64,000 nt of DNA. It comes from Rickettsiales bacterium (GTDB lineage Bacteria > Pseudomonadota > Alphaproteobacteria > Rickettsiales > UBA998). The stretch is taken from positions 511 to 64,510 of the forward strand of contig JBGTBD010000040.1 of assembly GCA_041749475.1 (NCBI GenBank), given 5' to 3'. Positions 1 to 64,000 of this stretch are shown one piece after another. Every line of letters starts with the position of its first letter. The stretch's first letter is position 1. The notes under the pieces were generated by a model. That model had not been told where the DNA came from, made no database searches, and saw only the letters and a list, made by a program, of their open reading frames with translations. The translations under genes and the position numbers were made by a program.

Positions 1-1
1 C

Positions 2-148
2 TACGGCAAGCAGGCGGAACAGGTCGGGAAAACAATCCTGCATGCCCTCCCGTCTCCCTCGGGCCAAGGCAGGCGCTATTGGGACATCACCCACTGGCAG
101 GCCGTCGCTGACGCTGCCAAGCATGCCCATAAAAAGGGGGCTGCATGA
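2..148 (+). CDS. mug: G/U mismatch-specific DNA glycosylase, 3' end only (truncated by window start)
   Basis: Frame 2 reads YGKQAEQVGKTILHALPSPSGQGRRYWDITHWQAVA...*, matching the MUG/TDG C-terminal LPSPSG motif; the stop overlaps the htpX start (ATGA). Confidence 0.7.
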   Translation, partial: YGKQAEQVGKTILHALPSPSGQGRRYWDITHWQAVADAAKHAHKKGAA

Positions 149-1170
149 ACCTCGCCTCTACGGGATTACAAACCTACATCTGGAACAATCAGCTGAAATC
201 GGTGCTGATATTGTTCCTGTTCCCCATCCTGCTGCTGGGGATGATCTACTGCTTCTTCGGCGCGCTGGGGATGCAGCAGGGCGGTACCTTCGCACAGTCG
301 GGATTAGAGGGTGTAAAATACTATGCACACTGGGCCTTTCTGGGCGCGCTCATATGGTTCAGTATCGCATGGGCGTTCCACGGGACGATGGTGCAGATGG
401 CGACGGGCGCGCGCACGCTCACCCGCGCTGAATCGCCCGAGCTTTATAACATGGTCGAGAATCTCTGCATCTCGCGCGGGATGACGATGCCGAAATTGCA
501 GATGATCGACACCCCGATGATGAACGCCTTCGCCAGCGGCATCGGTGAGAAATCCTACTGTATCACCGTCACCCGCGGTATCGTCGAGGCGCTCAGCCCG
601 GAGGAAATAGAAGCGGTGCTGGCGCACGAGCTATCCCATATCCGCCATAAGGACGTGCGGCTGCTGATCACCACCGTCATCTTCGTCGGCATGATTTCGT
701 TTGCGTGCCAGATGATCTACCGGATGCTGGTCTATGGCGGCAGTTCAGTCTCCCGCCGCCGTGAGGGGCAGGACGGGCGCATGCTCCTCATTGCGCTGGC
801 GGTGCTGGCAGTCGGCTACGGGTTAGCCCTGATTTTACGTTTTTCCCTCTCACGCAAACGCGAATATCTGGCCGATGCAGGGGCAGTGGAACTCACCAAG
901 AACCCGGACGCGATGATCGGCGCATTACAGAAAATCTCGGGCAAGACCGACCTGCCCGATATGCCGGAGGACATCAAGCAGATGTGCCTGGAGAATACCC
1001 ATAGCTTCATGGGCCTATTCGCCACTCACCCGCCCATCGAAAAACGCATCGCCGCGCTCGTCGGCATGGGGGGCAGGGAACTGCCGTCATCGGGCGCAGG
1101 CTCTCCGGCACATGGCCCCTGGTCGCAACCCACCAAAGCATGGAGCCGCCCGCACGGGCCGTGGAAATAG
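145..1170 (+). CDS. htpX: M48 family zinc metalloprotease HtpX
   Basis: N-terminal TM helices, NAFA motif, AHELSH (HExxH), SRKREYLAD, FATHPP. Confidence 0.92.
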   Translation: MNLASTGLQTYIWNNQLKSVLILFLFPILLLGMIYCFFGALGMQQGGTFAQSGLEGVKYYAHWAFLGALIWFSIAWAFHGTMVQMATGARTLTRAESPELYNMVENLCISRGMTMPKLQMIDTPMMNAFASGIGEKSYCITVTRGIVEALSPEEIEAVLAHELSHIRHKDVRLLITTVIFVGMISFACQMIYRMLVYGGSSVSRRREGQDGRMLLIALAVLAVGYGLALILRFSLSRKREYLADAGAVELTKNPDAMIGALQKISGKTDLPDMPEDIKQMCLENTHSFMGLFATHPPIEKRIAALVGMGGRELPSSGAGSPAHGPWSQPTKAWSRPHGPWK

Positions 1171-1298
1171 TGGCTTAGCGGCCATCCCGCTGAACAATAA
1201 AATATTTACATAGTATTTGTTTTTTTATTTATAATTCACTATAATTATTAATAAGCTCTATATTAATACTTGCCGTGCGCAGTATATAAGGAAAATAT

Positions 1299-2834
1299 AT
1301 GCTCCATAAAACCATCTCAAAATATTGTGTTCTTCTCACTCTTTCGGCAAGTATACTATCTGCTCCAGTGCTGGCGGTTCCTTTCGATAAGTCCAGCCGG
1401 TATTACCCCGAATACACGCATACTTCTGCGCAAGGCACACCGTCGATCAGAACATCCGGCCAGACCTTCATCTATATCCGTAGCGGCGCTGGTATCTATC
1501 GTCTTACCACGATGAGCGGGGGACGCTATTGGGCGAAAAAAGCATGGCCTACGCTTGCCGAACGTATTAAGACGGACCATGCATCCTCCATTATCGACGC
1601 TCCCTTGGGTACTAACCCCATCAAGCTGATCATCAACGGTCAGGAAGTCTCGTTCGATGCCGCGCAATTATTGGGGGGCGTGAAGGGTGAGATTAAACCG
1701 ATAGGCAACGGTTTGGCACGCTCTTCTGGCGGTGTAGAGGTTATAGATCAGGATGCCTCATTGGGGTCAAACCCCGATTATAATAACAGCGACAGTACGG
1801 CCCTATGTAAACGGACCGGCAGTTGCGGCGGTGGCGTCCTCGGTTCCTCATCGGGTGGTATCGCATCATCGAGCGGTTCCGTCGGTTCCTCTTCCGGCTC
1901 GGGTGGTGTGTTAGGTGGTTCTTCCTCCGGTGGTCCGGTCAGTATACCGCCTGCGCCTTACGCATGTATGCCTGCGACTGAAGCGGCGACGATAAGCCCC
2001 GCCACACAAGTGGGCATCGCGCAACGCATCAATGGCGGAGTCCATATCATGGCCCCGGGTAATTACCGCGGATTGACCCTGCAGGGTAAATCATTCGGCG
2101 GGGCGACATTGAAATGCTCCGAACCGGGCGCATGCGTTTTCGGTAATACCACGATGAACGAAGTCAGCAACCTGACGTTGGACGGCATCAAGGTCGTCGG
2201 CGGCGGTGTCGATATACGCCGAAGCCAGAACATCACCATCCGTTGCTCTACCTTTGCCGAGCAAACGAACACGGGTGTCCTGCTAAGCCCGGGTGGTGGC
2301 AATAGCAATATCCAGATCGATAACAATGTATTCCATAACCACAAGGTCGGCTGTAACCTGAATAATAAATCCTTCTGTGAGACTGTAGTCGGCGGCACAG
2401 AGGTCGCGAATATGGATTACGGTATCAGGGTCTATAACGCGACGAGTGTCTTCATTCGTAACAATATCTTCGGTAGCCTCGCCAATCATTGGATATCGCT
2501 GAAGTGGGGTGCGAAATATACGCTGATTGATAATAACAAATTCAATTCATGCGGCCGGAACTGTATCGAATTAGGTCAGGAGCCTAACACCGTGAAAACT
2601 GGATATCGTTCGGTTGGCGAAGCGATGCTTTCTAACAATACGCTGAGCGGGAAAGCGAATATGGGCATCCTGATTCAGAATATCGAGAAAGCAACGCTGA
2701 AGAACAACAATATAAACATCTCAGGCACGATGGTCGCCATTCCCCCGAACTACAAGAAATGTAAGGAGAGCACAGGCGGCTGCCCGACGCTGGGTACGGG
2801 CTATCCTGCGAACCGACAAATCATTAGGCAGTAA
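1299..2834 (+). CDS. Secreted right-handed parallel beta-helix protein with an N-terminal domain of unknown function
   Basis: Signal peptide, Ser/Gly linker, repeated I-x-N-N-x-F beta-helix rungs (IDNNVF, IRNNIF, IDNNKF, LSNNTL). Confidence 0.8.
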   Translation: MLHKTISKYCVLLTLSASILSAPVLAVPFDKSSRYYPEYTHTSAQGTPSIRTSGQTFIYIRSGAGIYRLTTMSGGRYWAKKAWPTLAERIKTDHASSIIDAPLGTNPIKLIINGQEVSFDAAQLLGGVKGEIKPIGNGLARSSGGVEVIDQDASLGSNPDYNNSDSTALCKRTGSCGGGVLGSSSGGIASSSGSVGSSSGSGGVLGGSSSGGPVSIPPAPYACMPATEAATISPATQVGIAQRINGGVHIMAPGNYRGLTLQGKSFGGATLKCSEPGACVFGNTTMNEVSNLTLDGIKVVGGGVDIRRSQNITIRCSTFAEQTNTGVLLSPGGGNSNIQIDNNVFHNHKVGCNLNNKSFCETVVGGTEVANMDYGIRVYNATSVFIRNNIFGSLANHWISLKWGAKYTLIDNNKFNSCGRNCIELGQEPNTVKTGYRSVGEAMLSNNTLSGKANMGILIQNIEKATLKNNNINISGTMVAIPPNYKKCKESTGGCPTLGTGYPANRQIIRQ

Positions 2835-2871
2835 ATGTAGTGATATAACTTTATGTTAGTGTAGGGCCATT

Positions 2872-4752
2872 ATGAATCAGTTCGAAAATACCTACGCGAT
2901 GCTCTCCTTCATCTTCAGCCTCGGTATGGCAACGGCTGCACACGCCCTTCCCCTAGATAAGGGAAGCCGATATTATCCAAACTATACCCATAGCACCACG
3001 CAAGGGACGCCATCCGTCATCACTTCTGCCCACACAGCCATCTATATTCGGCAGGGCGGTCATATTTATAACCTCGTGCCTATGAGCAAAGGACGTTTCT
3101 GGGCGCGCAAAGCATGGCCTTCGCTGGAGGCGCGGCTGGAAGAACATCACGCTGCTTCCCTCATTGATATACCCGCCGGAGCAAACCCGGTGACGCTGGT
3201 CATTAATGGCAAGAGGGTCGCCTTTGAATCCTTCGAGAAATTGGGCAGCAAGAAAGGTCAGATCACCCCTGTGAGTTCTTCCGGCGGTGCGATGTCAAGC
3301 GGCGGTAGCTCCTCAGGTTCAGGCGGCGTGGATGTGGTCGATCAGGATGAAACCCCCGGTCAGGGGTATAATAACGACGACAGCATTCCGCTCTGTCAGT
3401 TGACCGGCACGTGCGCTGGGTCTTCGTCCGGCAGTTCCAGTTCCGGCATGGCATCCAGTTCATCAAGTGGCGGCGTCATCATCCCCGGCAGTTCGTCCGG
3501 CGGGTCGATACCCGACGGCAGTGCACCGGGCACATTACCTTCCGCGCCAAGGTATAGCGGCAACGTCTATTTCGTCTCCCCCGGCGGCAGCGGTATCAGT
3601 ACCGACCTGTCCCGCCCCGGTAATGCGGTGGCGACGTTGCGTGGTGTAGACGACGGCTCGACCATCAAATTCCTGCCCGGTAATTATGGCAATATAGCAG
3701 TAAATAAACCGAAGCAGACAGGACGAATCAAGCTCATCAGTACCATTCCCGTATTGACCGGGATCGACACCACTAAACGCACGAGCGCCGCTTACGCAAC
3801 CATCGCCAGCCAGATCGTCAAGGGCTACCGAACAGACGGTGCGCGCTTCGGACGACTGGAGCTGGAGAAGTTCTCAGCACCGTGGGTGGAAGGGTTCTAC
3901 TTCCCGGCAGGAGGAGGGGGCATCAATATCCTTTCCTCGCCTCAGGCATGGGTTGTACGTAACCACGTGTTCAATTCCTCCAACGGGACGATGATGTATG
4001 GTAAGGATGAAAACCGAGCATACGTCATACTGGAGAATTGGATCTGGAATAATCGCCGCGGGATGAACAAGCGTGGCATCGAGGATTGGGGTATGGATTA
4101 CGCTGTGCGGCTCTACGGGTCGAAGGTCGGCGCGGTCTATGTGACGAAGAACCTGATACTCGGTGGCTTCAACCAGCCTATTTCCACCAAGTCCGGTTTC
4201 AAGAACACCTATATCGAGAATAACTTCTTCGTGGGGGGTGACGGCAAGACGCCGGATAATCCCGGCCCCGTCAAGAACATCATGGTCGGGCAGGAATCCG
4301 ATAAGGCGGGTATCGATAATACCGGTGAGAATGTATTCATCCGTAACAATACATTCCGTGGTAAAGGGCGTGGCATGATCATCTTCAATGTGCAGAATGC
4401 TTACGTAGAGGGGAATAATTTCATCAACCTCACCTCTGCCGTGTCGCAATTCTTCTCTGCAGGGGTAGGGCAAAATGCGCATGCCTTGAACGGTATCCAT
4501 CCGCGCCTGACCGTCGTCAAGAATAACTGGTTCAGTAACTCACCTTCCATCGACGCTTGGCCCCGTGGCAACACGCCTGAATCGCTGGTTGTGGAAGGCA
4601 ACACGGTCGCGGGTGGCAAGGGTAGTATCCTGCTGCATACGACCATCACGGGCGACCCTGACCGCCCGCCGGCATCCAATCTGGTGCTGCCCAGCGTGAA
4701 CCGCGTCGGCGGTGATGCCAGCGGCTTCGCAGCCCAGCAGACAGTGAATTAA
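2872..4752 (+). CDS. Secreted right-handed parallel beta-helix protein, paralog of 1299..2834
   Basis: Signal peptide (AHA), shared N-terminal domain, YFVSPGGSG beta-helix cap, IENNFF/IRNNTF/VEGNNF rungs. Confidence 0.8.
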   Translation: MNQFENTYAMLSFIFSLGMATAAHALPLDKGSRYYPNYTHSTTQGTPSVITSAHTAIYIRQGGHIYNLVPMSKGRFWARKAWPSLEARLEEHHAASLIDIPAGANPVTLVINGKRVAFESFEKLGSKKGQITPVSSSGGAMSSGGSSSGSGGVDVVDQDETPGQGYNNDDSIPLCQLTGTCAGSSSGSSSSGMASSSSSGGVIIPGSSSGGSIPDGSAPGTLPSAPRYSGNVYFVSPGGSGISTDLSRPGNAVATLRGVDDGSTIKFLPGNYGNIAVNKPKQTGRIKLISTIPVLTGIDTTKRTSAAYATIASQIVKGYRTDGARFGRLELEKFSAPWVEGFYFPAGGGGINILSSPQAWVVRNHVFNSSNGTMMYGKDENRAYVILENWIWNNRRGMNKRGIEDWGMDYAVRLYGSKVGAVYVTKNLILGGFNQPISTKSGFKNTYIENNFFVGGDGKTPDNPGPVKNIMVGQESDKAGIDNTGENVFIRNNTFRGKGRGMIIFNVQNAYVEGNNFINLTSAVSQFFSAGVGQNAHALNGIHPRLTVVKNNWFSNSPSIDAWPRGNTPESLVVEGNTVAGGKGSILLHTTITGDPDRPPASNLVLPSVNRVGGDASGFAAQQTVN

Positions 4753-4815
4753 TTTTACAACATCTCGTAACCTGAACGCCCGTTCAATCGAATAGAAGGG
4801 GAAAGGGAGGTTTCG

Positions 4816-5196
4816 ATGGATTTGCTGATAACGATTATACTGGGCTGGGTGGTATTCTTCCTGACGCGCTTCGCGTTGGAATGTCCTGTCTACCGTTCGA
4901 TGGGAAAGACATCATGGCGCAAAGCGGCGCGCACTACGGGAGGAATCGTAGGCGTGACCACCTCGGTGTTCTTCCTCATCCTGCTCCCGGCGAACGATGC
5001 GCTGGGCGTCATGAAACATGAGAATCTCCTGATACTGATGATTGCACTTAGCGTGATGATCGAAGGTTGGATGGTGCATCGCCGGGTGGTGAAGCTTACG
5101 TATAAAACGGCGCCTTATATCGCCCTGCTGCAGTATGTATCTTGGTATGCCGCGTTCATGGTGATGTTTCTCCTGCGCGGCGTGCTGACGGCATAA
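4816..5196 (+). CDS. Hypothetical membrane protein (about 4 TM)
   Basis: GGGAGG RBS; four hydrophobic segments. Confidence 0.7.
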   Translation: MDLLITIILGWVVFFLTRFALECPVYRSMGKTSWRKAARTTGGIVGVTTSVFFLILLPANDALGVMKHENLLILMIALSVMIEGWMVHRRVVKLTYKTAPYIALLQYVSWYAAFMVMFLLRGVLTA

Positions 5197-5238
5197 CCGA
5201 TACTTGCGTCTAACCCCACCCTCGCTTAGGGTGGGGGC

Positions 5239-5541
5239 ATGGTCTTCCGCACCCACGTTTTCGTCTGTACTAACAAACGCCCTGACGGGCATGAGCGCGG
5301 CTGCTGCATCGACCGGGGCGGCGGCCCCATCCGTGATTACATGAAGAAGCGCTGCGCTGAGCTGGGCGTGGAGGGTGTCCGCATCAACGCCGCCGGATGC
5401 CTCGATCGCTGCGAGGAAGGCCCCGTGATGGTGGTCTACCCTGACGGCGTCTGGTATCGCCTGACCACGACCGAGCAGGTGGACAGGGTAGTGGCCGAGC
5501 ATATCATCGGCGGGAAGCCCGTTGAGGAATATCGAATTTAG
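5239..5541 (+). CDS. Thioredoxin-like [2Fe-2S] ferredoxin
   Basis: HVFVCTNKR...CC...GCLDRCEEGPVMVVYPDGVWY motif. Confidence 0.93.
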   Translation: MVFRTHVFVCTNKRPDGHERGCCIDRGGGPIRDYMKKRCAELGVEGVRINAAGCLDRCEEGPVMVVYPDGVWYRLTTTEQVDRVVAEHIIGGKPVEEYRI

Positions 5542-5598
5542 TCACTTTTGATAGTATAGACATGTATTTCTCATGAATAATGAGCTATACTTGTATCT

Positions 5599-6141
5599 AT
5601 GGCTGATACTCCGTCTGACAATGTTAAGTTCACTCCTAAAGGCAAGTTGATTAAAGCCTACAGACGGGATCAGGGCGAGTTTGTCAAAGCATTCATCGAG
5701 AACGTCGTGTACATGTCCAGCAACGCCGACGCGGATAACAGCAAAACGGTCGATGAAAAAGAATTACGCGCCATGCTGAAAGAAACTAAGACGCATATCG
5801 ATGAGTTCTGCACCAGCTCGGGTGACAGGGAGCATGCCGATCGGTTCCAGACGATGATGCGCGATATCAAGCAGGCAGCGGGAATACCCAGCAATCCGGA
5901 AGCGGCGGAGCGCATAGGGACGGCGATAGAGACGACATTGAATGAGCAGATGGGCGGTTTGCGATTCTTCTTCGGGCCCGAGAACGGCTCATTCGCTCCT
6001 CACGTGAGGGAGGCGCTGCAAGACCCCGCCATTATTGCCGCCAGTGAGCGGATGGTGACGGAGCATACCCCCGGATTTGACCCCGTGAAGATATGCGACG
6101 CTCAGATAAAGACAGCTCCCCACAGACGCCGCGAACGCTAA
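5599..6141 (+). CDS. Hypothetical protein
   Basis: 180-aa ORF filling the intergenic space; no recognised motif. Confidence 0.65.
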   Translation: MADTPSDNVKFTPKGKLIKAYRRDQGEFVKAFIENVVYMSSNADADNSKTVDEKELRAMLKETKTHIDEFCTSSGDREHADRFQTMMRDIKQAAGIPSNPEAAERIGTAIETTLNEQMGGLRFFFGPENGSFAPHVREALQDPAIIAASERMVTEHTPGFDPVKICDAQIKTAPHRRRER

Positions 6142-6143
6142 AC

Positions 6144-6890
6144 TTACTCGCACAGAATCTTGATCTTATACGGCGAATTGACGCCGAGGGTGAGCGTGTT
6201 CTCTCCCGGCAATAGCGGCGCTTTGAAGGAGAGTTTCGCACGACCGATGGCGACGCCGTTGAGCACCGTACAGTGGCGCGAACCGGAATCGACGATGAAG
6301 ACGCCGTCCGCCGTCCGCTCAATCTGGCAATGCTGGTAGGAGATGAAGGGCGGCGAGCCTGTGGAAGGGAGTTCGAGATTGCACATACCCTGAGCGCTTT
6401 CCGTTTCCGGATGTCCGCCGATGGTGAAGGGCAGGTTGGCGGCGTGGACGACAACAGCGTTCATCACCCCGCGTAGTGCATCGCATTCGGGGGTGAGGGT
6501 GAGTTTGTTGATTGCGGCGTCGAGCAGCACGGTCGCGCGTTCTTGCTTGGCGATGCGCTGGTTCAAATATTTCAGGCGATGGATGAGGCTGACGATGAAC
6601 GGCTCCAGTCGGGGCGGGCATTGTGCGAACAGGGTTTTAAGTTCGGCAGCGGAAAGCGTCTCCAACTTGGTAGCGGTGATGGTGCGTGCCGTAGCGGAGC
6701 GTACTGCGCCGGGCTCGAAGAGCGCCATCTCACCGAATACGTTGCCGGGTTCGAGGACGGCGAGTTGTACTTCCCCCGCTTCGGCATGTTTCAGAATCTC
6801 GACGCGCCCGGAAAGGATGTGATACGCAAAATCCCCTGCATCCCCTTCGCGGAAGAGAATGGTCTTCGGGTCAACGAAATGTTCGGCCAT
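6144..6890 (-). CDS. Cyclic-nucleotide-binding + FHA domain protein
   Basis: LFREGDAGD...FGEMALF...RSATAR (cNMP domain); ISYQHCQI...IVDSGSRHCTVLNG (FHA). Confidence 0.85.
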   Translation of the reverse strand: MAEHFVDPKTILFREGDAGDFAYHILSGRVEILKHAEAGEVQLAVLEPGNVFGEMALFEPGAVRSATARTITATKLETLSAAELKTLFAQCPPRLEPFIVSLIHRLKYLNQRIAKQERATVLLDAAINKLTLTPECDALRGVMNAVVVHAANLPFTIGGHPETESAQGMCNLELPSTGSPPFISYQHCQIERTADGVFIVDSGSRHCTVLNGVAIGRAKLSFKAPLLPGENTLTLGVNSPYKIKILCE

Positions 6891-7029
6891 ACATGGTGCT
6901 CCCCATCTTTGGTCTTACAGCTAAAAGATTGAGCAAAGGTTAAAAGTGATTGTTTTTTATGGAAAATGAACCGACATCAAAGCGTCATAAAGTATAGATA
7001 TTATATATACAATAAAGGGATATATACAT

Positions 7030-7506
7030 ATGATTTCAGAAGCAGATAAAGCACGGATACAAATCTTGGTGGATGCTCCGGATGTGCAATGCGCCGTCAA
7101 TAAGCTTGCACAAAGCGCTCGTGACACGTTCGACGGGTTGAATGCATGGCAAAAGTTTGAGCTGGTCGCTAATTGGGAAATGGCGAAAGCGCAGGGTATC
7201 GAAGATACGATCAAGATGATCTCGCTTGATCAATGGACACTTCCCTCCGGCGTGAAAGAAGGAAGTCGTGCAATCCTTGAGCAATATAACGCATTTTCCC
7301 CTGAAACGCAGGATAGGCTCAATGATTTGAACACCCGTCTTGCTAAGGCAGGGGAAGGAATATCGCTGGCAAATGTTGAGCACAATCCGCAAGAAATAAT
7401 GGATGCGGCGGCGGATCTATCTCCCGTCCTAGAGCCGCTGACCGAGGAACTGATAAACGGGCTGGGCAAGAAACCATCCCCCGCTTGCAACACCCTTAGC
7501 CGCTAA
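7030..7506 (+). CDS. Hypothetical protein
   Basis: 158-aa ORF after an AT-rich promoter-like region; overlaps the mutS stop convergently. Confidence 0.6.
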   Translation: MISEADKARIQILVDAPDVQCAVNKLAQSARDTFDGLNAWQKFELVANWEMAKAQGIEDTIKMISLDQWTLPSGVKEGSRAILEQYNAFSPETQDRLNDLNTRLAKAGEGISLANVEHNPQEIMDAAADLSPVLEPLTEELINGLGKKPSPACNTLSR

Positions 7507-10174
7507 GGGATTTCAGGCGATACAGTACGTCGAGCGCTTCCTTGGGTGATAGCTCGTCTGGCTTGATCGTACTCAGCAATTCCATAGCGTGGGACACAGG
7601 TGCGCTTTCCACCGTCGCGGGTTTTCCCGCCATGGCAAACAGCGGCAACGCCCCCGATGTAATCGCCTGCACAGGACTGTGGTCGGATGTCTCCAACGCT
7701 TTCAACAACACTTTTGCCCGCGCGATGACCTTCTCCGGTAATCCCGCCAATTGCGCGACATGGATACCGTATGACCGATCCGCCGTGCCCGCCGCGACTT
7801 CATGCAGGAAAATGACGTTGCCCTTCCATTCCTTCACTTTCACGGTGTAAAGCGCGAGGGAGGAAAGCGATTCTTTGAGGTGCGTCAGTTCATGGTAATG
7901 CGTCGCGAACAGTCCCCGGCAACGCGTGGCGTTATGCAGATGTTCGGCCACCGCCCAGGCGATGGAGAGCCCATCATACGTTGCCGTCCCGCGCCCGATT
8001 TCATCGAGGATGACGAGTGAACGCGACGTGGCTTGCGAGAGGATTGCCGCCGTCTCCACCATCTCTACCATGAAGGTGGAACGCCCGCGCGCGAGATCGT
8101 CCGACGCGCCGACGCGGCTATAAAGCCTGTCGATGATACCGATATGCGCCTCCGTAGCGGGGATGAAAGAGCCCATTTGCGCCATCAGTGCGAGGAGCGC
8201 GTTCTGCCGCAGGAAGGTCGATTTCCCGGCCATGTTGGGCCCGGTGATGAGCCATAGCCGCTGGTCGCCCGTCAGGTCACACCCGTTGGCGATGAAGCGC
8301 TGCCCCTCCCGCCCGAGGAAGGATTCCACCACCGGATGGCGCCCGCCGGTGATGCGGAAGGTAAGGGAATCGTCGATAACGGGGCGGCAATAGCGTTCAT
8401 GCTGCGCCAGTTCGCTGAGTGCCGCCGTCACGTCGAGCGCCGCGATGGCGCGCCCGGCGGCGACGATGGTATGCGCATCGGCGCGTATTTCCTCGACCAA
8501 CCGCTCGAAGATCTCCAGCTCGATACGCAAAGCGCGGTCGGCGGCTTCGGCGATCTTCTTCTCGATTTCCGCCAGCTCCGGCGTGGTATACCGCATCGCG
8601 TCCTTCATCGTCTGGCGATGGATATATTCAAACGGAATTTTCGCTTCGTGCTTCTTCGTCACCTCGATGAAGAAGCCGAGCATGTAGTTGTATTTTATCT
8701 TCAGCGAGGGAATGTCCGTCGCGGTCTTATACTGCACTTCCATCGCGGCGATCAGCTTCTTCGATTCATCACGCAAGCAACGGAATTCATCGAGCGCCGC
8801 ATCATACCCTGCACGGATGAAATTCCCGTCCCGCGCCAGCATCGGCAATTCATCTTTCAGTGTCGCGGTGAGATGGGCGATGAGGGAAGTATGCGTTCCA
8901 AGCCCAGCGACGATACTCTCCACTTCTTCCGGCAACGAGCCATGCGGAATCGTGCGTAACGCATCGGCCATCGCAGTGGCGGCGGAAAGCCCGTCACGCA
9001 GCGCCGCCAAGTCTCGCGGGCCGCCGCGTTGCATCATCAACCGCCCCAGCGCCCGCTCAAGGTCAGGGCAACGGCGTAGCGTATCCCTGAGACCCGAACG
9101 CAATGACGCATGTTCGACGAAGAACGCCACCGCGTCATGCCGCGCGGTGATGGTATCGACGTCTGTCAGCGGATTGCACAGGCGTGAGGCAAGAAGACGC
9201 GCACCGCATGCGGTCTGTGTCCGGTCGATAGTCGAAAGCAAACTGCCCTGCCGCATGCCTGATAGCGTAGAAACCAGTTCCAGATTCCGCCGCGTCGCCG
9301 CATCGATGGCGAGGCCGGAGGAGGCGGCGTATTTCTTCGGCGCGTCAAGCCGGGGAGGGGTGTCCTTCTGCGTCAGGTGGACATAATCGAGCAGCGCGCC
9401 GCAGCAGGCGAGGTCGGCCAGCGTGAAATCGCCCCATGCGTCGAGTGTACTCAACCCATAATATTCGCGCAGCCGTTCTGCCGAGCGCTTGCCATGTAGA
9501 GAAGATTCGGGAATTGGGGTCAGACAGGCTTTATGGTCGGAGAGGATCGCGGAGAGCCGGTCGCTATTGCATTCCTGTTCGGAGATGAGAATCTCGCTGG
9601 GTGTCAGTCGCGCCAGTTCAGAGGCGAGTTGCGCAGGCGAGGTTTCAATCACGGAAAATTCCCCTGTGGAAATATCCATCCACGCCAACGCCCAGTCGCT
9701 TTTGACTTCGGCGATAGAGGCGAGGTAGTTGGAACGGTCGGGCGCGAGCAACGTCTCCTCCGTTACCGTTCCGGGGGTGACGATACGCACGACATCGCGA
9801 TGGACGACGGATTTGGAACCACGCTTCTTGGCTTCTGATGGGTCCTCCAATTGCTCGCAGATGGCGACCTTGATGCCGTTGGCGATGAGTTTTTCCAGAT
9901 AAAAGTCCGAAGAATGCACCGGCACGCCGCACATGGGGATATCCACCCCACGAATCTGCCCGCGCTTGGTCAGCGCGATATCGAGCACCGCAGCCGCTTT
10001 CACTGCGTCGTCAAAGAACAACTCATAAAAATCCCCCATGCGGTAGAACAACAGGAAATCCTGATGCCGCGACTTGATCTCCATATACTGCGCCATACCG
10101 GGGGAGAGCGGGGCGGCGGAAGTCGCATCTTCCGCGAAACCATCATTTTTTAAGGGGGCTGCAGGGCTTGTCAT
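7496..10174 (-). CDS. mutS: DNA mismatch repair protein MutS
   Basis: FYRMGDFYELF, TGPNMAGKST Walker A, STFMVEM, DEIGRGT, ATHYHEL. Confidence 0.99.
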   Translation of the reverse strand: MTSPAAPLKNDGFAEDATSAAPLSPGMAQYMEIKSRHQDFLLFYRMGDFYELFFDDAVKAAAVLDIALTKRGQIRGVDIPMCGVPVHSSDFYLEKLIANGIKVAICEQLEDPSEAKKRGSKSVVHRDVVRIVTPGTVTEETLLAPDRSNYLASIAEVKSDWALAWMDISTGEFSVIETSPAQLASELARLTPSEILISEQECNSDRLSAILSDHKACLTPIPESSLHGKRSAERLREYYGLSTLDAWGDFTLADLACCGALLDYVHLTQKDTPPRLDAPKKYAASSGLAIDAATRRNLELVSTLSGMRQGSLLSTIDRTQTACGARLLASRLCNPLTDVDTITARHDAVAFFVEHASLRSGLRDTLRRCPDLERALGRLMMQRGGPRDLAALRDGLSAATAMADALRTIPHGSLPEEVESIVAGLGTHTSLIAHLTATLKDELPMLARDGNFIRAGYDAALDEFRCLRDESKKLIAAMEVQYKTATDIPSLKIKYNYMLGFFIEVTKKHEAKIPFEYIHRQTMKDAMRYTTPELAEIEKKIAEAADRALRIELEIFERLVEEIRADAHTIVAAGRAIAALDVTAALSELAQHERYCRPVIDDSLTFRITGGRHPVVESFLGREGQRFIANGCDLTGDQRLWLITGPNMAGKSTFLRQNALLALMAQMGSFIPATEAHIGIIDRLYSRVGASDDLARGRSTFMVEMVETAAILSQATSRSLVILDEIGRGTATYDGLSIAWAVAEHLHNATRCRGLFATHYHELTHLKESLSSLALYTVKVKEWKGNVIFLHEVAAGTADRSYGIHVAQLAGLPEKVIARAKVLLKALETSDHSPVQAITSGALPLFAMAGKPATVESAPVSHAMELLSTIKPDELSPKEALDVLYRLKSLSG

Positions 10175-10217
10175 CCCTGCATCTGAGCAGAGTGGGAGCA
10201 GAAATCAACTGAAAATA

Positions 10218-10559
10218 TTAATGTGCCGGCAAATCCACTGCACGCGCTCTCTCACGTGCTTCCATCTGGTGTAGTGCCCATTCATACATGGGGATTTCTT
10301 CCGGGTAGGTGGGAGTGCCATTTTCCTGGAATACATCCAGCGCCTCTTTTATGCGTTCCGGGGTAAGGTGGATTTCAGTGAATCCCGTTTGTTTCCCGTT
10401 TGGATTGTAGAGTATGATCGGCAATGTGCCGTTATCGGGGAAATGTTCTGCCATATAGCCGGGCTGCTGCTCGTTGAGTTTCTCAGTGATGCTTTCGCGG
10501 ATATAGAGTGCGCGCAATAAGCGTTCGGGGAAAAGATCGAATAATAGGTCAGGTTTCAT
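10218..10559 (-). CDS. Hypothetical protein
   Basis: ATG at 10559 immediately follows the upstream ORF stop (10561), suggesting coupling; no motif. Confidence 0.55.
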   Translation of the reverse strand: MKPDLLFDLFPERLLRALYIRESITEKLNEQQPGYMAEHFPDNGTLPIILYNPNGKQTGFTEIHLTPERIKEALDVFQENGTPTYPEEIPMYEWALHQMEARERARAVDLPAH

Positions 10560-10560
10560 A

Positions 10561-11499
10561 TTACCCGAATTCTCCAGCGTGATGGCTGAGAGCCCACCTA
10601 ATCTTGGCATTGAAATCGATCTCGTGATCTAAAGCAGATCCTATGGGCTGTATCGTATTCCAGTAATGATCCAAAGCGCGTTCCACCCCTTGTACTTGTT
10701 TGTCATCGCCGTGCACAGGAAGCAAATAATCGCCTCCCTCTCCCGGTTTGTGCTGATGTTGTAGAGAAAGTATCTCCGGGTCGGCGTAGTGCCCATCATG
10801 GATATAAAGATGCGGGTCGATCATCTTGTCTTTCTGGATACAGACGGATTTTGCGTCCCTATCTGTAAAAAAAAGGGGGCGTACATTCTCATGGTCCGTA
10901 CCGTTGAACATTAAACCATATTGGCAATCTTCAAACGTGGGAACGGGGATGTGGGCTTTCAACGCACGGCCTGCAAGAGCCGTCACCCCACGGTCTGGCG
11001 CGCTGTGAACGAGGCGGAATTGATGTTTGGGGCCTAGCAATCCATAATCATTATATTGGATATGGGGCTGGCCACTCATCAATCCAACTAGCGGACTTAA
11101 TATTTTTTCCTCCAGCCCTTCGAGGGTGAATTTATAAGGCGGTAATTCCATGAAGTGGACGTAGGCGCGGCCTTTCTGGAACGCATTCAATAATCCAAGG
11201 CGTGATTCCAGTTCGGGCGAGGGCGTAAGGTTCACTGTAAGCGATTGCGGCTCCGTCGGGTTTGCCCTAGGCAAGGGCAATATCCTGCCCGCTGGCTTCG
11301 CTCCGAGGAAATCGAGTGCATTCTGGAATTCAATGCGGGATTGTGGGTCACAGGAATGCTCCGTAACCTTCACGGCGATCTGATCCCTGATATTAATGGT
11401 ATCCACGGAGATATGTTCAGGCGCTATTCCAGAAAGCACTTGTGAAAGTGACGATTGTAAGGTTTTCTGGACAGGGTTCGAGGTGATGTTTAGTTCCAT
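10561..11499 (-). CDS. Hypothetical protein
   Basis: 312-aa ORF, AT-richer than its neighbours, His-rich C-terminal half. Confidence 0.65.
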   Translation of the reverse strand: MELNITSNPVQKTLQSSLSQVLSGIAPEHISVDTINIRDQIAVKVTEHSCDPQSRIEFQNALDFLGAKPAGRILPLPRANPTEPQSLTVNLTPSPELESRLGLLNAFQKGRAYVHFMELPPYKFTLEGLEEKILSPLVGLMSGQPHIQYNDYGLLGPKHQFRLVHSAPDRGVTALAGRALKAHIPVPTFEDCQYGLMFNGTDHENVRPLFFTDRDAKSVCIQKDKMIDPHLYIHDGHYADPEILSLQHQHKPGEGGDYLLPVHGDDKQVQGVERALDHYWNTIQPIGSALDHEIDFNAKIRWALSHHAGEFG

Positions 11500-11657
11500 G
11501 AAATACTTTCAAAAAAACCATTATGGACGGGATTCTTTGCAATTTCGTTAAGGTTTGTATGAAGATGCTGCGCTGCACCAAGCTTTTCTGCCGCTTTTAA
11601 CTTGCAATTCAACAGGGTTTTTGCAACTTTACTGCTCCCATTCACCTTGCGAGAGTA

Positions 11658-13991
11658 GTGTCCATGCCCCCCAAAGCCAATAAATCCGAAGCGATGCAGA
11701 CCGAGAACATCCCCATCACGGATGAAGAGGCGCTATTATTCCATACGCAAGGGCAACCGGGCAAGCTCGCCATCCGCGCGACCAAGCCGTTGGTAACGCA
11801 GCGTGATCTCTCGCTGGGGTACTCCCCCGGCGTCGCCGTGCCGTGCCAGCGCATCCATGAAGATCCGGACAAGGCATACGACTATACTTCCAAGGGCAAT
11901 TTCGTTGCCGTTATATCGAACGGGACAGCTGTCCTCGGTCTCGGCAATCTCGGTGCACTCGCCTCCAAGCCCGTGATGGAGGGGAAAGCGATCCTCTTTA
12001 AACGCTTTGCCGACATCGACGCGGTGGACATTGAAGTTGATACGACCGATCCGGAAGAATTCATCAACGCCGTGAAATATCTGGGACCGACCTGGGGCGG
12101 GATCAATCTGGAGGATATCGCCGGGCCGGAATGCTTCATCATCGAGCAGAAGCTGAAAGAGCTGATGGACATCCCCGTATTCCATGATGACCAGCACGGG
12201 ACGGCCATCATCGCTGCCGCCGGGATCATCAATGCCGCCCATATCACGGGCCGCAAGATGGAAGACCTCGTGGTTGTGGTAAACGGCGCAGGCGCGGCGG
12301 GTATTGCCTGCCTTGAGCTGTTGAAGCTGATGGGCGTGCCGCATGATAACGTTCTGCTCTGTGACCGCGATGGCGTTATTTATCAAGGCCGCGAAAAGGG
12401 CATGAACCAGTGGAAATCCGCCCATGCGGTGAAGACCGACAAGCGCACGCTGCTCGATGCCTTCACGGGCGCGGACGTCTTCCTAGGGCTTTCTGCCGCT
12501 GGCGCGGTGTCCAAAGAGATGGTGAAAGCCATGAACAAGAACCCGGTGATCTTCGCGATGGCGAACCCGGTCCCCGAAATTTTGCCGGAAGAAATCCGTG
12601 AAGTTCGTAAGGATGCGATTATCGCGACGGGCCGTTCGGACTATCCGAATCAGGTCAATAACGTGATGGGCTTCCCCTACATCTTCCGTGGCGCGCTGGA
12701 TGTGCGCGCGCGTGAGATTAACGAGGAGATGAAGATCGCCGCCGCCGAAGCCCTCGCCAAGCTGGCGCGCGAAGAAGTGCCGGACGAGGTGTTCAGCGCC
12801 TATGCCGGACGCACGATGGAATTCGGCCCGGAATACATCATCCCCACGCCATTCGACCCCCGCCTGATTTCCACCATCCCCATCGCAGTCGCGAAGGCGG
12901 CCATGAAAACCGGCGTGGCGCGCAAGCCCATCACCGATTTCGAGGCCTATAAACGCGAACTCACCGCGCGTCTTGACCCCACGGCCAACACGGTCAGCCG
13001 CATCCTCGATAAAGTCCGCGCCAACCCGCGCCGCATCATCTTCGCCGAGGGCGAGGAAGAAAAAGTCATCCGCGCCGCCGTGCAGTGGCGTGATAACGGC
13101 TACGGCACTCCCATCCTCGTCGGCCGCGCCGACCGCATCAAGGAAGCGATGCACCGGATGCAGATCACCGATGTCGAAGGCATCGAGATCACCAACGCCG
13201 CCATCAATAAAAGCGTCAATAAATACGTCGATTATCTCTACGAAAAACTGCAGCGTAACGGCTTCCTCTATCGTGACGTTGCACGCATGGTGAAGAACGA
13301 CCGAAACACCTACGCCGCATGTATGCTTGCTTGTGGTGACGGGGATGCGCTGATTACCGGCCTCACCCGCACCTATTACCGGGCGCTGGAGAATATCTGC
13401 CGCGTAATCGATACCAAGCCGGGTGAGCATATGATCGGCATCTCGATGATGGTGACGAAGACGCGCACCATCTTCATGTCCGACACCGTGCACCATGAAC
13501 TGCCGGATGCGCAGGAACTGGCCGACATCGCGATTCAGACTGCCAAGAAAGCCCGCCAGTTTGGTCATGACCCGCGCCTTGCGTTCCTCTCTTTCTCCAA
13601 TTTTGGCAATCCGAAACGCGAGAAATCGAAACGGATTCAGGATGCGGTGAAGCTTCTCGATACCCGCGAGGTCGATTTCGAGTATGACGGCGAAATGGGT
13701 GCGGATGTGGCGCTGAACGAGGAATTGATGGCGCTCTATCCCTTCTGCCGCCTCTCCGGCCCCGCCAACGTCCTCGTCATGCCCGCACTGCATACGGCGA
13801 ATATCTGCGCCGGTATCCTTGATGAGCTGGGTCGCGGCGCGATGTTCGGCCCCATCCTGATGGGTCTGGAAAAACCCGTGCAGATATTGCAGATGAACTC
13901 GACCGTCTCCGACATCGTCAACATGGCCGCCATCGCCGCCATTGAATGCATCGAGGATGATGAGCGCGTGGGCGATAAGGTGGCTGCTTAA
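11658..13991 (+). CDS. maeB: NADP-dependent malic enzyme (malic enzyme-phosphotransacetylase fusion)
   Basis: YSPGVA, SKPVMEGKA, FHDDQHGTA, GAGAAG, ATGRSDYPNQVNN, and a C-terminal PTA domain; exact start uncertain. Confidence 0.97.
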   Translation: MSMPPKANKSEAMQTENIPITDEEALLFHTQGQPGKLAIRATKPLVTQRDLSLGYSPGVAVPCQRIHEDPDKAYDYTSKGNFVAVISNGTAVLGLGNLGALASKPVMEGKAILFKRFADIDAVDIEVDTTDPEEFINAVKYLGPTWGGINLEDIAGPECFIIEQKLKELMDIPVFHDDQHGTAIIAAAGIINAAHITGRKMEDLVVVVNGAGAAGIACLELLKLMGVPHDNVLLCDRDGVIYQGREKGMNQWKSAHAVKTDKRTLLDAFTGADVFLGLSAAGAVSKEMVKAMNKNPVIFAMANPVPEILPEEIREVRKDAIIATGRSDYPNQVNNVMGFPYIFRGALDVRAREINEEMKIAAAEALAKLAREEVPDEVFSAYAGRTMEFGPEYIIPTPFDPRLISTIPIAVAKAAMKTGVARKPITDFEAYKRELTARLDPTANTVSRILDKVRANPRRIIFAEGEEEKVIRAAVQWRDNGYGTPILVGRADRIKEAMHRMQITDVEGIEITNAAINKSVNKYVDYLYEKLQRNGFLYRDVARMVKNDRNTYAACMLACGDGDALITGLTRTYYRALENICRVIDTKPGEHMIGISMMVTKTRTIFMSDTVHHELPDAQELADIAIQTAKKARQFGHDPRLAFLSFSNFGNPKREKSKRIQDAVKLLDTREVDFEYDGEMGADVALNEELMALYPFCRLSGPANVLVMPALHTANICAGILDELGRGAMFGPILMGLEKPVQILQMNSTVSDIVNMAAIAAIECIEDDERVGDKVAA

Positions 13992-14896
13992 ACTTCGCCT
14001 AAAGCCGCGACTTTCCTCTGAATCCGGGCTATGGACGCTTTGAGCCGATGTACGTCGGAGCTTTTGCGCCGCGTGGCGACGATCTGCGTCATCACCGCGC
14101 CGAAGAGGAGAATCTGCGCCGAGTAATAAACCCAGACCAGCAATACAACGAGCGACCCCGCCGCGCCATAGGCCGAGCCGACACCGCTTCGCCCCAGATA
14201 AAGCCCAATCGCCAACTTGCCGATGCTGAATAGCAGCGCCGTGATGAATGCACCCACCCATACATCCCGCCAGGCGATATGCACATCCGGCAAAAATTTG
14301 AAAATCATCGCGAACAGGGTGGTAACCATGCCGAGCGTCACCACGAAATTGACCGCTTCCAGTAGGGGGGCAAGGTCAGGTAGCAGGCCGACGAAATACC
14401 CGCCCATCGCCGCCAGCACGGCGCTGACGACCAGCGAGACAAGCAACAGAAACCCCGTCACCAATACCATGCCGAAGGATAATATCCGCGCGCGGGCCAA
14501 TTGTGTGAATCCTCCACGGGCGGGCGGTGCGTTCCAGATGGCATTGAGCGCCGCCTGCAATTCACCGAACAGGCCGGACGTGCCGATGATGAGGGTGAGG
14601 ACGCCGACGAAGGCAGCGAAGAGGCTGTCGCTCGGCTTCTGCGCGGCGGCGATGATCTCCTGAATCGTTTTCGCGGCCTCTCTGCCCGTCATCGCCTCCA
14701 TCTGCGCGACCACGTGTCCGCTCGCCGCCTCCTGCCCGAAGATGAGGCCGACAATGGCGATGAAGATAAGCAGGAGCGGGCTGATGGCGAGCACCGTGTA
14801 GAAAGCGAGCGACGCGCCCATGCGCGGGACGTTATCGTCCAGCCATGTCTGCACCGCGTCCTTCAGGATGCTGTATGCGCTTTGCCACCCGCTCAT
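13988..14896 (-). CDS. YihY/virulence factor BrkB family membrane protein
   Basis: DDNVPRMGASLAFY, YGAAGSLVVLLVWVYYSAQILLFGA; GGAGG RBS before ATG 14896. Confidence 0.92.
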   Translation of the reverse strand: MSGWQSAYSILKDAVQTWLDDNVPRMGASLAFYTVLAISPLLLIFIAIVGLIFGQEAASGHVVAQMEAMTGREAAKTIQEIIAAAQKPSDSLFAAFVGVLTLIIGTSGLFGELQAALNAIWNAPPARGGFTQLARARILSFGMVLVTGFLLLVSLVVSAVLAAMGGYFVGLLPDLAPLLEAVNFVVTLGMVTTLFAMIFKFLPDVHIAWRDVWVGAFITALLFSIGKLAIGLYLGRSGVGSAYGAAGSLVVLLVWVYYSAQILLFGAVMTQIVATRRKSSDVHRLKASIARIQRKVAALGEV

Positions 14897-15029
14897 GATG
14901 CCTCCAAAACGGCCACTATTGGCGAAGCGAAATAAAGAATCCATATCCCGCCTTCTATGCGAGGAGTCGTTGCTAAATGCGCGTGCTTGCGGTAATGTGC
15001 GGGCATATAAATAACTGGGAGTACTATTT

Positions 15030-15722
15030 ATGAAACGTGCATTGCTTGTGATCGGTCTATTGGTTTCCACCCAGCCTGTATGGGCTGCGGAGCGCGTGGG
15101 TGAAGCGCGTGAGATTCCGCCGCATGAATTGCTGAAACTGAACAAGGGCGAAGTCTATCTCGGCAAGAAAGACGCTCGGGTAGACGTTATCGAATATGCC
15201 TCCATGTCCTGCTCGCATTGCGCGGACTTCTCCAACACCATCTTCCCCGAAGTCTCCAAGGAATACATCAAGACCGGAAAAATCCGCTACGTCCTGCGCC
15301 ATTTCGTGCTGAACGAACCGGCGATGAAAGGCGCGCAACTGGTCGAGTGCGCACCCAAGGGCAAGCACTATAAATTCGTCAAAGTCCTGTTCAAGTTGCA
15401 GGAAAAGTGGGCCTTCACGATGGACACCGAGAAGGCGCTGAAGACCATCGCTAATGTCGGCGGCATGTCGGATGCCGATTTCACCGCTTGCATGAAGGAT
15501 AAGGCATTGCAGGATGAAATCCTGCAGACCCGTCTCGATGCGGAGAAGAATTTGAAGATCGAAGGCACGCCGACCTTCTTCATGAACGGCGAGAAGGTGA
15601 CGGCCGTTTCCGACTTCGCGAAGTTCAAAGCCGCGCTCGACCCCATCCTGAAACAGGCTGAGGAGAGCGAAGGTGCTGCGGCTCCGGCGGAGAAGACATC
15701 CCCCGACCCGAAAAAGGAATAA
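15030..15722 (+). CDS. DsbA family thiol-disulfide oxidoreductase
   Basis: Signal peptide, EYASMSCSHC (CxxC), GTPTFFMNG cis-Pro loop. Confidence 0.92.
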   Translation: MKRALLVIGLLVSTQPVWAAERVGEAREIPPHELLKLNKGEVYLGKKDARVDVIEYASMSCSHCADFSNTIFPEVSKEYIKTGKIRYVLRHFVLNEPAMKGAQLVECAPKGKHYKFVKVLFKLQEKWAFTMDTEKALKTIANVGGMSDADFTACMKDKALQDEILQTRLDAEKNLKIEGTPTFFMNGEKVTAVSDFAKFKAALDPILKQAEESEGAAAPAEKTSPDPKKE

Positions 15723-15724
15723 AC

Positions 15725-16048
15725 GTGCCGCGCGAATTGCCTTCGGTTGACGCGCTCCGCGCCAAAATCAAGGCCGCTAAGGTGGAGGAGAAGGATGCGA
15801 GCCCGCCGCCGCCTTCGGGTGCGTCACTGGTGATGCGGTTGGGGACGGAACTCGTCGCCGGGGTAACAGTGGGGACGATGATCGGGTATGGTATCGACAC
15901 CCTCGCCGGGACGCTGCCGCTCTTTCTGCTCATCTGCATGGGCTTCGGCACGGTGGGGGGCTTCATGAATCTCTACCGCACCAACGCCCGCTACGCGAGC
16001 CTTTTGGAAGAACAGGAAAAAAAGGCTCAAAATTCTGCCAAGAAATGA
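15725..16048 (+). CDS. atpI: AtpZ/AtpI family protein
   Basis: LGTELVAGVTVG...GYGID...GFMNLYR; first gene of the F0 operon. Confidence 0.85.
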   Translation: MPRELPSVDALRAKIKAAKVEEKDASPPPPSGASLVMRLGTELVAGVTVGTMIGYGIDTLAGTLPLFLLICMGFGTVGGFMNLYRTNARYASLLEEQEKKAQNSAKK

Positions 16049-16171
16049 TAGACAAGCGGGGGAAAATCCCTTAAACACGTCCCGATTTTAACCTCAGGTT
16101 TGTAGGTGCAAACCCCGGAGGCCCACTATATATAGGGTGCGCAACCGGAACACACGACGTATAAGAGTGAT

Positions 16172-16906
16172 ATGGCCCAAAGTCCACTTCATCAGTTTGA
16201 GATCCAGACCCTGATCCCGTTGCCGCAACTGGGTCAATATAATATCGACTTCACCAATTCCTCCCTGTTCATGGTGCTCGCGCTCGCGCTGTCCTTCCTG
16301 TTTATGTATGTGAGCATGGGCCGGAAATCACTGGTTCCGGGCCGCTGGCAAATGATGGCCGAGATGTCCTACGAGTTCGTCGCCGGTACGGTGCGGGACT
16401 ATACCGGGTCCGAGGGCAAGAAATATTTCCCGTTCATCTTCACCCTCTTCATGTTCGTCCTCTTCTGTAACCTAATCGGGATGATTCCGTATTCCTTTAC
16501 CGTGACCAGCCATATCATCGTCACCTTCGCACTGGCGCTGGTGATTTTCCTTGGTGTCACCGTCATCGCCATCATGAAGCATGGTCTGGGTAAATTTCTG
16601 ATGTTCTTCCTGCCGCACGGCACGCCGTGGTGGATGGCCCCGCTGATGTACGTCATCGAGCTGTTCGCCTACCTCGCCCGCCCCATCAGCCTCTCCATCC
16701 GTCTGGGAGCGAACATGATGGCGGGTCACTTGCTGATGAAGGTCATGGCTGGACTGATCCTGATGTTCGGCGCGACCGTCGGCTGGGCTCCGTTCATCTT
16801 CCTCGTCGGCTTGACCGGATTCGAGATTTTCGTCGCCGTCCTGCAAGCCTACATCTTCACGGTACTGACCTGCGTCTACCTGAACGATGCCTTGCATTTA
16901 CATTAA
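16172..16906 (+). CDS. atpB: F0F1 ATP synthase subunit a
   Basis: PLHQFEI, RPISLSIRLGANMMAGH, LQAYIF. Confidence 0.98.
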   Translation: MAQSPLHQFEIQTLIPLPQLGQYNIDFTNSSLFMVLALALSFLFMYVSMGRKSLVPGRWQMMAEMSYEFVAGTVRDYTGSEGKKYFPFIFTLFMFVLFCNLIGMIPYSFTVTSHIIVTFALALVIFLGVTVIAIMKHGLGKFLMFFLPHGTPWWMAPLMYVIELFAYLARPISLSIRLGANMMAGHLLMKVMAGLILMFGATVGWAPFIFLVGLTGFEIFVAVLQAYIFTVLTCVYLNDALHLH

Positions 16907-16955
16907 AAATTATGTTTAACCTCACTCACAATACATCACACTAAGGAGTCTTAAA

Positions 16956-17183
16956 ATGGAATTGGAAGCATTGAAATATCTAGGCGCTGGTCTCGCTGCA
17001 TTCGGGATGCTCGGCGCTGCAATCGGCGTGGGCAGCATCTTCGCTGCGATCTTGAACGGTATCGCGCGTAACCCTGCCGCGGAACCGAAACTCGCGAAAT
17101 ACGTCTATGTCGGCGCCGGTCTCGCGGAAGCCATGGGGATCTTCTCCTTCGTGATCGCGATCCTGCTTCTCTTCGTCGTATAA
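16956..17183 (+). CDS. atpE: F0F1 ATP synthase subunit c
   Basis: GAAIGVG...ARNPAA...GLAEA. Confidence 0.98.
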   Translation: MELEALKYLGAGLAAFGMLGAAIGVGSIFAAILNGIARNPAAEPKLAKYVYVGAGLAEAMGIFSFVIAILLLFVV

Positions 17184-17202
17184 TCCGAAGGAATAGCAAG
17201 AC

Positions 17203-17679
17203 GTGCCACAGTTTGATACATCGACGTTCGCCTCCCAGCTCTTCTGGCTGGGAGTCACGTTCTTCCTGCTCTATATACTGATGAGCCGGCTGGCCCTGCC
17301 GCGCGTGCAGGAAGTGATGGAAAAGCGCCGTCACCGCATCGCGCAGGATCTGAGCAAGGCGGACGCCTTCTCCGATCAGGCCGAAGCCGCCCGCATGGAA
17401 TATGAGCGCAACTACGCCGACTCGAAAGAGAAGGCGGCCCTCATCATCTCCGAGACGTCCATCAGCATGCGCAACTCCATCGAGGAGAAACGCAAAGAGC
17501 TGGACCGCGAGTATCAGGACAAAGTGGAACAGGCGGTGCAGACCATCGCCGCCAAACGCGGTGTGATTCAGGGACAGTTGGAACAGGTGGCGCAGGACGT
17601 CACCCAGACCATCATCACCAAACTGGTCGGCGCGAAGGCGGATGACGCAGCTATTGCCGCTGCATTGAAAAAGAAATAA
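17203..17679 (+). CDS. atpF2: F0F1 ATP synthase subunit b'
   Basis: MPQFDTSTFASQLFWL signature followed by a coiled coil. Confidence 0.93.
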   Translation: MPQFDTSTFASQLFWLGVTFFLLYILMSRLALPRVQEVMEKRRHRIAQDLSKADAFSDQAEAARMEYERNYADSKEKAALIISETSISMRNSIEEKRKELDREYQDKVEQAVQTIAAKRGVIQGQLEQVAQDVTQTIITKLVGAKADDAAIAAALKKK

Positions 17680-17705
17680 GCCTGATAAGGGCAAGGAGAG
17701 TGGAT

Positions 17706-18188
17706 ATGTTCGAGGATCCGACATTTTGGGTGGCGATGGCTTTCGGGCTATTCGTCATTCTGACGTTCCGTCCCATTGGCCGCATCATCGGCAAGACGCT
17801 GGATGGCCGCATCCACCATATCGAAGCGGAACTGGCCGAAGCTGTACGCTTGCGTGAAGAAGCACAGGCCCTGCTCGCTGAATATCAGCGTAAGCAGACG
17901 GAAGTCGAAGCCGAAGCTGCCAGCATCTTGAAAGCCGCCCGTGAAGAAGCGCAAGCCTTGCAGATTCAGGCGCAGGAGCAATTGCAACAAGCCATCAATA
18001 ACCGCGTCGCCCTCGCTGACCAGAAGATCGCGCAAGAAGAAGAAAAAGCGATTCAGGACGTGAAGAAACAGGTCGTGGACATCGCCATGAAAGCCGCCCG
18101 CGACGTCATCGCAGATAAGATGTCGGAAGAATCCGATGAGGCGTTGATTCAGTTAGCGCTGAAAGACATCCAGCGCATCGTGCATTAG
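17706..18188 (+). CDS. atpF: F0F1 ATP synthase subunit b
   Basis: DPTFWVAMAF, LDGR...EA..LR.EA; alternative GTG start at 17700. Confidence 0.93.
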   Translation: MFEDPTFWVAMAFGLFVILTFRPIGRIIGKTLDGRIHHIEAELAEAVRLREEAQALLAEYQRKQTEVEAEAASILKAAREEAQALQIQAQEQLQQAINNRVALADQKIAQEEEKAIQDVKKQVVDIAMKAARDVIADKMSEESDEALIQLALKDIQRIVH

Positions 18189-18219
18189 TCTTAGGGCGCG
18201 TAACTCCCACTATTATTGT

Positions 18220-18294
18220 GTCATTCCCGCGCAAGCGGGAATCCATCTATCCGGAGTCCGCTGTGCTATGGATTCCCGCTTGCGCGGGAATGGC
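18220..18294. repeat. Palindromic REP/RPE-like doublet element
   Basis: GTCATTCCCGCGCAAGCGGGAATCCA...TGGATTCCCGCTTGCGCGGGAATGGC: two inverted hairpins after atpF. Confidence 0.85.
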
Positions 18295-18405
18295 GCTTGT
18301 ATAACTGTTACAAAAAAGCGCATATAACCATATATATGCTCTTAAGAGTTGCAATAACTTAACGCTAAACTCGTTACCTTTTTCCGTAATTGGTATTCTC
18401 ATAAT

Positions 18406-19242
18406 ATGGGAATTGTCGCAAACGGAAGATGGATTGTAGGTGTAGGTTTGTTGACGGCGTGCCTGTCACCGTCCATCCCACACGCCGCTGCATGGACCCA
18501 GAAAGAGGATGACACGTTCCTCGCCTTCAACACCTTTTATTATCATACCAGCAAAAGCTTCGATCTCTCAGGTAATTCCCAACAGACTGACCCCTTTACC
18601 AAGGTGGAATTGAACCCCTATTTCGAATACGGCCTCACCGACCGGTTGACGCTGGGTGCATCCCCCTTCCTGCAAGTCATCCGCCAGCGCTCCCGGGCGA
18701 CGGGTGATTCGGAGAATAATATTGGCCTCGCGGAAGCGGAAATCTTCGCGCGGTGGAAGGTGTGGGAGCAGGGGGCATACGTCACCTCCCTGCAACCGCT
18801 GCTCAAACTACCAAGCCTCTATAGCGACCGCGACGGGCTGAAAGCCGGACGCAGCCAAATGGATGTGGAACTGAGCTGGATGAACGGCTACGGCTTCGAT
18901 CTCTATGGCGAACATCACTTCCTGATGGGCGATGTCTCCTACCGCCGCCGCCTCGGCGTGCTGGAGGATCAATTGAAATTGCATCTCGGCCTCGGCATCG
19001 GCCTGTCCGACACTTGGACAATGCTACCGCAACTCTATCAGACGATTCCCATCGGCACGTCCGCCAGCAATACGGTTTCGGTATCCGGGCAGAATGATTA
19101 CAGCCTCACCAAGTTGCAACTCAGTGCCATCTATACACTGAACGACGCGACAAGCGTCGAGATCGGTGGCTTCGCGCATGTTGCGGGGAAAAGCACGGGG
19201 GAGGGCGGTGGCGCGCTGGTGTCGGTATGGAAGCGGTGGTAA
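18406..19242 (+). CDS. Putative outer-membrane beta-barrel protein
   Basis: Signal peptide, amphipathic strands (YFEYGLTDRLTLG), aromatic C-terminal residue (VSVWKRW). Confidence 0.7.
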   Translation: MGIVANGRWIVGVGLLTACLSPSIPHAAAWTQKEDDTFLAFNTFYYHTSKSFDLSGNSQQTDPFTKVELNPYFEYGLTDRLTLGASPFLQVIRQRSRATGDSENNIGLAEAEIFARWKVWEQGAYVTSLQPLLKLPSLYSDRDGLKAGRSQMDVELSWMNGYGFDLYGEHHFLMGDVSYRRRLGVLEDQLKLHLGLGIGLSDTWTMLPQLYQTIPIGTSASNTVSVSGQNDYSLTKLQLSAIYTLNDATSVEIGGFAHVAGKSTGEGGGALVSVWKRW

Positions 19243-21089
19243 ACGAAAAATCCCAGCCGTTGCTGGGTGAGATGTTGAAGGACGAAGGGCTGGTCAGTCA
19301 TGAATCGCTGCAGAAAGCCTTAGAGCACCAAGGTAACACGAAAGACGCGCTGGGGCAGGTGCTCACGCATCTCGGCATAGTCAAGCCACTGGCGCTGACC
19401 CGCATCCTCGCCCGCCAGCAACAAAAGCCCTTCGCTGATTTGGTCGCCGAGCCTCCGGAGCACGCGTTACTCCATACCGACCAAATTCCCGCCTATATCC
19501 ATCACCGCCTCCTGCCGTGGAAACGCGAAGGGGATACGGTCTGGGTGGCGATGGTGCAGGAATCACCCGCCGCGATTGCCTACGCCAAAACACTCTTCGG
19601 CGACTACGTCCACATCGCTTTAACGACGTCCTACGATATGACGCATGCGCTGGAAAAATCCTGCGGTGCGGTGCTGGACGACCACGCACGCAATCACCTG
19701 TTCAACCTGGATCGTCTTGCATCCGCCCGCGCCGAGCAACGGCCCCTGCCGCTGGTGGTGCTGGCGAGTATCGTCGTCATATTATGGTTTTGTTTACATC
19801 CGGATGTGATGCCGTGGATCGTCGGCGTGGCGGACCTGCTGTTCATCGCCACCATCGGTATGAAATGCCTGCTTTTCCTCGCCGCGTACGGCATGCCGCG
19901 CATCACCACACCCAAGGATGGGCTGAAAGCACTGGAGGAGGCAACCCTCCCCGTCTTCACCATCCTCGTCCCGCTTTACAAGGAAGCCGAAAGCATCCCC
20001 CGCCTTGTGCAGGCATTGAAGCGGCTGGACTATCCGGCAACACGGCTCGACATCAAGCTGATCGTCGAGGAGGATGACGCGAACACACTGGCCGCCATCC
20101 ACCGCGAAGCGCCGCCCGCCTGCTTCGAGATCATCCGTGTGCCATACTCCGAACCACGCACGAAACCCAAAGCCTGTAACTTCGCCCTGCAATTTGCCCG
20201 TGGGGAATTCATCACCATCTACGATGCGGAGGATGCCCCCGAACCGCAGCAACTGAAAAAAGCCGTCTACCAGTTCCGCACCTGCTCGCACGATGTTGTC
20301 TGCCTGCAAGCGCGCCTCAACTATTATAACCGCCGCGAGAATCTACTGACCGCACTGTTCTCACTCGAATACGCGACGCTGTTCGATTTCCTGATTCCCG
20401 GCCTCTATCGTTTGCGCCTGCCCATCCCGCTCGGCGGAACCAGCAACCATTTCCGCACCCACATCCTCCGCCAGATAGGCGAGTGGGACCCGTATAACGT
20501 GACCGAGGACGCCGATCTCGGCATCCGCCTTGCCTCAAAGGGGTACAAAACCTTGCCGCTCGATTCGCTGACGCTCGAAGAAGCGCCCATCACTCTCTGG
20601 GCATGGATGAAACAGCGCACGCGGTGGATCAAGGGCTATATGATCACCTGGCTGGTGGCGATGCGCCGCCCGGTGCAATTATTCCGCACACTTGGCCCGT
20701 GGGGATTCCTGGGGTTTCAACTCTTCATCGGCGGTGCATCCTTCGTCTATCTCATCACACCCATATTATGGACGATGATGGTGCTCTGGGTGACGGGAAT
20801 CGTCGATGCGGCCTATATGCCGCCTGCATGGGTACAGATGGCATGTCTGGGCGTGCTGGGGGCGGGGGTGGCCGTGCAATGGGCTATTGCCTGCTGGGTG
20901 GCCTCCATGCGGCTGTGGTGGGACGAATGGCTGGCCTTGCTGCTGTTTCCCTTATATTGGCTATTGCACTCGATCGCCTGCTATCGGGCGCTGTGGCAAC
21001 TGCTGACGGCCCCGTTTTATTGGGAAAAGACCTCGCACGGGCTCACCCGCATGGTTCCGGGCCGTTTCGAGGCGGTTGATTTTGCTTGA
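19227..21089 (+). CDS. GT2 glycosyltransferase with N-terminal MshEN/T2SSE_N domain
   Basis: LGEMLKDEGLVSHESLQKALEHQ and LGQVLTHLGIV..L..IL.RQ repeats; KPKACN, YDAED, VTEDADLG, QRTRW. Confidence 0.9.
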   Translation: MEAVVNEKSQPLLGEMLKDEGLVSHESLQKALEHQGNTKDALGQVLTHLGIVKPLALTRILARQQQKPFADLVAEPPEHALLHTDQIPAYIHHRLLPWKREGDTVWVAMVQESPAAIAYAKTLFGDYVHIALTTSYDMTHALEKSCGAVLDDHARNHLFNLDRLASARAEQRPLPLVVLASIVVILWFCLHPDVMPWIVGVADLLFIATIGMKCLLFLAAYGMPRITTPKDGLKALEEATLPVFTILVPLYKEAESIPRLVQALKRLDYPATRLDIKLIVEEDDANTLAAIHREAPPACFEIIRVPYSEPRTKPKACNFALQFARGEFITIYDAEDAPEPQQLKKAVYQFRTCSHDVVCLQARLNYYNRRENLLTALFSLEYATLFDFLIPGLYRLRLPIPLGGTSNHFRTHILRQIGEWDPYNVTEDADLGIRLASKGYKTLPLDSLTLEEAPITLWAWMKQRTRWIKGYMITWLVAMRRPVQLFRTLGPWGFLGFQLFIGGASFVYLITPILWTMMVLWVTGIVDAAYMPPAWVQMACLGVLGAGVAVQWAIACWVASMRLWWDEWLALLLFPLYWLLHSIACYRALWQLLTAPFYWEKTSHGLTRMVPGRFEAVDFA

Positions 21090-21114
21090 CGGGCTGGGGT
21101 TCACCCGCTAAAAC
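21086..21114 (+). promoter_or_regulatory. Sigma70-type promoter for rpmJ
   Basis: TTGACG-N17-TAAAAC upstream of rpmJ. Confidence 0.5.
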
Positions 21115-21137
21115 ACCCGCTCTTTCAGGGGAATATT

Positions 21138-21263
21138 ATGAAAATTCTGAGTTCGCTAAAGTCCGCAAAAAAACGTGATAAGAATTGCCGCGTCGTTCGC
21201 CGCAAAGGTCGTATCTACGTGATTAACAAGACGAATCCCCGCTTCAAAGCGCGTCAGGGCTAA
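21138..21263 (+). CDS. rpmJ: 50S ribosomal protein L36, type B (Zn-independent)
   Basis: Read directly from DNA (absent from the ORF track): [41 protein letters not shown]. Confidence 0.97.
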
Positions 21264-21349
21264 TTAGCTTTTAATCGTTGGTTACTAGGCTTTGGTCGTT
21301 AGCAATAGGATTGCTGCGTGACCCGCTATCCATTTTTCATTTTACATCT

Positions 21350-21449
21350 TCATACCAGCGAAAGCTGGTATCCAGCAGTTTTGTTCGCGATGAAAAAGAC
21401 TGCTATACAAGAGCATACAAAGCTGGATGCCAGCCTACGCTGGCATGAC
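21350..21449. repeat. Palindromic doublet element
   Basis: TCATACCAGCGAAAGCTGGTATCCAG...CTGGATGCCAGCCTACGCTGGCATGAC between convergent genes. Confidence 0.75.
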
Positions 21450-21482
21450 CATAAAAATGGGTAATTGAATATTTTGGTAAAT

Positions 21483-21875
21483 CTACTGAACGTAGATATG
21501 CACTTCGTGATAGCGCAGTGCGGCGGAGCGTTCGTTGACGACGTTGATGCGCTCGCGCGGAACCCCCATTTTCGTCAGTGTCTGGATAACGTTGCTGAGG
21601 TTACGTTTGGCCATATCCTCAGTCACGCTGCGGTTACTCGTGCCCGTGGGGACGAAGGAGACGACTTCCAGCAGCACGGTCGGCTTGATGGCGACGGCGC
21701 GGGAAACCGCATTGTAAAGCTGCTGCTCGAAATAGACCTTCCGCTGGTTGAAGCGGATCACCACCAGCGGAATATCCGCCGACGCGGAGGCGACAGGGGC
21801 TGTTTGCGCGAAGATGGGGCTGGCGGGAAGGGCGACGTTGATAATGGCCGCAAGTAGAAGAGGAAGTGTTTTCAT
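21483..21875 (-). CDS. Exported hypothetical protein
   Basis: Signal peptide MKTLPLLLAA; PLVVIRF...YNAVSRAV...V.QTL..MGVP..RI...EVHIYV, weakly OmpA-C-like. Confidence 0.75.
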   Translation of the reverse strand: MKTLPLLLAAIINVALPASPIFAQTAPVASASADIPLVVIRFNQRKVYFEQQLYNAVSRAVAIKPTVLLEVVSFVPTGTSNRSVTEDMAKRNLSNVIQTLTKMGVPRERINVVNERSAALRYHEVHIYVQ

Positions 21876-22109
21876 ATCATCGCTTATAAAGCTGACGGCA
21901 TAAGGATGCAAAAAGAATTTAGTGGTAGGGGGACAATTCCTTTGCCCTGTGACGGATATGGGCAAGCAATCACAGGTTGCGCTATCTTCGTGTGAGTGTA
22001 AGTGGATCACAGAGAGCACACAACACCAAAAACTAAACCTATGCGTGTAATTCGCATTGAGCATATTGCTTTTTTATGCCATATTGCAGCCGGAAATGGG
22101 AAGGAACGC

Positions 22110-23228
22110 ATGCTCTCTACTCACCCGCTGACGCAGGAAGACTCAACCTTTGGTCGCAAAGAGTGGTCTATACCTATGGTTGTGAACAGTGAGCGTGCCC
22201 CTTCTTCTCAGGCGCATATCTGGATAGGGGCGAAAGCGCTTTCCACCATCGGCTCCTACCTGCCGGCCACGGCGACGTTGATTGAAGACAAGACGCGTCT
22301 CCTCTCCGATGAATTCCAGAAACTGGCCGAAGCCGCCTCGACTCAGGCCGCTCACGTGGAAGAAGTGGTGGAGGTGGCCAATACCATCCTGCTCGACGGG
22401 GCAGAGGTGGAGCTGACGGCGGCGCTTGACGTCATCCGCCGCAGTCTGCGGGAGGCGATCCTGAACATCCTCGAAGTTTCCAAGCTTGCCGTGTCGATGG
22501 CCGACCAGTTTGAGAGTGCGCTATCCGACCTGCGCCAGATTACCAGCTTCGTCAACACCATCCGCAAGATCACCCGCCAGACCAAGCTGTTGGCCCTGAA
22601 CGCCAATATCGAGGCGGCCGCGGCGGGAGATGCGGGCAAAGGGTTCCGTGTCGTCGCCAATGAAGTGAAGGTATTGTCGCAGGAGATTTCTGAACTGGCG
22701 GAGCATATGGAGCGGTTGATATTCAACGTCAGCGAAAGCGTTAACCGCAGTTACAAAACTCTTTGCGAGGTTGCCGCCATCGACATGACCGAGAATATCC
22801 TGATTCAGGAAAAAGTCGGCAACATCATGAACGCCATCATCCACCAGAACGAAAAATTCTGCGGCGTGATGCAGAAGGCTGTCAACGATTCCCGCCACTC
22901 CGCCCGCGTCATCAGCGAGATGATCGTCGGCATGCAGTTTCAGGATTACGTGTCGCAGAATCTCGGCAATAGCGTCAACGTCCTGCTCGCCTTGGCAGAT
23001 ATGCTGGAGCAGGTGACGCATGAGCCAGTGGGTGCGCTCCCCTCAGGAAACGAAATGGGCAGGCGACTGTGGGAATTATTCCGACTGGGGGAGCTGCGCG
23101 GCAAATTCCTCGCAAGTCTGGAGGATGATGAACTCTTCGCCGAACTGGCGCAGGAACTCTGCGCTGAACTGGGACACACGGCCACCGTGAAGAGCGCAAC
23201 ACAACATGACGAGATCGAACTTTTTTAG
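22110..23228 (+). CDS. Soluble methyl-accepting chemotaxis-like protein
   Basis: QTKLLALNANIEAAAAGDAGKGFRVVANEVK; MQFQD motif; no TM; AAGGA RBS before ATG 22110. Confidence 0.85.
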   Translation: MLSTHPLTQEDSTFGRKEWSIPMVVNSERAPSSQAHIWIGAKALSTIGSYLPATATLIEDKTRLLSDEFQKLAEAASTQAAHVEEVVEVANTILLDGAEVELTAALDVIRRSLREAILNILEVSKLAVSMADQFESALSDLRQITSFVNTIRKITRQTKLLALNANIEAAAAGDAGKGFRVVANEVKVLSQEISELAEHMERLIFNVSESVNRSYKTLCEVAAIDMTENILIQEKVGNIMNAIIHQNEKFCGVMQKAVNDSRHSARVISEMIVGMQFQDYVSQNLGNSVNVLLALADMLEQVTHEPVGALPSGNEMGRRLWELFRLGELRGKFLASLEDDELFAELAQELCAELGHTATVKSATQHDEIELF

Positions 23229-23239
23229 AGGAGGTAGCC

Positions 23240-23503
23240 TTGGAGACTATGCAGGAACGTCTGGACATACGTGATGCCCATGCTTTTCAGGATTTACTGA
23301 TTCGCCTGATGGAAACGAATGCACCCGTGTGCGAGCTGGACGCTTCACGTATCAGCGCTATCACCACCCCGAACCTCCAACTGCTCATGGCCAGTCGCCG
23401 TGCACTTGCACGCACTGGCAGTCGTCTCACCATTGTCAACCCGTCTGAACCATTCCGTCAGGCCGCCTCACGACTGGGTCTGGAAGAATTACTCGAACCC
23501 TAA
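23240..23503 (+). CDS. STAS domain protein
   Basis: LDASRISAITTPNLQLL...LGLEELL; lies before cheY; GAGGAGG RBS. Confidence 0.8.
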   Translation: METMQERLDIRDAHAFQDLLIRLMETNAPVCELDASRISAITTPNLQLLMASRRALARTGSRLTIVNPSEPFRQAASRLGLEELLEP

Positions 23504-23512
23504 GGAGCATCT

Positions 23513-23878
23513 ATGGCCAAACGTGCCATTTCAGTCGACGATTCCAAAACCATGCGCGACATGGTCTCCTATACGCTGACCCATGCGGGGTTCGACGTCA
23601 TTCAGGCCGAGAACGGCGAGGAGGCGCTGAAACTGCTGGGGCAGGAGAAGGTCGACGTCGTCATCACCGACCTCAATATGCCGATCATGGACGGCATCAC
23701 CCTGATACGCAACCTGCGCGGCATGAGCGATTACAAATTTACCCCCATTCTGATGCTGACTACAGAATCGGACGGCAGCATGAAGGAACAGGGTAAATCC
23801 GCCGGGGCGACGGGTTGGATCGTCAAGCCCTTCAACCCGGAAAAGCTGGTCGAAGTCGTCCAGCGCGTCTGCGCGTGA
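23513..23878 (+). CDS. cheY: Chemotaxis response regulator CheY
   Basis: VDDS, TDLNMP, LTTES, GWIVKPF; directly before cheA. Confidence 0.92.
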   Translation: MAKRAISVDDSKTMRDMVSYTLTHAGFDVIQAENGEEALKLLGQEKVDVVITDLNMPIMDGITLIRNLRGMSDYKFTPILMLTTESDGSMKEQGKSAGATGWIVKPFNPEKLVEVVQRVCA

Positions 23879-23885
23879 GGGGCTG

Positions 23886-25964
23886 ATGCAACTCGATCTC
23901 CAGCAATTCCGCGAGACGTATATACAGGAATGCACCGAACTCCTCATGGATATGGAGGAGAAGCTGCTCGAACTGGAAAAGGGCAACGAGGATATCGAGT
24001 TGCTACACGCCATCTTCCGCTGCATCCATTCGGTAAAAGGCGGCGCGGGAGCGTTCGGGCTGACGCAGATCGCGGAATTCACCCATGAATTTGAATATCT
24101 GCTGGATGCGATGCGCAGTCACCAGATTCCCCTAACGCCGCAGCTGATAGAATTGCTCTTTCATGGCCATACCGTCGTGGAACGGATGGTGATGGCCGCG
24201 AAGCAGGGGCAGGAGGATCGGGGGGAGGACGTCGCGCCGTTGCTCGATGCCATCCGCGCCATCATCCGTCCTGGAGAGAAAGCATTGGTTGGTATGCCAC
24301 TCACCGCATCGCCACGGGTGACGGGTAGGCAGCGCTATTATATCGTCTTCCGCCCCGCCCCGGCATTACTCCAGACCGGCAACGACCCACTCTACATTTT
24401 CCGTGGGCTGGAAGCGCTGGGGGAGATGGCGGTGCAATGTGACGCGTCGGGGTTGCCGGAATTCACCGCTATCGACCCCGAGCAGTGCTACCTCACATGG
24501 CATATCACGCTGGATACGGAAGCAGGCCGCGAAGCCATCGCCGCGCAGTTCGAATTCGTTGAGGATTGTGCGGATATTGCCATCACCGAAGCGTCCGACA
24601 AATCGGACAGTTCTATCACGAAGAATGACTGCATCTCACCCCAAGTGATGCATCCCACGCCATTCGCTTCTGCCCACCCCATACCCCCTGCGGCAGAAGC
24701 GGGGCGGGGTGGCGGCACACCTATCCCATCTCCCGCCGCCACCCCGTCGAGTCACCCCGGAAGCATCCGTGTCGATATCGAGAAAATTGACCGTCTGGTG
24801 AATATGGTCGGCGAACTCGTCATCTCGCAAGGCATGCTGCAAATGCAGTCGCTGAGCCTGCCGCAGGATCATTACATCCTCATCGCCCACGGTATCGAGA
24901 CCCTGGCCCAGCACACGCGCGAATTACAGGAATCGGTGATGAGCGTCCGTATGCAGCCTGTCAAGAACCTCTTCTCCCGCATGCCACGCACGGTGCGTGA
25001 CGTGGCGCAGAAGATGGGCAAGAAGATGAAACTGGAGATGCACGGCGAGGCGACCGAGATTGACAAGACCATCATCGAACAACTCTCCGACCCGCTGATG
25101 CACATGATACGCAACGCCGCCGACCACGGTATCGAGATGCCTGACATTCGTAGGGCTGCCGGCAAGCGGGAAGAGGGGACGATAGTTCTTTCCGCGCTGA
25201 ACCACGGCGGGCGCATAGAGATCGTCATTGAAGACGACGGCGCGGGCATTAACCGCGAGAAGGTACAAAAACTCGCCATCGAAAAAGGCGTCATTTCCGC
25301 ACAGGATAATCTGACGACACAGCAGGTGGACGAACTCATCTTCGCCCCCGGTTTCTCGACGGCGGATACCATATCGGACATCTCCGGACGCGGGGTGGGG
25401 ATGGATGTGGTACGGCGTAATATCGAAGCCATCGGCGGCACGATCACCACCCAGAACATGCCGGGCAAAGGGGCGCGCTTCGCTATCTCGCTGCCGCTGA
25501 CACTGGCCATCCTCGACGGAATGGCGGTGCGCTCGGGTGACGAGACCTACATCATCCCCATCGTCAATATCGTGGAAACACTACGGCCAAAAAAAGCGCA
25601 GGTGAACGCGCTCGGTACGGGGGTGGATGTCGTCAGCATCCGCGGGGAATATCTGCCGCTGGTCTATCTCGGCGATGTCTTCTCCATCACCGGAACGATG
25701 CGTAACGCGTGGGAAGCGTTGATCGTCGTCGTTGAAACGGGGAAAGAAAAATATGGGATCGTGGTCGATGACCTGCTCGGCCAGCAACAAGTGGTCATCA
25801 AAAGCATCGAAGAGAATTCCGACCCCGTCGAAGGCATCTCCGGTGCAACGATATTGGGTGATGGAAAAGTCTCCATGATCCTCGACGTGCTGGCCATCTT
25901 CCGCATGGGCCGCCACACCGCCAATACGCATTCATTCACCCCCCCGTTACTTGCAACCGCATAA
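23886..25964 (+). CDS. cheA: Chemotaxis histidine kinase CheA
   Basis: IFRCIHSVKGGAG (HPt), HMIRNAADHG, SGRGVGMDVV, CheW domain. Confidence 0.97.
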   Translation: MQLDLQQFRETYIQECTELLMDMEEKLLELEKGNEDIELLHAIFRCIHSVKGGAGAFGLTQIAEFTHEFEYLLDAMRSHQIPLTPQLIELLFHGHTVVERMVMAAKQGQEDRGEDVAPLLDAIRAIIRPGEKALVGMPLTASPRVTGRQRYYIVFRPAPALLQTGNDPLYIFRGLEALGEMAVQCDASGLPEFTAIDPEQCYLTWHITLDTEAGREAIAAQFEFVEDCADIAITEASDKSDSSITKNDCISPQVMHPTPFASAHPIPPAAEAGRGGGTPIPSPAATPSSHPGSIRVDIEKIDRLVNMVGELVISQGMLQMQSLSLPQDHYILIAHGIETLAQHTRELQESVMSVRMQPVKNLFSRMPRTVRDVAQKMGKKMKLEMHGEATEIDKTIIEQLSDPLMHMIRNAADHGIEMPDIRRAAGKREEGTIVLSALNHGGRIEIVIEDDGAGINREKVQKLAIEKGVISAQDNLTTQQVDELIFAPGFSTADTISDISGRGVGMDVVRRNIEAIGGTITTQNMPGKGARFAISLPLTLAILDGMAVRSGDETYIIPIVNIVETLRPKKAQVNALGTGVDVVSIRGEYLPLVYLGDVFSITGTMRNAWEALIVVVETGKEKYGIVVDDLLGQQQVVIKSIEENSDPVEGISGATILGDGKVSMILDVLAIFRMGRHTANTHSFTPPLLATA

Positions 25965-25974
25965 GGAGCAGCCG

Positions 25975-26496
25975 ATGCAAATGGAACTCAATACTCAGGA
26001 GCAAAACCAGTTCGACCTTGAATTGCACCAGTTCCTGACCTTCACCGTACAGGAGCAGGAATACGGGGTCGATATCCGCTCCATCCGTGAGATCAAGGCA
26101 TGGTCACCTACCACGCGCCTGCCTAACGCTCCACGCGCCATGCGCGGCGTCATTAACCTGCGCGGCAGCATCATACCCGTATTCGACATGCGCGAACGCT
26201 TCTACCAAAGCGACACGGATGCCAGCAGCAAGCATGTTATTATCATCGTCGATATTGGTAATCGCCTGATCGGAATGTTAGTCGATACTGTTTCCGACAT
26301 CATCACGACCGAACGCGGCGACATTAAATCCCCGCCAAGCGGTACGGTGCAGATCGACGAACGCTACGTCGCCGGTCTGGTCTCTATTGAAGAACGCATG
26401 ATCATCCTGCTCGATACCCTCCAGCTATTCGATATGCACTCCCTTTCCCAACTTTCCCAGCCCAACGCACAAAATGGAGCCTCCTATGTTCAATAA
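25975..26496 (+). CDS. cheW: Chemotaxis adaptor CheW
   Basis: FLTF...[21 protein letters not shown]. Confidence 0.95.
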
Positions 26497-29293
26497 CTTG
26501 CAATATTCCGCGAAATTGCCGCTAATCATAGCAATGGCTGCTATCACCACGGGCGTGGTCGTCGGTTTCGCCAACTTCATCACCGCCAAGCACGAGATTA
26601 GCCAGATCACCATTGATAGTCTGAATACGGTGATCGACAGCAAAAAGCATGATCTCGAAGAAGATATGAAATTGATTCAAGGGAACGTGACGCTGATGGC
26701 GAAAAACCCCAGCCTCATCAACGCTTTGCAGGAATTTCAAAAAGGGTGGGAAACAGCCAAAGCTGAAGGCAAGAACCCGACGGAGTATTATCGCCATCTC
26801 TACGTCGATGCCAACGCCAATCCAATTGGCAGCAAAGGAGCGCTGGACGCCGCACCGGATGGATCGTATTACAGCGACGTCCACCGCCAGTTCCACCCGT
26901 GGTTGCGAGAATATATTGTTCAGAACGAGCTATATGATCTGTTCCTATTCAACGCAGCAGGGGAAGCGATCTACACCATCGCCAAGGAGCCGGACTATGC
27001 GACCAATTTCGCGCGGGGGCCATACCAGTCGAGCAATCTGGGCGCCATCGTACAAAAAGCATTAATCGGCGAGGGCAAGGATGCAACGCTTTATGCGGAT
27101 TTCGAAACTTATGCCCCGAGCAATGGCGTGCCTGCCAGTTTCATGGCTGCACCCGTGTACGGCGCGGACGGCACGCTCATCGGTGCAGTAGCGGTGCAAC
27201 TCTCCACAGCCAAGATGAACGAAGTGACGGATAACGATAATCTGGGTGAGACGGGCGAGGCCTTTGTCGTCGGCCCCGATTATCTACTGCGCACCGACAA
27301 CCCTGACACGGAAGCAAACGACATCCTCGCTCAGAAGATGGATATGGAAGCCGTACGGCTGGCACTGGAAGGAAAAAGCGGAGAACTGAACACGGTAATG
27401 GATAATCAGGCGCTAATACAACTCTACGCACCGGTGCAAATAGGCGGCGTGAACTATGCCCTGATCGCCCAGATGCACGAATCGGAGATCTTCGCACCTA
27501 TCGTTAGAATGCGGGTGGATTCACTTACGCAAGGGGGCATTGCGCTCCTCGTCATCCTGATGGTTGGAACCTTTGCCGCCCGACGTATGAGCCGTTCCCT
27601 TAAATCGCTGGGGGCGACCATTTCCGAAATCGCAGGGGGAAAATTGAACCTTCAGATTCCCATGCTGAAGCAGAAGGACGAACTGGGTGACATCGCCCGC
27701 TCCATGCTGGCTATCACCAACCTCGGAGGCAGGAGTGCTCGCCTGCAAAGTATGATCGATAACATCAACCTGCCGATGATGATGTGCGACAGGAATTTCA
27801 TCGTCACCTATACCAACAAGGCCTCTGTTAGCGAGCTGACAAAGCTGGAGCAATACCTGCCCATCAGGGTTGGTGAGTTGGTGGGTAATTCTATCGATAT
27901 CTTCCATAAGAATCCTTCACATCAAAGGAAATTGTTACAGGACAGGATGAAATTACCGCACAAGGCAAAGTTTCCTATCGGCCCGGAATGGATGGCGCTG
28001 GACGCCGAAATGCTGCCGGACGATAAGGGAGAGTTTGACGGGGCGTTCGTTACCTGGCGTATCGTCACCGATCAGGTAAAAGCGGAACAGGCGGTGAAGG
28101 ATGCACAAGAGAGCATTAACCAAGTCCTGAAAGCCGCCAGTGAAGGCCGTTTGGAAGAACGGCTGAACCTGAACGAGTTTGATGGTTTCTACCGTGCTCT
28201 GGCGGAAAGTATCAATCTCCTGATGGATACTATCGTTGAACCGATCAATAAGTCCATTGAGGTGGCACGCATCATGGCGGCAGGAAACCTCACGCGCACG
28301 ATGGAAGGCGAGTACGGTGGCTCCTTTGCCGATATGCAATCTTCACTGAACGATACCATCACGGGTTTGCGCGATCTGGTCTATAAGATCCGCGAGGCGA
28401 GTGACGCGGTCAACAGTTCCGCCAAAGAGATCGCTGCCGGCAGCCAGAATCTCTCAGAACGGACGGAGAATCAAGCCTCTTCTCTGGAAGAAACCGCGGC
28501 CTCAATGGAAGAGATAACAGGCACGGTCAACAGCAATGCCGAGCGCACCCGCGAAGCGCGGGAGGAATCCTCGCAAGCGCGAGAGGCAGCGCAGAAGGGA
28601 GGAGAGGTCGTCAAGACCGCAATTGAGGCAATGGGTCGCATCGAATCTTCCTCGCAAAAAATCGCTGACATTATTGGAGTCATCGACGAGATCGCCTTCC
28701 AGACCAACCTGCTGGCGCTAAACGCCGCCGTAGAAGCCGCCCGTGCAGGCGAAGCAGGCAAGGGCTTCGCCGTGGTGGCTTCTGAGGTGCGTTCGCTGGC
28801 TGGCCGTTCCTCATCGGCGTCTAAGGAAATCAAAGGACTGATTCAGCAAAGCGTCGAGCAGGTGAAGACGGGTTCGCGCTACGTCAACCAGACTGGTGAA
28901 ACACTGGACGAAATCGTCCGCTCGGTGGTGAAGGTCTCGGACATCATCACCTCCATCGCCGAAGCAAGCCGCGAGCAAAGTTCCGGAGTGGGCGAGATCA
29001 ACACCTCCATCTCCCAGATGGACGAGATGACGCAGCAGAATGCGGCGCTTGTAGAGCAAACCAATGCAGCCGTGCAGATGCTGGCGCAGAAAGGTCAAGA
29101 ACTGAACCGCCTGATGCAACAATTCAAGCTGGACGAACAGGCTCGCGATGCGGGGTTTGGCACCAAACCGATGTTGACCAACGCCTCTCAAAAGCCATTC
29201 AAGCCCAAGGCAAACGGCAACGGGCATCACTATAAACCAGTGAAGTCTGCCGCTGCTGCAACGACTCTGGAGCAGGGATGGGAGGAATTCTAG
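26486..29293 (+). CDS. Methyl-accepting chemotaxis protein (Cache-HAMP-PAS-HAMP-MA)
   Basis: Two TMs, periplasmic YDLFL/FETYAPS Cache-like region, PAS ([15 protein letters not shown]), [22 protein letters not shown]-terminal WEEF tether. Confidence 0.95.
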
Positions 29294-29294
29294 G

Positions 29295-30143
29295 ATGTCT
29301 GAGTCCGAGGGGGGAGGTCGTGAATTCGCATTCACCGAGCGGGATTTCCGTTTCCTGAAGGATCAGGCCTATGCTTATGCGGGCATCGCGCTCTCAGATC
29401 AGAAACAGGCGATGGTCTATTCCCGCCTCGCCCGCCGTATACGGCAATTAGGGTTGAGTAGCATGGCGGAATATTGCGAGTTGTTGAAGAGTGACTATGC
29501 GGATGAGGAACAGGTGCACTTCATCAACGCGATTACCACAAACCTTACCAAATTCTTCCGTGAGCCGCATCATTACGATCATCTCGCGGGTGTACTACGC
29601 GACTATACGCAGAAACGTTCTACACCGGAATTCCGCTTATGGTCGGCAGGCTGTTCCCGTGGGATGGAAGTGTACTCCGCTGCCATCACCTTATTCGATA
29701 CATGGCCCTCCGTTAGTGCAAGGGATGTGGTCTTCCTCGCCACCGATATCGACACACGTATCTTGCAAGAAGCAGAGCAGGGTGTTTATACGGGGGAGGG
29801 TGTGGAGGCGCTTTCATCCCTGCATAAAAGCAAATATTTCACCTCCCATCCCCGTAAGGAAGGAACGGTGCAGGTAGTGCAGAAGTTACGCGACCTGGTG
29901 CACTTTCGGCATCTCAATTTTATGCATGACTGGCCCATGCGGCACCGTTTCAACGTCATCTTTTGTCGCAATGTGTTGATCTATTTTGATCGCCCGACGC
30001 AGCAGAATATTCTCAGCCGTTTCGCCCAGAAACTTATCCCCGGAGGAACGCTCTATATCGGCCATTCGGAAAGCATCGGCGAGGCCGCACGCTTTTTCTC
30101 CTATCAGGGTAACACGACCTATATCAGGAATGACGTGCCATGA
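29295..30143 (+). CDS. cheR: Chemotaxis methyltransferase CheR
   Basis: TTNLTKFFRE, WSAGCS.G.E, ATDID, IFCRNVLIYF, GHSE. Confidence 0.95.
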   Translation: MSESEGGGREFAFTERDFRFLKDQAYAYAGIALSDQKQAMVYSRLARRIRQLGLSSMAEYCELLKSDYADEEQVHFINAITTNLTKFFREPHHYDHLAGVLRDYTQKRSTPEFRLWSAGCSRGMEVYSAAITLFDTWPSVSARDVVFLATDIDTRILQEAEQGVYTGEGVEALSSLHKSKYFTSHPRKEGTVQVVQKLRDLVHFRHLNFMHDWPMRHRFNVIFCRNVLIYFDRPTQQNILSRFAQKLIPGGTLYIGHSESIGEAARFFSYQGNTTYIRNDVP

Positions 30144-30766
30144 CGATCCAACGCCGTAGTGATATGGAGAAAGTAAAAATCGGCGGATTCGACGATGGGT
30201 GTTACCGTTATTATGATCAGCGGACGGAGGAGTTGGTCGTCAAACTCATCGCCGGTGATTGCTATGTATCCACGCAGAAGCAGGAGGTCATCGTCACCAT
30301 TCTCGGCTCCTGTGTTGCCGCCTGCATCCGCGACCCCCAACTCGGTATCGGCGGGATGAACCATTTTCTGCTGCCGACAACTCAGGAAGCGGGGCCGTTC
30401 CTCAACCGTTACGGCGTCCACGCGATGGAACAGCTCATCAATAGTCTTCTCAAGGAGGGGGCATCAAAAGCGCGTATGGAAGTCAAGGTTTTCGGCGGCG
30501 GCAATATGCTCGCCAACATGACTGATATCGGCGCGATGAACATCCATTTCGTTAAGGAGTTTATCCGTAATGAAAAGCTGAACATGGTAGCGGAAGACCT
30601 TGGCGGTACTAGCCCGCGACGTGTTCATTATTACCCGGAAACGGGCAAAGCATTGGTACGCAAACTCAAGCGTGAGGAAGACCGTCGGGTCATCACTCAT
30701 GAATATGATTATATGCTGAAACTTTCTAATACACGCCAGACAGGGGAGATGGAGTTGTTTACATGA
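30140..30766 (+). CDS. cheD: Chemoreceptor glutamine deamidase CheD
   Basis: TILGSCVAAC, GGMNHFLLP, KVFGGG, EDLGG. Confidence 0.95.
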   Translation: MTIQRRSDMEKVKIGGFDDGCYRYYDQRTEELVVKLIAGDCYVSTQKQEVIVTILGSCVAACIRDPQLGIGGMNHFLLPTTQEAGPFLNRYGVHAMEQLINSLLKEGASKARMEVKVFGGGNMLANMTDIGAMNIHFVKEFIRNEKLNMVAEDLGGTSPRRVHYYPETGKALVRKLKREEDRRVITHEYDYMLKLSNTRQTGEMELFT

Positions 30767-31803
30767 ATAGGAAAAAAACGGTGCTCATTGTCGATGACTC
30801 ACCGATCATGCGCGGGCTGCTGGCGAATATCATCGCCACCGATCCCGATTTTGACGTGGTGGGCACGGCGCAGGACCCGATCGACGCACGGGACAAAATC
30901 AAACATCTCCATCCCGATATCATGACGCTCGACGTCGAGATGCCGCTTATGAACGGGATAGAGTTTCTCAGGCTCGTCATGCGCCTCCGTCCCATGCCGG
31001 TGGTGATGATCTCCAGCCTCACACAGCAGGGTGCCGACAAGGCGTTGCAGGCGATAGAACTCGGCGCCTTTGACGCCATCGGTAAACCTGATCTTGCCAC
31101 CCCTAATGCGTTGGAAGAATTCGCAAACCATGTGCTGCATGCGTTGCGCGCCGCCGGCATGTCCCGCTTTCCTGAGCCTCAGACTGGCCCCCCACCTACT
31201 TTGGCTAAACTGCGCAGCTCCGGCTCAGTCAAGCTGATTGCCATCGGCTCATCCACGGGTGGGGTGGAAGCCATTCGCCATTTGCTCGGCGAATTGCCTA
31301 GTGGTTTGCCTCCCATCGTCATCACCCAGCACATGCCCGCTTCCTTCCTTACCTCGTTCGCGGAACGGCTGAATAAACTATCTTCTCTACATGTAAGGTT
31401 AGCGGAAGGGGGAATGACCTTGCGTCCCGGAACGGTCACTATCGCCCCCGGCATAGCGCATTTGGAGATACGCAAACAGGGTGATGACTTCGTCTGCAAA
31501 CTCATGACGGGAGAGAAAGTGTCTGGCCATGTGCCGTCGGTGGATGTCATGTTCCGCTCGGTCGCAGAGCAGGTAGGCAAAGACGCGCTGGGAGTTTTGT
31601 TGACCGGCATGGGATCGGACGGGGCGCAAGGCATGCTTGCCATGCGCAACAGCGGGGCGATGACCATCGGCCAGTCTGAAGCGAGTTGCGTTATTTACGG
31701 TATGCCGCGTCGCGCGATGGAACTTGGCGCCGTCCAGCAGGAACTGGCGCTGAACGACATATCCCGTTTTATGATCACCGCCACACAGGGAGTACACGTA
31801 TGA
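30763..31803 (+). CDS. cheB: Chemotaxis methylesterase CheB
   Basis: REC domain plus GSSTGG, TQHMP, LTGMGSDGA, YGMP. Confidence 0.96.
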   Translation: MNRKKTVLIVDDSPIMRGLLANIIATDPDFDVVGTAQDPIDARDKIKHLHPDIMTLDVEMPLMNGIEFLRLVMRLRPMPVVMISSLTQQGADKALQAIELGAFDAIGKPDLATPNALEEFANHVLHALRAAGMSRFPEPQTGPPPTLAKLRSSGSVKLIAIGSSTGGVEAIRHLLGELPSGLPPIVITQHMPASFLTSFAERLNKLSSLHVRLAEGGMTLRPGTVTIAPGIAHLEIRKQGDDFVCKLMTGEKVSGHVPSVDVMFRSVAEQVGKDALGVLLTGMGSDGAQGMLAMRNSGAMTIGQSEASCVIYGMPRRAMELGAVQQELALNDISRFMITATQGVHV

Positions 31804-32111
31804 GCCTCGAAGTCATTATGCTGAAACACGATGATATTTTGCGCATCCATCTCAACGGAAGCTGCACCTTCTCACATTATAACGATTTCCAGAAGATTAT
31901 CCGTGAGGTGGAGGAGAAGCGATTTCATGAGGTGTATATGCATCTCTCAGAACTTACCTATATCGATTCTTCAGGCCTGGGTATGCTGCTCCTGATGCGG
32001 GAAAAATGTCAGTCCCGCGAGTGCGGGTTATCCATCGTCCAGCCGCGCGGTCAGGTGAAGAAAATGTTCGAGATAGCGCAGCTCGGCGACATCTTTCGCG
32101 TCGAGCACTAA
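31800..32111 (+). CDS. STAS anti-sigma-factor antagonist
   Basis: YIDSSGLGMLL phosphorylatable-Ser motif; ATG overlaps the cheB stop. Confidence 0.88.
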   Translation: MSLEVIMLKHDDILRIHLNGSCTFSHYNDFQKIIREVEEKRFHEVYMHLSELTYIDSSGLGMLLLMREKCQSRECGLSIVQPRGQVKKMFEIAQLGDIFRVEH

Positions 32112-32115
32112 GTCA

Positions 32116-33312
32116 ATGCTGAAATCATTTAAAGAACAACGTATTCTCATCGTGGATGACGTGAAGTTCAGTCGGGACATCGTGCTGCACATATTGCGCC
32201 AGAACGGGATGACCGAACTGCTGGAAGCATCCAACGGAGATGAGGCACTGGAAATCTGTCACCGGATGAAGCCGGACCTCATCATCGCCGACTTACTGAT
32301 GCCGGGGATGGACGGTTATGAACTCTGCCGCCGCCTGCGGAACAACGCTGCGTTCGCCGAGACGCCTATCATTGTCCAGACCAGCGTGGAGGACGCCAAT
32401 AAACGCGCCCACGCATTCAACGCGGGTGCGAGCGACCTCATCGTCAAACCTATCAACCCGCATGAATTGTTGATGCGCACACGCTTGCACATCCACCGCC
32501 ACAAACTGATGATGGAACTTCGCCATTACCGTGAAACCACCAGCCGCGAAATGCAGTCTGCCAAAGTGATGCAATTCTCCCTCCTTCCTACGACGGAAGA
32601 GCAGCAGGCGATTATGACATCGCTACCCGTGGCGATGAGCATATTCTTCGAGCCATCCTACCTATTAAGCGGCGATATGCTGGGAGCGCAACGGCTCGTA
32701 AATGACAAGCTTGCATTCTACCTCGTGGATTTTGCGGGGCATGGCATCCTTGCCTCCCTCAATACCTTCCGTCTGCATACTCTGATGCATACGCAGCTCC
32801 CGCTGACGGATGACCCGGGAGAATACCTCACCGCGCTCAACGCCTCGCTGTTTCCCTTATTGAAAATCCATGAATATGCGACGATGTTCTATGGAGTCGT
32901 GGACATTGCGAAAAACGAATTGCGCTATGCATCCGCCGCCAGCCCGCGCCCGATGATCTTCACCGGCGGCAAGCTCCACCCCAGCATTATCGACTCCTCC
33001 GGCATACCGCTGGGTGTTGTCAGGGATACGCGGTACCAGACGCGCGCTATACAGTTCCATGAAGGGGATGTGTTTTTCGGCTTCAGTGATGCACTCATTG
33101 AAGCCCGCAAGAACCCGACGCAGGTGCTCGACGAAAAGGCGCTGCACGAACTCTGCTATGAATACATGCTTTATGGCTCGAAGGATATTGCAACGAACCC
33201 GAAAGGCTTTCAGGATTGGATACTGGAAATGTATCAGGCCTACTCACTTACGACACACTATCTTGATGATATGACGCTTTTTCTGGTGTCACGCCTGCCC
33301 CGATCTTCTTGA
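32116..33312 (+). CDS. Response regulator with PP2C/SpoIIE phosphatase domain
   Basis: REC domain, then SGD, DFAGHG, FSDAL and DDMT phosphatase motifs. Confidence 0.9.
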   Translation: MLKSFKEQRILIVDDVKFSRDIVLHILRQNGMTELLEASNGDEALEICHRMKPDLIIADLLMPGMDGYELCRRLRNNAAFAETPIIVQTSVEDANKRAHAFNAGASDLIVKPINPHELLMRTRLHIHRHKLMMELRHYRETTSREMQSAKVMQFSLLPTTEEQQAIMTSLPVAMSIFFEPSYLLSGDMLGAQRLVNDKLAFYLVDFAGHGILASLNTFRLHTLMHTQLPLTDDPGEYLTALNASLFPLLKIHEYATMFYGVVDIAKNELRYASAASPRPMIFTGGKLHPSIIDSSGIPLGVVRDTRYQTRAIQFHEGDVFFGFSDALIEARKNPTQVLDEKALHELCYEYMLYGSKDIATNPKGFQDWILEMYQAYSLTTHYLDDMTLFLVSRLPRSS

Positions 33313-34183
33313 TCATGCGCACCACATTGCCGCTACCGAGATAGGATACTTCGTCAAAACTCATCAGGCGGGCGATGGCAATGCCACGGCCGTTGAGATC
33401 AGTGACGCTCATCGCATTCTGACTGGCGTATTGCTTATAGTCGAATCCTTTTCCTTGGTCGCGGATCGTGGCTTCAATCCGGTCATCAAACCGCTCGACG
33501 GTAATGGTGGCCATCTTACTTTTATACTCAGGCAGTTTCAGCATATCCTGAATATGCTGTTGCCACGTACCGTCCATAATCAGCTTGCGTTTCCCTGCAA
33601 AGTCGATGCCGAGATTCCCATGCTCAATCGCGTTCATCATCAACTCGGAAAGTCCGACCATCGTCTGGGCCGGGTCGGGGAAGAGTTGCGAAACATGCTG
33701 CGACAATTCCCGCGCTTCTTCGATGGTGTTGAACGAATAAAGCGCCATCTGTGTCATGTGGATGATGGGCGATTGTGCCTCTGGTTCGTCGAAGGAAAGC
33801 AGGTTCCGCAAATCCTGTATTGCCGCTCCGACGATGTTGAGCAACGTTTGCTTTTCGTATGGCTTAGTCAGATAATAAAACACGCCTGCCTTGATACCCT
33901 GTAATATCTGCTCGCTCCCCGCTGCCGCCGTCTGCATGATGACGGGAATATTACGATAGCGCCGATCGTCCTTCAGTTTATTGACGAAGGCCATCCCGTC
34001 CATCACGGGCATCATGCGGTCGAGGACGATGACGGTGATCTCAGGATGCGCCTGTAACACGCCCCACCCTTCCAGCCCGTTACGTGCCAGCAGTGTATTG
34101 AACCCTTTATCCGAAAGCGTTTCCTCCAGGATGTCGAGGTTCAGTTCTTCATCGTCAACGATCAGTACGGTGGGTTTGTACAT
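33248..34183 (-). CDS. Response regulator with RsbW-like HATPase (anti-sigma kinase) domain
   Basis: REC (LDRMMP), ELMMNAIEHGN, IRDQGKGFD, GRGIAI. Confidence 0.88.
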   Translation of the reverse strand: MYKPTVLIVDDEELNLDILEETLSDKGFNTLLARNGLEGWGVLQAHPEITVIVLDRMMPVMDGMAFVNKLKDDRRYRNIPVIMQTAAAGSEQILQGIKAGVFYYLTKPYEKQTLLNIVGAAIQDLRNLLSFDEPEAQSPIIHMTQMALYSFNTIEEARELSQHVSQLFPDPAQTMVGLSELMMNAIEHGNLGIDFAGKRKLIMDGTWQQHIQDMLKLPEYKSKMATITVERFDDRIEATIRDQGKGFDYKQYASQNAMSVTDLNGRGIAIARLMSFDEVSYLGSGNVVRMIKKIGAGVTPEKASYHQDSVS

Positions 34184-34186
34184 AGG

Positions 34187-35821
34187 TTATTCCTTTGTGG
34201 TGATATAGGTGGATGAGGGGAGCAGGGGAAAACGCAGGACGAACGAGGTCCCTCCCTTGGGATGATTTTCGGCATGGATGCTGCCTTGGTGTGCAGCCAT
34301 GATCTGGCGGCAAATGGTGAGGCCCAGCCCCGTTCCCCCCGCCCCCGTGCTGGTGCGTGAACTCTGTGTAAAGGTAGAAAAAATAGTCTCCAACTCTTCA
34401 TCGGGGATACCGGGCCCCTGATCGATGACGCGGATATCAAGAGCCGGCATGTCCTCTCCTTCGATGTCCATGAGGGTGTCTTCGAATCGCAAGGTGATGC
34501 GCTTATCCTGCCCGCTGAATTTGATAGCGTTGGAGAGGAGGTTGATGAACACCTGCACCAGCCGCGTAGAGTCGCAATAGAACACCGTGTTGTTCGCCCC
34601 GCCTTCGAGCGCGACGGTGATATTTTTCTCTTCCAGCAGTGAACGCAATTCATCGATGGCCTGATCGGCACAGTCGCGTACATTCACTTCCGAAAAATGG
34701 AATTGCATCTTACCTGCTTCCATCTTGGAAAGGTCGAGCAGATCGTTGACCAGGCTCACCAACCGTCTGCCGCTTTTCTCGATGTTCGAGAAATATTTGG
34801 GCAGTTTGTCAGTACTGGCCGCCGCAAGCTTCTCATTGCCCATCTGCGCGTAATTGATGATGGCATGCATCGGCGTGCGTAACTCATGCGACATGTTGGC
34901 GAGGAATTGGGATTTAGCCTGACTCGCTTCCTTCACCGCATTCACGGCTTCCAGCAAATCCGCCGTGCGCTCATCGACCAGTATCTGCAAATGATCGCGA
35001 TGCTGCTTTAGCTGCTTCTGCATCGTCAACCAGTCCGTCACGTCATCGACGAAGCCGACGACGATCTCCGGCTTGCCGTCGAGATCGTAGAGCGGGAACT
35101 TGATGAGATGGATGTTGATGGTCTTGTCTTCCGTCTTCACATCCTCATAGAATTCGAGAATATAATTGCCGTCCGCCACCTGCAAATCCGAACTGCGGCG
35201 GAACTCGCCTTCCTGCTGGCCGAAAAGTTCGATGTCGCTTTTGCCCAGCATCTGTGACGCCGCCGTGCCGAAAATCTCCTCCATCTTCGCGTTCCATATC
35301 TGGTAACGGTACTGGTCTTTCGCGTCCTTCACGAACAGGCCGACGGGTAAGTTCTCGATGACGCTGTCCAGTAGGTTACGCTGACGGTGCAGTTGCTTCT
35401 CGCGCTGGACACGTTCCGTCGCGTCAAAATAGATGCCAAGGATGCCGATGACTTTTCCCATCGTGTCCGTCATTGCCAGTTTGGTGATTTCGTACCAGCT
35501 GATGTCGTCGTTGAAAAAGGGTTGAGAACTGAATGTTTTATATTCACGGCGTCGCTCGCTGCGGATTTCATCGTCATATTGGCGATAGAAATCAGCAAAA
35601 TGTGTGTGTGGGAAAATTTCTGCATCCGTCTTGCCGACGATGTCGGCGAGGGACTCTGCCCCGGCACGTTTGAGGAACGCCTGATTACCGCCCTGATAGA
35701 AGCCGTCCAGATCCTTCCAGAAAATCTCCCCCGGCAGATGGTCGATCAGCGTATCGACAAACGGCGAGTGCGATTCCCCGAACGTGGTCTGGACGCTGGC
35801 CATGCGGAAGCGGTTTTCCAT
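34187..35821 (-). CDS. PAS-PAS sensor histidine kinase
   Basis: Two PAS domains, FLANMSHELRTP, NLLSNAIKF, DQGPG, GGTGLGL; start chosen from the promoter position. Confidence 0.93.
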   Translation of the reverse strand: MENRFRMASVQTTFGESHSPFVDTLIDHLPGEIFWKDLDGFYQGGNQAFLKRAGAESLADIVGKTDAEIFPHTHFADFYRQYDDEIRSERRREYKTFSSQPFFNDDISWYEITKLAMTDTMGKVIGILGIYFDATERVQREKQLHRQRNLLDSVIENLPVGLFVKDAKDQYRYQIWNAKMEEIFGTAASQMLGKSDIELFGQQEGEFRRSSDLQVADGNYILEFYEDVKTEDKTINIHLIKFPLYDLDGKPEIVVGFVDDVTDWLTMQKQLKQHRDHLQILVDERTADLLEAVNAVKEASQAKSQFLANMSHELRTPMHAIINYAQMGNEKLAAASTDKLPKYFSNIEKSGRRLVSLVNDLLDLSKMEAGKMQFHFSEVNVRDCADQAIDELRSLLEEKNITVALEGGANNTVFYCDSTRLVQVFINLLSNAIKFSGQDKRITLRFEDTLMDIEGEDMPALDIRVIDQGPGIPDEELETIFSTFTQSSRTSTGAGGTGLGLTICRQIMAAHQGSIHAENHPKGGTSFVLRFPLLPSSTYITTKE

Positions 35822-35845
35822 GATGCCCACCCTAGCTGCAATCAC

Positions 35846-35860
35846 TTAAAAGTTGCTTAA
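35846..35860. promoter_or_regulatory. Putative CtrA binding site
   Basis: TTAA-AAGTTGC-TTAA (TTAA-N7-TTAA), 11 nt upstream of a TAGGGT -10-like hexamer on the minus strand. Confidence 0.55.
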
Positions 35861-35883
35861 ATTCTCGTGATATTACCGTGACA

Positions 35884-37659
35884 TCAGCCAATAAAACGGC
35901 TTGGCCGCAGCAGGGTTGCAACCGATCGAGGCAGCGGTAGCGGGTCGCCGCACAGCTGCGAAGCCAGTAATTCTGCCGCGATGGGGGCAGAAACCAACCC
36001 CCGCGATCCATGCGCCGCATTCAACCACACCAAACCATTGGAAGGCCAATTTCCTGAGAGTGGGAGCCGATCCCGGCTGGTACTGCGCAGCGCCGCCCAC
36101 CCGTCACACGCCGCATCGGGGGGGATGGGGATAGCCAGTGCTACGGACGCTTTGGCGATGTTCTCCGCATGGCTCGCCGGATCCACCGTCACATCCTGCC
36201 GACCCCGGTCGAACGTTGCCCCGATATGGTACAGACCATCAATGGGAGGGGTAATATATGTGTTGGAGGAGAGGATGGTATTCAACCCGTGCAACGCAGG
36301 CTGGGGAGGGATGCAGGAAATCTGACCGCGAATGATGGTGAGGACGGGCACAAGCTCCGGCAGAAGCGCACCAAGCCCCACTGAGGTGCAGAGGATTGTC
36401 GGCATGTCAACTTCCCGCACTGACTCCAGCGTGTCTCCCAGCTTAAGCGTAATCGCCGGATGCGCCAGCAGATGGGTGGAAACATCCTCCAAGTTCGCCC
36501 AGCCGCTATGGGGGAACCATAGCGCATCGCTGTGGCAGGGAATGCCTGCGATGCGCGTCGCCTCGTCTTTATCCACCCAGCGTAGCCAGTCTGGCGGCAG
36601 CGGCGTGGTCTCCGCCAGTCGGCGCAACCGCTCCGGCGCTTCGTGCGGTTTGGCGAAAAGCAACATGCCACATGCCGACCTCGCCACCGCATCCCCGCAA
36701 GTATCAAGCAGCGCGCGACTATGCGCATACCCATGCGCATAGAATTGTGCCTGCGCGGGGTAGCCGACCGCGAAGCGTGGGAACAGAATCGCCGATGGAT
36801 TGTGCGACGCGCCGCTGGCGGGCTTTTTTGCCGCGTCCTGTACGGTGACGCGCACACCGCGTAATGCCAACGCATGCGCCGTTGCCGCACCTGCCAATCC
36901 CGCGCCGATGATGGTAGCCTCACGAATGGGTGAATGCACGCGGGCCGCGCCATCAAGCCGCCCCGCGAGCATATATTTTTTCTTACCGAAGCCAGAGCGT
37001 TTCTCCAGCGTGAATCCGGCTGAGCCGAGCGCCTCCATTGTCATCGTCGCGGTAGAGAAGGTGGCGAACGTTGCATCCGGCGCAGAGAGGCGATGTAGTT
37101 CGTGCGTCAGTTCCGCCTGCCACAATTCCGGGTTCAGCCGTGGCGCAAACCCGTCGAGGAACCACGCATCGACCACCGCATCCTGATCGCGGAACATCTC
37201 CAGCGCGTCGCCCTGCATCAACGTCAGCTGAATCCTCCCGCCCGCGAAATGGCGACGGTGATAGCCGGGTATGAGCGGTGGCAGGGAGGCCTGTAATGCT
37301 TTCGCATACAGAGCCAGTTCCGGGAATAATCCATGCGCCCGCTGCATATCGGGAAGGGCCAGCGGATGTTTTTCCACCGACAGGAAGTTTAACCGCGCCT
37401 GCGCCGGAGCGGTTTCCAGAAACAATTTCCACACGCTCAGGAAATTCAGCCCCGTGCCGAACCCTGTCTCGCCGATGGTGAATACATCGCGCCCCAGCCA
37501 GCGTTCCGGCAATCCGTTCCCGTCAAGGAACACATGCCGAGTCTCCGCGAGTCCGCCTTCGCGCGAAAAATACACATCCCCATGCGTCGCGGAGACGGGA
37601 TTGCCACGCTCATCCCAATCAAGGACGGCAGGGGAGAGGGGGAGGATGGACGGTGGCAT
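35884..37659 (-). CDS. mnmC: Bifunctional tRNA mnm5s2U34 methyltransferase/FAD oxidoreductase MnmC
   Basis: DVYFS, ETGFGTGLNF, WFLDGFAP, GFGKK, IIGAGLAG, AHGSRGL; alternative start at 37701. Confidence 0.93.
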   Translation of the reverse strand: MPPSILPLSPAVLDWDERGNPVSATHGDVYFSREGGLAETRHVFLDGNGLPERWLGRDVFTIGETGFGTGLNFLSVWKLFLETAPAQARLNFLSVEKHPLALPDMQRAHGLFPELALYAKALQASLPPLIPGYHRRHFAGGRIQLTLMQGDALEMFRDQDAVVDAWFLDGFAPRLNPELWQAELTHELHRLSAPDATFATFSTATMTMEALGSAGFTLEKRSGFGKKKYMLAGRLDGAARVHSPIREATIIGAGLAGAATAHALALRGVRVTVQDAAKKPASGASHNPSAILFPRFAVGYPAQAQFYAHGYAHSRALLDTCGDAVARSACGMLLFAKPHEAPERLRRLAETTPLPPDWLRWVDKDEATRIAGIPCHSDALWFPHSGWANLEDVSTHLLAHPAITLKLGDTLESVREVDMPTILCTSVGLGALLPELVPVLTIIRGQISCIPPQPALHGLNTILSSNTYITPPIDGLYHIGATFDRGRQDVTVDPASHAENIAKASVALAIPIPPDAACDGWAALRSTSRDRLPLSGNWPSNGLVWLNAAHGSRGLVSAPIAAELLASQLCGDPLPLPRSVATLLRPSRFIG

Positions 37660-37776
37660 AGGATGGTTATACAGGGCCACACCGCCATGCGCCAAGGGCA
37701 TTTCATAAAAGTTTCACACGCGTTTAGGCGGTGGGTTGGGTAAGGTGAGGCCCACCACTGCACATCCGGGGAAACT

Positions 37777-39210
37777 ATGCAGATCTACCGCCGCTACCCT
37801 GACGAGAAGGGCAACACTGATATTTCCGAACTCGTCGACCCCAAAAGCCTGCGCAAGGAATCCCCGCAGGCGATGGATCTTTCACGTCCGACGCTGTTCT
37901 TCTTCCCCGGCTTCCAGACCATGGACGACAGCATCCCACTCCACCCCGTCACCAAGAAACCGCTAAACAACCAAGATTCGTATACCTCGCTGAACCTGAA
38001 ATCCAGCGTGGTCGAATCCCACCTGGGCAATGCGGCTGACCTTTATCGGCAAGGGAAGGTGAATTTCTACACGCTCACCTACTCACCCACCCGAATAATT
38101 CCAAAACGTATCAAGAACCTGCTTGTCGATGCCTACAATGTGCTGGCTCCCGACGTCATCAAAATCAGGCGCACCACCCCGCGCAGCGGTAAACTGTTCG
38201 ATGCAGCCAGCTTTATGTTTTTTCCTGAGGTTTATTATCGGGAGGACGCTGAGCATTTTGTCGATCAGATGATCCTTCCCGCCATCATGCGCGCGAATGG
38301 TAGTTTTCTGCCTAAAGATGAAATCATGGAGAAATTCCGTAACGTTACCTTTGCTGCGGACTCCTACGGCAGCACTTTCGCACACCAGATCGGGAACTAC
38401 CTTAAATTCTGTCTTACCAAAAACAAGAAGCACCCGAAAGGTTTCCCTGCCGAGGAGGTAAAGGAAATGTTGCAGCAGTTTGTCTTCATCGGGGGTTCCA
38501 ATATCGTCATCAATGACAAGCCGGGTCAGAAAAACCCTTTCACGGGGATTTATTTCGAGGGTAGGGGAGATCAATTCATCGCCATGGCGCGCAGACTGGA
38601 GAATATGCGCTCCCTCATCCTCCCCCACCTCCTCAGCGGCAAACGCTTCCCTGAAACCATCAATCACGAGGAGGAATATAATGGCATGAGCAAGCTTTCC
38701 GACAGCGGATATTACGAGATGGCAAATGAGCAGATTCATGTCATCGAAGCGGCCGAGCGGCACTACAAACCTACGCCCGATAAGGATAACACGACGTTTC
38801 GCCCTGTGGATAAAGGCATGGTGGTGGAATTTGACGTGCCCACCCGCTTCCACGTCTTGCTCAAGGATCACGGCAAACCGCTCGCCCGTTTCTATCCTAA
38901 CGTACCGGAACTCCACCAATCCTACAGCTATTACTACCCCATCCCCGAACACCGCGACCACGCCGACCTCTATGGCCGAGCCTTACGCAACGCCGTCACC
39001 CGCTCCCCCAAGGAAGAAGTCACCGCCCAAGACCTCCTCACCCGCGACGTCCTCCCCCACAAACCCAAAAACGGCAACGACGAGTCACGCACCGACTTCA
39101 CCTCCGGCATCAACCAAGCCCGCATGAAGGCGCATCTGGATGAGGTGGTGGCGAAGCAATTGGCGGAGGTGAGGGGAGAGAAGGTTGGGATGGAAGGTCG
39201 CAATTTTTGA
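37777..39210 (+). CDS. Hypothetical protein, possible divergent alpha/beta hydrolase
   Basis: PTLFFFPGF, ADSYG elbow, EGRGD and a downstream His. Confidence 0.6.
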   Translation: MQIYRRYPDEKGNTDISELVDPKSLRKESPQAMDLSRPTLFFFPGFQTMDDSIPLHPVTKKPLNNQDSYTSLNLKSSVVESHLGNAADLYRQGKVNFYTLTYSPTRIIPKRIKNLLVDAYNVLAPDVIKIRRTTPRSGKLFDAASFMFFPEVYYREDAEHFVDQMILPAIMRANGSFLPKDEIMEKFRNVTFAADSYGSTFAHQIGNYLKFCLTKNKKHPKGFPAEEVKEMLQQFVFIGGSNIVINDKPGQKNPFTGIYFEGRGDQFIAMARRLENMRSLILPHLLSGKRFPETINHEEEYNGMSKLSDSGYYEMANEQIHVIEAAERHYKPTPDKDNTTFRPVDKGMVVEFDVPTRFHVLLKDHGKPLARFYPNVPELHQSYSYYYPIPEHRDHADLYGRALRNAVTRSPKEEVTAQDLLTRDVLPHKPKNGNDESRTDFTSGINQARMKAHLDEVVAKQLAEVRGEKVGMEGRNF

Positions 39211-39237
39211 TTTGAGAAGCAATCTAACTATGATTGG

Positions 39238-40557
39238 CTAAAAAATTATTTTTACTAAAATAGAGTTCTCTTCGGAATTCACTGAAATGGCGGCGCCATG
39301 CTGTTTGGCAATCCAGTTGACGATGGCTAGTCCAAGACCGGAGCCGTCACCATCATGGTTGACCCGGTAAAATGGATCGAACACCCGTTTTGCTTGTTCG
39401 GATGTCAGCGCCACCCCTGTATTATGCACCGATAATTCCACGCCGCCTTCCTGCTTCAGCGTAATGCGCACGGTGGCTCCCGGAGGGCTATGACGGAAGG
39501 CATTATCCAACAGGTTGCGCAGGAGAATTTCCAGCATGCTGGCATTGCCCTTGACGTGGATATTGTCCTGAATTTCAGCAATAAGCGTGTGTTGCCGCTT
39601 TCTGGCAAGCGGTTCCGCTTCATCTGCCATGCACCGTGCAAGGATCGATAAATCCACATCATCCAATTCCTGCTCAAGCTTCTGAACGCGCACCAGCGTC
39701 AGCAATTGTTCTACCAGACGCGCCATGCGGTCAATGCCGGGAAGCACGTCCTGGAATAATTGCTGCTGCTCCACCGCGTTGTTGCTGCGCAATGCCACCT
39801 GCACCTGCGTCTTGAGCGCAGCTAGAGGCGTGCGCAACTCATGCGCCGCATAGCCGGTAAAGCGCTTTTCGCGGTCGATGACTTCTTCGATACGCTGCAT
39901 CAGGCGGTTCAGCGCACCGACGAGCGATGTCACTTCGCTGGGAAGGGTTTCGGTGGGAATGGGCTGCAACGCCTCCGGTTGCTGGGATTGGATTTGCGCA
40001 GAAAGACGGTCAAGGGGTGCGATGCCGTACCGTACGCCGAACCAGATGACGCAAACGAGTAACGGGAAAACAAGCAAGGAGGGCAAGAGGACGCTCACTC
40101 CGACCTTTTCGATCAAATCCATCCGGGCGTGATAATCCTCCGCTACTTCCACGATCACATTTTGTTCGCGCAGGATGAATATCCGCCACATGCGATCATT
40201 CATCATGCGGTCGGTAAACCCTGTGGACTGGGTGAGGGGGCCAAGTGATGTCGCGTTATCCGACTGCATTAGTACATCTTTCCCGAGCCAGACGCGGTAG
40301 GCGAAATCCTTTTCATACGGCGTATTGAACTTGCCATCATGCAAATCAATCAGCTTTTCCGTGACGTCCCCTTCCTCGATTTCATGCTGGGAAAGCAAGC
40401 CGAGAACGCGGGCAAAATGCGCGAGCTGGGCATCGTAGATTTCTTCCGCTTCGTGCCGCGCGCTGAGATAGGAGGCGATGGCAATGCTCGCCACCCCCAG
40501 CAACAGCGGGATGGCTAAAACCCGAAGCAGCCGGAAACGTAGTGAACTGCTTCTCAT
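39238..40557 (-). CDS. QseC/PmrB-like sensor histidine kinase
   Basis: HEAEEIYDAQL periplasmic motif, HAMP, AAHELRTPL, NLLDNA, GSGLGL. Confidence 0.92.
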   Translation of the reverse strand: MRSSSLRFRLLRVLAIPLLLGVASIAIASYLSARHEAEEIYDAQLAHFARVLGLLSQHEIEEGDVTEKLIDLHDGKFNTPYEKDFAYRVWLGKDVLMQSDNATSLGPLTQSTGFTDRMMNDRMWRIFILREQNVIVEVAEDYHARMDLIEKVGVSVLLPSLLVFPLLVCVIWFGVRYGIAPLDRLSAQIQSQQPEALQPIPTETLPSEVTSLVGALNRLMQRIEEVIDREKRFTGYAAHELRTPLAALKTQVQVALRSNNAVEQQQLFQDVLPGIDRMARLVEQLLTLVRVQKLEQELDDVDLSILARCMADEAEPLARKRQHTLIAEIQDNIHVKGNASMLEILLRNLLDNAFRHSPPGATVRITLKQEGGVELSVHNTGVALTSEQAKRVFDPFYRVNHDGDGSGLGLAIVNWIAKQHGAAISVNSEENSILVKIIF

Positions 40558-41210
40558 GTAGCCTCCATGATGTAACCCAGGTTACGTACCGTGCGAATGA
40601 TTTCCTTGCCTAGCTTGCGGCGCAGCGAGGAAACATGCACTTCTACCGTGTTACTGCCGATGGCGTACTCCCAGCTATAGAGATTCTGTTCAATCCTTTC
40701 CTTACTGATATGTTGACCAGCATTTTCGAGGAGCAGACGAAGTATCTCAAATTCTTTTTGCGACAGGGTAAGCAGGTTGTTTCCACGCGAAACGGTTTTG
40801 GTAAGAGTATTGATCGTGATGTCGCGCCAGTACAGGATGGTGGGCGTCAATTCGGGCTTCCGGCGGGAGAGAGCCCGGATGCGCGCCAGCAATTCTTCGA
40901 AATCAAAGGGTTTAACCAGATAATCGTCCGCTCCCGTATCCAGCCCTTGCACCCGTTCCGCCGTGGTATCGCGGGCGGTGAGTAACAATACCGGAACTTG
41001 GTTTTTCTTGCGCCGCAGCTGGGCGAGCCATTCCAGCCCCGACTGGCCGGGAAGGTTGATGTCGAGCACGATCACGTCATAAGACGTGACGTACAGCGCA
41101 TCCTGCCCTTCCTCGGCGGTGCGGAACCAGTCGGCTGCATAATCCTGTTTCAAGCCTTGATGAATGGCCTTGCCCAGTTGCTTATCATCTTCAATCAGCA
41201 GAATTCGCAT
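40554..41210 (-). CDS. QseB/PmrA-like OmpR-family response regulator
   Basis: MRILLIEDD, LTARD, GADDYLVKPF, SNTVEVHVSSLRRKLG...TVRNLGY. Confidence 0.93.
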   Translation of the reverse strand: MRILLIEDDKQLGKAIHQGLKQDYAADWFRTAEEGQDALYVTSYDVIVLDINLPGQSGLEWLAQLRRKKNQVPVLLLTARDTTAERVQGLDTGADDYLVKPFDFEELLARIRALSRRKPELTPTILYWRDITINTLTKTVSRGNNLLTLSQKEFEILRLLLENAGQHISKERIEQNLYSWEYAIGSNTVEVHVSSLRRKLGKEIIRTVRNLGYIMEAT

Positions 41211-41211
41211 C

Positions 41212-41982
41212 TTAGTGTTTTATCTGATGGGACTCGGTTTGTGTATTATAAGTGGTATAGATGATTAACACAATGAGGACTGATAGCAATGTAGCGGAAG
41301 AGCCTGCCGTACCTAAATCAAGGCCCCCTTTCTCGATGGGTTTGGTGAGTACGTCGCCCATTGTGGCGCCAAAGGGACGAGTTAATACGAACGCACTCCA
41401 GAATAGCAAGAGACGTGAGATGGTTGTGAAATAATAAAGCGCTACAATGAATCCAATGACGCTTCCTATCAGTAATGCCCCTCCTGCGAAGCCTAAACCG
41501 GAATCATCCGCAAGATAGTCTCCCAAAGCCGTTCCGAGCGTGTTGGAAAAAAGGATGGCAATCCAATAGAAAATTTCCGCTTTCGTCGTTTGGATGGATG
41601 TTACCGACAAGGATCCTATACTGATACGCCACCCTGTAAGGGTTAAAAGCAGCAGACTGAGAAGGATCAGCGAGCCGATTGCATAACCCAATCCCAAGGT
41701 GCGATCCATGTAGTCGGAAACAGTGGTGCCAGCCGTGCTGGTGGCGAGAATAACGCCCCAATACAGAAACGGGTGATGACGCTTGGCGGAAAGTTGCACG
41801 GCCAATGCAACGGCAAACACACCGAGGAGGGCAAGTGAACTTATGGCATAACCGATATCAAGGGTCATGGAAAACAGATCACCCGCAGTTTCACCGAGGG
41901 TGGTGGCACTGATTTTCATCAGCCAGAAAGCCAGCGTTATTTCCGGCAGCTTTCTCACGCTGATCGCCTTCGTAAGTTGCAT
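41212..41982 (-). CDS. COG4705/DUF347 family membrane protein
   Basis: KLPEITLAFW.MKI.ATTLGETAGD, NTLGTALGD, FVLTRPFGA..GD.LTKP. Confidence 0.88.
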   Translation of the reverse strand: MQLTKAISVRKLPEITLAFWLMKISATTLGETAGDLFSMTLDIGYAISSLALLGVFAVALAVQLSAKRHHPFLYWGVILATSTAGTTVSDYMDRTLGLGYAIGSLILLSLLLLTLTGWRISIGSLSVTSIQTTKAEIFYWIAILFSNTLGTALGDYLADDSGLGFAGGALLIGSVIGFIVALYYFTTISRLLLFWSAFVLTRPFGATMGDVLTKPIEKGGLDLGTAGSSATLLSVLIVLIIYTTYNTQTESHQIKH

Positions 41983-41985
41983 GGC

Positions 41986-42729
41986 TTACCCCTGAACCTT
42001 GCTTTTAGCTTTGGCGATGGCGTGCTGGATTTCTGCGCGGCGTCCGGCATCGGCATCTTCGCGACCGGGACGGGCTGGTGCCTGCAACGCGTGTTCTAGC
42101 ACGGGAATGGCTTCCGCATACTTGCCTTGCTCGATCAGGTAATCACCATAGAAATAGTTTGGGTCGATACCGTCCGGGTTAAGCGCGCGTGCCTGTTCCA
42201 GATAGGCGAGAGCCTTGTCGTTATCCCCAAATCCCATTGGCCAGCCGGGAACTTTGTAATAGAGCGAGCCGAGCGAGGTATAGACGGAACCGTCCAGCGC
42301 TTTGGGATTAAGTTTTTCCGCCTGTTCCAGCAATACTTTAGCGTCTTTTGCAAGCCCGAGAGCGCCCAGCCCGCCATTAATGCCGGCTTGCGTGCTCAGG
42401 ATAATCGCCTGCCAGATCTTGGCTTCCGCATAGGCAGGGAATTTCTTGCTTACGCCTTCGGCTTTGACGGCAAGCGCTTCCATTTGTTTTTCCTGCGCGT
42501 CCTGATTCTTGAGCACATATTTAATGCGCGCCCATTCATGCTGTAGTTCCCGCAGCGATGCGTCCAACTCGGCATTATCGGTGATAGCAGGTAGTGGATT
42601 GACCGCCGATGCTGGCGGCTGCGCCATGCCGACGGGCGCTTGTAGCATATGCGAGGGATTTGTTTCTTGGGCGAATGCGCTGGTCGATACAAGCAAGGAA
42701 GCGACAAATAAGTGAAATGCGGTGTTCAT
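41986..42729 (-). CDS. Exported tetratricopeptide-repeat protein
   Basis: Signal peptide (AFA), TPR-like helices, SLGSLYYKVPGWP, NPDGIDPNYFYG. Confidence 0.85.
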   Translation of the reverse strand: MNTAFHLFVASLLVSTSAFAQETNPSHMLQAPVGMAQPPASAVNPLPAITDNAELDASLRELQHEWARIKYVLKNQDAQEKQMEALAVKAEGVSKKFPAYAEAKIWQAIILSTQAGINGGLGALGLAKDAKVLLEQAEKLNPKALDGSVYTSLGSLYYKVPGWPMGFGDNDKALAYLEQARALNPDGIDPNYFYGDYLIEQGKYAEAIPVLEHALQAPARPGREDADAGRRAEIQHAIAKAKSKVQG

Positions 42730-42748
42730 AATAATCTCCATGATTTGG

Positions 42749-43321
42749 TTAAAGGTGAAAGGTTTCAAGAAATTCAAAAATGGGCAGCGGGAGGAACCAC
42801 CAGATAGCGTCACGCACGCTGGAAAGTAGGCGATCCGGGCTCATGGGGACGTAATCCGGTGATTTGTAGAGGCGGAAATCCGGGATTACCCGCGGTGTCG
42901 TGTTTTCATAAATTGTATAATTCTTGCCGAATTTTCCTCGCAGAAATTTCTCCTCACGGCGAATAAGCAAATAATAGATGATTCCGATAAAAAGCGGCGC
43001 GATGATCATGATGGCAGGGCGCATGCTTGCTAGGCTGATACCCAATACCCCAAGCCAGGAAAAAATATAAAGCGGGTTCCGGACCATGGAGAAAGGACCG
43101 TAAGTAATCAGTTCTGTGTTTTTATGGCCCCCCAGAAAAGCTGTGGTGTAAACCCTACCTAGCGCGCAGGTGGTAATCAGTAGATAGCCGATGAAATCAA
43201 GCGCCTCGTGTTTGTAAGAGCTGCTATTAGCCAGACTATGTGTGAAAATGAATAACGCGACGCATAATAAAGCGATAAGCCTTGAATCGCGAATACGGCT
43301 TTTGTTTAATGCTGTGGCCAT
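42749..43321 (-). CDS. ICMT/PEMT family membrane methyltransferase
   Basis: LITYGPFSMVRNPLY, REEKFL..KFG..Y..Y...TPR. Confidence 0.88.
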   Translation of the reverse strand: MATALNKSRIRDSRLIALLCVALFIFTHSLANSSSYKHEALDFIGYLLITTCALGRVYTTAFLGGHKNTELITYGPFSMVRNPLYIFSWLGVLGISLASMRPAIMIIAPLFIGIIYYLLIRREEKFLRGKFGKNYTIYENTTPRVIPDFRLYKSPDYVPMSPDRLLSSVRDAIWWFLPLPIFEFLETFHL

Positions 43322-43334
43322 GGATAGTTCCTCC

Positions 43335-43871
43335 TTAGATAACTCGTTGCCAGATAGGGTTTCGGTCGATCAATGCATGCTTCAGCGCACCCACGACATG
43401 CAAAGCAATCAGGGCCAGTAACAAGAAGGCGAACGGCTCATGCCAGTGACGCGCAAGTTTTGCGAGTTCGGGGATCAAAGGGGTGAGCGGTGGGATATGC
43501 AGCCCAAAGAATGGCACCGACTTTCCTGCCAAGGCCTTCATCCCGTATCCCGATCCGGCCATCAGTAACATGCCCCCGTAGAGTCCGAGATGAACTATTT
43601 TGGCAAGAAGCGTTTCCAAACCGGGTTTGGTGGGTAGCGCCGGTTGTGCTTCCGTGAAGCGGAACCAGAGCCGGACGGGCAATAGCAACCCCACCAGAAG
43701 CCCTAATGACTGGTGCAGTTCCCAAGCGGGCTTTCGCCATTCCTTGGGAAAGTCATTGACGTAAAAACCAATGATCAGGGCTCCTGCGATGCCGATCGCC
43801 ATTACCCAATGCAGCAGGCGAATCGCGCTGGAATAGCGTTCTGGCGCTAAAGTTAAAATTTCCGATATCAT
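43335..43871 (-). CDS. Cytochrome b561 family di-heme membrane protein
   Basis: RYS...LLHW, HQSLG, H..LY, WHE, LHVVGALKH. Confidence 0.9.
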   Translation of the reverse strand: MISEILTLAPERYSSAIRLLHWVMAIGIAGALIIGFYVNDFPKEWRKPAWELHQSLGLLVGLLLPVRLWFRFTEAQPALPTKPGLETLLAKIVHLGLYGGMLLMAGSGYGMKALAGKSVPFFGLHIPPLTPLIPELAKLARHWHEPFAFLLLALIALHVVGALKHALIDRNPIWQRVI

Positions 43872-43874
43872 AAA

Positions 43875-44633
43875 TTACGTCTTGAAGAGGGTTGCGGCAA
43901 GTTGATCATTCTTTCGAAGCGCGTTATCGACAACACGCGGCAACAGGGCGTTGACCCGCACGAAGAAACGTTCCGGAAACCCGATAAAAACGTCCTTCTC
44001 CTTCTGCTTGATCGCTTGCAGAATGCGGCCTGCCACGTGTTCGGGGGTGTCCATGTTCATCTTTGTCAGTTCGGCGAATGTAAGGACCTTCTCGTTATTC
44101 AGCTTTGTCTTTACCGCGCGCGGGGAAATATGGGTTATGTCAACTCCGCACCCCGCCACCTCCCGCCGCAATGCCTGACTGAACGCTCCCATCCCCGCTT
44201 TCGAACTGGAATAAGTCACAAAATGCGCGAAAGGGATGGAGCCGAAGGTGGAGCCGATATTGACGATATGCCCGCTTCCCCGCTTTTTCATGTGGGGCAG
44301 GACGGCTTGCGTCAGCAGGACTGGTGCAAGCAAATTGATGGTATAAGTGAGCGCGACATGCTCGGGCGATTGCTGCTCAAGCGGCCCGAAATACTGGATT
44401 CCGGCGAGGTTGATCAGCATATCGACCGACTCGGAAGCCAGCTTTTGCGCGAGAGCGGTGATGCCCTCCATATTTCCCAGATTATCTTGAAGCAGCCGGG
44501 CATCGAAATCGAGCGAATCCACCCGGTCGATGACGGTAACATCCGCCCCTTCCGCAATCAGTGATCTGCACAACAAACTGCCGATGCCCCCGGCGCCTCC
44601 GGTTACGACGATATGAGCTTCCTTAAGCGGCAT
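43875..44633 (-). CDS. SDR family oxidoreductase
   Basis: VTGGAGGIG, NLAG, GSTFGSI, YSSSK. Confidence 0.92.
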   Translation of the reverse strand: MPLKEAHIVVTGGAGGIGSLLCRSLIAEGADVTVIDRVDSLDFDARLLQDNLGNMEGITALAQKLASESVDMLINLAGIQYFGPLEQQSPEHVALTYTINLLAPVLLTQAVLPHMKKRGSGHIVNIGSTFGSIPFAHFVTYSSSKAGMGAFSQALRREVAGCGVDITHISPRAVKTKLNNEKVLTFAELTKMNMDTPEHVAGRILQAIKQKEKDVFIGFPERFFVRVNALLPRVVDNALRKNDQLAATLFKT

Positions 44634-45294
44634 GGCGGGCCTCGCTTTCAAAGGGCAGGCTGCGGAAGATATTGGCGTAAAGCACGAACATGCGCTTAGC
44701 CATATGAAGAATGGCCGCTTGATCTTCCTCGTTAGTAATCTGGTTCATCAGCTTCTCGAAAAACTGCATATGCGAAATATCGAGTGACCCATGCGAGGTC
44801 AGGTAGGAAAAGCACTGTTTTGGCAAATTGAGCGATGTGGCAATGGTTTCTGCCGCTTTTGTTGCTATCGTGGTACTGGTGCCTTCCAGCACAAACACCA
44901 TGCCGAAGAAGGAAACCGGATTACCGCGGCTGACGCTGTCATAGGCGTAAGCGACCATCATTTCGGTTGCCATGTTTGGCTGGCCGTGGCGAATCTGTTC
45001 TTTGTCCTCGCCGCAATGGGCGATGTCGTTCAATATCCATTCCTGATGGCCGACTTCCTCTGCGATATATTCGGCAACGGCATTGCGCAGCCACTCCTTC
45101 TCCTGCGGCAGGCGGGAGCCGGTAAGCATCAATAACGGCGTCGTATGTTTGACGTGATGATAGGCCTGTTCGAGGAAGGCGACGTAGGCGGCTTTGTTGA
45201 TGATGCCTTCCAGCGCCGAGCGGATAATAGGCACATCGTAAAGCGCACTCCGCTCAACCTCCGTTTCCTGTTGCAGGCGTTCAAAGAAATGCAT
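44623..45294 (-). CDS. Heme-oxygenase-like (TenA/CADD-type) iron-containing redox enzyme
   Basis: EEVGH, LEGTS and SHGSLDISH diiron-type ligand pattern. Confidence 0.85.
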   Translation of the reverse strand: MHFFERLQQETEVERSALYDVPIIRSALEGIINKAAYVAFLEQAYHHVKHTTPLLMLTGSRLPQEKEWLRNAVAEYIAEEVGHQEWILNDIAHCGEDKEQIRHGQPNMATEMMVAYAYDSVSRGNPVSFFGMVFVLEGTSTTIATKAAETIATSLNLPKQCFSYLTSHGSLDISHMQFFEKLMNQITNEEDQAAILHMAKRMFVLYANIFRSLPFESEARHAA

Positions 45295-46723
45295 GATGGG
45301 CTTCCTTTCCATGGAAATTCTCAGAAGTGAATAGGTTGTAATAAGCGAGTATCTCAGAGCGTTTGAGGCGCCCATTAGGGGTAAGAAAACCGTCGGCGGC
45401 CGTGAAAGCAGGAACCTTCTGCCATTGCTGAATACACGCATATTCGGGTAGACGGGCATTGACCTGATCCACTGCGTACGTGATATCGGCATTGAAGGAT
45501 GCGGGAACTATAAAAGCGCTTAAATGCTCCGCTGCTTCCCCAAACACAAGCACCTGCGCAATTTCCGGCTGAGCAAGGAGTTCGCTTTCCGGCCATTCGG
45601 GTGAGATGTTGCGCCCATTAGCGAGGATGATGACATTGCGTTTGCGGCCTTGAATGGTGAGATAACCGTCGCCATCGAGACTGACGATATCGCCGGTGGT
45701 ATACTCGCCTTGCTGCGCGGACTCGCCCACATAACCTAGCCAAGCAAGATTCTTCAGGATGAGTTCCCCATCTTCCGCGATGCGGTAACGTACATGCGGC
45801 AGGATTTTGCCTGCGCTTGCGGGTTTGTTGTTCGACGGTGTATTGACGGCGACCACGGAAGCCGCTTCACTGAGGCCGTATCCCTGATAAAACGGCAATT
45901 CGAGTGTTTCAGCTTTTTCCAGCAGGCCGGAGTGAACCCGCGCGCCGCCCACCGCCATGAACTTCATTTGCGGTAAGGCGACCGGCATTTTTTGTTGGGC
46001 TTGTAATAAAGCAGCGGCGTATTCAGGAACGAGGATGCAGCTGGTGATATTTTCAGCGGCCATGTGTTGCAATAATTCAGCCCCGTTCGGTTGTAGCCCT
46101 GTGAATCCGAGCCGGACGAGCGGCTCAACTACATATGTCCCGCCCGCAAGCAGTGTCGCGTAAAGTCCACCGATATTCTCCAGCAACACGGAAAGAGGCA
46201 GGACGGCCAAATGACGCGCTGCGTTCTCTTTTTCAATGACTTTGATAAGGGATTCCGCCACCTGTTCCATACCGGGTTGGGAGAGGCAAACACCCTTGGG
46301 CGTACCGGTCGTGCCGGAAGTAAATGTGATTTTTGTTGTTCCTTCCGGCAATGGAACGGGGGAATAGTCAAGACGCGTGAATTGCCATTGCGCAGTGTTG
46401 GTCAGAATCAGGTTTGCGCCAGCGGATGCTAGAGCATGCTCACGCTGTGCGGCGGAAAAGAAGGGAGGCAGGGGTATGGACGGAATCTCTGCCATCACCA
46501 GCGCGAGATCAGCGATACACCAGGCAATACCGTTTTCTATCTCCAGTCCTACGCAATGCGGGCGTTTTTCTACTAACTGCGCAGCCAGTTCATTGACCGC
46601 CTGAAGCAAGTCGAAATAGGTGATATCCTTGCCGCCGCTGCGTAGGGCAACTCGCAACATATCGGTTGCGGCATGATGGGCAAGGGCAGTGAGTACCTGG
46701 CTTTTGTGGGCGCTAGGGGACAT
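45281..46723 (-). CDS. AMP-binding (acyl-CoA ligase-like) enzyme
   Basis: TFTSGTTGTPKG, GYGLSE, TGD, GRKRN, TPNGRLKR. Confidence 0.92.
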   Translation of the reverse strand: MSPSAHKSQVLTALAHHAATDMLRVALRSGGKDITYFDLLQAVNELAAQLVEKRPHCVGLEIENGIAWCIADLALVMAEIPSIPLPPFFSAAQREHALASAGANLILTNTAQWQFTRLDYSPVPLPEGTTKITFTSGTTGTPKGVCLSQPGMEQVAESLIKVIEKENAARHLAVLPLSVLLENIGGLYATLLAGGTYVVEPLVRLGFTGLQPNGAELLQHMAAENITSCILVPEYAAALLQAQQKMPVALPQMKFMAVGGARVHSGLLEKAETLELPFYQGYGLSEAASVVAVNTPSNNKPASAGKILPHVRYRIAEDGELILKNLAWLGYVGESAQQGEYTTGDIVSLDGDGYLTIQGRKRNVIILANGRNISPEWPESELLAQPEIAQVLVFGEAAEHLSAFIVPASFNADITYAVDQVNARLPEYACIQQWQKVPAFTAADGFLTPNGRLKRSEILAYYNLFTSENFHGKEAHHAFL

Positions 46724-47443
46724 TTATGCGTTTACAGGTTTGGGATGGATACGGGTGTGGTAACCGTCGGTTTCACCGGAGAAGCTGAGATGTAGGTGGC
46801 GTTTCAGGCGATTATAGGTATCGGGCATGTTGCCGGTGATGATGCGCGGATTGGCGCTATAATAACTCCCCCAGCTTGCTCCACCATCCGGCAATAAAGA
46901 TTGATCCGCCGGGCCGAGGACGGCTGGCTTCAGACCAAGCTGCAGGAAGTAGCGGTGCAGGAAGTCGGTCGCGGTGACGGCAATGCTATTGAACCCGTGC
47001 TGCAAAAGATAAGCATGCATGGCGGTGAATAGGAAAATGGATGCCCCGTTGCCGAGGGAGGCGAGACTGCCCGCTTCGACGAAACTTTGTCTTGCCTTCA
47101 ATTCGCCGGTAACACGAAAATGCGCCTCTTCGATGCTCTCGTGCAAATATTGCTCTAGGAACAACGGCTCCTCTTTAGCGTAGCGGAAGCCCAGTGCGCC
47201 GAGGATGGTGTCGTCTTTATCCCGCACGCTCATCAGGACTGGGTAATGCTCAGTGATGTGGGCCCCATAGGATTCCCGAAATTTGGCTTCGATGAATTTT
47301 TCCACGCGACGCCGCTCGGGCGAGAAGAGGCCTGCGATGGAAATGACGGTAGGCAAGAGTTTGGTGTAATGTTTCAGGCGTTGCTCGTTGAAGTCCAACG
47401 CCTGCTCGTAGCCTTCATCGTTCTTGAGAATGATATGCAACAT
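46724..47443 (-). CDS. 'Thermostable hemolysin' (delta-VPH-like) family protein
   Basis: FI...F...YGA, GFRYA...LFLEQYL, VEAGSLAS, WGSYY...P; alternative GTG start at 47467. Confidence 0.85.
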   Translation of the reverse strand: MLHIILKNDEGYEQALDFNEQRLKHYTKLLPTVISIAGLFSPERRRVEKFIEAKFRESYGAHITEHYPVLMSVRDKDDTILGALGFRYAKEEPLFLEQYLHESIEEAHFRVTGELKARQSFVEAGSLASLGNGASIFLFTAMHAYLLQHGFNSIAVTATDFLHRYFLQLGLKPAVLGPADQSLLPDGGASWGSYYSANPRIITGNMPDTYNRLKRHLHLSFSGETDGYHTRIHPKPVNA

Positions 47444-47501
47444 AGGTGCTTTCAAAATCCACTTCACGTTATTGAATTATTCGCTATGGTAGCGGCGTTT
47501 A

Positions 47502-47518
47502 CTGAAGTGAACCTGAAG
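47502..47518 (-). promoter_or_regulatory. Putative QseB/PmrA-type direct-repeat operator
   Basis: Minus strand CTTCAG-GTTCA-CTTCAG, 10 nt before TACCAT. Confidence 0.65.
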
Positions 47519-47537
47519 CCCGAAAGCACTCAAAAAA

Positions 47538-48296
47538 ATGACTGTCAAAGTGAAAGCATTACTGGCCAGCGTGCTGCTGGCTTCCACCGTATCGATACCC
47601 GCAATGGCGGTCGATAAGCTCTATGCACCTTATGTTGATAAAGGGGAGTGGGAGGTTGAGTATTTCGGCAGCAACAGCTTCGATAATGACGATACGAAAG
47701 ATACGGCGCAGAAGCATGAATTTTCGGTTGGATATGGCGTTACCGAGTATTGGAAAACCGAGTTTTATACCATTTTTGAGAAAGAACCGCAGGATCATAT
47801 AACCTTCGATGCGCTGGAATGGGAAAACGTCTTCCAATTCACCGAGCGCGGCGAATACTGGCTCGATGCGGGCGGTTCGCTGGCCTATGAATGGACGCCG
47901 GAGGACAACCACCCCGATGCGATTGAGGCCCGCCTGCTGCTGGCGAAAAGCACCGAAAACTTCACTCATATCCTAAATCTGATTGCGGAAAAGGAAGTGG
48001 GCTCCGGCGACCGGGAAGATCTGGAAGGCGGCTTCATCTGGAGCAGCCGCTATCTCTATTCGCCGCTGTTCCAGCCAGGATTCGAGATCAGCAGCGATTT
48101 CGGGGAATTGGAAGAAACCGGCTCTTTTGATGAGCAGGAACATTATATTGGCCCTGTGGCCTATGGTATGATACCGCTGGAGGCCGATGAGCCGGATGAG
48201 GGGCTGCAATATCGCGTAGGATATCTCGTCGGCGTTTCCGATGAAGCCGCCGATGGCCAGCTACTTATCGAACTGGAATATGAGCTTGAATTCTAG
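47538..48296 (+). CDS. Acidic outer-membrane beta-barrel-like protein
   Basis: Signal peptide (AMA), alternating strands, C-terminal LEYELEF beta-signal. Confidence 0.75.
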   Translation: MTVKVKALLASVLLASTVSIPAMAVDKLYAPYVDKGEWEVEYFGSNSFDNDDTKDTAQKHEFSVGYGVTEYWKTEFYTIFEKEPQDHITFDALEWENVFQFTERGEYWLDAGGSLAYEWTPEDNHPDAIEARLLLAKSTENFTHILNLIAEKEVGSGDREDLEGGFIWSSRYLYSPLFQPGFEISSDFGELEETGSFDEQEHYIGPVAYGMIPLEADEPDEGLQYRVGYLVGVSDEAADGQLLIELEYELEF

Positions 48297-48657
48297 ATTT
48301 TTCCTCGTTTTTGCCGGGATCAGTGGTTTTATCGCTGTATTGATGGGAGCGGCGGCGACGCATTGGCTTGCCGCCAGTTTAGCGCCTGAAGATATTTCGC
48401 GTATCGAAAAGGCCGCGACATACCAGATGTATCATACGCTGGCGCTGCTCGGGCTGGGCGTATGGATGCACCTTGAACCCCAGTGCCGCTTAAAGCTTCC
48501 CGCGAGCCTGTTTGCCGTGGGTATCCTGTTATTTTGCGGTAGTCTATACGCCTATAGCGTTCTTCATTTGCAACCGCTTGTTTATGTGACTCCGTTAGGC
48601 GGCACGGCGATGATGGCAGGTTGGCTATCATTGGCAGTGGCTGCATTTAAACGCTAA
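48280..48657 (+). CDS. DUF423 family membrane protein
   Basis: GAAATH, A.YQMYH, LFCGSLY, TPLGG..MMAGW. Confidence 0.9.
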   Translation: MSLNSRFFLVFAGISGFIAVLMGAAATHWLAASLAPEDISRIEKAATYQMYHTLALLGLGVWMHLEPQCRLKLPASLFAVGILLFCGSLYAYSVLHLQPLVYVTPLGGTAMMAGWLSLAVAAFKR

Positions 48658-48674
48658 CTTCAGGTTCGCTTCAG
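48658..48674 (+). promoter_or_regulatory. Putative QseB/PmrA-type direct-repeat operator
   Basis: CTTCAG-GTTCG-CTTCAG, 10 nt before TACTCC and 36 nt before the cmoA ATG. Confidence 0.65.
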
Positions 48675-48710
48675 CTTTTGGCATTACTCCTTTACAACAG
48701 AGGGGTTCCT

Positions 48711-49466
48711 ATGGCGATGGTACAGATTAAATCCGAAGAAGAGAAAACCGACCGGGTCTTCGAAACACAGGCGAAGGTCGGCGATTTTGCGTTCGATGCA
48801 AAAGTGGCGTCGGTATTCGATGACATGGTCAGCCGATCGGTGCCGTTCTATCACGAAATGCAACGCATGATCGTGGAACTGGCTCAGGAATTCGCCACCG
48901 ACGGCAGCCGGATTTACGATATTGGCTGTTCGACGGGAACGACTATCCAGCTGCTCGATAGCTATCTCGCAAACAAGCAGGTGGAGTTCGTCGGAATCGA
49001 TAATTCCAAGGAAATGCTTAAAGAAGCAAAACGCAAATCCGACGAGATGGGACTTACCCACGAATACCATTTCAAGTGCCAGGACATCCATAAACAGCTA
49101 AGCATGCAGAATGCGAGCGTGGTAACACTTATCCTCACCCTCCAATTTGCAAGGCCGCTTTACCGGGAGAAAATCATGCGCCGGATTTTCGAGGGGCTTA
49201 ATCCTAATGGCTGCCTGTTGATGGTCGAGAAAATCACGTCAGAAGATACGCTGTTCAACCGCTTGTTCATCGAGCGCTATTATGATTACAAGCGGCGCAA
49301 CGGCTATACCGAAACGGAGATTTCCAAGAAGCGTGAAGCACTGGAGAATGTGTTGATACCCTATCGCCTGGAAGAGAATGAAACCCTGCTCAAGATGGCC
49401 GGTTTCCGGCATGTTGAAGTATTCTTCCGCTGGTATAATTTCTGCGGCATCCTAGCGGTGAAATAG
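48711..49466 (+). CDS. cmoA: Carboxy-S-adenosyl-L-methionine synthase CmoA-like
   Basis: DFAFDAKVASVFDDMVSRSVPFY, YDIGCSTG, DNS..M, LQF, KRRNGY..EI..KR.ALEN. Confidence 0.9.
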   Translation: MAMVQIKSEEEKTDRVFETQAKVGDFAFDAKVASVFDDMVSRSVPFYHEMQRMIVELAQEFATDGSRIYDIGCSTGTTIQLLDSYLANKQVEFVGIDNSKEMLKEAKRKSDEMGLTHEYHFKCQDIHKQLSMQNASVVTLILTLQFARPLYREKIMRRIFEGLNPNGCLLMVEKITSEDTLFNRLFIERYYDYKRRNGYTETEISKKREALENVLIPYRLEENETLLKMAGFRHVEVFFRWYNFCGILAVK

Positions 49467-49467
49467 G

Positions 49468-50208
49468 ATGGCAATGCAAGAGACAAAATCTGCGTTGGTC
49501 AGAGCTGGAGATTTCTTTTTCAAATACCGCAACCTGCTTTTCCCCGTGGTGATGGGGATCGTGTTTTTTACCTACGCCCCACCTTATGAATATTTTTCCA
49601 GCGAATGGGCTGAAGAGAGCAAAGATATTGTAGCCGGTCTCGTTATTATGAGCGGGTTGATGGTACGCGGCGCGGTAATTGGTTTCGCGTATATCAAGCG
49701 TGGCGGGTTGAATAAGAGAGTCTATGCTGAGCATCTGGTGACGGAGGGGTTCTTTGGCGTTTGCCGCAACCCGCTCTATGTCGGTAACATGCTTATCTAC
49801 ACGGGCGTTTTCCTGATGCACGGTAATCCATATGTGTTCATTTTAGGAACGCTAATCATGTTCGGCATTTATACATGCATTATCGCTGCGGAAGAGCATT
49901 TTCTGCGCATGACGTTCGGTACGGCCTATGACGAATATTGTCGTGATGTGCCGCGCTGGATACCGCGTGTGAGTAAATTCGGTGAGGCAACCGCAGGCAT
50001 GCGTTTCAATCTGAAGCGGGTATTGTTGAAAGATTACAGCACTATTGCTAATGCCGGAATCACGATAGCGACTTTGGAACTGCTGGAGCAATGGCACGAA
50101 AAACCCTTTTCGTTGAGCGACACCCCTCTCGGTGGAGCGGTTGCCATTCTACTGCTGTTGGGTGGTGCGCTTTTCATTTCCGCCATGAAGCGGAAAAAAG
50201 TTTTCTAA
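49468..50208 (+). CDS. ICMT-family membrane methyltransferase (LmtA-like)
   Basis: GDFFFKYRNLLFP, LVTEG.F..CRNPLYVGN, EEHFL...FG..Y..Y...VPRW. Confidence 0.88.
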   Translation: MAMQETKSALVRAGDFFFKYRNLLFPVVMGIVFFTYAPPYEYFSSEWAEESKDIVAGLVIMSGLMVRGAVIGFAYIKRGGLNKRVYAEHLVTEGFFGVCRNPLYVGNMLIYTGVFLMHGNPYVFILGTLIMFGIYTCIIAAEEHFLRMTFGTAYDEYCRDVPRWIPRVSKFGEATAGMRFNLKRVLLKDYSTIANAGITIATLELLEQWHEKPFSLSDTPLGGAVAILLLLGGALFISAMKRKKVF

Positions 50209-50276
50209 TAATTTGCTGGCCTGTTTCCATTAAGGAAAAGACTTGATTAGCGTTGGCTAAATCCATCTGTAAAAAC

Positions 50277-50351
<75 letters not shown>

Positions 50352-50543
50352 ATCCTTGGGTAAAAATCCGAAACTGTTTAACATTGCTGTTTTGACATGT
50401 CCCAGATTTTGCGGCGCCCCGGGAAATCCCCGAAGCGAGCGGGATACTAGTAAGCAATTCCGGTTTTGGCAAGCGTAAATCGTCATGCCTGCTTGACCCG
50501 GCGCTAAACCGCGCTATATCTGGTGAAACCAAGGATTCTCGCC

Positions 50544-50723
50544 ATGACCCACCGCCTCGACAAGACCCTGCTCGACATCCTCGTCTGCCCCCTCACCAAG
50601 GGCACACTAGTCTATGACGAGGAGAAGCAGGAGCTGGTGAGCAAGGAAGCCGGGCTGGCATTCCCCATCCGTGACGGCATCCCCATCATGTTGCCGGATG
50701 AAGCGCGCAAACTGCCGGGCTGA
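50544..50723 (+). CDS. Trm112/YcaR family protein
   Basis: [13 protein letters not shown]...[15 protein letters not shown]. Confidence 0.93.
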
Positions 50724-50763
50724 ACGCGGGCTTTACTTTCCATCCATTCCTTCACGTCCACTT

Positions 50764-50917
50764 CCCTCTCTCTTGAGGGAGAGGGTTGCGCAGCTTAATG
50801 AACGCAAGTGAATTTAGCCGAAGCTGGGTGAGGGGGTAGCGGTTGAGTTGTTACTCCCGCGTATACCCCCTCACCCGTATTTCCAAGTGGAAATCCGGCC
50901 TCTCCCGGTGGGAGAGG
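50764..50917. repeat. Nested palindromic element (CCCTCTC/GAGAGGG type)
   Basis: CCCTCTCTCTTGAGGGAGAGGG...GGGTGAGGGGGTA...TACCCCCTCACCC...CCTCTCCCGGTGGGAGAGG. Confidence 0.8.
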
Positions 50918-51023
50918 CGACCCGTAATATCATTAAAATAGTAACGAATTGCGATTGCATCTGGGCAAACACTCTCCTATGCTGCCTTAAAACGCGCTGT
51001 CAACGTCACTTTCGGGAGGTTTC

Positions 51024-51800
51024 ATGGATATTTCGATGATTGCAAAAGGCGGGTTCGTCATGGTCCCGCTGATCCTGCTGTCGATCTATGCGCTGGCGGT
51101 GATTTTCTATAAGATTTTCCAGTTCACGGTAGCGGGTGTGTTCAACCACCGCTTCATCGACCCCATCATGGTCTATGTGAAGAAGGGCGAACTCTCGACG
51201 GCGGAGGAGTTGTTGAAGAAAGAACAGGGCCCGATCGCCCGTATCATGCAGGTCTCCATCTCCTGCATCACCAACCGGCTGATGTCGCAGAGGAGCCGCG
51301 AAGCGGAGATCACGCGCATCGGCTCGTCGGAACTGTACGCGCTTGAATCGCACATGCGCGGTCTTGAACTCGTCTCCTCCACCGGCCCGCTGCTGGGCTT
51401 ACTGGGAACCGTGACCGGGATGGTCGTGATGTTCGCGACCATCGGGAAAGCGGGCAGCCACGTGGACCCCGCCATGCTCGCCAACGGTATCTGGGAAGCG
51501 CTGATCACCACCGTCACCGGCCTCATCGTCGCCGTGCCTGCGGTCTTCGCCTATTACATCATCGACGGCGTGATTGAGCGCGTGCGCCTGACCATGAAGG
51601 ACGTGACGGTGCAGATTCTCGCGCTGGAAGACGAATATATGCGCAACGAAAAAGAGCAGGAAAAGCGAGAGGTTATGGAACAGGAACGCAAAATCCGCGA
51701 GCAGCAGGAAGAGGAAGACCGCGTCGCCCGCCAGTTCCGCTCTACGGCGCAGACCTCTTCAACGCTTCGCCTGCTCAACCCCAGCTATACGCAAATGTGA
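51024..51800 (+). CDS. exbB: MotA/TolQ/ExbB proton channel
   Basis: GG..M.PL, PLLGLLGTVTGM, GIWEALITT..GL.VAVPA. Confidence 0.9.
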   Translation: MDISMIAKGGFVMVPLILLSIYALAVIFYKIFQFTVAGVFNHRFIDPIMVYVKKGELSTAEELLKKEQGPIARIMQVSISCITNRLMSQRSREAEITRIGSSELYALESHMRGLELVSSTGPLLGLLGTVTGMVVMFATIGKAGSHVDPAMLANGIWEALITTVTGLIVAVPAVFAYYIIDGVIERVRLTMKDVTVQILALEDEYMRNEKEQEKREVMEQERKIREQQEEEDRVARQFRSTAQTSSTLRLLNPSYTQM

Positions 51801-51828
51801 TGCTGTGGGGCGTCGTACATTCTCATCA

Positions 51829-51898
51829 TGTCGCCCCGTCGCATGACGGGGTCTGGCTTCTCCTTCAACCCGGATGCCGTCATGAAGACGGCATGACA
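51829..51898. repeat. Palindromic doublet element, copy 1 of 3
   Basis: TGTCGCCCCGTCGCATGACGGGGTCTGG...CCGGATGCCGTCATGAAGACGGCATGACA. Confidence 0.88.
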
Positions 51899-51914
51899 AA
51901 AAGGGGTTAAAAAT

Positions 51915-52400
51915 ATGCATTTCGAGCGTGCAGGAAGGACGCAGCGCGAATTCGATTTGACGCCATTGATCGACGTGGTGTTCAACCTGCTGCTGTTCTT
52001 CATCCTCACCGCCAGTTTCGTCCGGCTGGAATCAATGGAAGTGGGCCTGCCGAGCGATGAAGCGTCCACCAGCCCATCCGCCCATTCCCTGCTGGTCGAT
52101 ATCGGTAGTGAAGGCCGCATCTGGCTGAACCGCGCCGTCGTCCCCCCGGCATTAGTGCGCGAAAAGCTACAACAGGCCGTCACCCAGCATAAGGACATCT
52201 CCATCACCGTGCGCTCCGGCGCGAACGTCCCGGTACAAAAGCTGGTGACGCTGCTGGATATGGTCTATCAGTCCGGCGGCAGCAAGGTCGTCGTCGAGAA
52301 TTGGGATGAGGCGGATAAACCGGCGACCCCGACGCTCATCGAACCGACCCTGCCGGAGAATGCCCCGTTCGAGATATTAGAGGAGGGGATCGGACAATGA
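51915..52400 (+). CDS. exbD: ExbD/TolR family protein
   Basis: LTPLIDVVFNLLLFF. Confidence 0.9.
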   Translation: MHFERAGRTQREFDLTPLIDVVFNLLLFFILTASFVRLESMEVGLPSDEASTSPSAHSLLVDIGSEGRIWLNRAVVPPALVREKLQQAVTQHKDISITVRSGANVPVQKLVTLLDMVYQSGGSKVVVENWDEADKPATPTLIEPTLPENAPFEILEEGIGQ

Positions 52401-52807
52401 CCACCGACATCTATTTCGAACGCAACATGAAGAAGGGCAAGAACTTCTGGCGCATCCCCATGATTAACGTTATCTTCCTGCTACTAATCTACGTCGTCAT
52501 CGGCGGGTCGATGAACGGGTTCGAGGTGTTGAAGGTCGTCGTTCCCGTCGCCGAAAGCACCAAGGAGCTGAATCAGGGTAGCCTGATGATCGTCCTCGGC
52601 AAGCATGACGAAGTGCTCATCAACGACGAGTTGATGCTGCCGGAAGAAGTTGACGCGAAGCTGGTCGAAGCCGTGAAGAAAGCGCCGGGGATGCTGATTT
52701 CCGTGAAAGCCGATGCAGGTCTCGCCGCGCCGAAGCTGATTACGATGCTCGAGAAAATTAAGAAAGCGGGCGGGCAGAACCTCACCCTCGCCACGCAGAA
52801 ACCGTGA
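52397..52807 (+). CDS. exbD: ExbD/TolR family protein (second copy, Asp replaced by Asn)
   Basis: IPMINVIFLLL, KADA, AG..L.L.T. Confidence 0.82.
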   Translation: MTTDIYFERNMKKGKNFWRIPMINVIFLLLIYVVIGGSMNGFEVLKVVVPVAESTKELNQGSLMIVLGKHDEVLINDELMLPEEVDAKLVEAVKKAPGMLISVKADAGLAAPKLITMLEKIKKAGGQNLTLATQKP

Positions 52808-52820
52808 AGGAGGGGATAGC

Positions 52821-53642
52821 ATGATAGGCGACATGTTCTATTCCGAATATCTGGCGATACAGGAGAAGTACGCGCTGAAACGCCGCGAGTTCATGCCACC
52901 TTTCTCGGTGATGATGACGATTGCCTTCTCGCTGCATTTGTTGGCTATCATTATCTGGTCGCTACTGCCCGCGCCCGTCGACGTCACACCTCCCTTCCGC
53001 GCCCTGCACCTAAAATTCGGCAGTCCGACGGGAACGGTGCATAATGCCGCCTCCAGCGGAAACGCGACCGCCGCCGCGCTCGATGCGGCGCTGGCCCAAG
53101 CCTCCGCTCCCAAGCCCTCTCCGCCCATCACCCGGCCAGACGCTTCCGCCCCCAAATCTTTAGTGAACAACGCCCCAGCGCGCACCGAACGCAAACCCAA
53201 CCTTTCGGCGCTCGCCCCCGCCAGCGGGCGGCAATCCATCGCCGCATTCCGCTCCGGACTTCCCGGCACAAACGTCGGCAAAGCATCAGCAGGGGAAGGC
53301 GTAGCATTCGGCAGTCCTATGGGGACGGATGCAAGCGGCGGCGAAGAAGTCGCCCGTCGGTATGAGCAGATGCTCTCCGGCTGGATCATGCAGCACCGCA
53401 TCTACCCGCTCGAAGCGGAAAGAGAGGGAATCGAGGGTACGGCGATACTCCGCATCCGCATCAATCGCGGCGGGGTGATCCAGTTCGTCTCCATCGAACG
53501 TAGCGCAGGCAATCCATTGCTCGATGCCGCCGTTATCCAGACGGCCCGCGCCTCCAACCCCGTACCCGCCGTCCCGGTCGCATACCCCGGCGGCGACCTG
53601 CTCGAATTCAAGATCGCCATTGAATTCAAGCTGGTACGCTAA
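52821..53642 (+). CDS. tonB: Energy transducer TonB
   Basis: TM SLH motif, Pro-rich linker, YPLEA...GIEG, SAGNPLLD.A. Confidence 0.88.
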   Translation: MIGDMFYSEYLAIQEKYALKRREFMPPFSVMMTIAFSLHLLAIIIWSLLPAPVDVTPPFRALHLKFGSPTGTVHNAASSGNATAAALDAALAQASAPKPSPPITRPDASAPKSLVNNAPARTERKPNLSALAPASGRQSIAAFRSGLPGTNVGKASAGEGVAFGSPMGTDASGGEEVARRYEQMLSGWIMQHRIYPLEAEREGIEGTAILRIRINRGGVIQFVSIERSAGNPLLDAAVIQTARASNPVPAVPVAYPGGDLLEFKIAIEFKLVR

Positions 53643-53686
53643 TCCCGCACTTGCCAACGCCCTGACAGGCTGATATTCCAACATCT

Positions 53687-54727
53687 ATGAACGAAAAAAC
53701 GATGATAGTCACAGGCGGTGCGGGGTTTATTGGCTCCACATTCGTTGCCCAAATGGTCGAACGCGGATTCCATGTCGTGGTGCTCGACGCGCTGACGTAC
53801 GCCGGGCATGAAGAGAATCTTACTTGGATCGCGCCGAAGAACGGCGGGAAATATGAACTGGTGAAAGGCGACATCCGTGACGGGGCGCTTGCTAAAAAAC
53901 TTTTTGACCAGTACCAACCAAAATTCTTCATCAATTTCGCCGCCGAGTCGCACGTCGATAATTCCATCGAACGTCCGTCCGAATTCATCGAGACTAATAT
54001 CATTGGCTGCTACACGCTGCTCGAAGCTGCGCGGGGGTACTGGAACGCACTGCCGGAATCGGACAAAAAAACCTTCCGCTTCCTGCATGTCTCTACGGAC
54101 GAAGTCTACGGCTCACTGGGCGAGACAGGAAAATTCTCTGAAACCACGCCGATGCAACCCAACTCGCCATACTCCGCATCCAAAGCGGCGGGCGACCATC
54201 TCTGCCGCGCATGGTTCCATACCTACGGTCTGCCCACAATCGTCACCAATTGCTCAAACAATTACGGCCCGCGCCAGTTCCCCGAAAAACTCATCCCGCG
54301 CATGATCACACAAGCCCTGAAAGGCGAAGCGCTGCCTATCTATGGCGACGGCAAGAATATCCGCGACTGGATCCATGTCGAAGACCATTGCCGCGGCATC
54401 CAACTCGCATTGGAGAAGGGCACGCCGGGCGAGACCTATTGCTTCGGCGGCAACGCGGAGAAGACCAATCTCGACGTGGTGGACACCATCTGCACGACAC
54501 TCGACGCCGAGCGCCCGCGTAATGACGGCTCATACAAAGAACTGAAAAAATTCGTTCAAGACCGCGCCGGGCATGACCGCCGTTACGCCATCGACGATAC
54601 GAAAGCCGAAAAAGAACTCGGCTTCAAACGTGCCTACGATTTCACCACCGGCATCCAGCAGACCATCGCATGGTATCTGGCGCACACCGACTGGTGCAAC
54701 GCCGTGACCACCAAGAAAGCTGCGTAA
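53687..54727 (+). CDS. rfbB: dTDP-glucose 4,6-dehydratase
   Basis: TGGAGFIG, AAESHVD, STDEVYG, YSASK, DRAGHDRRY. Confidence 0.97.
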   Translation: MNEKTMIVTGGAGFIGSTFVAQMVERGFHVVVLDALTYAGHEENLTWIAPKNGGKYELVKGDIRDGALAKKLFDQYQPKFFINFAAESHVDNSIERPSEFIETNIIGCYTLLEAARGYWNALPESDKKTFRFLHVSTDEVYGSLGETGKFSETTPMQPNSPYSASKAAGDHLCRAWFHTYGLPTIVTNCSNNYGPRQFPEKLIPRMITQALKGEALPIYGDGKNIRDWIHVEDHCRGIQLALEKGTPGETYCFGGNAEKTNLDVVDTICTTLDAERPRNDGSYKELKKFVQDRAGHDRRYAIDDTKAEKELGFKRAYDFTTGIQQTIAWYLAHTDWCNAVTTKKAA

Positions 54728-54733
54728 ACCCGT

Positions 54734-55000
54734 TTGGAAATCACGCTAATTGACATTCTCGGCTTCTGCGGCGCGACGCTGACCACGGGCAGCTTCCTCC
54801 CCCAGGCCTACAAGGTCATCCGCACGCACGAGACCGAGGCCATCAGCCTGTGGATGTATATCCTCTTCACCGTCGGCGTCGCCTTCTGGTTTGCGTTCGG
54901 GGTGCTGCTGAACAGCTGGCCCGTCATCCTCTCTAACGCCATCACGTTTGTGCTTACCCTCACCATCCTTATCATCAAACTGAGGCAAAAAAAGGGTTGA
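54734..55000 (+). CDS. SemiSWEET (PQ-loop) transporter
   Basis: TTGSFLPQA.K...T.AIS, W..FG, P...N; three TM. Confidence 0.9.
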   Translation: MEITLIDILGFCGATLTTGSFLPQAYKVIRTHETEAISLWMYILFTVGVAFWFAFGVLLNSWPVILSNAITFVLTLTILIIKLRQKKG

Positions 55001-55059
55001 GAAACAGCGGGTTTTTGCTACATCTCAAGCCATAAACTCCAGAACAAAGAAGAATCACC

Positions 55060-55959
55060 ATGAAAGGTATCATTTTAGCAGGGGGAGCAGGGACGCGCCT
55101 TGCGCCGCTCACCACTTCCATCAGCAAGCAGATTTTGCCTGTGTACGACAAGCCGATGGTCTATTACCCGCTATCGATGCTGATGCTCTCGGGTATCAAG
55201 GACATCCTCATCATCTCCACCCCGCGCGATGTGCCGATGATCCGGAATTTACTTGGCGACGGCAGCAACCTCGGCATCTCCATCTCCTACGCCGAGCAGG
55301 CGAAGCCGGAAGGCATCGCACAGGCCTTTATCATCGGTGAGGAATTCATCGGCAAAGACCCAGTCTGCCTGATTCTCGGCGATAACATCTTCTATGGCCA
55401 CAACATGGCGCCAAAGCTGGAAAAAGTCGCGCAGGAATTGACCAAAGGCGCCGTCGTCTTCGGCTATCACGTCAAAGACCCCGAGCGCTACGGCGTCGTC
55501 GAATTCGATGCCAGCGGCAAAGCGATCTCCATCGAGGAGAAACCGAAACAACCGAAATCCAGCTGGGCGGTGACGGGGCTTTATTATTATGACAATACCG
55601 TCGTCGATATCGCCAAAAATCTAAAGCCTTCCGCACGCGGCGAGTTAGAGATCACCGACGTCAACAAAGCCTATCTGGCGCAAGGCAATCTCGCGGTGGA
55701 GTTGCTTGGTCGCGGCGTCGCATGGCTCGATACCGGCACGTTCGATTCGCTGCTTTCAGCCGCTCATTTCGTTCAGACCATCGAAGCCCGTCAGGGTCAA
55801 AAGATCGCCTGTATCGAAGAGATCGCCTACCGCAAAGGCTTCATCGACGCCACCAAACTTACCCAACTCGCCTCCCAATACGGCAAGAATGAATACGGCC
55901 AATACTTGCGCGCCCTACTGACCGAAACCGGCCCGGACGGCGCGTTGGCGTTGGGATAA
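55060..55959 (+). CDS. rfbA: Glucose-1-phosphate thymidylyltransferase
   Basis: [41 protein letters not shown]. Confidence 0.98.
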
Positions 55960-55967
55960 ACTAATGA

Positions 55968-56029
55968 TGTCACCCCGTCGTATGACGGGGTCTGGCCTTA
56001 CCGGATGCCGTCATGAAGACGGCATGACA
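55968..56029. repeat. Palindromic doublet element, copy 2 of 3
   Basis: TGTCACCCCGTCGTATGACGGGGTCTGG...CCGGATGCCGTCATGAAGACGGCATGACA. Confidence 0.88.
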
Positions 56030-56040
56030 AAGGAAATGAT

Positions 56041-57018
56041 ATGAAATCAAAACTCCTCATCTTCGGCGGTAACGGGCAGGTGGGTCGTGCGCTGAACCAG
56101 TTGGCCGAGGGCAATGTGGTGGTGCTGGGGCGTGACGAAGCGGACCTTTCCAAACCTGAATCATTACGCAAAATCATCGCCGACCTCGCTCCGACAAAAA
56201 TCATCAACGCCGCTGCCTACACAGCGGTCGATAAAGCAGAGGAAGAGGAAGCGCTCGCCACTATCATCAACGCCGAAGCCCCGGGCGTGATGGCGGAAGA
56301 GGCGGCAAAACGCGGCATTCCCTTCGTGCATTATTCCACCGATTACGTCTTCAACGGCAGTGGTGAGCGCCCATGGAAAGAAGACGACGCCACCGCGCCG
56401 CTGAACGCCTATGGCCGTAGCAAACTAGCCGGTGAGAAGGCGGTGCTGGCCGCTGGTGGCCAAGCCCTCATCTTCCGCATCTCATGGGTCTATGACGCTT
56501 ACGGCAAGAACTTCCTGAACACGATGCTGCGATTGGGCAAGGACAGAGAAACCCTAAAAGTCGTCGCCGACCAATACGGCGCGCCCTGTTACGCTCCGCA
56601 CGTGGCGCAAGCGACGCTCGCTATCCTCCAGTTTTACTCCCCCCTTGAGGGGGAGTCGAAACCGTCTTCGGTTTCGGTGGGGGGCGTTCTTGAGCAAGAA
56701 AGGCTTCCCCCCACCGGCTCCCTGCGTTCGCCGACTCCCCCTCAAGGGGGGAGTAAAAGTGAAAGTGGCATCTACCATATGGCTAACAGCGGCGTGACCA
56801 CATGGCACGAATTCGCCACCACGATCTTCGATGAAGCGAAAAAGCGCGGCATGAAGCTGGCGGTAAAGGAAGTCCTCCCCATCCCCGCCAGCGAGTATCC
56901 CACCCCCGCTACCCGTCCGCAGAATTCACGGTTGGACTGTTCCAAATTGCAGGCGACATTCGGTGTCACCTTGCCCGCATGGGAAGACGGAGTGAGGGAG
57001 GCATTGGAAACCATATGA
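56041..57018 (+). CDS. rfbD: dTDP-4-dehydrorhamnose reductase carrying an in-frame palindromic insertion
   Basis: GGNGQVG, AAYTAVDKAE, STDYVF, YGRSK, RP.NSRL. Confidence 0.95.
   Translation: MKSKLLIFGGNGQVGRALNQLAEGNVVVLGRDEADLSKPESLRKIIADLAPTKIINAAAYTAVDKAEEEEALATIINAEAPGVMAEEAAKRGIPFVHYSTDYVFNGSGERPWKEDDATAPLNAYGRSKLAGEKAVLAAGGQALIFRISWVYDAYGKNFLNTMLRLGKDRETLKVVADQYGAPCYAPHVAQATLAILQFYSPLEGESKPSSVSVGGVLEQERLPPTGSLRSPTPPQGGSKSESGIYHMANSGVTTWHEFATTIFDEAKKRGMKLAVKEVLPIPASEYPTPATRPQNSRLDCSKLQATFGVTLPAWEDGVREALETI
56632..56758. repeat. Nested palindromic element inside rfbD
   Basis: 27-bp perfect terminal inverted repeat TTTTACTCCCCCCTTGAGGGGGAGTCG / CGACTCCCCCTCAAGGGGGGAGTAAAA. Confidence 0.92.
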
Positions 57019-57824
57019 ATTTTCTAACATTTCTCAATGCGTCCGATGTGCAATTAGATTACTCCAGCTATAAGGTTCATTTGGCGACACACTCTACTGA
57101 TTCACCGCTAAATGCATTTTTGGCAGGAAAGTTTAAGGAATGGCAGGAGTTGCAAACCAAAAGAAATTTTCCATGCAAGCATATTCTTAGTCTTATACAG
57201 TATAAGAGGAATTATTGGGTCTTCGCAGGTGTATATGAGGTCATAGGCGACCCCATAAAAGTAGAAAACACAATATTATATAAATATAATACGCGCCTTT
57301 TGCCAAATCAGGAAAATTTAATCGGAAAAGTAATAGTATACCATGAGAGGAAAGGCAGGCCATCCTATTTGGTGGGGGCAAAAAATGATTTACGATTTTC
57401 TCTTGGTTATATTCTTGAGAACCAACTAACAATACGAGACTTCCCAGGGTACTATAATATCAATATTTCCCATGTGGAATTACAAACGATTATTTCTCAG
57501 CAACTGAACTCTTGGGTGGTTGCCCTCCGGCATATGAAGGGTGTCTATTTAATAACAGATTGTGCTACAGGAAAGTTATATGTTGGAAGTGCGTACGGAG
57601 ATCAGGGAATATTGAGCCGATGGTCACAGTATGTCCTTGACGGACACGGCGGTAATCAGCGTTTGAAAGTGAAAGTTGCAACTAATAATGATTATGCAGG
57701 AAATTACCAATACTCAATATTAGAAATTGCTGATCCTCATGCTCGTGATGAGTATGTTATTGAGAGAGAAAATCACTGGAAATCCGTTCTGAAATCTAGA
57801 GAATTTGGTTATAACGAGAATTGA
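57015..57824 (+). CDS. GIY-YIG nuclease domain protein (AT-rich)
   Basis: GVYLITD..TGKLYVGSAYG...RW..Y, ILE, ERE..WK, GYNEN. Confidence 0.88.
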   Translation: MNFLTFLNASDVQLDYSSYKVHLATHSTDSPLNAFLAGKFKEWQELQTKRNFPCKHILSLIQYKRNYWVFAGVYEVIGDPIKVENTILYKYNTRLLPNQENLIGKVIVYHERKGRPSYLVGAKNDLRFSLGYILENQLTIRDFPGYYNINISHVELQTIISQQLNSWVVALRHMKGVYLITDCATGKLYVGSAYGDQGILSRWSQYVLDGHGGNQRLKVKVATNNDYAGNYQYSILEIADPHARDEYVIERENHWKSVLKSREFGYNEN

Positions 57825-57828
57825 TATC

Positions 57829-58392
57829 ATGAAACTACTCGACTGCCCCATCGACGGCCTGAAGGTCATCCAGCTGCAAGTCCACGGTGACGCGCGTGGC
57901 TTTTTCGTCGAACGCTATCACCGCCAGAAACTCTCCGATATCGGACTCGACATTGATTTCGTGCAGGATAACCATTCCCGCTCCGCCCCCGGCATCCTGC
58001 GGGGCTTGCATTACCAGCACACACCGCCGCAGGGCAAACTCGTCGGCGTCACACGCGGCGCGGTATGGGATGTAGCGGTCGATATCCGCCCCGGTTCCTT
58101 CACCTACGGCCACTATCACGCGGTGGAGTTAACGGGCGAGAACGGCGTGCTGTTCTGGATTCCCCCCGGCTTCGCGCATGGGTTCTGCGTATTGGGCGAT
58201 GAACCGGCTGATATGCTCTATAAGGTCAGCGGCCTCTACAGCGCGGCGGGCGAGGGCGGTATACGCTACGACGACCCCGCACTTGCCATCGACTGGCCCC
58301 TCAAAAACCCTACTATCTCCGCGCGTGACGAAGGGCTGATGTCCTTCGCCCAATACAAATCCAACCCACCTTACTGGAACCACAGTGAGTAA
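57829..58392 (+). CDS. rfbC: dTDP-4-dehydrorhamnose 3,5-epimerase
   Basis: DARGFF, QDNHSRS, LRGLHYQ, QGKLV, GFAHGF. Confidence 0.97.
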   Translation: MKLLDCPIDGLKVIQLQVHGDARGFFVERYHRQKLSDIGLDIDFVQDNHSRSAPGILRGLHYQHTPPQGKLVGVTRGAVWDVAVDIRPGSFTYGHYHAVELTGENGVLFWIPPGFAHGFCVLGDEPADMLYKVSGLYSAAGEGGIRYDDPALAIDWPLKNPTISARDEGLMSFAQYKSNPPYWNHSE

Positions 58393-58412
58393 CGCGCATA
58401 AAATAAATATAT

Positions 58413-58541
58413 ACTCCCCCCTTGAGGGGGAGTCGAAACCGCGTCGGCGGTTTCGGTGGGGGGCTACTTTCATTTATTGCATCACGGCTTTTCCCCCCAC
58501 CCCCGCACAAGGGTTCGCCGACTCCCCCTCAAGGGGGGAGT
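58413..58541. repeat. Nested palindromic element, intergenic sibling of the rfbD insertion
   Basis: ACTCCCCCCTTGAGGGGGAGTCGAAACC...GGTTTCGGTGGGGGG...CCCCCCACC...GTTCGCCGACTCCCCCTCAAGGGGGGAGT. Confidence 0.92.
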
Positions 58542-58548
58542 GAAGATT

Positions 58549-59334
58549 ATGCACGACATTGTCGCTATCATCGTGACGTATAACAGTCCGCTCGATGGGG
58601 TGCAGAAAGCCGTGGAGAGCTTCCTCGCCACCCCGCTCGATGTGCAGTTGATGATCGTCGATAATAATTCCGGGGCGGGATATTTTTCTCATCTTCAAGC
58701 ACTCGCGAATGAACGCGTCACCATCCTCTCATCCGGCGATAATCGCGGCTTCGGTGCGGGAAATAATTTCGGGCTGCTACGCGCACCTAACTGCCGTTAC
58801 CTGCTATTCCTGAACCCGGATGTCGTCGTCCACGAAGGCACGCTTGAAACACTGACCACTTACATGGACTCCCACCCCGATGTCGGTGTATCCACCCCGA
58901 AAGTCTTCTACGAGAACGGCGATCTCCAGCCGCTGAACAAGCGTGACCCAAAGGTGGTCGACTTGTTCCTCCGCCGCTTCATGCCTCCGTTCATCCAGGA
59001 ATTGCCACTTTTCAAACGCCACATGGAGCGCTACATGATGCTCGATGTCGGCTATGAAAAAGAATGTGACGTGGAGTTTGTCACGGGATGTTTCATGTTC
59101 TTCCGCAAATCCATCCTCGACCGTATCGGCGGTTTCGACGACCGATTCTTCATGTATCTGGAGGACGCCGACATCACCCGCCGCACGCGTGAACTCGCCC
59201 GCGCGGTCTATATCCCTTCGGCCAGCATCACCCATAGCTGGCGGCGCGGCTCGCATAAAAGCATTCGCCTGCTACTGGTGATGTGCCATTCGATGACCGT
59301 CTATTTCAACAAATGGGGCTGGAAATGGTGGTGA
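58549..59334 (+). CDS. GT2 glycosyltransferase (probable rhamnosyltransferase)
   Basis: IIVTYN, VDNNS, NRGFGAGNN, LNPD, GFDDRFFMYLEDAD. Confidence 0.9.
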   Translation: MHDIVAIIVTYNSPLDGVQKAVESFLATPLDVQLMIVDNNSGAGYFSHLQALANERVTILSSGDNRGFGAGNNFGLLRAPNCRYLLFLNPDVVVHEGTLETLTTYMDSHPDVGVSTPKVFYENGDLQPLNKRDPKVVDLFLRRFMPPFIQELPLFKRHMERYMMLDVGYEKECDVEFVTGCFMFFRKSILDRIGGFDDRFFMYLEDADITRRTRELARAVYIPSASITHSWRRGSHKSIRLLLVMCHSMTVYFNKWGWKWW

Positions 59335-60278
59335 CCCCGCTGACCATCCTCGTGACCGGCGCCAACGGCTTCATCGGCCAGCACCTCTGCGCACTACTCA
59401 CTGCCCAAGGCCACACCGTCCGTCGCGCCGTGCGGAAATCCGATGGCCAACCCAACACCTTCGCCACTGACCGCATCAACGGCAATACGGACTGGCGGGA
59501 GGCGGTGAAGGGGGCAGACGCTGTCGTCCATCTCGCTGCGCGGGTGCATGTACTGCGTGAACGGGACGACGTGCCACTCGCCCGCTTCCGCCGCACTAAC
59601 GTTGAAGCCACGCGTAACCTCGCCCTTCAAGCTGCCGCTGAAGGGGTGAAGCGCTTTGTCTTCCTCAGCACGATTGGGGTGCATGGAGTCAAGACCGAAG
59701 GGCGCGGTTTCCGTGAGGACGACCCGCTGCTTCCGGTCAATGACTACGCCTTCTCTAAGGTAGAAGCCGAACTGGTAATGCGCGACATCACGCTGGAGAC
59801 GGGTATGGAAACCGTCATCCTCCGCCCGCCCTTGGTATACGGCCCCGGTGTGAAAGCGAATTTCTTAAAGCTCATGCAGGCAGTGGAGAAGGGGATTCCG
59901 CTGCCACTAGGAAGCATTAGGAATAAGCGCGACATGCTCTATGTTGGTAATCTGGCGGATGCCATTAGCCGATCCATCACCCACCCCAATGCAGCGGGGG
60001 AAACCTTCCTTGTGGCGGACGGGCATGCCGTCTCCACGCCGGAATTAATCCGCGGGGTCGGCGCATATATCTGCCGTCCGGCCCGCCTGCTACCGTTACC
60101 GCCGCGTATGCTGTCGCTCATCGGACGCATCCTCGGCAAGTGTGACACGGTCTATCGCCTGACCGGATCACTGGAGGTCGATATCACGAAAATAAAGCAA
60201 ACACTTGACTGGCAGCCGCCTTATGCGTTTGATGAGGGCCTGAAAGCCACCGCCGAGTGGTACCGGAGCCGGGAATAA
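59325..60278 (+). CDS. NAD-dependent sugar epimerase/dehydratase
   Basis: TGANGFIG, HLAARVH, YAFSK, RPPLVYGPGVKANF. Confidence 0.9.
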   Translation: MVVTPLTILVTGANGFIGQHLCALLTAQGHTVRRAVRKSDGQPNTFATDRINGNTDWREAVKGADAVVHLAARVHVLRERDDVPLARFRRTNVEATRNLALQAAAEGVKRFVFLSTIGVHGVKTEGRGFREDDPLLPVNDYAFSKVEAELVMRDITLETGMETVILRPPLVYGPGVKANFLKLMQAVEKGIPLPLGSIRNKRDMLYVGNLADAISRSITHPNAAGETFLVADGHAVSTPELIRGVGAYICRPARLLPLPPRMLSLIGRILGKCDTVYRLTGSLEVDITKIKQTLDWQPPYAFDEGLKATAEWYRSRE

Positions 60279-60391
60279 TAAATTTTCGTCGTCGCCCGAA
60301 TCGCATTGCGAATATAGGGCGATCCAGAAAAAAACATAGATTCCCCTATAATTTTGCCGTAAGCAAAATTCGGGGAATGACGAGGAAAAAA

Positions 60392-61261
60392 ATGTCCAAC
60401 ATCCGCTATGTGAACGGCCAATATGTCCATGCGCGCGAGGCGTTCGTCTCGATGGAAGACCGCGGCTACCAGTTCGCCGACGGTATCTACGAAGTGCTGG
60501 TATTCTATGGTCGCAAATTCGTCGATGAAGCGCTGCATCTGAAACGCCTGACACGCTCGCTGAGGGAACTGCGTATCGACGCGCCGATGTCCTCGAAAGC
60601 GCTTGCTTTAGTGATGAAAGAACTCGTCCGCCGTAACCAGCGGGAGGACGGCGTGCTCTATATCCAGGTCACGCGCGGCGTCGCACCCCGCAATCACCCA
60701 TTCCCTACTAGCGCCGTGAGACCCGCACTGACCATGGCCGTCATGCCCCTCAAGCTACCCAAAAAAGAAGAGGTGGAAAAAGGCGTACCCGTCGTCTCCT
60801 ACCCCGACCTGCGCTGGAAACGCTGCGACATCAAATCCATCGCCCTGCTGCCCAACATCCTCGCCAAGCAACATGCGGTGGAGAAGAAGGCGCGTGAAGT
60901 GCTGCTGGTCAACGACAAGGGCATCGTCACCGAAGGCTGCCATTCCAATGTCTATATCGTCAAGAAAGGCGCGGTCATCACCCACCCGGTGGCGGACGAC
61001 ATCTTGAACGGCGTCCGCCGTCAGGTATTGACCGAGCTCTGCAAGAAAATGAAAGTCTCCTTCACCGAAAAGCACTTTACGCTGAAAGAGGTGATGGCGG
61101 CGGACGAAGTCTTCCTCTCCAGCGCCACGACGATGGTGCTGCCGGTGACCTCCATCGACGGCAAGAAAATCGGCAAAGGTATGCCCGGCACAGTGACGAA
61201 ACAACTCCTGGCGCATTATAAATCCGCCGTAACCAAACAAACGGGAAAACAATGGGACTGA
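60392..61261 (+). CDS. dat: D-amino-acid transaminase
   Basis: EDRGYQFADGIYEV, RGVAPRNHPFP, RCDIKS, EG..SN, IL.G. Confidence 0.92.
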   Translation: MSNIRYVNGQYVHAREAFVSMEDRGYQFADGIYEVLVFYGRKFVDEALHLKRLTRSLRELRIDAPMSSKALALVMKELVRRNQREDGVLYIQVTRGVAPRNHPFPTSAVRPALTMAVMPLKLPKKEEVEKGVPVVSYPDLRWKRCDIKSIALLPNILAKQHAVEKKAREVLLVNDKGIVTEGCHSNVYIVKKGAVITHPVADDILNGVRRQVLTELCKKMKVSFTEKHFTLKEVMAADEVFLSSATTMVLPVTSIDGKKIGKGMPGTVTKQLLAHYKSAVTKQTGKQWD

Positions 61262-61923
61262 CCAAACCGAAAGCCGTACTCTTCGACTGGGATAACACGC
61301 TGGTCAACACCTGGCCGATCATCTTCCAAGCACTGAAGGACACGTTCGACGAATATAAGATGACGCCGTGGACGCTGGAGCAGGTGAAAGCCAAGGTCGC
61401 CCGCTCAATGCGGGACGCGTTCCCCGAACTGTTCGGCCCCAACTGGGAAGAGGCGGGACAACGCTACCAGACCAAATACCGCAAATACCATATCGCGCAA
61501 CTGGAGCCGCTGGTCGGTGTCGATACGCTGCTGAGCTTGCTCGAAGAATCCGGCCTCCCCGTCGCCATCGTCAGCAACAAGAAGAACACCAACTTACGCG
61601 AAGAAGTCACCCACTTGGGCTGGGACGATCATTTCGACGTCCTCGTCGGCTCCGGTGACGCCGAAGAAGACAAACCCCACCCCGCGCCCATCTTCCTCGC
61701 CTTGAAACAGATGGGTCTTGAGCCCAGCCCCGACATCTGGTTCATCGGCGACAGCCATGTAGACCTCGAAGCCGCCAAGAACGCCGGCCTCACCCCCATT
61801 TTCTACGGTGACGGTGAGATCACGGAAGACGACCAAGGCAACAAATGCCACCGCGGCCACGCCATGCACCACCATGTGCTAGATCATGACGCGCTGGTGA
61901 CGTTGATTAGGACGTATATTTAA
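61252..61923 (+). CDS. HAD family hydrolase (phosphoglycolate phosphatase-like)
   Basis: FDWDNTL, SNK, KPHP, IGDS..D. Confidence 0.9.
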   Translation: MGLTKPKAVLFDWDNTLVNTWPIIFQALKDTFDEYKMTPWTLEQVKAKVARSMRDAFPELFGPNWEEAGQRYQTKYRKYHIAQLEPLVGVDTLLSLLEESGLPVAIVSNKKNTNLREEVTHLGWDDHFDVLVGSGDAEEDKPHPAPIFLALKQMGLEPSPDIWFIGDSHVDLEAAKNAGLTPIFYGDGEITEDDQGNKCHRGHAMHHHVLDHDALVTLIRTYI

Positions 61924-61932
61924 TGTTACATT

Positions 61933-61998
61933 TGTCACCCCGTCGCATGACGGGGTCTGGTGTGCAATACCGGATGCCGTCTCATCCGACGGCATGAC
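61933..61998. repeat. Palindromic doublet element, copy 3 of 3
   Basis: TGTCACCCCGTCGCATGACGGGGTCTGG...CCGGATGCCGTCTCATCCGACGGCATGAC between convergent genes. Confidence 0.85.
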
Positions 61999-62006
61999 GC
62001 ACAATC

Positions 62007-63146
62007 TTAATGCTTCTTCTGCTTCAACTGCTCCAGCGCCGCATTCGCGTCTCCAAACCGTCCCTGTAACGCATCCCACTGGTCAGTGCGCATGAAGCCG
62101 ATCCATTCGCGTAACGTGCGCTCAAACCCGTCCAGCAACGTCGCCACTTGTCCATAGGCGTTGGAGATGCGCTCGATGTCTGTCTCCGGCGAGGTCTGCA
62201 CCACGTCGGTCATGTCGCGGAACCCTTGGCCTGCATAGCGTGCAAATTTTTCGTCTTCCTTACGCTCGGTCAGCGCCACGGTGCTGATGAGGCAGGAGGC
62301 GATGACGCGCGGGAGGAGCTCGGTCGCCGCGTCCGGGTCGGTAATGGCTTCCGTATCCTCTGGCGCGCCGCTGGTCAGTTCGGTGACGATATGCCCCAGC
62401 ACGAACACGAAATGCTCAATGGCTTCCAGCACGGCGGAGCGGTTATGCTGGAGGATATCCACCCATAAGGCCGGCGATGACCCGGCGATGCGCAGGAACG
62501 GCGCCAACGTTGCAGGCAGACTGGACGTATGCTGCACCAGCGTCAACGCCACCGCGAAGGCCGTCACCTGTGGCAGGTGGGACATATAGGCATAGATATG
62601 GTCATGCAGGGCAGCATCCATCCCCTCGCACTGCCCGCCCATGCTTTCCCAGAAGCGGATGACGGCGGCGGTCTCTTCCGGCTTATCCTCACGGTACGGC
62701 GTCAGGATGATACGCCGATGCAGGAACAACCCCGACTTCCCCGACCCCGCGCCGGATTTCTCACTTCCCGCGATAGGGTGGCAGGGAATGAACGTGGCCT
62801 GCGGTGATAAGTTCGCGGCCAGCGTAACGATGGCATGTTGTTTCACCGACCCCGTATCGATCAGCAAGCCGTGTTCTTTCATCAGCCGTGGCAACTCGGG
62901 TGAAAGCCCCGCGAAGGTGCGCGGCGGCGTGGCGACGATCACGAGATCGGCCTTATCCACGCAATACTCTATCGACGGAAAATATGTATCGAGCAACTGG
63001 TGGTCGCGCATGCGCTCCCCCGCTGACGAGTCGGGGTCGATGCCGATGACGGTCTTCGCCAGCCGGTGCGTACGGATGTCATGCACCAGCGAGGAGCCGA
63101 TTAGCCCAAGGCCGATGACGGTGATGGTATCGAACATCTCAGCCAT
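62007..63146 (-). CDS. tyrA: Prephenate/cyclohexadienyl dehydrogenase with extended C-terminus
   Basis: GLGLIGSS, DTGSVK, HPIAGSEKSG, HD...SHLP; follows hisC. Confidence 0.9.
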   Translation of the reverse strand: MAEMFDTITVIGLGLIGSSLVHDIRTHRLAKTVIGIDPDSSAGERMRDHQLLDTYFPSIEYCVDKADLVIVATPPRTFAGLSPELPRLMKEHGLLIDTGSVKQHAIVTLAANLSPQATFIPCHPIAGSEKSGAGSGKSGLFLHRRIILTPYREDKPEETAAVIRFWESMGGQCEGMDAALHDHIYAYMSHLPQVTAFAVALTLVQHTSSLPATLAPFLRIAGSSPALWVDILQHNRSAVLEAIEHFVFVLGHIVTELTSGAPEDTEAITDPDAATELLPRVIASCLISTVALTERKEDEKFARYAGQGFRDMTDVVQTSPETDIERISNAYGQVATLLDGFERTLREWIGFMRTDQWDALQGRFGDANAALEQLKQKKH

Positions 63147-64000
63147 GATGCAGCTTCGTAAGTGCCGCTAGCATCAACTGATTCTCCTCTGCCGTGCCGA
63201 TGGAGATGCGTATATGCTCCGGCAGCCCATACGCCACCACGTCGCGCACGAAAATCCCCGCCTCTGCCAACCCGCTGACGATGCGGGACGCCGCTTCCGC
63301 GCTTCCCACATGCACCAGCACAAAATTCCCTGCGCTGGGGACGACGGTGAAGCCGAGTTTTTCTAACGCATCACCCACAACGTCACGTTGCTCCGTATTC
63401 AAGCGGCGCTGTTCGGCGACATACGCCTGATCCTCCATTGCCGCGACCCCGGCGGTCTGCCCTGCGCCGGAGGTATTGAACGGCCCGCGCACACGGTGCA
63501 ACACATCGCATACCTGCTTCGGCCCATACATCCACCCCAGCCGCAGCGACGGCAATCCGTAAATCTTGGAGAAGGTGCGGAGCATCACCACATTGGTTGA
63601 ATCCTTGACGATGTTCTTGCCCGAAAGCGCGTCGCCATCCTTCAGATATTCCGCATACGCCCCGTCGATGGCGAGGATGATGTCTTCGCGCAGTCCCGCG
63701 CGTAAACGTTTCAATTCACTTTCCGGCAATAGCGTTCCGGTCGGGTTATTCGGGTTGGCGAGGAACACGAGTTTCGTGCGCGGCGTAACGGCGGCGATCA
63801 ACGCATCAACATCCGCATGCAGATTTTTCTCAGGCGCAGTAACCGGCGTCGCCCCAGCACCGAGCGCGTAAATCTTATACATCAGGAACCCGTGCTGGCT
63901 ATAGAGCACCTCATCCCCCGGCCCGGCATAGGCATGTACCAAAAGTCCGATGATCTCATCCGACCCAGCACCGCAGACGATGCGCTCAGCTTCGATGCCA
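63139..64000 (-). CDS. hisC: Histidinol-phosphate aminotransferase (5' end outside window)
   Basis: GAGSDE, ANPNNPTG, D.AY.EY, RTFSKIYGL..LRLG. Confidence 0.95.
   Translation of the reverse strand, partial: GIEAERIVCGAGSDEIIGLLVHAYAGPGDEVLYSQHGFLMYKIYALGAGATPVTAPEKNLHADVDALIAAVTPRTKLVFLANPNNPTGTLLPESELKRLRAGLREDIILAIDGAYAEYLKDGDALSGKNIVKDSTNVVMLRTFSKIYGLPSLRLGWMYGPKQVCDVLHRVRGPFNTSGAGQTAGVAAMEDQAYVAEQRRLNTEQRDVVGDALEKLGFTVVPSAGNFVLVHVGSAEAASRIVSGLAEAGIFVRDVVAYGLPEHIRISIGTAEENQLMLAALTKLHHG

Follow-up and report, generated by a model that had tools for sequence, protein, structure and literature searches.

A putative PmrAB/BasRS-type envelope-stress regulon with two uncharacterised enzyme modules as outputs in a Rickettsiales bacterium

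Two-component stress switches of the PmrAB kind remodel the outer envelope in enteric bacteria. In a Rickettsiales bacterium, a stretch of 64,000 nucleotides (the window) contains a 14-gene locus (Table 1) which, at somewhat better than even probability, is a PmrAB/BasRS-type envelope-stress regulon built from separable modules, with a five-gene cassette (module A) and a cmoA-PEMT2 pair (module B) as its outputs. The locus is a mosaic and not a single ancestral unit. Each gene matches its description in the initial annotation according to Pfam and NCBIfam profiles: the families of the ten-gene minus-strand operon are borne out and its nine junctions are all tight (with refined starts, adjacent genes either overlap or lie no more than 19 nt apart), and the same profiles recovered DUF423, CmoA and a second PEMT/ICMT-family gene on the plus strand. 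The weakest call is the outer-membrane barrel, with an OMP_b-brl score of just 19 bits against a cut-off of 28.7; its language-model neighbours (Phenol_MetA_deg-type barrels), signal-peptide-like N-terminus and C-terminal Phe agree with the proposal. The gene families, folds, synteny, conservation of box and motifs, and strict pairing of cmoA described below are direct observations.

Table 1. Features of the locus, in window coordinates
Feature	Position	Strand	Evidence or remark
Sensor histidine kinase, QseC/PmrB-like	39238..40557	-	Pfam 2CSK_N, HisKA, HATPase_c; NCBIfam
OmpR-family response regulator, PmrA/BasR-like	40554..41210	-	NCBIfam best model PmrA
DUF347 (COG4705) polytopic membrane protein	41212..41982	-	Pfam 185 bits, 4 repeats
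Periplasmic TPR protein, fifth core gene	41986..42729	-	Pfam TPR families; signal peptide
PEMT/ICMT-family membrane methyltransferase (PEMT1), accessory	42749..43321	-	Pfam PEMT 49.6 bits
Cytochrome b561 (Ni_hydr_CYTB), recurrent accessory	43335..43871	-	Pfam 106 bits
Short-chain dehydrogenase/reductase (SDR), core	43875..44633	-	Pfam adh_short 134.8 bits
HO-like diiron oxidase (HDO), core	44623..45294	-	Pfam Haem_oxygenas_2 116 bits
ANL-superfamily AMP-forming ligase, fatty-acid/MenE-like, core	45281..46723	-	Pfam AMP-binding 146.9 bits
T_hemolysin-family protein, predicted GNAT-type acyltransferase, first operon gene	46724..47443	-	Pfam PF12261 161.7 bits
Operator box 1, CTTCAGGTTCACTTCAG in operon direction	47502-47518	-	58 nt before T_hemolysin ATG
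Secreted acidic protein, probable small outer-membrane barrel	47538..48296	+	Sub-threshold Pfam OMP_b-brl, translation, atlas neighbours
DUF423 (YgdD-like) inner-membrane protein	48280..48657	+	Pfam 75.9 bits
Operator box 2, CTTCAGGTTCGCTTCAG	48658-48674	+	36 nt before cmoA ATG
CmoA, carboxy-S-adenosylmethionine (Cx-SAM) synthase	48711..49466	+	TIGR00740 264.3 bits, cut-off 193.3
LmtA-like PEMT/ICMT-family membrane transferase (PEMT2)	49468..50208	+	Pfam PEMT 42.6 bits

The operator-like repeat said to be common to both arms is a 17-nt direct repeat, CTTCAG-N5-CTTCAG in the gene direction (CTGAAG-N5-CTGAAG as written on the other strand), with two exact copies in the window and two in the whole genome of 2,191,885 bases (2.19 Mb), against 0.26 expected by chance; allowing one mismatch gives 8 further genome matches, on par with a reversed-pattern control (10 versus 9). 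The two boxes are intergenic, lie 1.1 kb apart, are identical at 16/17 positions including the spacer within dissimilar flanks, and each reads CTTCAG...CTTCAG toward its downstream gene, the T_hemolysin operon and cmoA, respectively. Box 2 sits directly against the stop codon of DUF423 and is closer than usual to its gene: over 33 boxes, the distance to the first long ORF (counted from the first start codon yielding at least 60 aa) has a median of 46 nt. In E. coli K-12, the PmrA box of the eptA promoter, CTTAAGGTTGGCTTAAT, stands 49 nt before the ATG, and the window repeat differs from it by one base per half-site; loci L125 and L126 carry CTTCAGGTTGGCTTCAG, and the BqsR target is reported as TTAAG-N6-TTAAG, over the -35 (PMC4358008). 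A simple scan found no sigma-70 promoter in either intergenic region, which is compatible with activator dependence and proves nothing.

The operon is predicted to regulate itself through this box, which is kept in all related loci with the regulator-kinase pair: it precedes the T_hemolysin gene in 31/31 regulator-bearing loci with at most one mismatch, exactly in 27, these loci coming from records titled Alpha- or Gammaproteobacteria, Pseudobdellovibrionaceae and a delta proteobacterium, while 7 additional boxes lie on contigs too short for the pair to show. Of the 57 related loci that have 8 kb or more of downstream sequence, 25 have both box (at most one mismatch) and pair, 32 have neither, and none is discordant. 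The regulator scores 223.9 bits with the PmrA model, under the cut-off of 330, and shares 43% identity with E. coli BasR along its full length. The best model for the kinase is QseC (248.9 bits, under the cut-off of 475), with 187 bits for PmrB (under 314); it is not a PmrB equivalog and its periplasmic part is a 2CSK_N domain of about 120 residues, which counts against the PmrAB-type reading. Both predicted periplasmic ExxE motifs are present after the first membrane helix, HEAEE at residues 35-39 and HEIEE at 58-62, placed between two hydrophobic segments with the topology judged by eye. E. coli BasS has H35-E36-x-x-E39 and E61-x-x-E64, the window kinase H35-E36-x-x-E39 and E59-x-x-E62, and this placement, together with the best model and the BasR identity, upholds the description of the pair as PmrA/PmrB-like. 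E36 and E39 are invariant in 35/35 cassette-linked kinases and H35 is kept in 29/35; the second ExxE is intact in just 22/35, a further point against a PmrAB-type system. A role in iron sensing is reported for the HExxE motif of PmrB and the RExxE motif of BqsS (PMC4358008). The regulon probably senses metal.

Module A comprises the T_hemolysin-family acyltransferase, the AMP ligase, the HDO, the SDR and the periplasmic TPR protein, and is conserved across Proteobacteria and beyond. The core order T_hemolysin, ligase, HDO, SDR is fixed in 72/72 loci, from free-living environmental bacteria, and the TPR protein (likely start ATG 42729) is present in 69/69 loci of sufficient length. The regulator pair is missing from 32/57 full-length cassette loci, so the cassette has no intrinsic tie to it. 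The 239-aa start of the first protein matches the database copy, and its AlphaFold2 model (pLDDT 89.8) finds FeeM as best Foldseek match (E 3.8e-6), followed by the AHL synthases MesI, LasI, TofI, RpaI and BjaI; the acyltransferase fold proposed for this hemolysin-like protein is thereby supported, and the 'thermostable hemolysin' is predicted from its model to be an N-acyl amino acid synthase/LuxI-like acyltransferase. For the ligase, NCBIfam ranks long-chain fatty-acid-CoA ligase and MenE highest, each scoring under its cut-off. In the HDO, the six-ligand pattern E146-xx-H149, E203, H234-xxx-D238-xx-H241 is near-invariant (at least 95%) over 75 sequences, and the nearest solved structure is 3dde, of unknown function; the TPR protein weakly matches the sterol-transport protein BstC (45 bits). 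Taken together, module A probably makes an acylated compound.

The remaining genes vary in their attachment to the cassette. Cytochrome b561 genes occur under the same box in G075 and 5' of the regulator in L151, and PEMT1 orthologues lie between T_hemolysin and ligase in L033, L121, L158 and L176 and adjoin cmoA-PEMT2 in L075, L081 and L083. DUF347 was found in 0/96 other cassette loci and is a local addition to the operon; the barrel gene was likewise found in 0/96. The DUF423 gene starts before the barrel gene ends, and its family follows the kinase in 17/31 regulator-bearing loci and is divergent from T_hemolysin in L118 as in the window; judged by this synteny, DUF423 goes with the cassette rather than with cmoA.

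In module B, cmoA is the sole copy in the genome, in which no CmoB was found, and CmoB was found in 0/401 genomes of the class sample and 0/41 of the relatives set. CmoA scores above its cut-off in 13 of the 401, and the identical 13 hold a PEMT2 orthologue; among the 41 relatives, which include the window genome, CmoA occurs in 9 and PEMT2 in the same 9. The two genes adjoin in 21/21 genomes, cmoA lying directly 5' of PEMT2 in 12/12 class-sample loci and in 8/8 of the relatives' other loci. It is plausible that the pair is a carboxymethylating (alkylating) system for a membrane substrate. PEMT2 scores 88.5 bits with LmtA, against a cut-off of 325, which counts against the proposed reading of this pair. 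Known PmrA-controlled modifications take away negative charge, whereas a carboxymethylated phosphate would keep it, a point against lipid A as target.

The claim that the two arms form a single co-inherited system fails: cmoA and its partner lie beside the cassette in 0/80 named and 0/16 class-sample loci, that is, in none of the 96 others. A CTTCAG-type box 5' of cmoA was seen in the window genome only and in none of 8 relatives' loci examined. The arms co-occur in 3/17 cassette genomes against 0.55 expected, and they are joined only by the operator shared in the window genome and, weakly, by this co-occurrence. These absences, and the unusual closeness of box 2 to cmoA beside the DUF423 stop, would suit two unrelated neighbours with box 2 a chance or decaying copy and no co-regulation, but this is very unlikely given the number, near-identity, unlike flanks and orientation of the exact copies. 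Sister regulons also place extra box copies before envelope-modifying operons: in L035, L126 and L173 an exact box of its own precedes a GT2/LAB_N/PMT_2 (ArnC/ArnT-like) trio. In L141 and L178 this trio is part of the operon, and in L118 the operon includes a homologue of E. coli EptA (38%). Independently, the relative G014 has a PmrA-type box, TATAAG-N5-TTTAAG, followed after 45 nt by cmoA-PEMT2-regulator-kinase, the regulator being 45% identical to BasR, an arrangement that mirrors box-eptA-basR-basS of E. coli. By analogy, cmoA-PEMT2 would fill the regulatory slot held in sister regulons by EptA or ArnC/ArnT-like lipid A modifiers. To our knowledge, PEMT-family enzymes known to date use SAM, and by eye the C-terminal catalytic motifs of PEMT2 resemble those of PEMT1, which is independent of cmoA, as expected if CmoA served RNA modification through an unrecognised carboxymethyltransferase and PEMT2 were an ordinary SAM-dependent methyltransferase of lipids or small molecules sharing its operon. 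That is quite unlikely, however, since neither CmoA nor PEMT2 occurs alone in 401 + 40 genomes, CmoB was found in neither set, and CmoA has reported precedents with non-CmoB transferases, TglE/F and MccS/MccB (PMC10491745) and CmoX (PMC12783734).

The cassette might instead make a diffusible acyl signal sensed by the adjacent kinase, perhaps with the TPR protein, in an autoinducing loop, the acidic motifs being structural and the envelope genes downstream outputs. The CoA-dependent AHL synthases RpaI, BjaI and MesI among the fold matches, and the union of synthase and sensor in one autoregulated operon in 31 loci, speak for such a circuit; it is nonetheless rather unlikely, because cassette and TPR protein persist without the kinase in over half of the full-length loci, the fold is matched best by an N-acyl amino acid synthase rather than by an AHL synthase, E36 and E39 are invariant where the PmrB iron-sensing motif sits, and the box, regulator and co-regulated EptA/ArnT-like genes favour a PmrA-type stress regulon. 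Finally, the first gene could encode a true secreted hemolysin or cytotoxin with unrelated enzyme neighbours, in keeping with the name of the family and with work on Vibrio. Against an acyltransferase reading, delta-VFH, a T_hemolysin-family member, is reported to be cytotoxic as a purified recombinant protein, to bind lipids and to occur in culture supernatant (PMC11033176). The N-terminus shows no signal peptide by eye, the model predicts with high confidence an enzyme fold of the GNAT/LuxI type whose conserved residues resemble an active site, and the gene keeps its fixed order with ligase, HDO and SDR, which makes a toxin extremely unlikely.

For the PmrAB/BasRS-type regulon, we infer what the kinase senses, that the regulator binds its boxes, what each unit makes and which lipid is modified, as follows. 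The membrane kinase would sense a periplasmic cue, with a metal cation, for instance Fe(III), as the likeliest candidate, via its HExxE and ExxE acidic motifs and phosphorylate the PmrA-like regulator, which would bind CTTCAG-N5-CTTCAG at its two genome copies and turn on its own ten-gene operon together with cmoA and its partner. The ligase would activate a carboxylic, probably fatty, acid, the T_hemolysin-family acyltransferase would join it to an amine, the HDO and SDR would tailor the acylated product, and the TPR protein would handle it in the envelope. Cytochrome b561, PEMT1 and DUF347 would be local additions to the operon, and the ICMT-type, SAM-dependent PEMT1 may methyl-esterify the acylated product. 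CmoA would make carboxy-SAM, with which the LmtA-like PEMT2 may carboxymethylate an envelope lipid, the leading candidate being a lipid A phosphate.

A literature search found no paper on either the cassette or cmoA-PEMT2, and the proposed regulatory link between the two modules is new. A PmrAB-type switch would here be wired to two uncharacterised enzyme sets, one a probable maker of an acylated compound and the other a probable lipid carboxymethylator.

Every gene named for this locus in the initial annotation was confirmed by an open reading frame map together with Pfam and NCBIfam searches, and the features are collected in the table below. The minus-strand operon comprises ten genes whose junctions, with refined starts, are all overlaps or gaps of at most 19 nt, and its first gene, T_hemolysin, has a start giving 239 residues, the same as in the database copy. 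It includes one phosphatidylethanolamine N-methyltransferase-like (PEMT-family) gene, PEMT1, and the divergent plus arm ends with another, PEMT2. The secreted acidic protein that opens the plus arm is probably, on weak support, a small outer-membrane barrel. A promoter scan found no sigma-70 consensus in either of the two intergenic regions that bear the operator box described below, and a terminator scan gave one terminator-like hairpin, within the end of PEMT2.

Features of the locus and its surroundings, with positions in the window
Feature	Position	Strand	Remarks
MnmC, bifunctional tRNA enzyme	35884-37701	-	above equivalog cut-off
477-residue ORF	37777-39210	+	convergent with the kinase gene
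Minus operon, in transcription order: T_hemolysin (PF12261, 161.7 bits), AMP-binding ligase, Haem_oxygenas_2, SDR, cytochrome b561, PEMT1		-	
Minus operon, after PEMT1: TPR protein with signal peptide, DUF347, OmpR-type response regulator, 2CSK_N/HisKA/HATPase_c histidine kinase		-	
Direct repeat, 40 nt, one copy	41548-41587		DUF347 gene
Box 1	47502-47518		divergent intergenic region, 58 nt before T_hemolysin ATG
Plus arm: secreted acidic protein, DUF423, CmoA, PEMT2		+	divergent from minus operon
Box 2	48658-48674		between DUF423 stop and cmoA, 36 nt before cmoA ATG
Direct repeat, 40 nt, other copy	49461-49500		cmoA/PEMT2 junction
tRNA-Gly(GCC)	50277-50351	-	directly after PEMT2; marks plus-arm end
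ExbB-ExbD-ExbD-TonB energy-transduction cluster	51024-53642	+	just past the tRNA; no box copy near

Some observations concern the surroundings of the locus. For the 477-residue ORF, Pfam and NCBIfam gave no match, and the clusters nearest to it by language model are hypothetical and unnamed, with weak lipase or alpha-beta-hydrolase leads only; a 292-residue ORF that overlaps it on the opposite strand is likewise without a match. The two copies of the 40-nt direct repeat are 78% identical, probably by chance. Among the sequencing runs listed for the window, five DNA runs from two studies contain parts of it and no RNA run does. Over the locus, the DNA runs X1-X4 gave short, low-depth contig pieces (about 200-730 nt), none of those listed spanning the whole of it. 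At the tRNA-Gly gene the summed contig depth rises abruptly, from about 3 to about 250-330, as its conservation in many organisms would lead one to expect.

The two arms share a box, the direct repeat CTTCAG-N5-CTTCAG, which in both copies is read toward the downstream gene (CTGAAG-N5-CTGAAG on the opposite strand). The exact pattern occurs twice in the window and twice in the whole 2.19 Mb assembly, with a chance expectation of about 0.26, and with one mismatch allowed there are 10 genome matches versus 9 for a reversed control pattern. Boxes 1 and 2 are identical at 16 of 17 positions, spacer included, and their flanks are unlike. The 17-nt box was missed by a de novo repeat search, its exact seed being too short, and the long two-copy families returned by that search look like chance matches.

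The significance of the box emerges from the distribution of the minus-arm genes in other genomes. PF12261 was found in 17 of 401 genomes of an even sample of the class and in one of 40 close relatives. The loci compared were 16 cut from the class sample and 80 named loci of homologues, two sets that may overlap, and their gene content was scored by tblastn with the 14 window proteins; the named-record titles include Caulobacter, Phenylobacterium, Brevundimonas, Micavibrio, Kordiimonas, Granulosicoccaceae, Sulfuriflexus, Nitrospiraceae, Pseudobdellovibrionaceae, Alcanivorax, Pseudohongiella, Thiothrix, and others. One named record is Pseudohongiella nitratireducens SCS-49, and a homologous protein was also found in Sulfuriflexus mobilis. 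[quoted passage not shown] T_hemolysin, ligase, HDO and SDR are seen together in 11 of the 16 class-sample loci. Of the 80 named loci, 31 have an orthologous regulator-kinase pair behind the TPR gene, with 47-64% identity to the window regulator and 33-46% to the window kinase. DUF423 lies behind the kinase in 17 of these 31 loci and in none of the 49 others; its divergent placement relative to T_hemolysin, known from the window, recurs in L118. Four loci (L033, L121, L158 and L176) have an orthologue of PEMT1 separating T_hemolysin from the ligase. By this comparison, the cassette of the minus arm is widespread and its dedicated regulator optional, and a literature search found no paper on the cassette.

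Further accessory genes were seen in some of the regulator-bearing operons. An extra gene for a 124-130-residue membrane protein lies between the SDR and TPR genes in L130, L137, L142 and L145, and one for a 193-194-residue membrane protein lies between the TPR and regulator genes in L131, L158 and L173, accompanied in the last two by a 132-residue soluble protein. Cytochrome b561 recurs with this regulator, being inside the operon in the window, present as two tandem copies upstream of the regulator in L151 (6490-7760), and located behind a PepSY_2 gene with its own exact box in L035 (3298-4185).

With at most one mismatch, the box stands upstream of T_hemolysin in 31 of 31 regulator-bearing loci, and it is exact in 27. 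Where at least 8 kb of downstream sequence is available (57 loci), 25 loci have both pair and box, 32 have neither, and none is discordant; the seven loci in which a box is seen without the pair are all cut off before the pair could appear, and in the box-less loci the best match to the box has 3-5 mismatches. The median distance from the box to the first long ORF, taken as the first start codon giving at least 60 aa, is 46 nt in related loci. As judged by these alignments, the coincidence of box and regulator is a phylogenetic footprint across several phyla, and the box is the predicted cis-element of the regulator pair. The operon containing the pair is very probably autoregulated, and one conserved operator would serve both modules in the window genome.

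The regulator is 43% identical to E. coli BasR, and its best NCBIfam model is PmrA, at 223.9 bits and below the cut-off of 330, so by these scores it is a PmrA relative and not an equivalog. In the E. coli K-12 eptA promoter, CTTAAGGTTGGCTTAAT lies 49 nt before the ATG, the eptA box being CTTAAG-GTTGG-CTTAAT, and the boxes of the cassette loci L125 and L126 read CTTCAGGTTGGCTTCAG. The window-type box and the eptA box are alike in geometry, spacer and position, whereas one base is changed per half-site (CTTCAG versus CTTAAG/CTTAAT). Directly past its first membrane helix, the E. coli kinase BasS carries H35-E36-S-T-E39 and E61-I-R-E64, and the window kinase carries H35-E36-A-E-E39 and E59-I-E-E62 near the BasS positions. 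All of 35 cassette-linked kinases have E36 and E39, and H35 is kept in 29, H58 in 28, E59 in 32 and E62 in 22; the motif is absent from the more distant 2CSK_N kinases adjoining divergent cassettes. The best NCBIfam model for the kinase is QseC, the PmrB model gives 187 bits against a cut-off of 314, and no equivalog cut-off is reached. Its periplasmic part is a large, QseC-like 2CSK_N domain of about 120 residues, in contrast to the PmrB loop of about 30. On account of this domain, of QseC as the best model and of the scores below the equivalog cut-offs, the pair is filed here as PmrAB-type, not as PmrAB.

With the PmrAB (BasRS) system of Salmonella and E. coli, the locus shares the OmpR-type regulator and an operon ending in regulator then kinase, autoregulated there and predicted to be so in the window. 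The orphan biosynthetic cassette that is the predicted main target here is, however, not known from enteric PmrA regulons, and the predicted local lipid modifier in the window is cmoA with an LmtA-like enzyme instead. According to PMC4358008, the HExxE motif of PmrB and the RExxE motif of BqsS serve iron sensing, and BqsR binds TTAAG-N6-TTAAG, overlapping the -35 element. The same source describes, for the Fe(II)-responsive BqsRS (CarRS) system of Pseudomonas aeruginosa, several features in common with the window: a periplasmic xExxE motif, needed there for iron sensing, a tandem-repeat operator, an autoregulated operon, and small periplasmic or membrane accessory genes. By this description, the two differ in motif (RExxE versus the PmrB-like HExxE), in operator (TTAAG-N6-TTAAG versus TTCAG-N6-TTCAG) and in regulon content. 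A counterpart of the BqsRS accessory genes is the PepSY gene found under a box in G075, another cassette genome.

In G075 the exact box has four copies against none for the control pattern, and three of them are clustered, preceding T_hemolysin, a PepSY_2-cytochrome b561 pair and a GT2/LAB_N/PMT_2 trio of the ArnC/ArnT type (L035). In L126 and L173 a second exact box precedes the same trio; in L141 and L178 the trio belongs to the operon itself, where it separates the TPR gene from the regulator. The operon of L118, the arrangement nearest to the window, includes a full-length EptA homologue (EptA_B_N and Sulfatase domains) that is 38% identical to E. coli EptA. The window genome gave no EptA_B_N match and one marginal PMT_2 match, on another contig. 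Lipid A phosphate modifiers are found within the regulon in sister loci, and in the window genome the slot holds cmoA-PEMT2; EptA, the ArnC/ArnT-like genes and cmoA-PEMT2 appear to fill the same regulatory slot in different lineages.

The only CmoA of the window genome scores 264.3 bits against TIGR00740 (equivalog cut-off 193.3). CmoB was not found in this genome, where the best TIGR00452 match has 29.6 bits against a cut-off of 275, nor in any of the 41 genomes of the relatives set, any of the 401 class genomes, or 12 class genomes checked one by one, the E. coli control being positive. The presence of MnmC implies that tRNA wobble modification genes exist in the genome despite the absent CmoB. 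In the relatives set, window genome included, CmoA above the cut-off is found in nine genomes, exactly the nine with a PEMT2 orthologue (at least 44% identity), and in the class sample it is found in 13, the same 13 that hold PEMT2. In every other locus, cmoA lies directly upstream of PEMT2 on the same strand (8/8 in the relatives and 12/12 in the class sample). Throughout these samples, cmoA-PEMT2 is an independent, strictly coupled module.

PEMT1 (49.6 bits) and PEMT2 (42.6 bits) both exceed the PF04191 cut-off of 25 and are the only PEMT-family genes above it in the window genome; a PDB sequence search gave weak matches to the ICMT structures 4a2n and 5v7p. Residues 10-210 of PEMT2 align to the LmtA model (TIGR04571) with 88.5 bits, far below the cut-off of 325, and by this score PEMT2 is LmtA-like only. 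LmtA, which O-methylates the 1-phosphate of lipid A in Leptospira, is likewise a membrane enzyme from this superfamily, and PEMT2 stands in a regulon whose sister versions include modifiers of lipid A phosphates; the donor of LmtA is SAM, whereas the predicted donor of PEMT2 is carboxy-S-adenosylmethionine (Cx-SAM). No Cx-SAM-specific difference between the C-terminal motifs of PEMT2 and PEMT1 was seen by eye. In CmoB, Lys91 is a carboxylate-binding residue. PEMT1 orthologues also lie beside cmoA-PEMT2 in L075 and L083, and genome G408 has PEMT1 inside its cassette (L033) with no CmoA found, for which reason PEMT1 probably uses ordinary SAM.

Partners of CmoA other than CmoB have precedents. 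PMC10491745 describes the Cx-SAM users CmoB, TglF and MccB, the latter two in the pairs TglE/TglF and MccS/MccB, and PMC12783734 describes the phage pair CmoA/CmoX, in which the phage DNA enzyme CmoX uses Cx-SAM. As in CmoA/CmoB and these other pairs, a bona fide CmoA stands upstream of a dedicated transferase in the window, but the partner here, whose Cx-SAM use is predicted, is a polytopic PEMT/ICMT-family membrane enzyme. Neither the papers cited here nor a full-text literature search connected Cx-SAM with a membrane enzyme of the PEMT/ICMT type. The relative G014 (L081, 9441-14015) has, in one apparent operon, the PmrA-type box TATAAG-TTTCG-TTTAAG, 45 nt, cmoA, PEMT2, a regulator, a kinase and a PEMT1-like gene, and its regulator is 45% identical to BasR with PmrA as best model. 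This is the layout box-eptA-basR-basS of E. coli with cmoA-PEMT2 replacing eptA, and G014 is, at the level of gene order and similarity, an independent echo of the regulatory link in the window.

As for the enzymes of the cassette, a PDB sequence search gave no solved relative of T_hemolysin. Its AlphaFold2 model, built with 32 homologues (pLDDT 89.8, pTM 0.84), has as best Foldseek match the N-acyl amino acid synthase FeeM (2g0b, E 3.8e-6), followed by the AHL synthases MesI (6wns), LasI (1ro5), TofI (3p2h), RpaI (6wn0) and BjaI, and then by further GNAT enzymes; the FeeM/LuxI-type matches span E 3.8e-6 to about 1e-3, with TM of 0.48-0.69 normalised to the target. The fold is common to T_hemolysin and the FeeM/LuxI-type synthases, including the CoA-dependent RpaI, BjaI and MesI, whereas sequence identity is only 11-15%, and T_hemolysin has extra N- and C-terminal elements and is always coupled to the HDO, the SDR and the periplasmic TPR protein. 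Its conserved residues include R95, E105, R126 and E131, numbered on the 247-residue ORF. The adjacent acid-activating ligase, which resembles fatty-acid and MenE-type CoA ligases below their cut-offs, could supply the acyl donor. The HDO matches Haem_oxygenas_2 with 116.2 bits, and its residues E146-xx-H149, E203 and H234-xxx-D238-xx-H241 are near-invariant (at least 95%) in 75 sequences, a spacing which we take to be that of the six-ligand dimetal site (three His, three carboxylates) of CADD and UndA. Six such key residues are common to the HDO superfamily (PMC13232832). The solved structure nearest to the cassette HDO, and the sole useful match of a PDB sequence search, is 3dde, of unknown function. 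The Acinetobacter HDO DtpC was considered as a representative of this cassette and rejected, as it differs and is katE-linked (PMC13232832).

Members of the 'thermostable hemolysin' family are treated as toxins in the case of the Vibrio proteins delta-VPH and delta-VFH, and recombinant delta-VFH is reported to be cytotoxic and lipid-binding (PMC11033176). These proteins share the Pfam family PF12261 with the window protein, for which the modelled fold and the fixed enzyme neighbourhood indicate a predicted role as a biosynthetic acyltransferase.

The initial annotation had taken the two arms as one co-inherited system. This was not borne out, since the arms are never adjacent elsewhere: DUF347, the candidate barrel, CmoA and PEMT2 were found by tblastn in none of the 96 cassette loci. 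At the level of whole genomes, three of the 17 class-sample genomes with a cassette contain both arms, where 0.55 would be expected (Fisher p = 0.014, uncorrected for relatedness). The main rival explanation sees in the locus an autoinducer-type circuit built on a LuxI-like enzyme, the AHL synthases being among the closest fold matches of T_hemolysin; the 32 loci that have the cassette but no kinase weaken this reading, as do the PmrA-type features of the regulator, operator and kinase. The comparative evidence on regulon architecture argues strongly for a PmrAB-type regulon with two collected effector units. In such a regulon the signal would be a metal cation, and the cassette product may be an oxidatively tailored N-acyl amphiphile, passed to the envelope by the TPR protein. 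PEMT2 would transfer the carboxymethyl group from Cx-SAM to an envelope lipid, perhaps a lipid A phosphate.

The PmrA-type operator and the EptA/ArnT-like modifiers in the same slot of sister regulons narrow the search for the substrate of the cmoA partner to envelope lipids, among which lipid A is the foremost candidate. A further joint proposal, rather unlikely to hold in full and offered tentatively, is that cmoA and its LmtA-like partner form the first carboxy-SAM-dependent lipid-modifying system, carboxymethylating a lipid A phosphate or other envelope lipid in a PmrAB-type stress response, interchangeably with phosphoethanolamine or aminosugar addition, and that the 'thermostable hemolysin' family is misnamed, its members being acyltransferases in a widespread pathway under stress regulation that yields oxidatively tailored N-acyl envelope lipids of a new class.

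Two widespread uncharacterised gene sets, the five-gene cassette and the pair of cmoA and a membrane transferase, gain from the operator and the sister regulons a testable regulatory context. From it, a simple mass shift of +58 Da is predicted, and metal cations, acid and cationic peptides are suggested as inducers. If these predictions are confirmed, Cx-SAM would have a lipid among its acceptors for the first time, as a fifth kind beside tRNA, a RiPP thiol, a peptidyl-nucleotide and phage DNA, and a Pfam family annotated as toxins would be re-assigned to biosynthesis. PmrAB-like envelope remodelling would also extend well beyond enteric bacteria, with effector modules that can be swapped.

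Follow-up and report, generated by a model that had tools for sequence, protein, structure and literature searches.

A hairpin-ended palindromic element in frame within rfbD of a Rickettsiales bacterium, probably a gene-less derivative of DUF559 nuclease cassettes

The behaviour of coding palindromes is already known from Rickettsia, in which palindromic elements (RPEs) of ~100-150 bp lie in frame within unrelated housekeeping genes (Ogata et al. 2000/2002; passages of PMC10969869 and PMC3733652). The same passages describe RPEs as having a fixed frame, a conserved peptide and fold-compatible places in the host protein, and no known transposase; no protein-coding partner of RPEs is reported in them. 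A second group of palindromic repeats, the REPs, are GC-rich hairpin units, often in inverted dimers and sometimes in loops or linkers encoded by genes, and their hairpin bears, at one end, a defining tetranucleotide tag, GTAG or CGTC (passages on REPs in Di Nocera et al. 2013, PMC3733652). REPs of the CGTC type are, according to these passages, the predominant kind among alphaproteobacteria, and they 'apparently lack a dedicated transposase'.

Two further systems bear on the present locus. The Whalefall-1 motif (RF01762) was proposed as a free-standing non-coding RNA and is known only from a whale-fall metagenome (section on the motif in Weinberg et al. 2010, PMC2864571). One PD-(D/E)XK clade unites the DUF559 domain with Vsr, DUF2726 and a homing endonuclease of a group I intron (relevant part of PMC3424549), and a Caulobacter DUF559 protein was interpreted as a Vsr-type repair enzyme (relevant part of PMC12907096); in these parts of the literature, no transposition or homing activity of DUF559 is demonstrated.

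The element in rfbD and its anatomy

The stretch of DNA analysed here (the window, 64,000 nucleotides) belongs to a metagenome-assembled genome of a Rickettsiales bacterium, referred to below as G000 (2.19 Mb, 74 contigs, 55% GC). The first-pass annotation of the window had reported a 127-bp segment with 27-bp perfect inverted repeats, in frame within rfbD, and this was confirmed by the sequence itself, by a repeat search and by the open reading frame, in which the segment provides residues 198-239. The host gene and the parts of the element are as follows:

56041..57018, + strand: rfbD / RmlD (dTDP-4-dehydrorhamnose reductase) CDS, the host of the insertion, 325 aa, from the ORF list
56632..56758, + strand: whole element, 127 bp, with a core ACTCC...GGAGT of 119 bp at 56636-56754; RfbD residues 198-239
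56636..56656, + strand: left terminal hairpin hp1, with an 8-bp stem and a CTTGA loop, near-invariant across copies and phyla
56657..56676, + strand: second hairpin hp2, CGAAACCG-TCTT-CGGTTTCG, variable in sequence and conserved in pairing
56677..56684, + strand: G-box GTGGGGGG, of (near-)invariant columns, paired with the C-box at 56707-56715 in the RNA and DNA folds
56685..56706, + strand: variable centre, 22 bp, which differs between copies and is the position of the DUF559 ORF in full-length relatives
56707..56715, + strand: C-box CCCCCCACC, from the sequence, the comparison of copies and the fold
56716..56733, + strand: right inner segment, the counterpart of hp2, which encodes GSLRS and is conserved in four of the five copies in or beside genes
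56734..56754, + strand: right terminal hairpin, an inverted copy of hp1, read as TPPQGGS
rfbD/element junctions: ...LAILQFYSPLEGESK and ...PPQGGSKSESGIYH

The sequence of the element in the window is TTTTACTCCCCCCTTGAGGGGGAGTCG ... CGACTCCCCCTCAAGGGGGGAGTAAAA. Its inverted arms (56629-56658 and 56732-56761) are 30 nt long and 97% complementary, the inner 27 nt being perfect, and the window contains four instances of the 23-nt end ACTCCCCCCTTGAGGGGGAGTCG, one at each end of its two copies, compared with none in 100 dinucleotide-preserving shuffles. Each arm runs from hp1 through hp2 to the G-box, which pairs with the C-box of the opposite arm around the variable centre. Folded as a single strand, the whole element reaches -95.2 kcal/mol as RNA (z -10.6) and -56.2 kcal/mol as DNA (z -11.8).

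The pairing within the arms was analysed in 37 short-type modules from G000, its relatives and other phyla. Hairpin hp1 was 99.3% paired, and six of its eight pairs never varied. Hairpin hp2 was paired to 87.5%, and in seven of its eight pairs both partners had changed; its covariation score of 0.361 compares with 0.107 in shuffles (0 of 500 reached 0.361) and with at most 0.068 when the partner strand was slid. These compensatory changes indicate that the pairing of hp2 is itself maintained. The peptide encoded over hp2 varies freely (KPSSVS, NRSSDS, NRVCDS, NRMSDV); what selection maintains is thus the pairing in each arm and not the peptide, presumably because the machinery that moves or copies the element needs the hairpin.

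With terminal inverted repeats (27 bp, perfect), a length below 300 bp (113-146 bp among the copies in G000) and no transposase ORF, the element has the properties of a MITE, and no target-site duplication accompanies it, as no flanking direct repeat was found at any of the seven G000 copies, whose flanks are merely AT- or purine-rich. Its two inverted two-hairpin modules, with the G-box and C-box facing the centre, have the layout of the DUF559 cassettes described below. No DUF559 ORF lies between the modules of the rfbD copy, where the centre is just 22 bp, so that this copy can at most be a gene-less derivative of such a cassette. The idea that the variable centre is a native host loop caught between two half-elements was ruled out, because the copies in mtaB and tlyA have a 46-nt centre in common, apart from five differences.

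The reading frame of rfbD runs straight through the element, and residues 198-239 are FYSPLEGESKPSSVSVGGVLEQERLPPTGSLRSPTPPQGGSK. The product matches Pfam PF04321 RmlD_sub_bind (E 2.6e-101) and NCBIfam rmlD TIGR01214, in each case in two stretches broken at residue 197; the latter score, 326.6 bits, lies above the curated cut-off of 224.05 and places the protein in the RmlD family. Likewise, Salmonella RmlD (PDB 1KBZ, E 1.3e-76) aligns in two blocks, its residues 3-197 with query 5-193 and its residues 209-290 with query 241-322, so that 11 residues of the Salmonella protein face 47 residues here. In an alignment of 27 RfbD sequences all family-invariant residues were retained in the insert-bearing protein, with G9, G12, Y124 and K128 among the invariant columns, in agreement with the earlier claim that the catalytic motifs remain in frame. 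We take Y124 and K128 (Tyr-x3-Lys) to be the catalytic residues and G9 and G12 to be the nucleotide-binding glycines of RmlD. An AlphaFold2 model built from the same alignment (mean pLDDT 91.1, pTM 0.88) has a helix at 185-199, coil at 200-238 and a strand at 243-246 (GIYH), with pLDDT below 50 at 215-236, and the location between a helix and the GIYH strand that had been proposed earlier agrees with it. The insert is accordingly predicted by the model to be a disordered coil of low confidence that leaves the RmlD/Rossmann fold intact, and the conservation of the frame suggests that it is translated with rfbD; among the public runs listed for the stretch, none was of RNA.

Copies, empty sites and the reading frame

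There are seven copies of the element in G000, of 113-146 bp: four lie within genes (rfbD, polA, mtaB and tlyA), one at the tail of gltD and two are intergenic. One of the intergenic copies, already noticed in the first-pass annotation, is in the window:

58413..58541, + strand: sibling copy, 129 bp, between the rfbC stop and the following GT2 glycosyltransferase gene, with 81% identity over the whole element

The polA copy separates the 5'-3' exonuclease part from the remainder of the protein, and the sequences of 19 relatives align with it as two pieces without the inserted stretch; those of G007, G016, G017, G022 and G026 align continuously and may have inserts of their own. The mtaB host was identified with TIGR01579 (457 bits). 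TlyA, in comparison with the structure 7S0S, has a clean insertion of 54 residues (query 4-173 aligned to 20-190, and query 228-293 to 193-257). The fifth copy lies between a GltD-like gene and a GltB gene and provides the last 18 codons of the upstream GltD-like ORF.

The five copies in or beside genes have one orientation and one frame and share a peptide plan: xSPLEGES, a variable hexapeptide, VGG, a variable centre, PPT, xSLRS and PTPPQGGS. Thus, four of the seven copies show the behaviour that is typical of RPEs, namely a palindromic repeat in frame within unrelated genes and in a single frame. Two frames are open through the left end (SPLEGE and TPPLRG) and the third is shut by TGA. Of the 156 frames in 26 copies, 59 were free of stops, and the frame entered as SPLEGE was most often open (37 of 52), which means that the constancy of the frame is partly a matter of survivorship.

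To place the insertion among its relatives, RfbD was searched for in 40 related genomes and found in 27, one of them with a fragment at a contig end, which left 26 full-length proteins for alignment. In 25 of these 26 there is no insert, and a loop of ~8 residues (consensus AxxMxxFP) joins the helix to SGIYH; the possibility, raised beforehand, that orthologs have an equally long loop does therefore not hold. In RfbD of G000 the native loop can no longer be recognised, which means that something other than a simple clean insertion took place. Together with the predicted intact fold and the in-frame copies in polA, mtaB and tlyA, the 25 empty orthologs support the earlier proposal that a distinct family of elements acts in an RPE-like manner in a tolerant loop.

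The single exception among the 26 orthologs, G011, has a shorter element of 93 bp and of another subfamily at the same position of the loop. In a tree of RfbD from which the insert columns had been removed, G011 formed a group (support 95/90) with the insert-free G012 and G003, while G000 fell outside this clade without a resolved position. A common ancestry of the two insertions finds no support in this tree or in their differing subfamilies, and two independent insertions into the same loop are the more economical reading. Such repeated use of the loop fits either a filter for tolerant sites or a preference for the target.

The same frame was found outside G000. Twenty loci, chosen from matches to the end motif in G004, G005 and G010, contained 21 paired elements, of which ten lay within long open frames, and all ten were entered as (H/N/G)(S/P)PL(E/A)GE. 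The host ORFs of these in-gene elements have homologs in G000 in nine of nine cases, and five of six corresponding sites in G000 are empty; the sixth holds a module of another subfamily. When the six insertion sites were compared for loss of host residues, the alignments around them were highly variable. BLAST with the whole element in five relatives gave matches in only three of the five, although these relatives do have the end motif; the misses are due to the variable interior of the element.

Spread of the ends and a candidate nuclease partner

The ends of the element are spread over many phyla. The end motif occurred in 18 of 41 related genomes (10 of 17 within the same family), and a reversed control pattern gave one match in the related genomes. 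For the exact 21-nt end, matches in public species genomes came to at least 126 stretches, some of them in MAGs labelled Nitrospinota, Nitrospirales, Gemmatimonadota, Latescibacterota, Acidobacteria, Gammaproteobacteria and Rickettsiales. Among the first 80 public loci there were 30 complete elements, 92-275 bp long and built from these parts, and in five of the public genomes there were from 39 to 300 modules per genome. The inverted, Whalefall-1-like two-hairpin modules, their spread over many phyla and the DUF559 ORF in larger relatives with the same ends go beyond what had been noted in the first-pass annotation.

A scan of positions 56400-58800 with Rfam gave no family at gathering score, and the matches to miRNA and other Rfam families in that region were dismissed as chance hits to a long hairpin. 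The arms of the rfbD copy scored 23.6 bits (left) and 12.8 bits (right) with the Whalefall-1 model, neither reaching the gathering threshold of 37. Most of the 23 sub-threshold Whalefall-1 matches in G000 belong to a sister subfamily, CCTCTCCCACCGGGAGAGG...GGTGAGGG, some modules of which lie inside long ORFs and are read as FTSPTGRGR.

Larger relatives with the same ends carry an ORF for a Vsr-like DUF559 nuclease. This ORF lies between the G-box and the C-box of the same ends at three loci (G001:C131, G029:C14 and G017:C43), and at a further DUF559 locus, G004:C4, the modules face outward. At G001:C131 and G029:C14, the nuclease is read in the frame that the rfbD copy also uses, which is entered through the left module as SPLAGE/SPPEGE and left as PPQGGS/PPLGGS, the enclosing open frames having 1331 and 1440 codons, respectively. 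Altogether, inward-facing inverted modules flank the ORF on both sides at 12 of 15 DUF559 loci; the other three comprise the outward-facing one, a single-sided one and one at a contig end (G000:C50). The latter is the sole DUF559 ORF of G000 (C50:5730-6035); it is inserted in frame into an ORF that resembles inositol monophosphatase, its ends belong to a third subfamily, and its reading follows the other of the two open frames (TPPLRGG).

DUF559 was found in 16 of 18 genomes that hold the end motif and in 7 of 23 others (odds ratio 18, Fisher p 3e-4, computed over kin that are not independent). No DUF559 was found in two of the motif holders, G003 and G014. Among five module-rich genomes of other phyla two had no DUF559 and one had weak matches only, and the DUF559 loci inspected in G041 and G044 had ends of other subfamilies. 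DUF559 is not a known transposase; its occurrence between the same ends makes it a candidate for the autonomous partner of the element.

Origin of the insertion and comparison with known systems

We consider it likely that a non-autonomous, hairpin-ended mobile element of MITE- or RPE-like character entered the loop of RfbD, and that this element is a gene-less derivative of a DUF559 cassette, driven in trans by the nuclease. The 127-bp element would have arisen from such a cassette by internal deletion and would have inserted into the loop between the helix and the GIYH strand, where it would be translated with rfbD as a disordered surface loop of 42 residues rich in Pro, Gly and Ser, leaving the fold and the catalytic residues intact. 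A nuclease supplied in trans would drive the copying of the element, most likely by a cut in the DNA at or near the hairpin ends or in the target, with repair-mediated copying afterwards; this role of the nuclease is an inference. The constant frame could have two sources: the nuclease of the cassette must be translated inside host proteins, and selection may retain those insertions that are read in a benign acidic/hydrophilic frame in tolerant loops. The inserted peptide is probably without function.

Other explanations were weighed against this one. The insertion may have killed rfbD, the frame being open by luck in a young pseudogene: the perfect inverted ends point to a possibly recent insertion, four of the six frames of the rfbD copy are stop-free, which makes an open frame not very improbable, and the native loop is missing. 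We nevertheless regard this as unlikely, since the gene is the only rfbD in the genome, within an intact rfbB-rfbA-rfbD-rfbC cluster, the family-invariant residues are all in place in a protein with a predicted fold of pLDDT 91, and the same frame is used in four of four gene copies here and ten of ten in relatives. An assembly artefact, in which a repeat was wrongly joined into rfbD, is scarcely credible. A MAG of 74 contigs is open to such an error, as short-read assemblers break or mis-join at repeats and no single contig spans the element; however, among public runs one contig of 437 nt matches 56353-56729 exactly and one of 184 nt, assembled from a different run, matches 56716-56899 exactly, so that both junctions are bridged, against the assembly error that had been envisaged at the outset, and no contig joint without the element was reported in these runs (four runs of one study, possibly the source of the assembly, with junction contigs of 3-5x depth, none of which spans the whole element). 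The retained frame and the related element in the same loop of G011 also argue against an artefact.

Alternatively, the element may have been retained because it is useful, either as an RNA (a Whalefall-1-type sRNA, or one acting in mRNA stability or attenuation) or as a functional peptide loop. The left arm does match the RF01762 architecture over positions 1-56 of 56 (E 3e-4), hp2 covaries, the fold is very stable, and a table in Weinberg et al. (2010, PMC2864571) rates Whalefall-1 as certainly RNA. All 23 Whalefall-1 matches of the genome, however, stay below the gathering score, the best at 36.9; copies occur in either orientation relative to genes, within unrelated proteins and between genes; the peptide is of low complexity, has pLDDT below 50 and is absent from 25 of 26 orthologs; and the variable parts change regardless of the peptide. 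A useful element is thus improbable. Still less probable, to our mind, is a REPIN or REP doublet mobilised by a RAYT (TnpA-REP, Y1 HUH) transposase, a reading that would account for the inverted doublet of hairpin units, the variable spacer and the lack of target-site duplication. The units are without a GTAG or CGTC tag, the modules beginning ACTCC and continuing GAGTCG, and PF01797 was not found in the search of G000 and occurred in only two of 18 motif holders (G010 and G018), compared with three of 23 others, and RAYT was therefore rejected as the mobiliser.

Beyond the insertion into RfbD by a gene-less cassette derivative, a wider reading suggests itself, which is tentative, the balance leaning slightly against it: DUF559 cassettes and their gene-less derivatives might form an undescribed, cross-phylum class of nuclease-driven mobile elements that use no intron or intein and that survive and are expressed through their translation within host proteins, the SPLEGES...PPQGGS frame might be a relic of the leader and trailer of the nuclease, and the orphan Rfam motif Whalefall-1 might be the end module of a DNA element. 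No published description of the element family, its cross-phylum spread, its equation with the Whalefall-1 motif or its nuclease partner was found in the literature searched, supplements (e.g. Additional File 1 of PMC2864571) aside.

The locus provides a clean and well-controlled case outside Rickettsia of selfish DNA made part of working proteins, and it links three subjects, namely coding palindromes of the RPE kind, the 'RNA' motif Whalefall-1, so far an orphan, and the DUF559 nucleases, a family still uncharacterised. If the link to the nuclease is true, the old question of how palindromic repeats that have no transposase are moved becomes testable at the bench, and the single reading frame of such repeats is explained. 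On the practical side, sequences with inserts of this kind give inflated and split domain matches when annotated, and metagenome assemblies break at such inserts, leaving contig ends.

The likeness of the rfbD-type element to RPEs is one of behaviour, in that a palindrome is read in frame and in a fixed frame; no membership is claimed and no sequence relationship is evident. In contrast to RPEs, which belong to one genus, the present elements occur in many phyla, with a host of 55% GC presumably from another lineage; their ends are two-hairpin modules, and larger members carry a DUF559 nuclease ORF. They differ from REPs, BIMEs and REPINs in the absence of a GTAG/CGTC tag and of an association with RAYT, and in a unit that consists of two hairpins and a G-box, with a variable centre that can hold an ORF. 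With Whalefall-1 they share the order of parts, namely UA, a C-rich/G-rich hairpin closed by a UUG loop, another hairpin of variable sequence and GGUGAGG, whereas the module here is the end of a dispersed DNA element, lies in genes, occurs in both orientations and scores below threshold.

Classical MITEs (e.g. QMITE1 of Coxiella, ERIC and the MITEs of Anabaena, named in PMC10969869; see also PMC5896051) resemble the element in small size, terminal inverted repeats, lack of a transposase of their own and occasional in-frame fusions. The present element differs from them by the lack of a target-site duplication and by its candidate partner, a nuclease of the Vsr type; a related IS encoding a DDE transposase was not found. 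Finally, Vsr-like (EDxHD) homing endonucleases such as I-Bth0305I, and the 'fractured gene' endonucleases (PMC3239194, PMC2677866), are similar in that a small gene for a Vsr-fold nuclease behaves as a selfish element within host genes. The EDxHD and 'fractured gene' endonucleases, however, lie within group I introns or between split inteins, and the host product is freed of them; in the present case there is no intron and no intein, and the protein retains the cassette or its gene-less form.

Surroundings of the rfbD element

At its right end (window 58520-58551), the sibling copy of the element, which is intergenic, has a GGAG 8 nt 5ʹ of the start codon (ATG, 58549) of the GT2 glycosyltransferase gene, and may therefore supply the ribosome-binding site of that gene. 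Another open reading frame is squeezed precisely between the stop codon of rfbD and the rfbC gene:

57015-57824, + strand, UzuA-like ORF, from PADLOC and Pfam profile matches

The ORF matched the profile of UzuA, an Uzume defence candidate, over positions 16-278 of 278 (PADLOC, E 1.1e-58), and a GIY-YIG domain was recognized at its C-terminal end (Pfam, E 1.2e-5). It is AT-rich, with a GC content of 38%, whereas rfbD and rfbC have 58-60%; the genome has one copy, and a homolog was detected in just one of 40 relatives. It looks like a defence gene that arrived recently within the rhamnose operon.

We also noticed two other kinds of repeat in the window:

51822-51900, 55961-56031 and 61926-61961, second intergenic repeat with two small hairpins, GTCACCCCGTCGCATGACGGGGTC and CCGGATGCCGTCATGAAGACGGCATGACAAA (repeat families D1 and D11)
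18222-18292, perfect inverted repeat CATTCCCGCGCAAGCGGGAATCCAT, 25 nt with a 21-nt spacer (repeat pair I5)

In the repeat search of the window, the CCGGATGCCGTCATGAAGACGGCATGACAAA copies at 51870 and 56001 were 100% identical, the latter being located a little upstream of the rfbD start. The inverted repeat has no relation to the rfbD element.

DUF559 cassettes and Y1 transposases

A DUF559 cassette, with a Vsr-like nuclease ORF, is also present in the source genome (G000):

C50:5644-6060, DUF559 cassette in frame in an inositol-monophosphatase-like ORF and preceded by a hairpin module; its contig terminates within the cassette

Four cassettes from four genera (L220, G029:C14; L222, G033:C2; L228, G004:C11; L225, G015:C12) lie in open frames of 1239-1440 codons, and since their flanking DNA is visibly similar, they apparently share one site in a single orthologous gene.

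G035, a genome of the same order (1.9 Mb, one contig), gave 81 matches to the Y1-transposase profile PF01797, which, judged from these matches, is an unusual expansion of predicted IS200/IS605-type or RAYT genes for one small genome. The end motif of the rfbD element was looked for in G035 and was not found.

Nested elements and a sister subfamily of modules

The 258- and 211-bp elements of L207 (G004:C8) and L208 (G004:C10) have another hairpin element (CCTCTCCCTTTGGGAGAGG...) nested at the centre. In an orthologous protein compared between L212 (G010:C12) and G000:C24:15659-17092, one and the same position holds a SPLEGES-type element in G010 and a SPTGRG-type module in G000. A sister subfamily of two-hairpin modules was found in the source genome:

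50867-50920, − strand, CCTCTCCCACCGGGAGAGG...GGTGAGGG, with roughly 16 further sites elsewhere in G000

These modules are mainly intergenic, solo or in pairs; those at C2:91126-91178 and C57:22917-22969 lie inside long ORFs and are translated as FTSPTGRGR. The subfamily is nearer to Whalefall-1 of Rfam, with scores of up to 36.9 bits.
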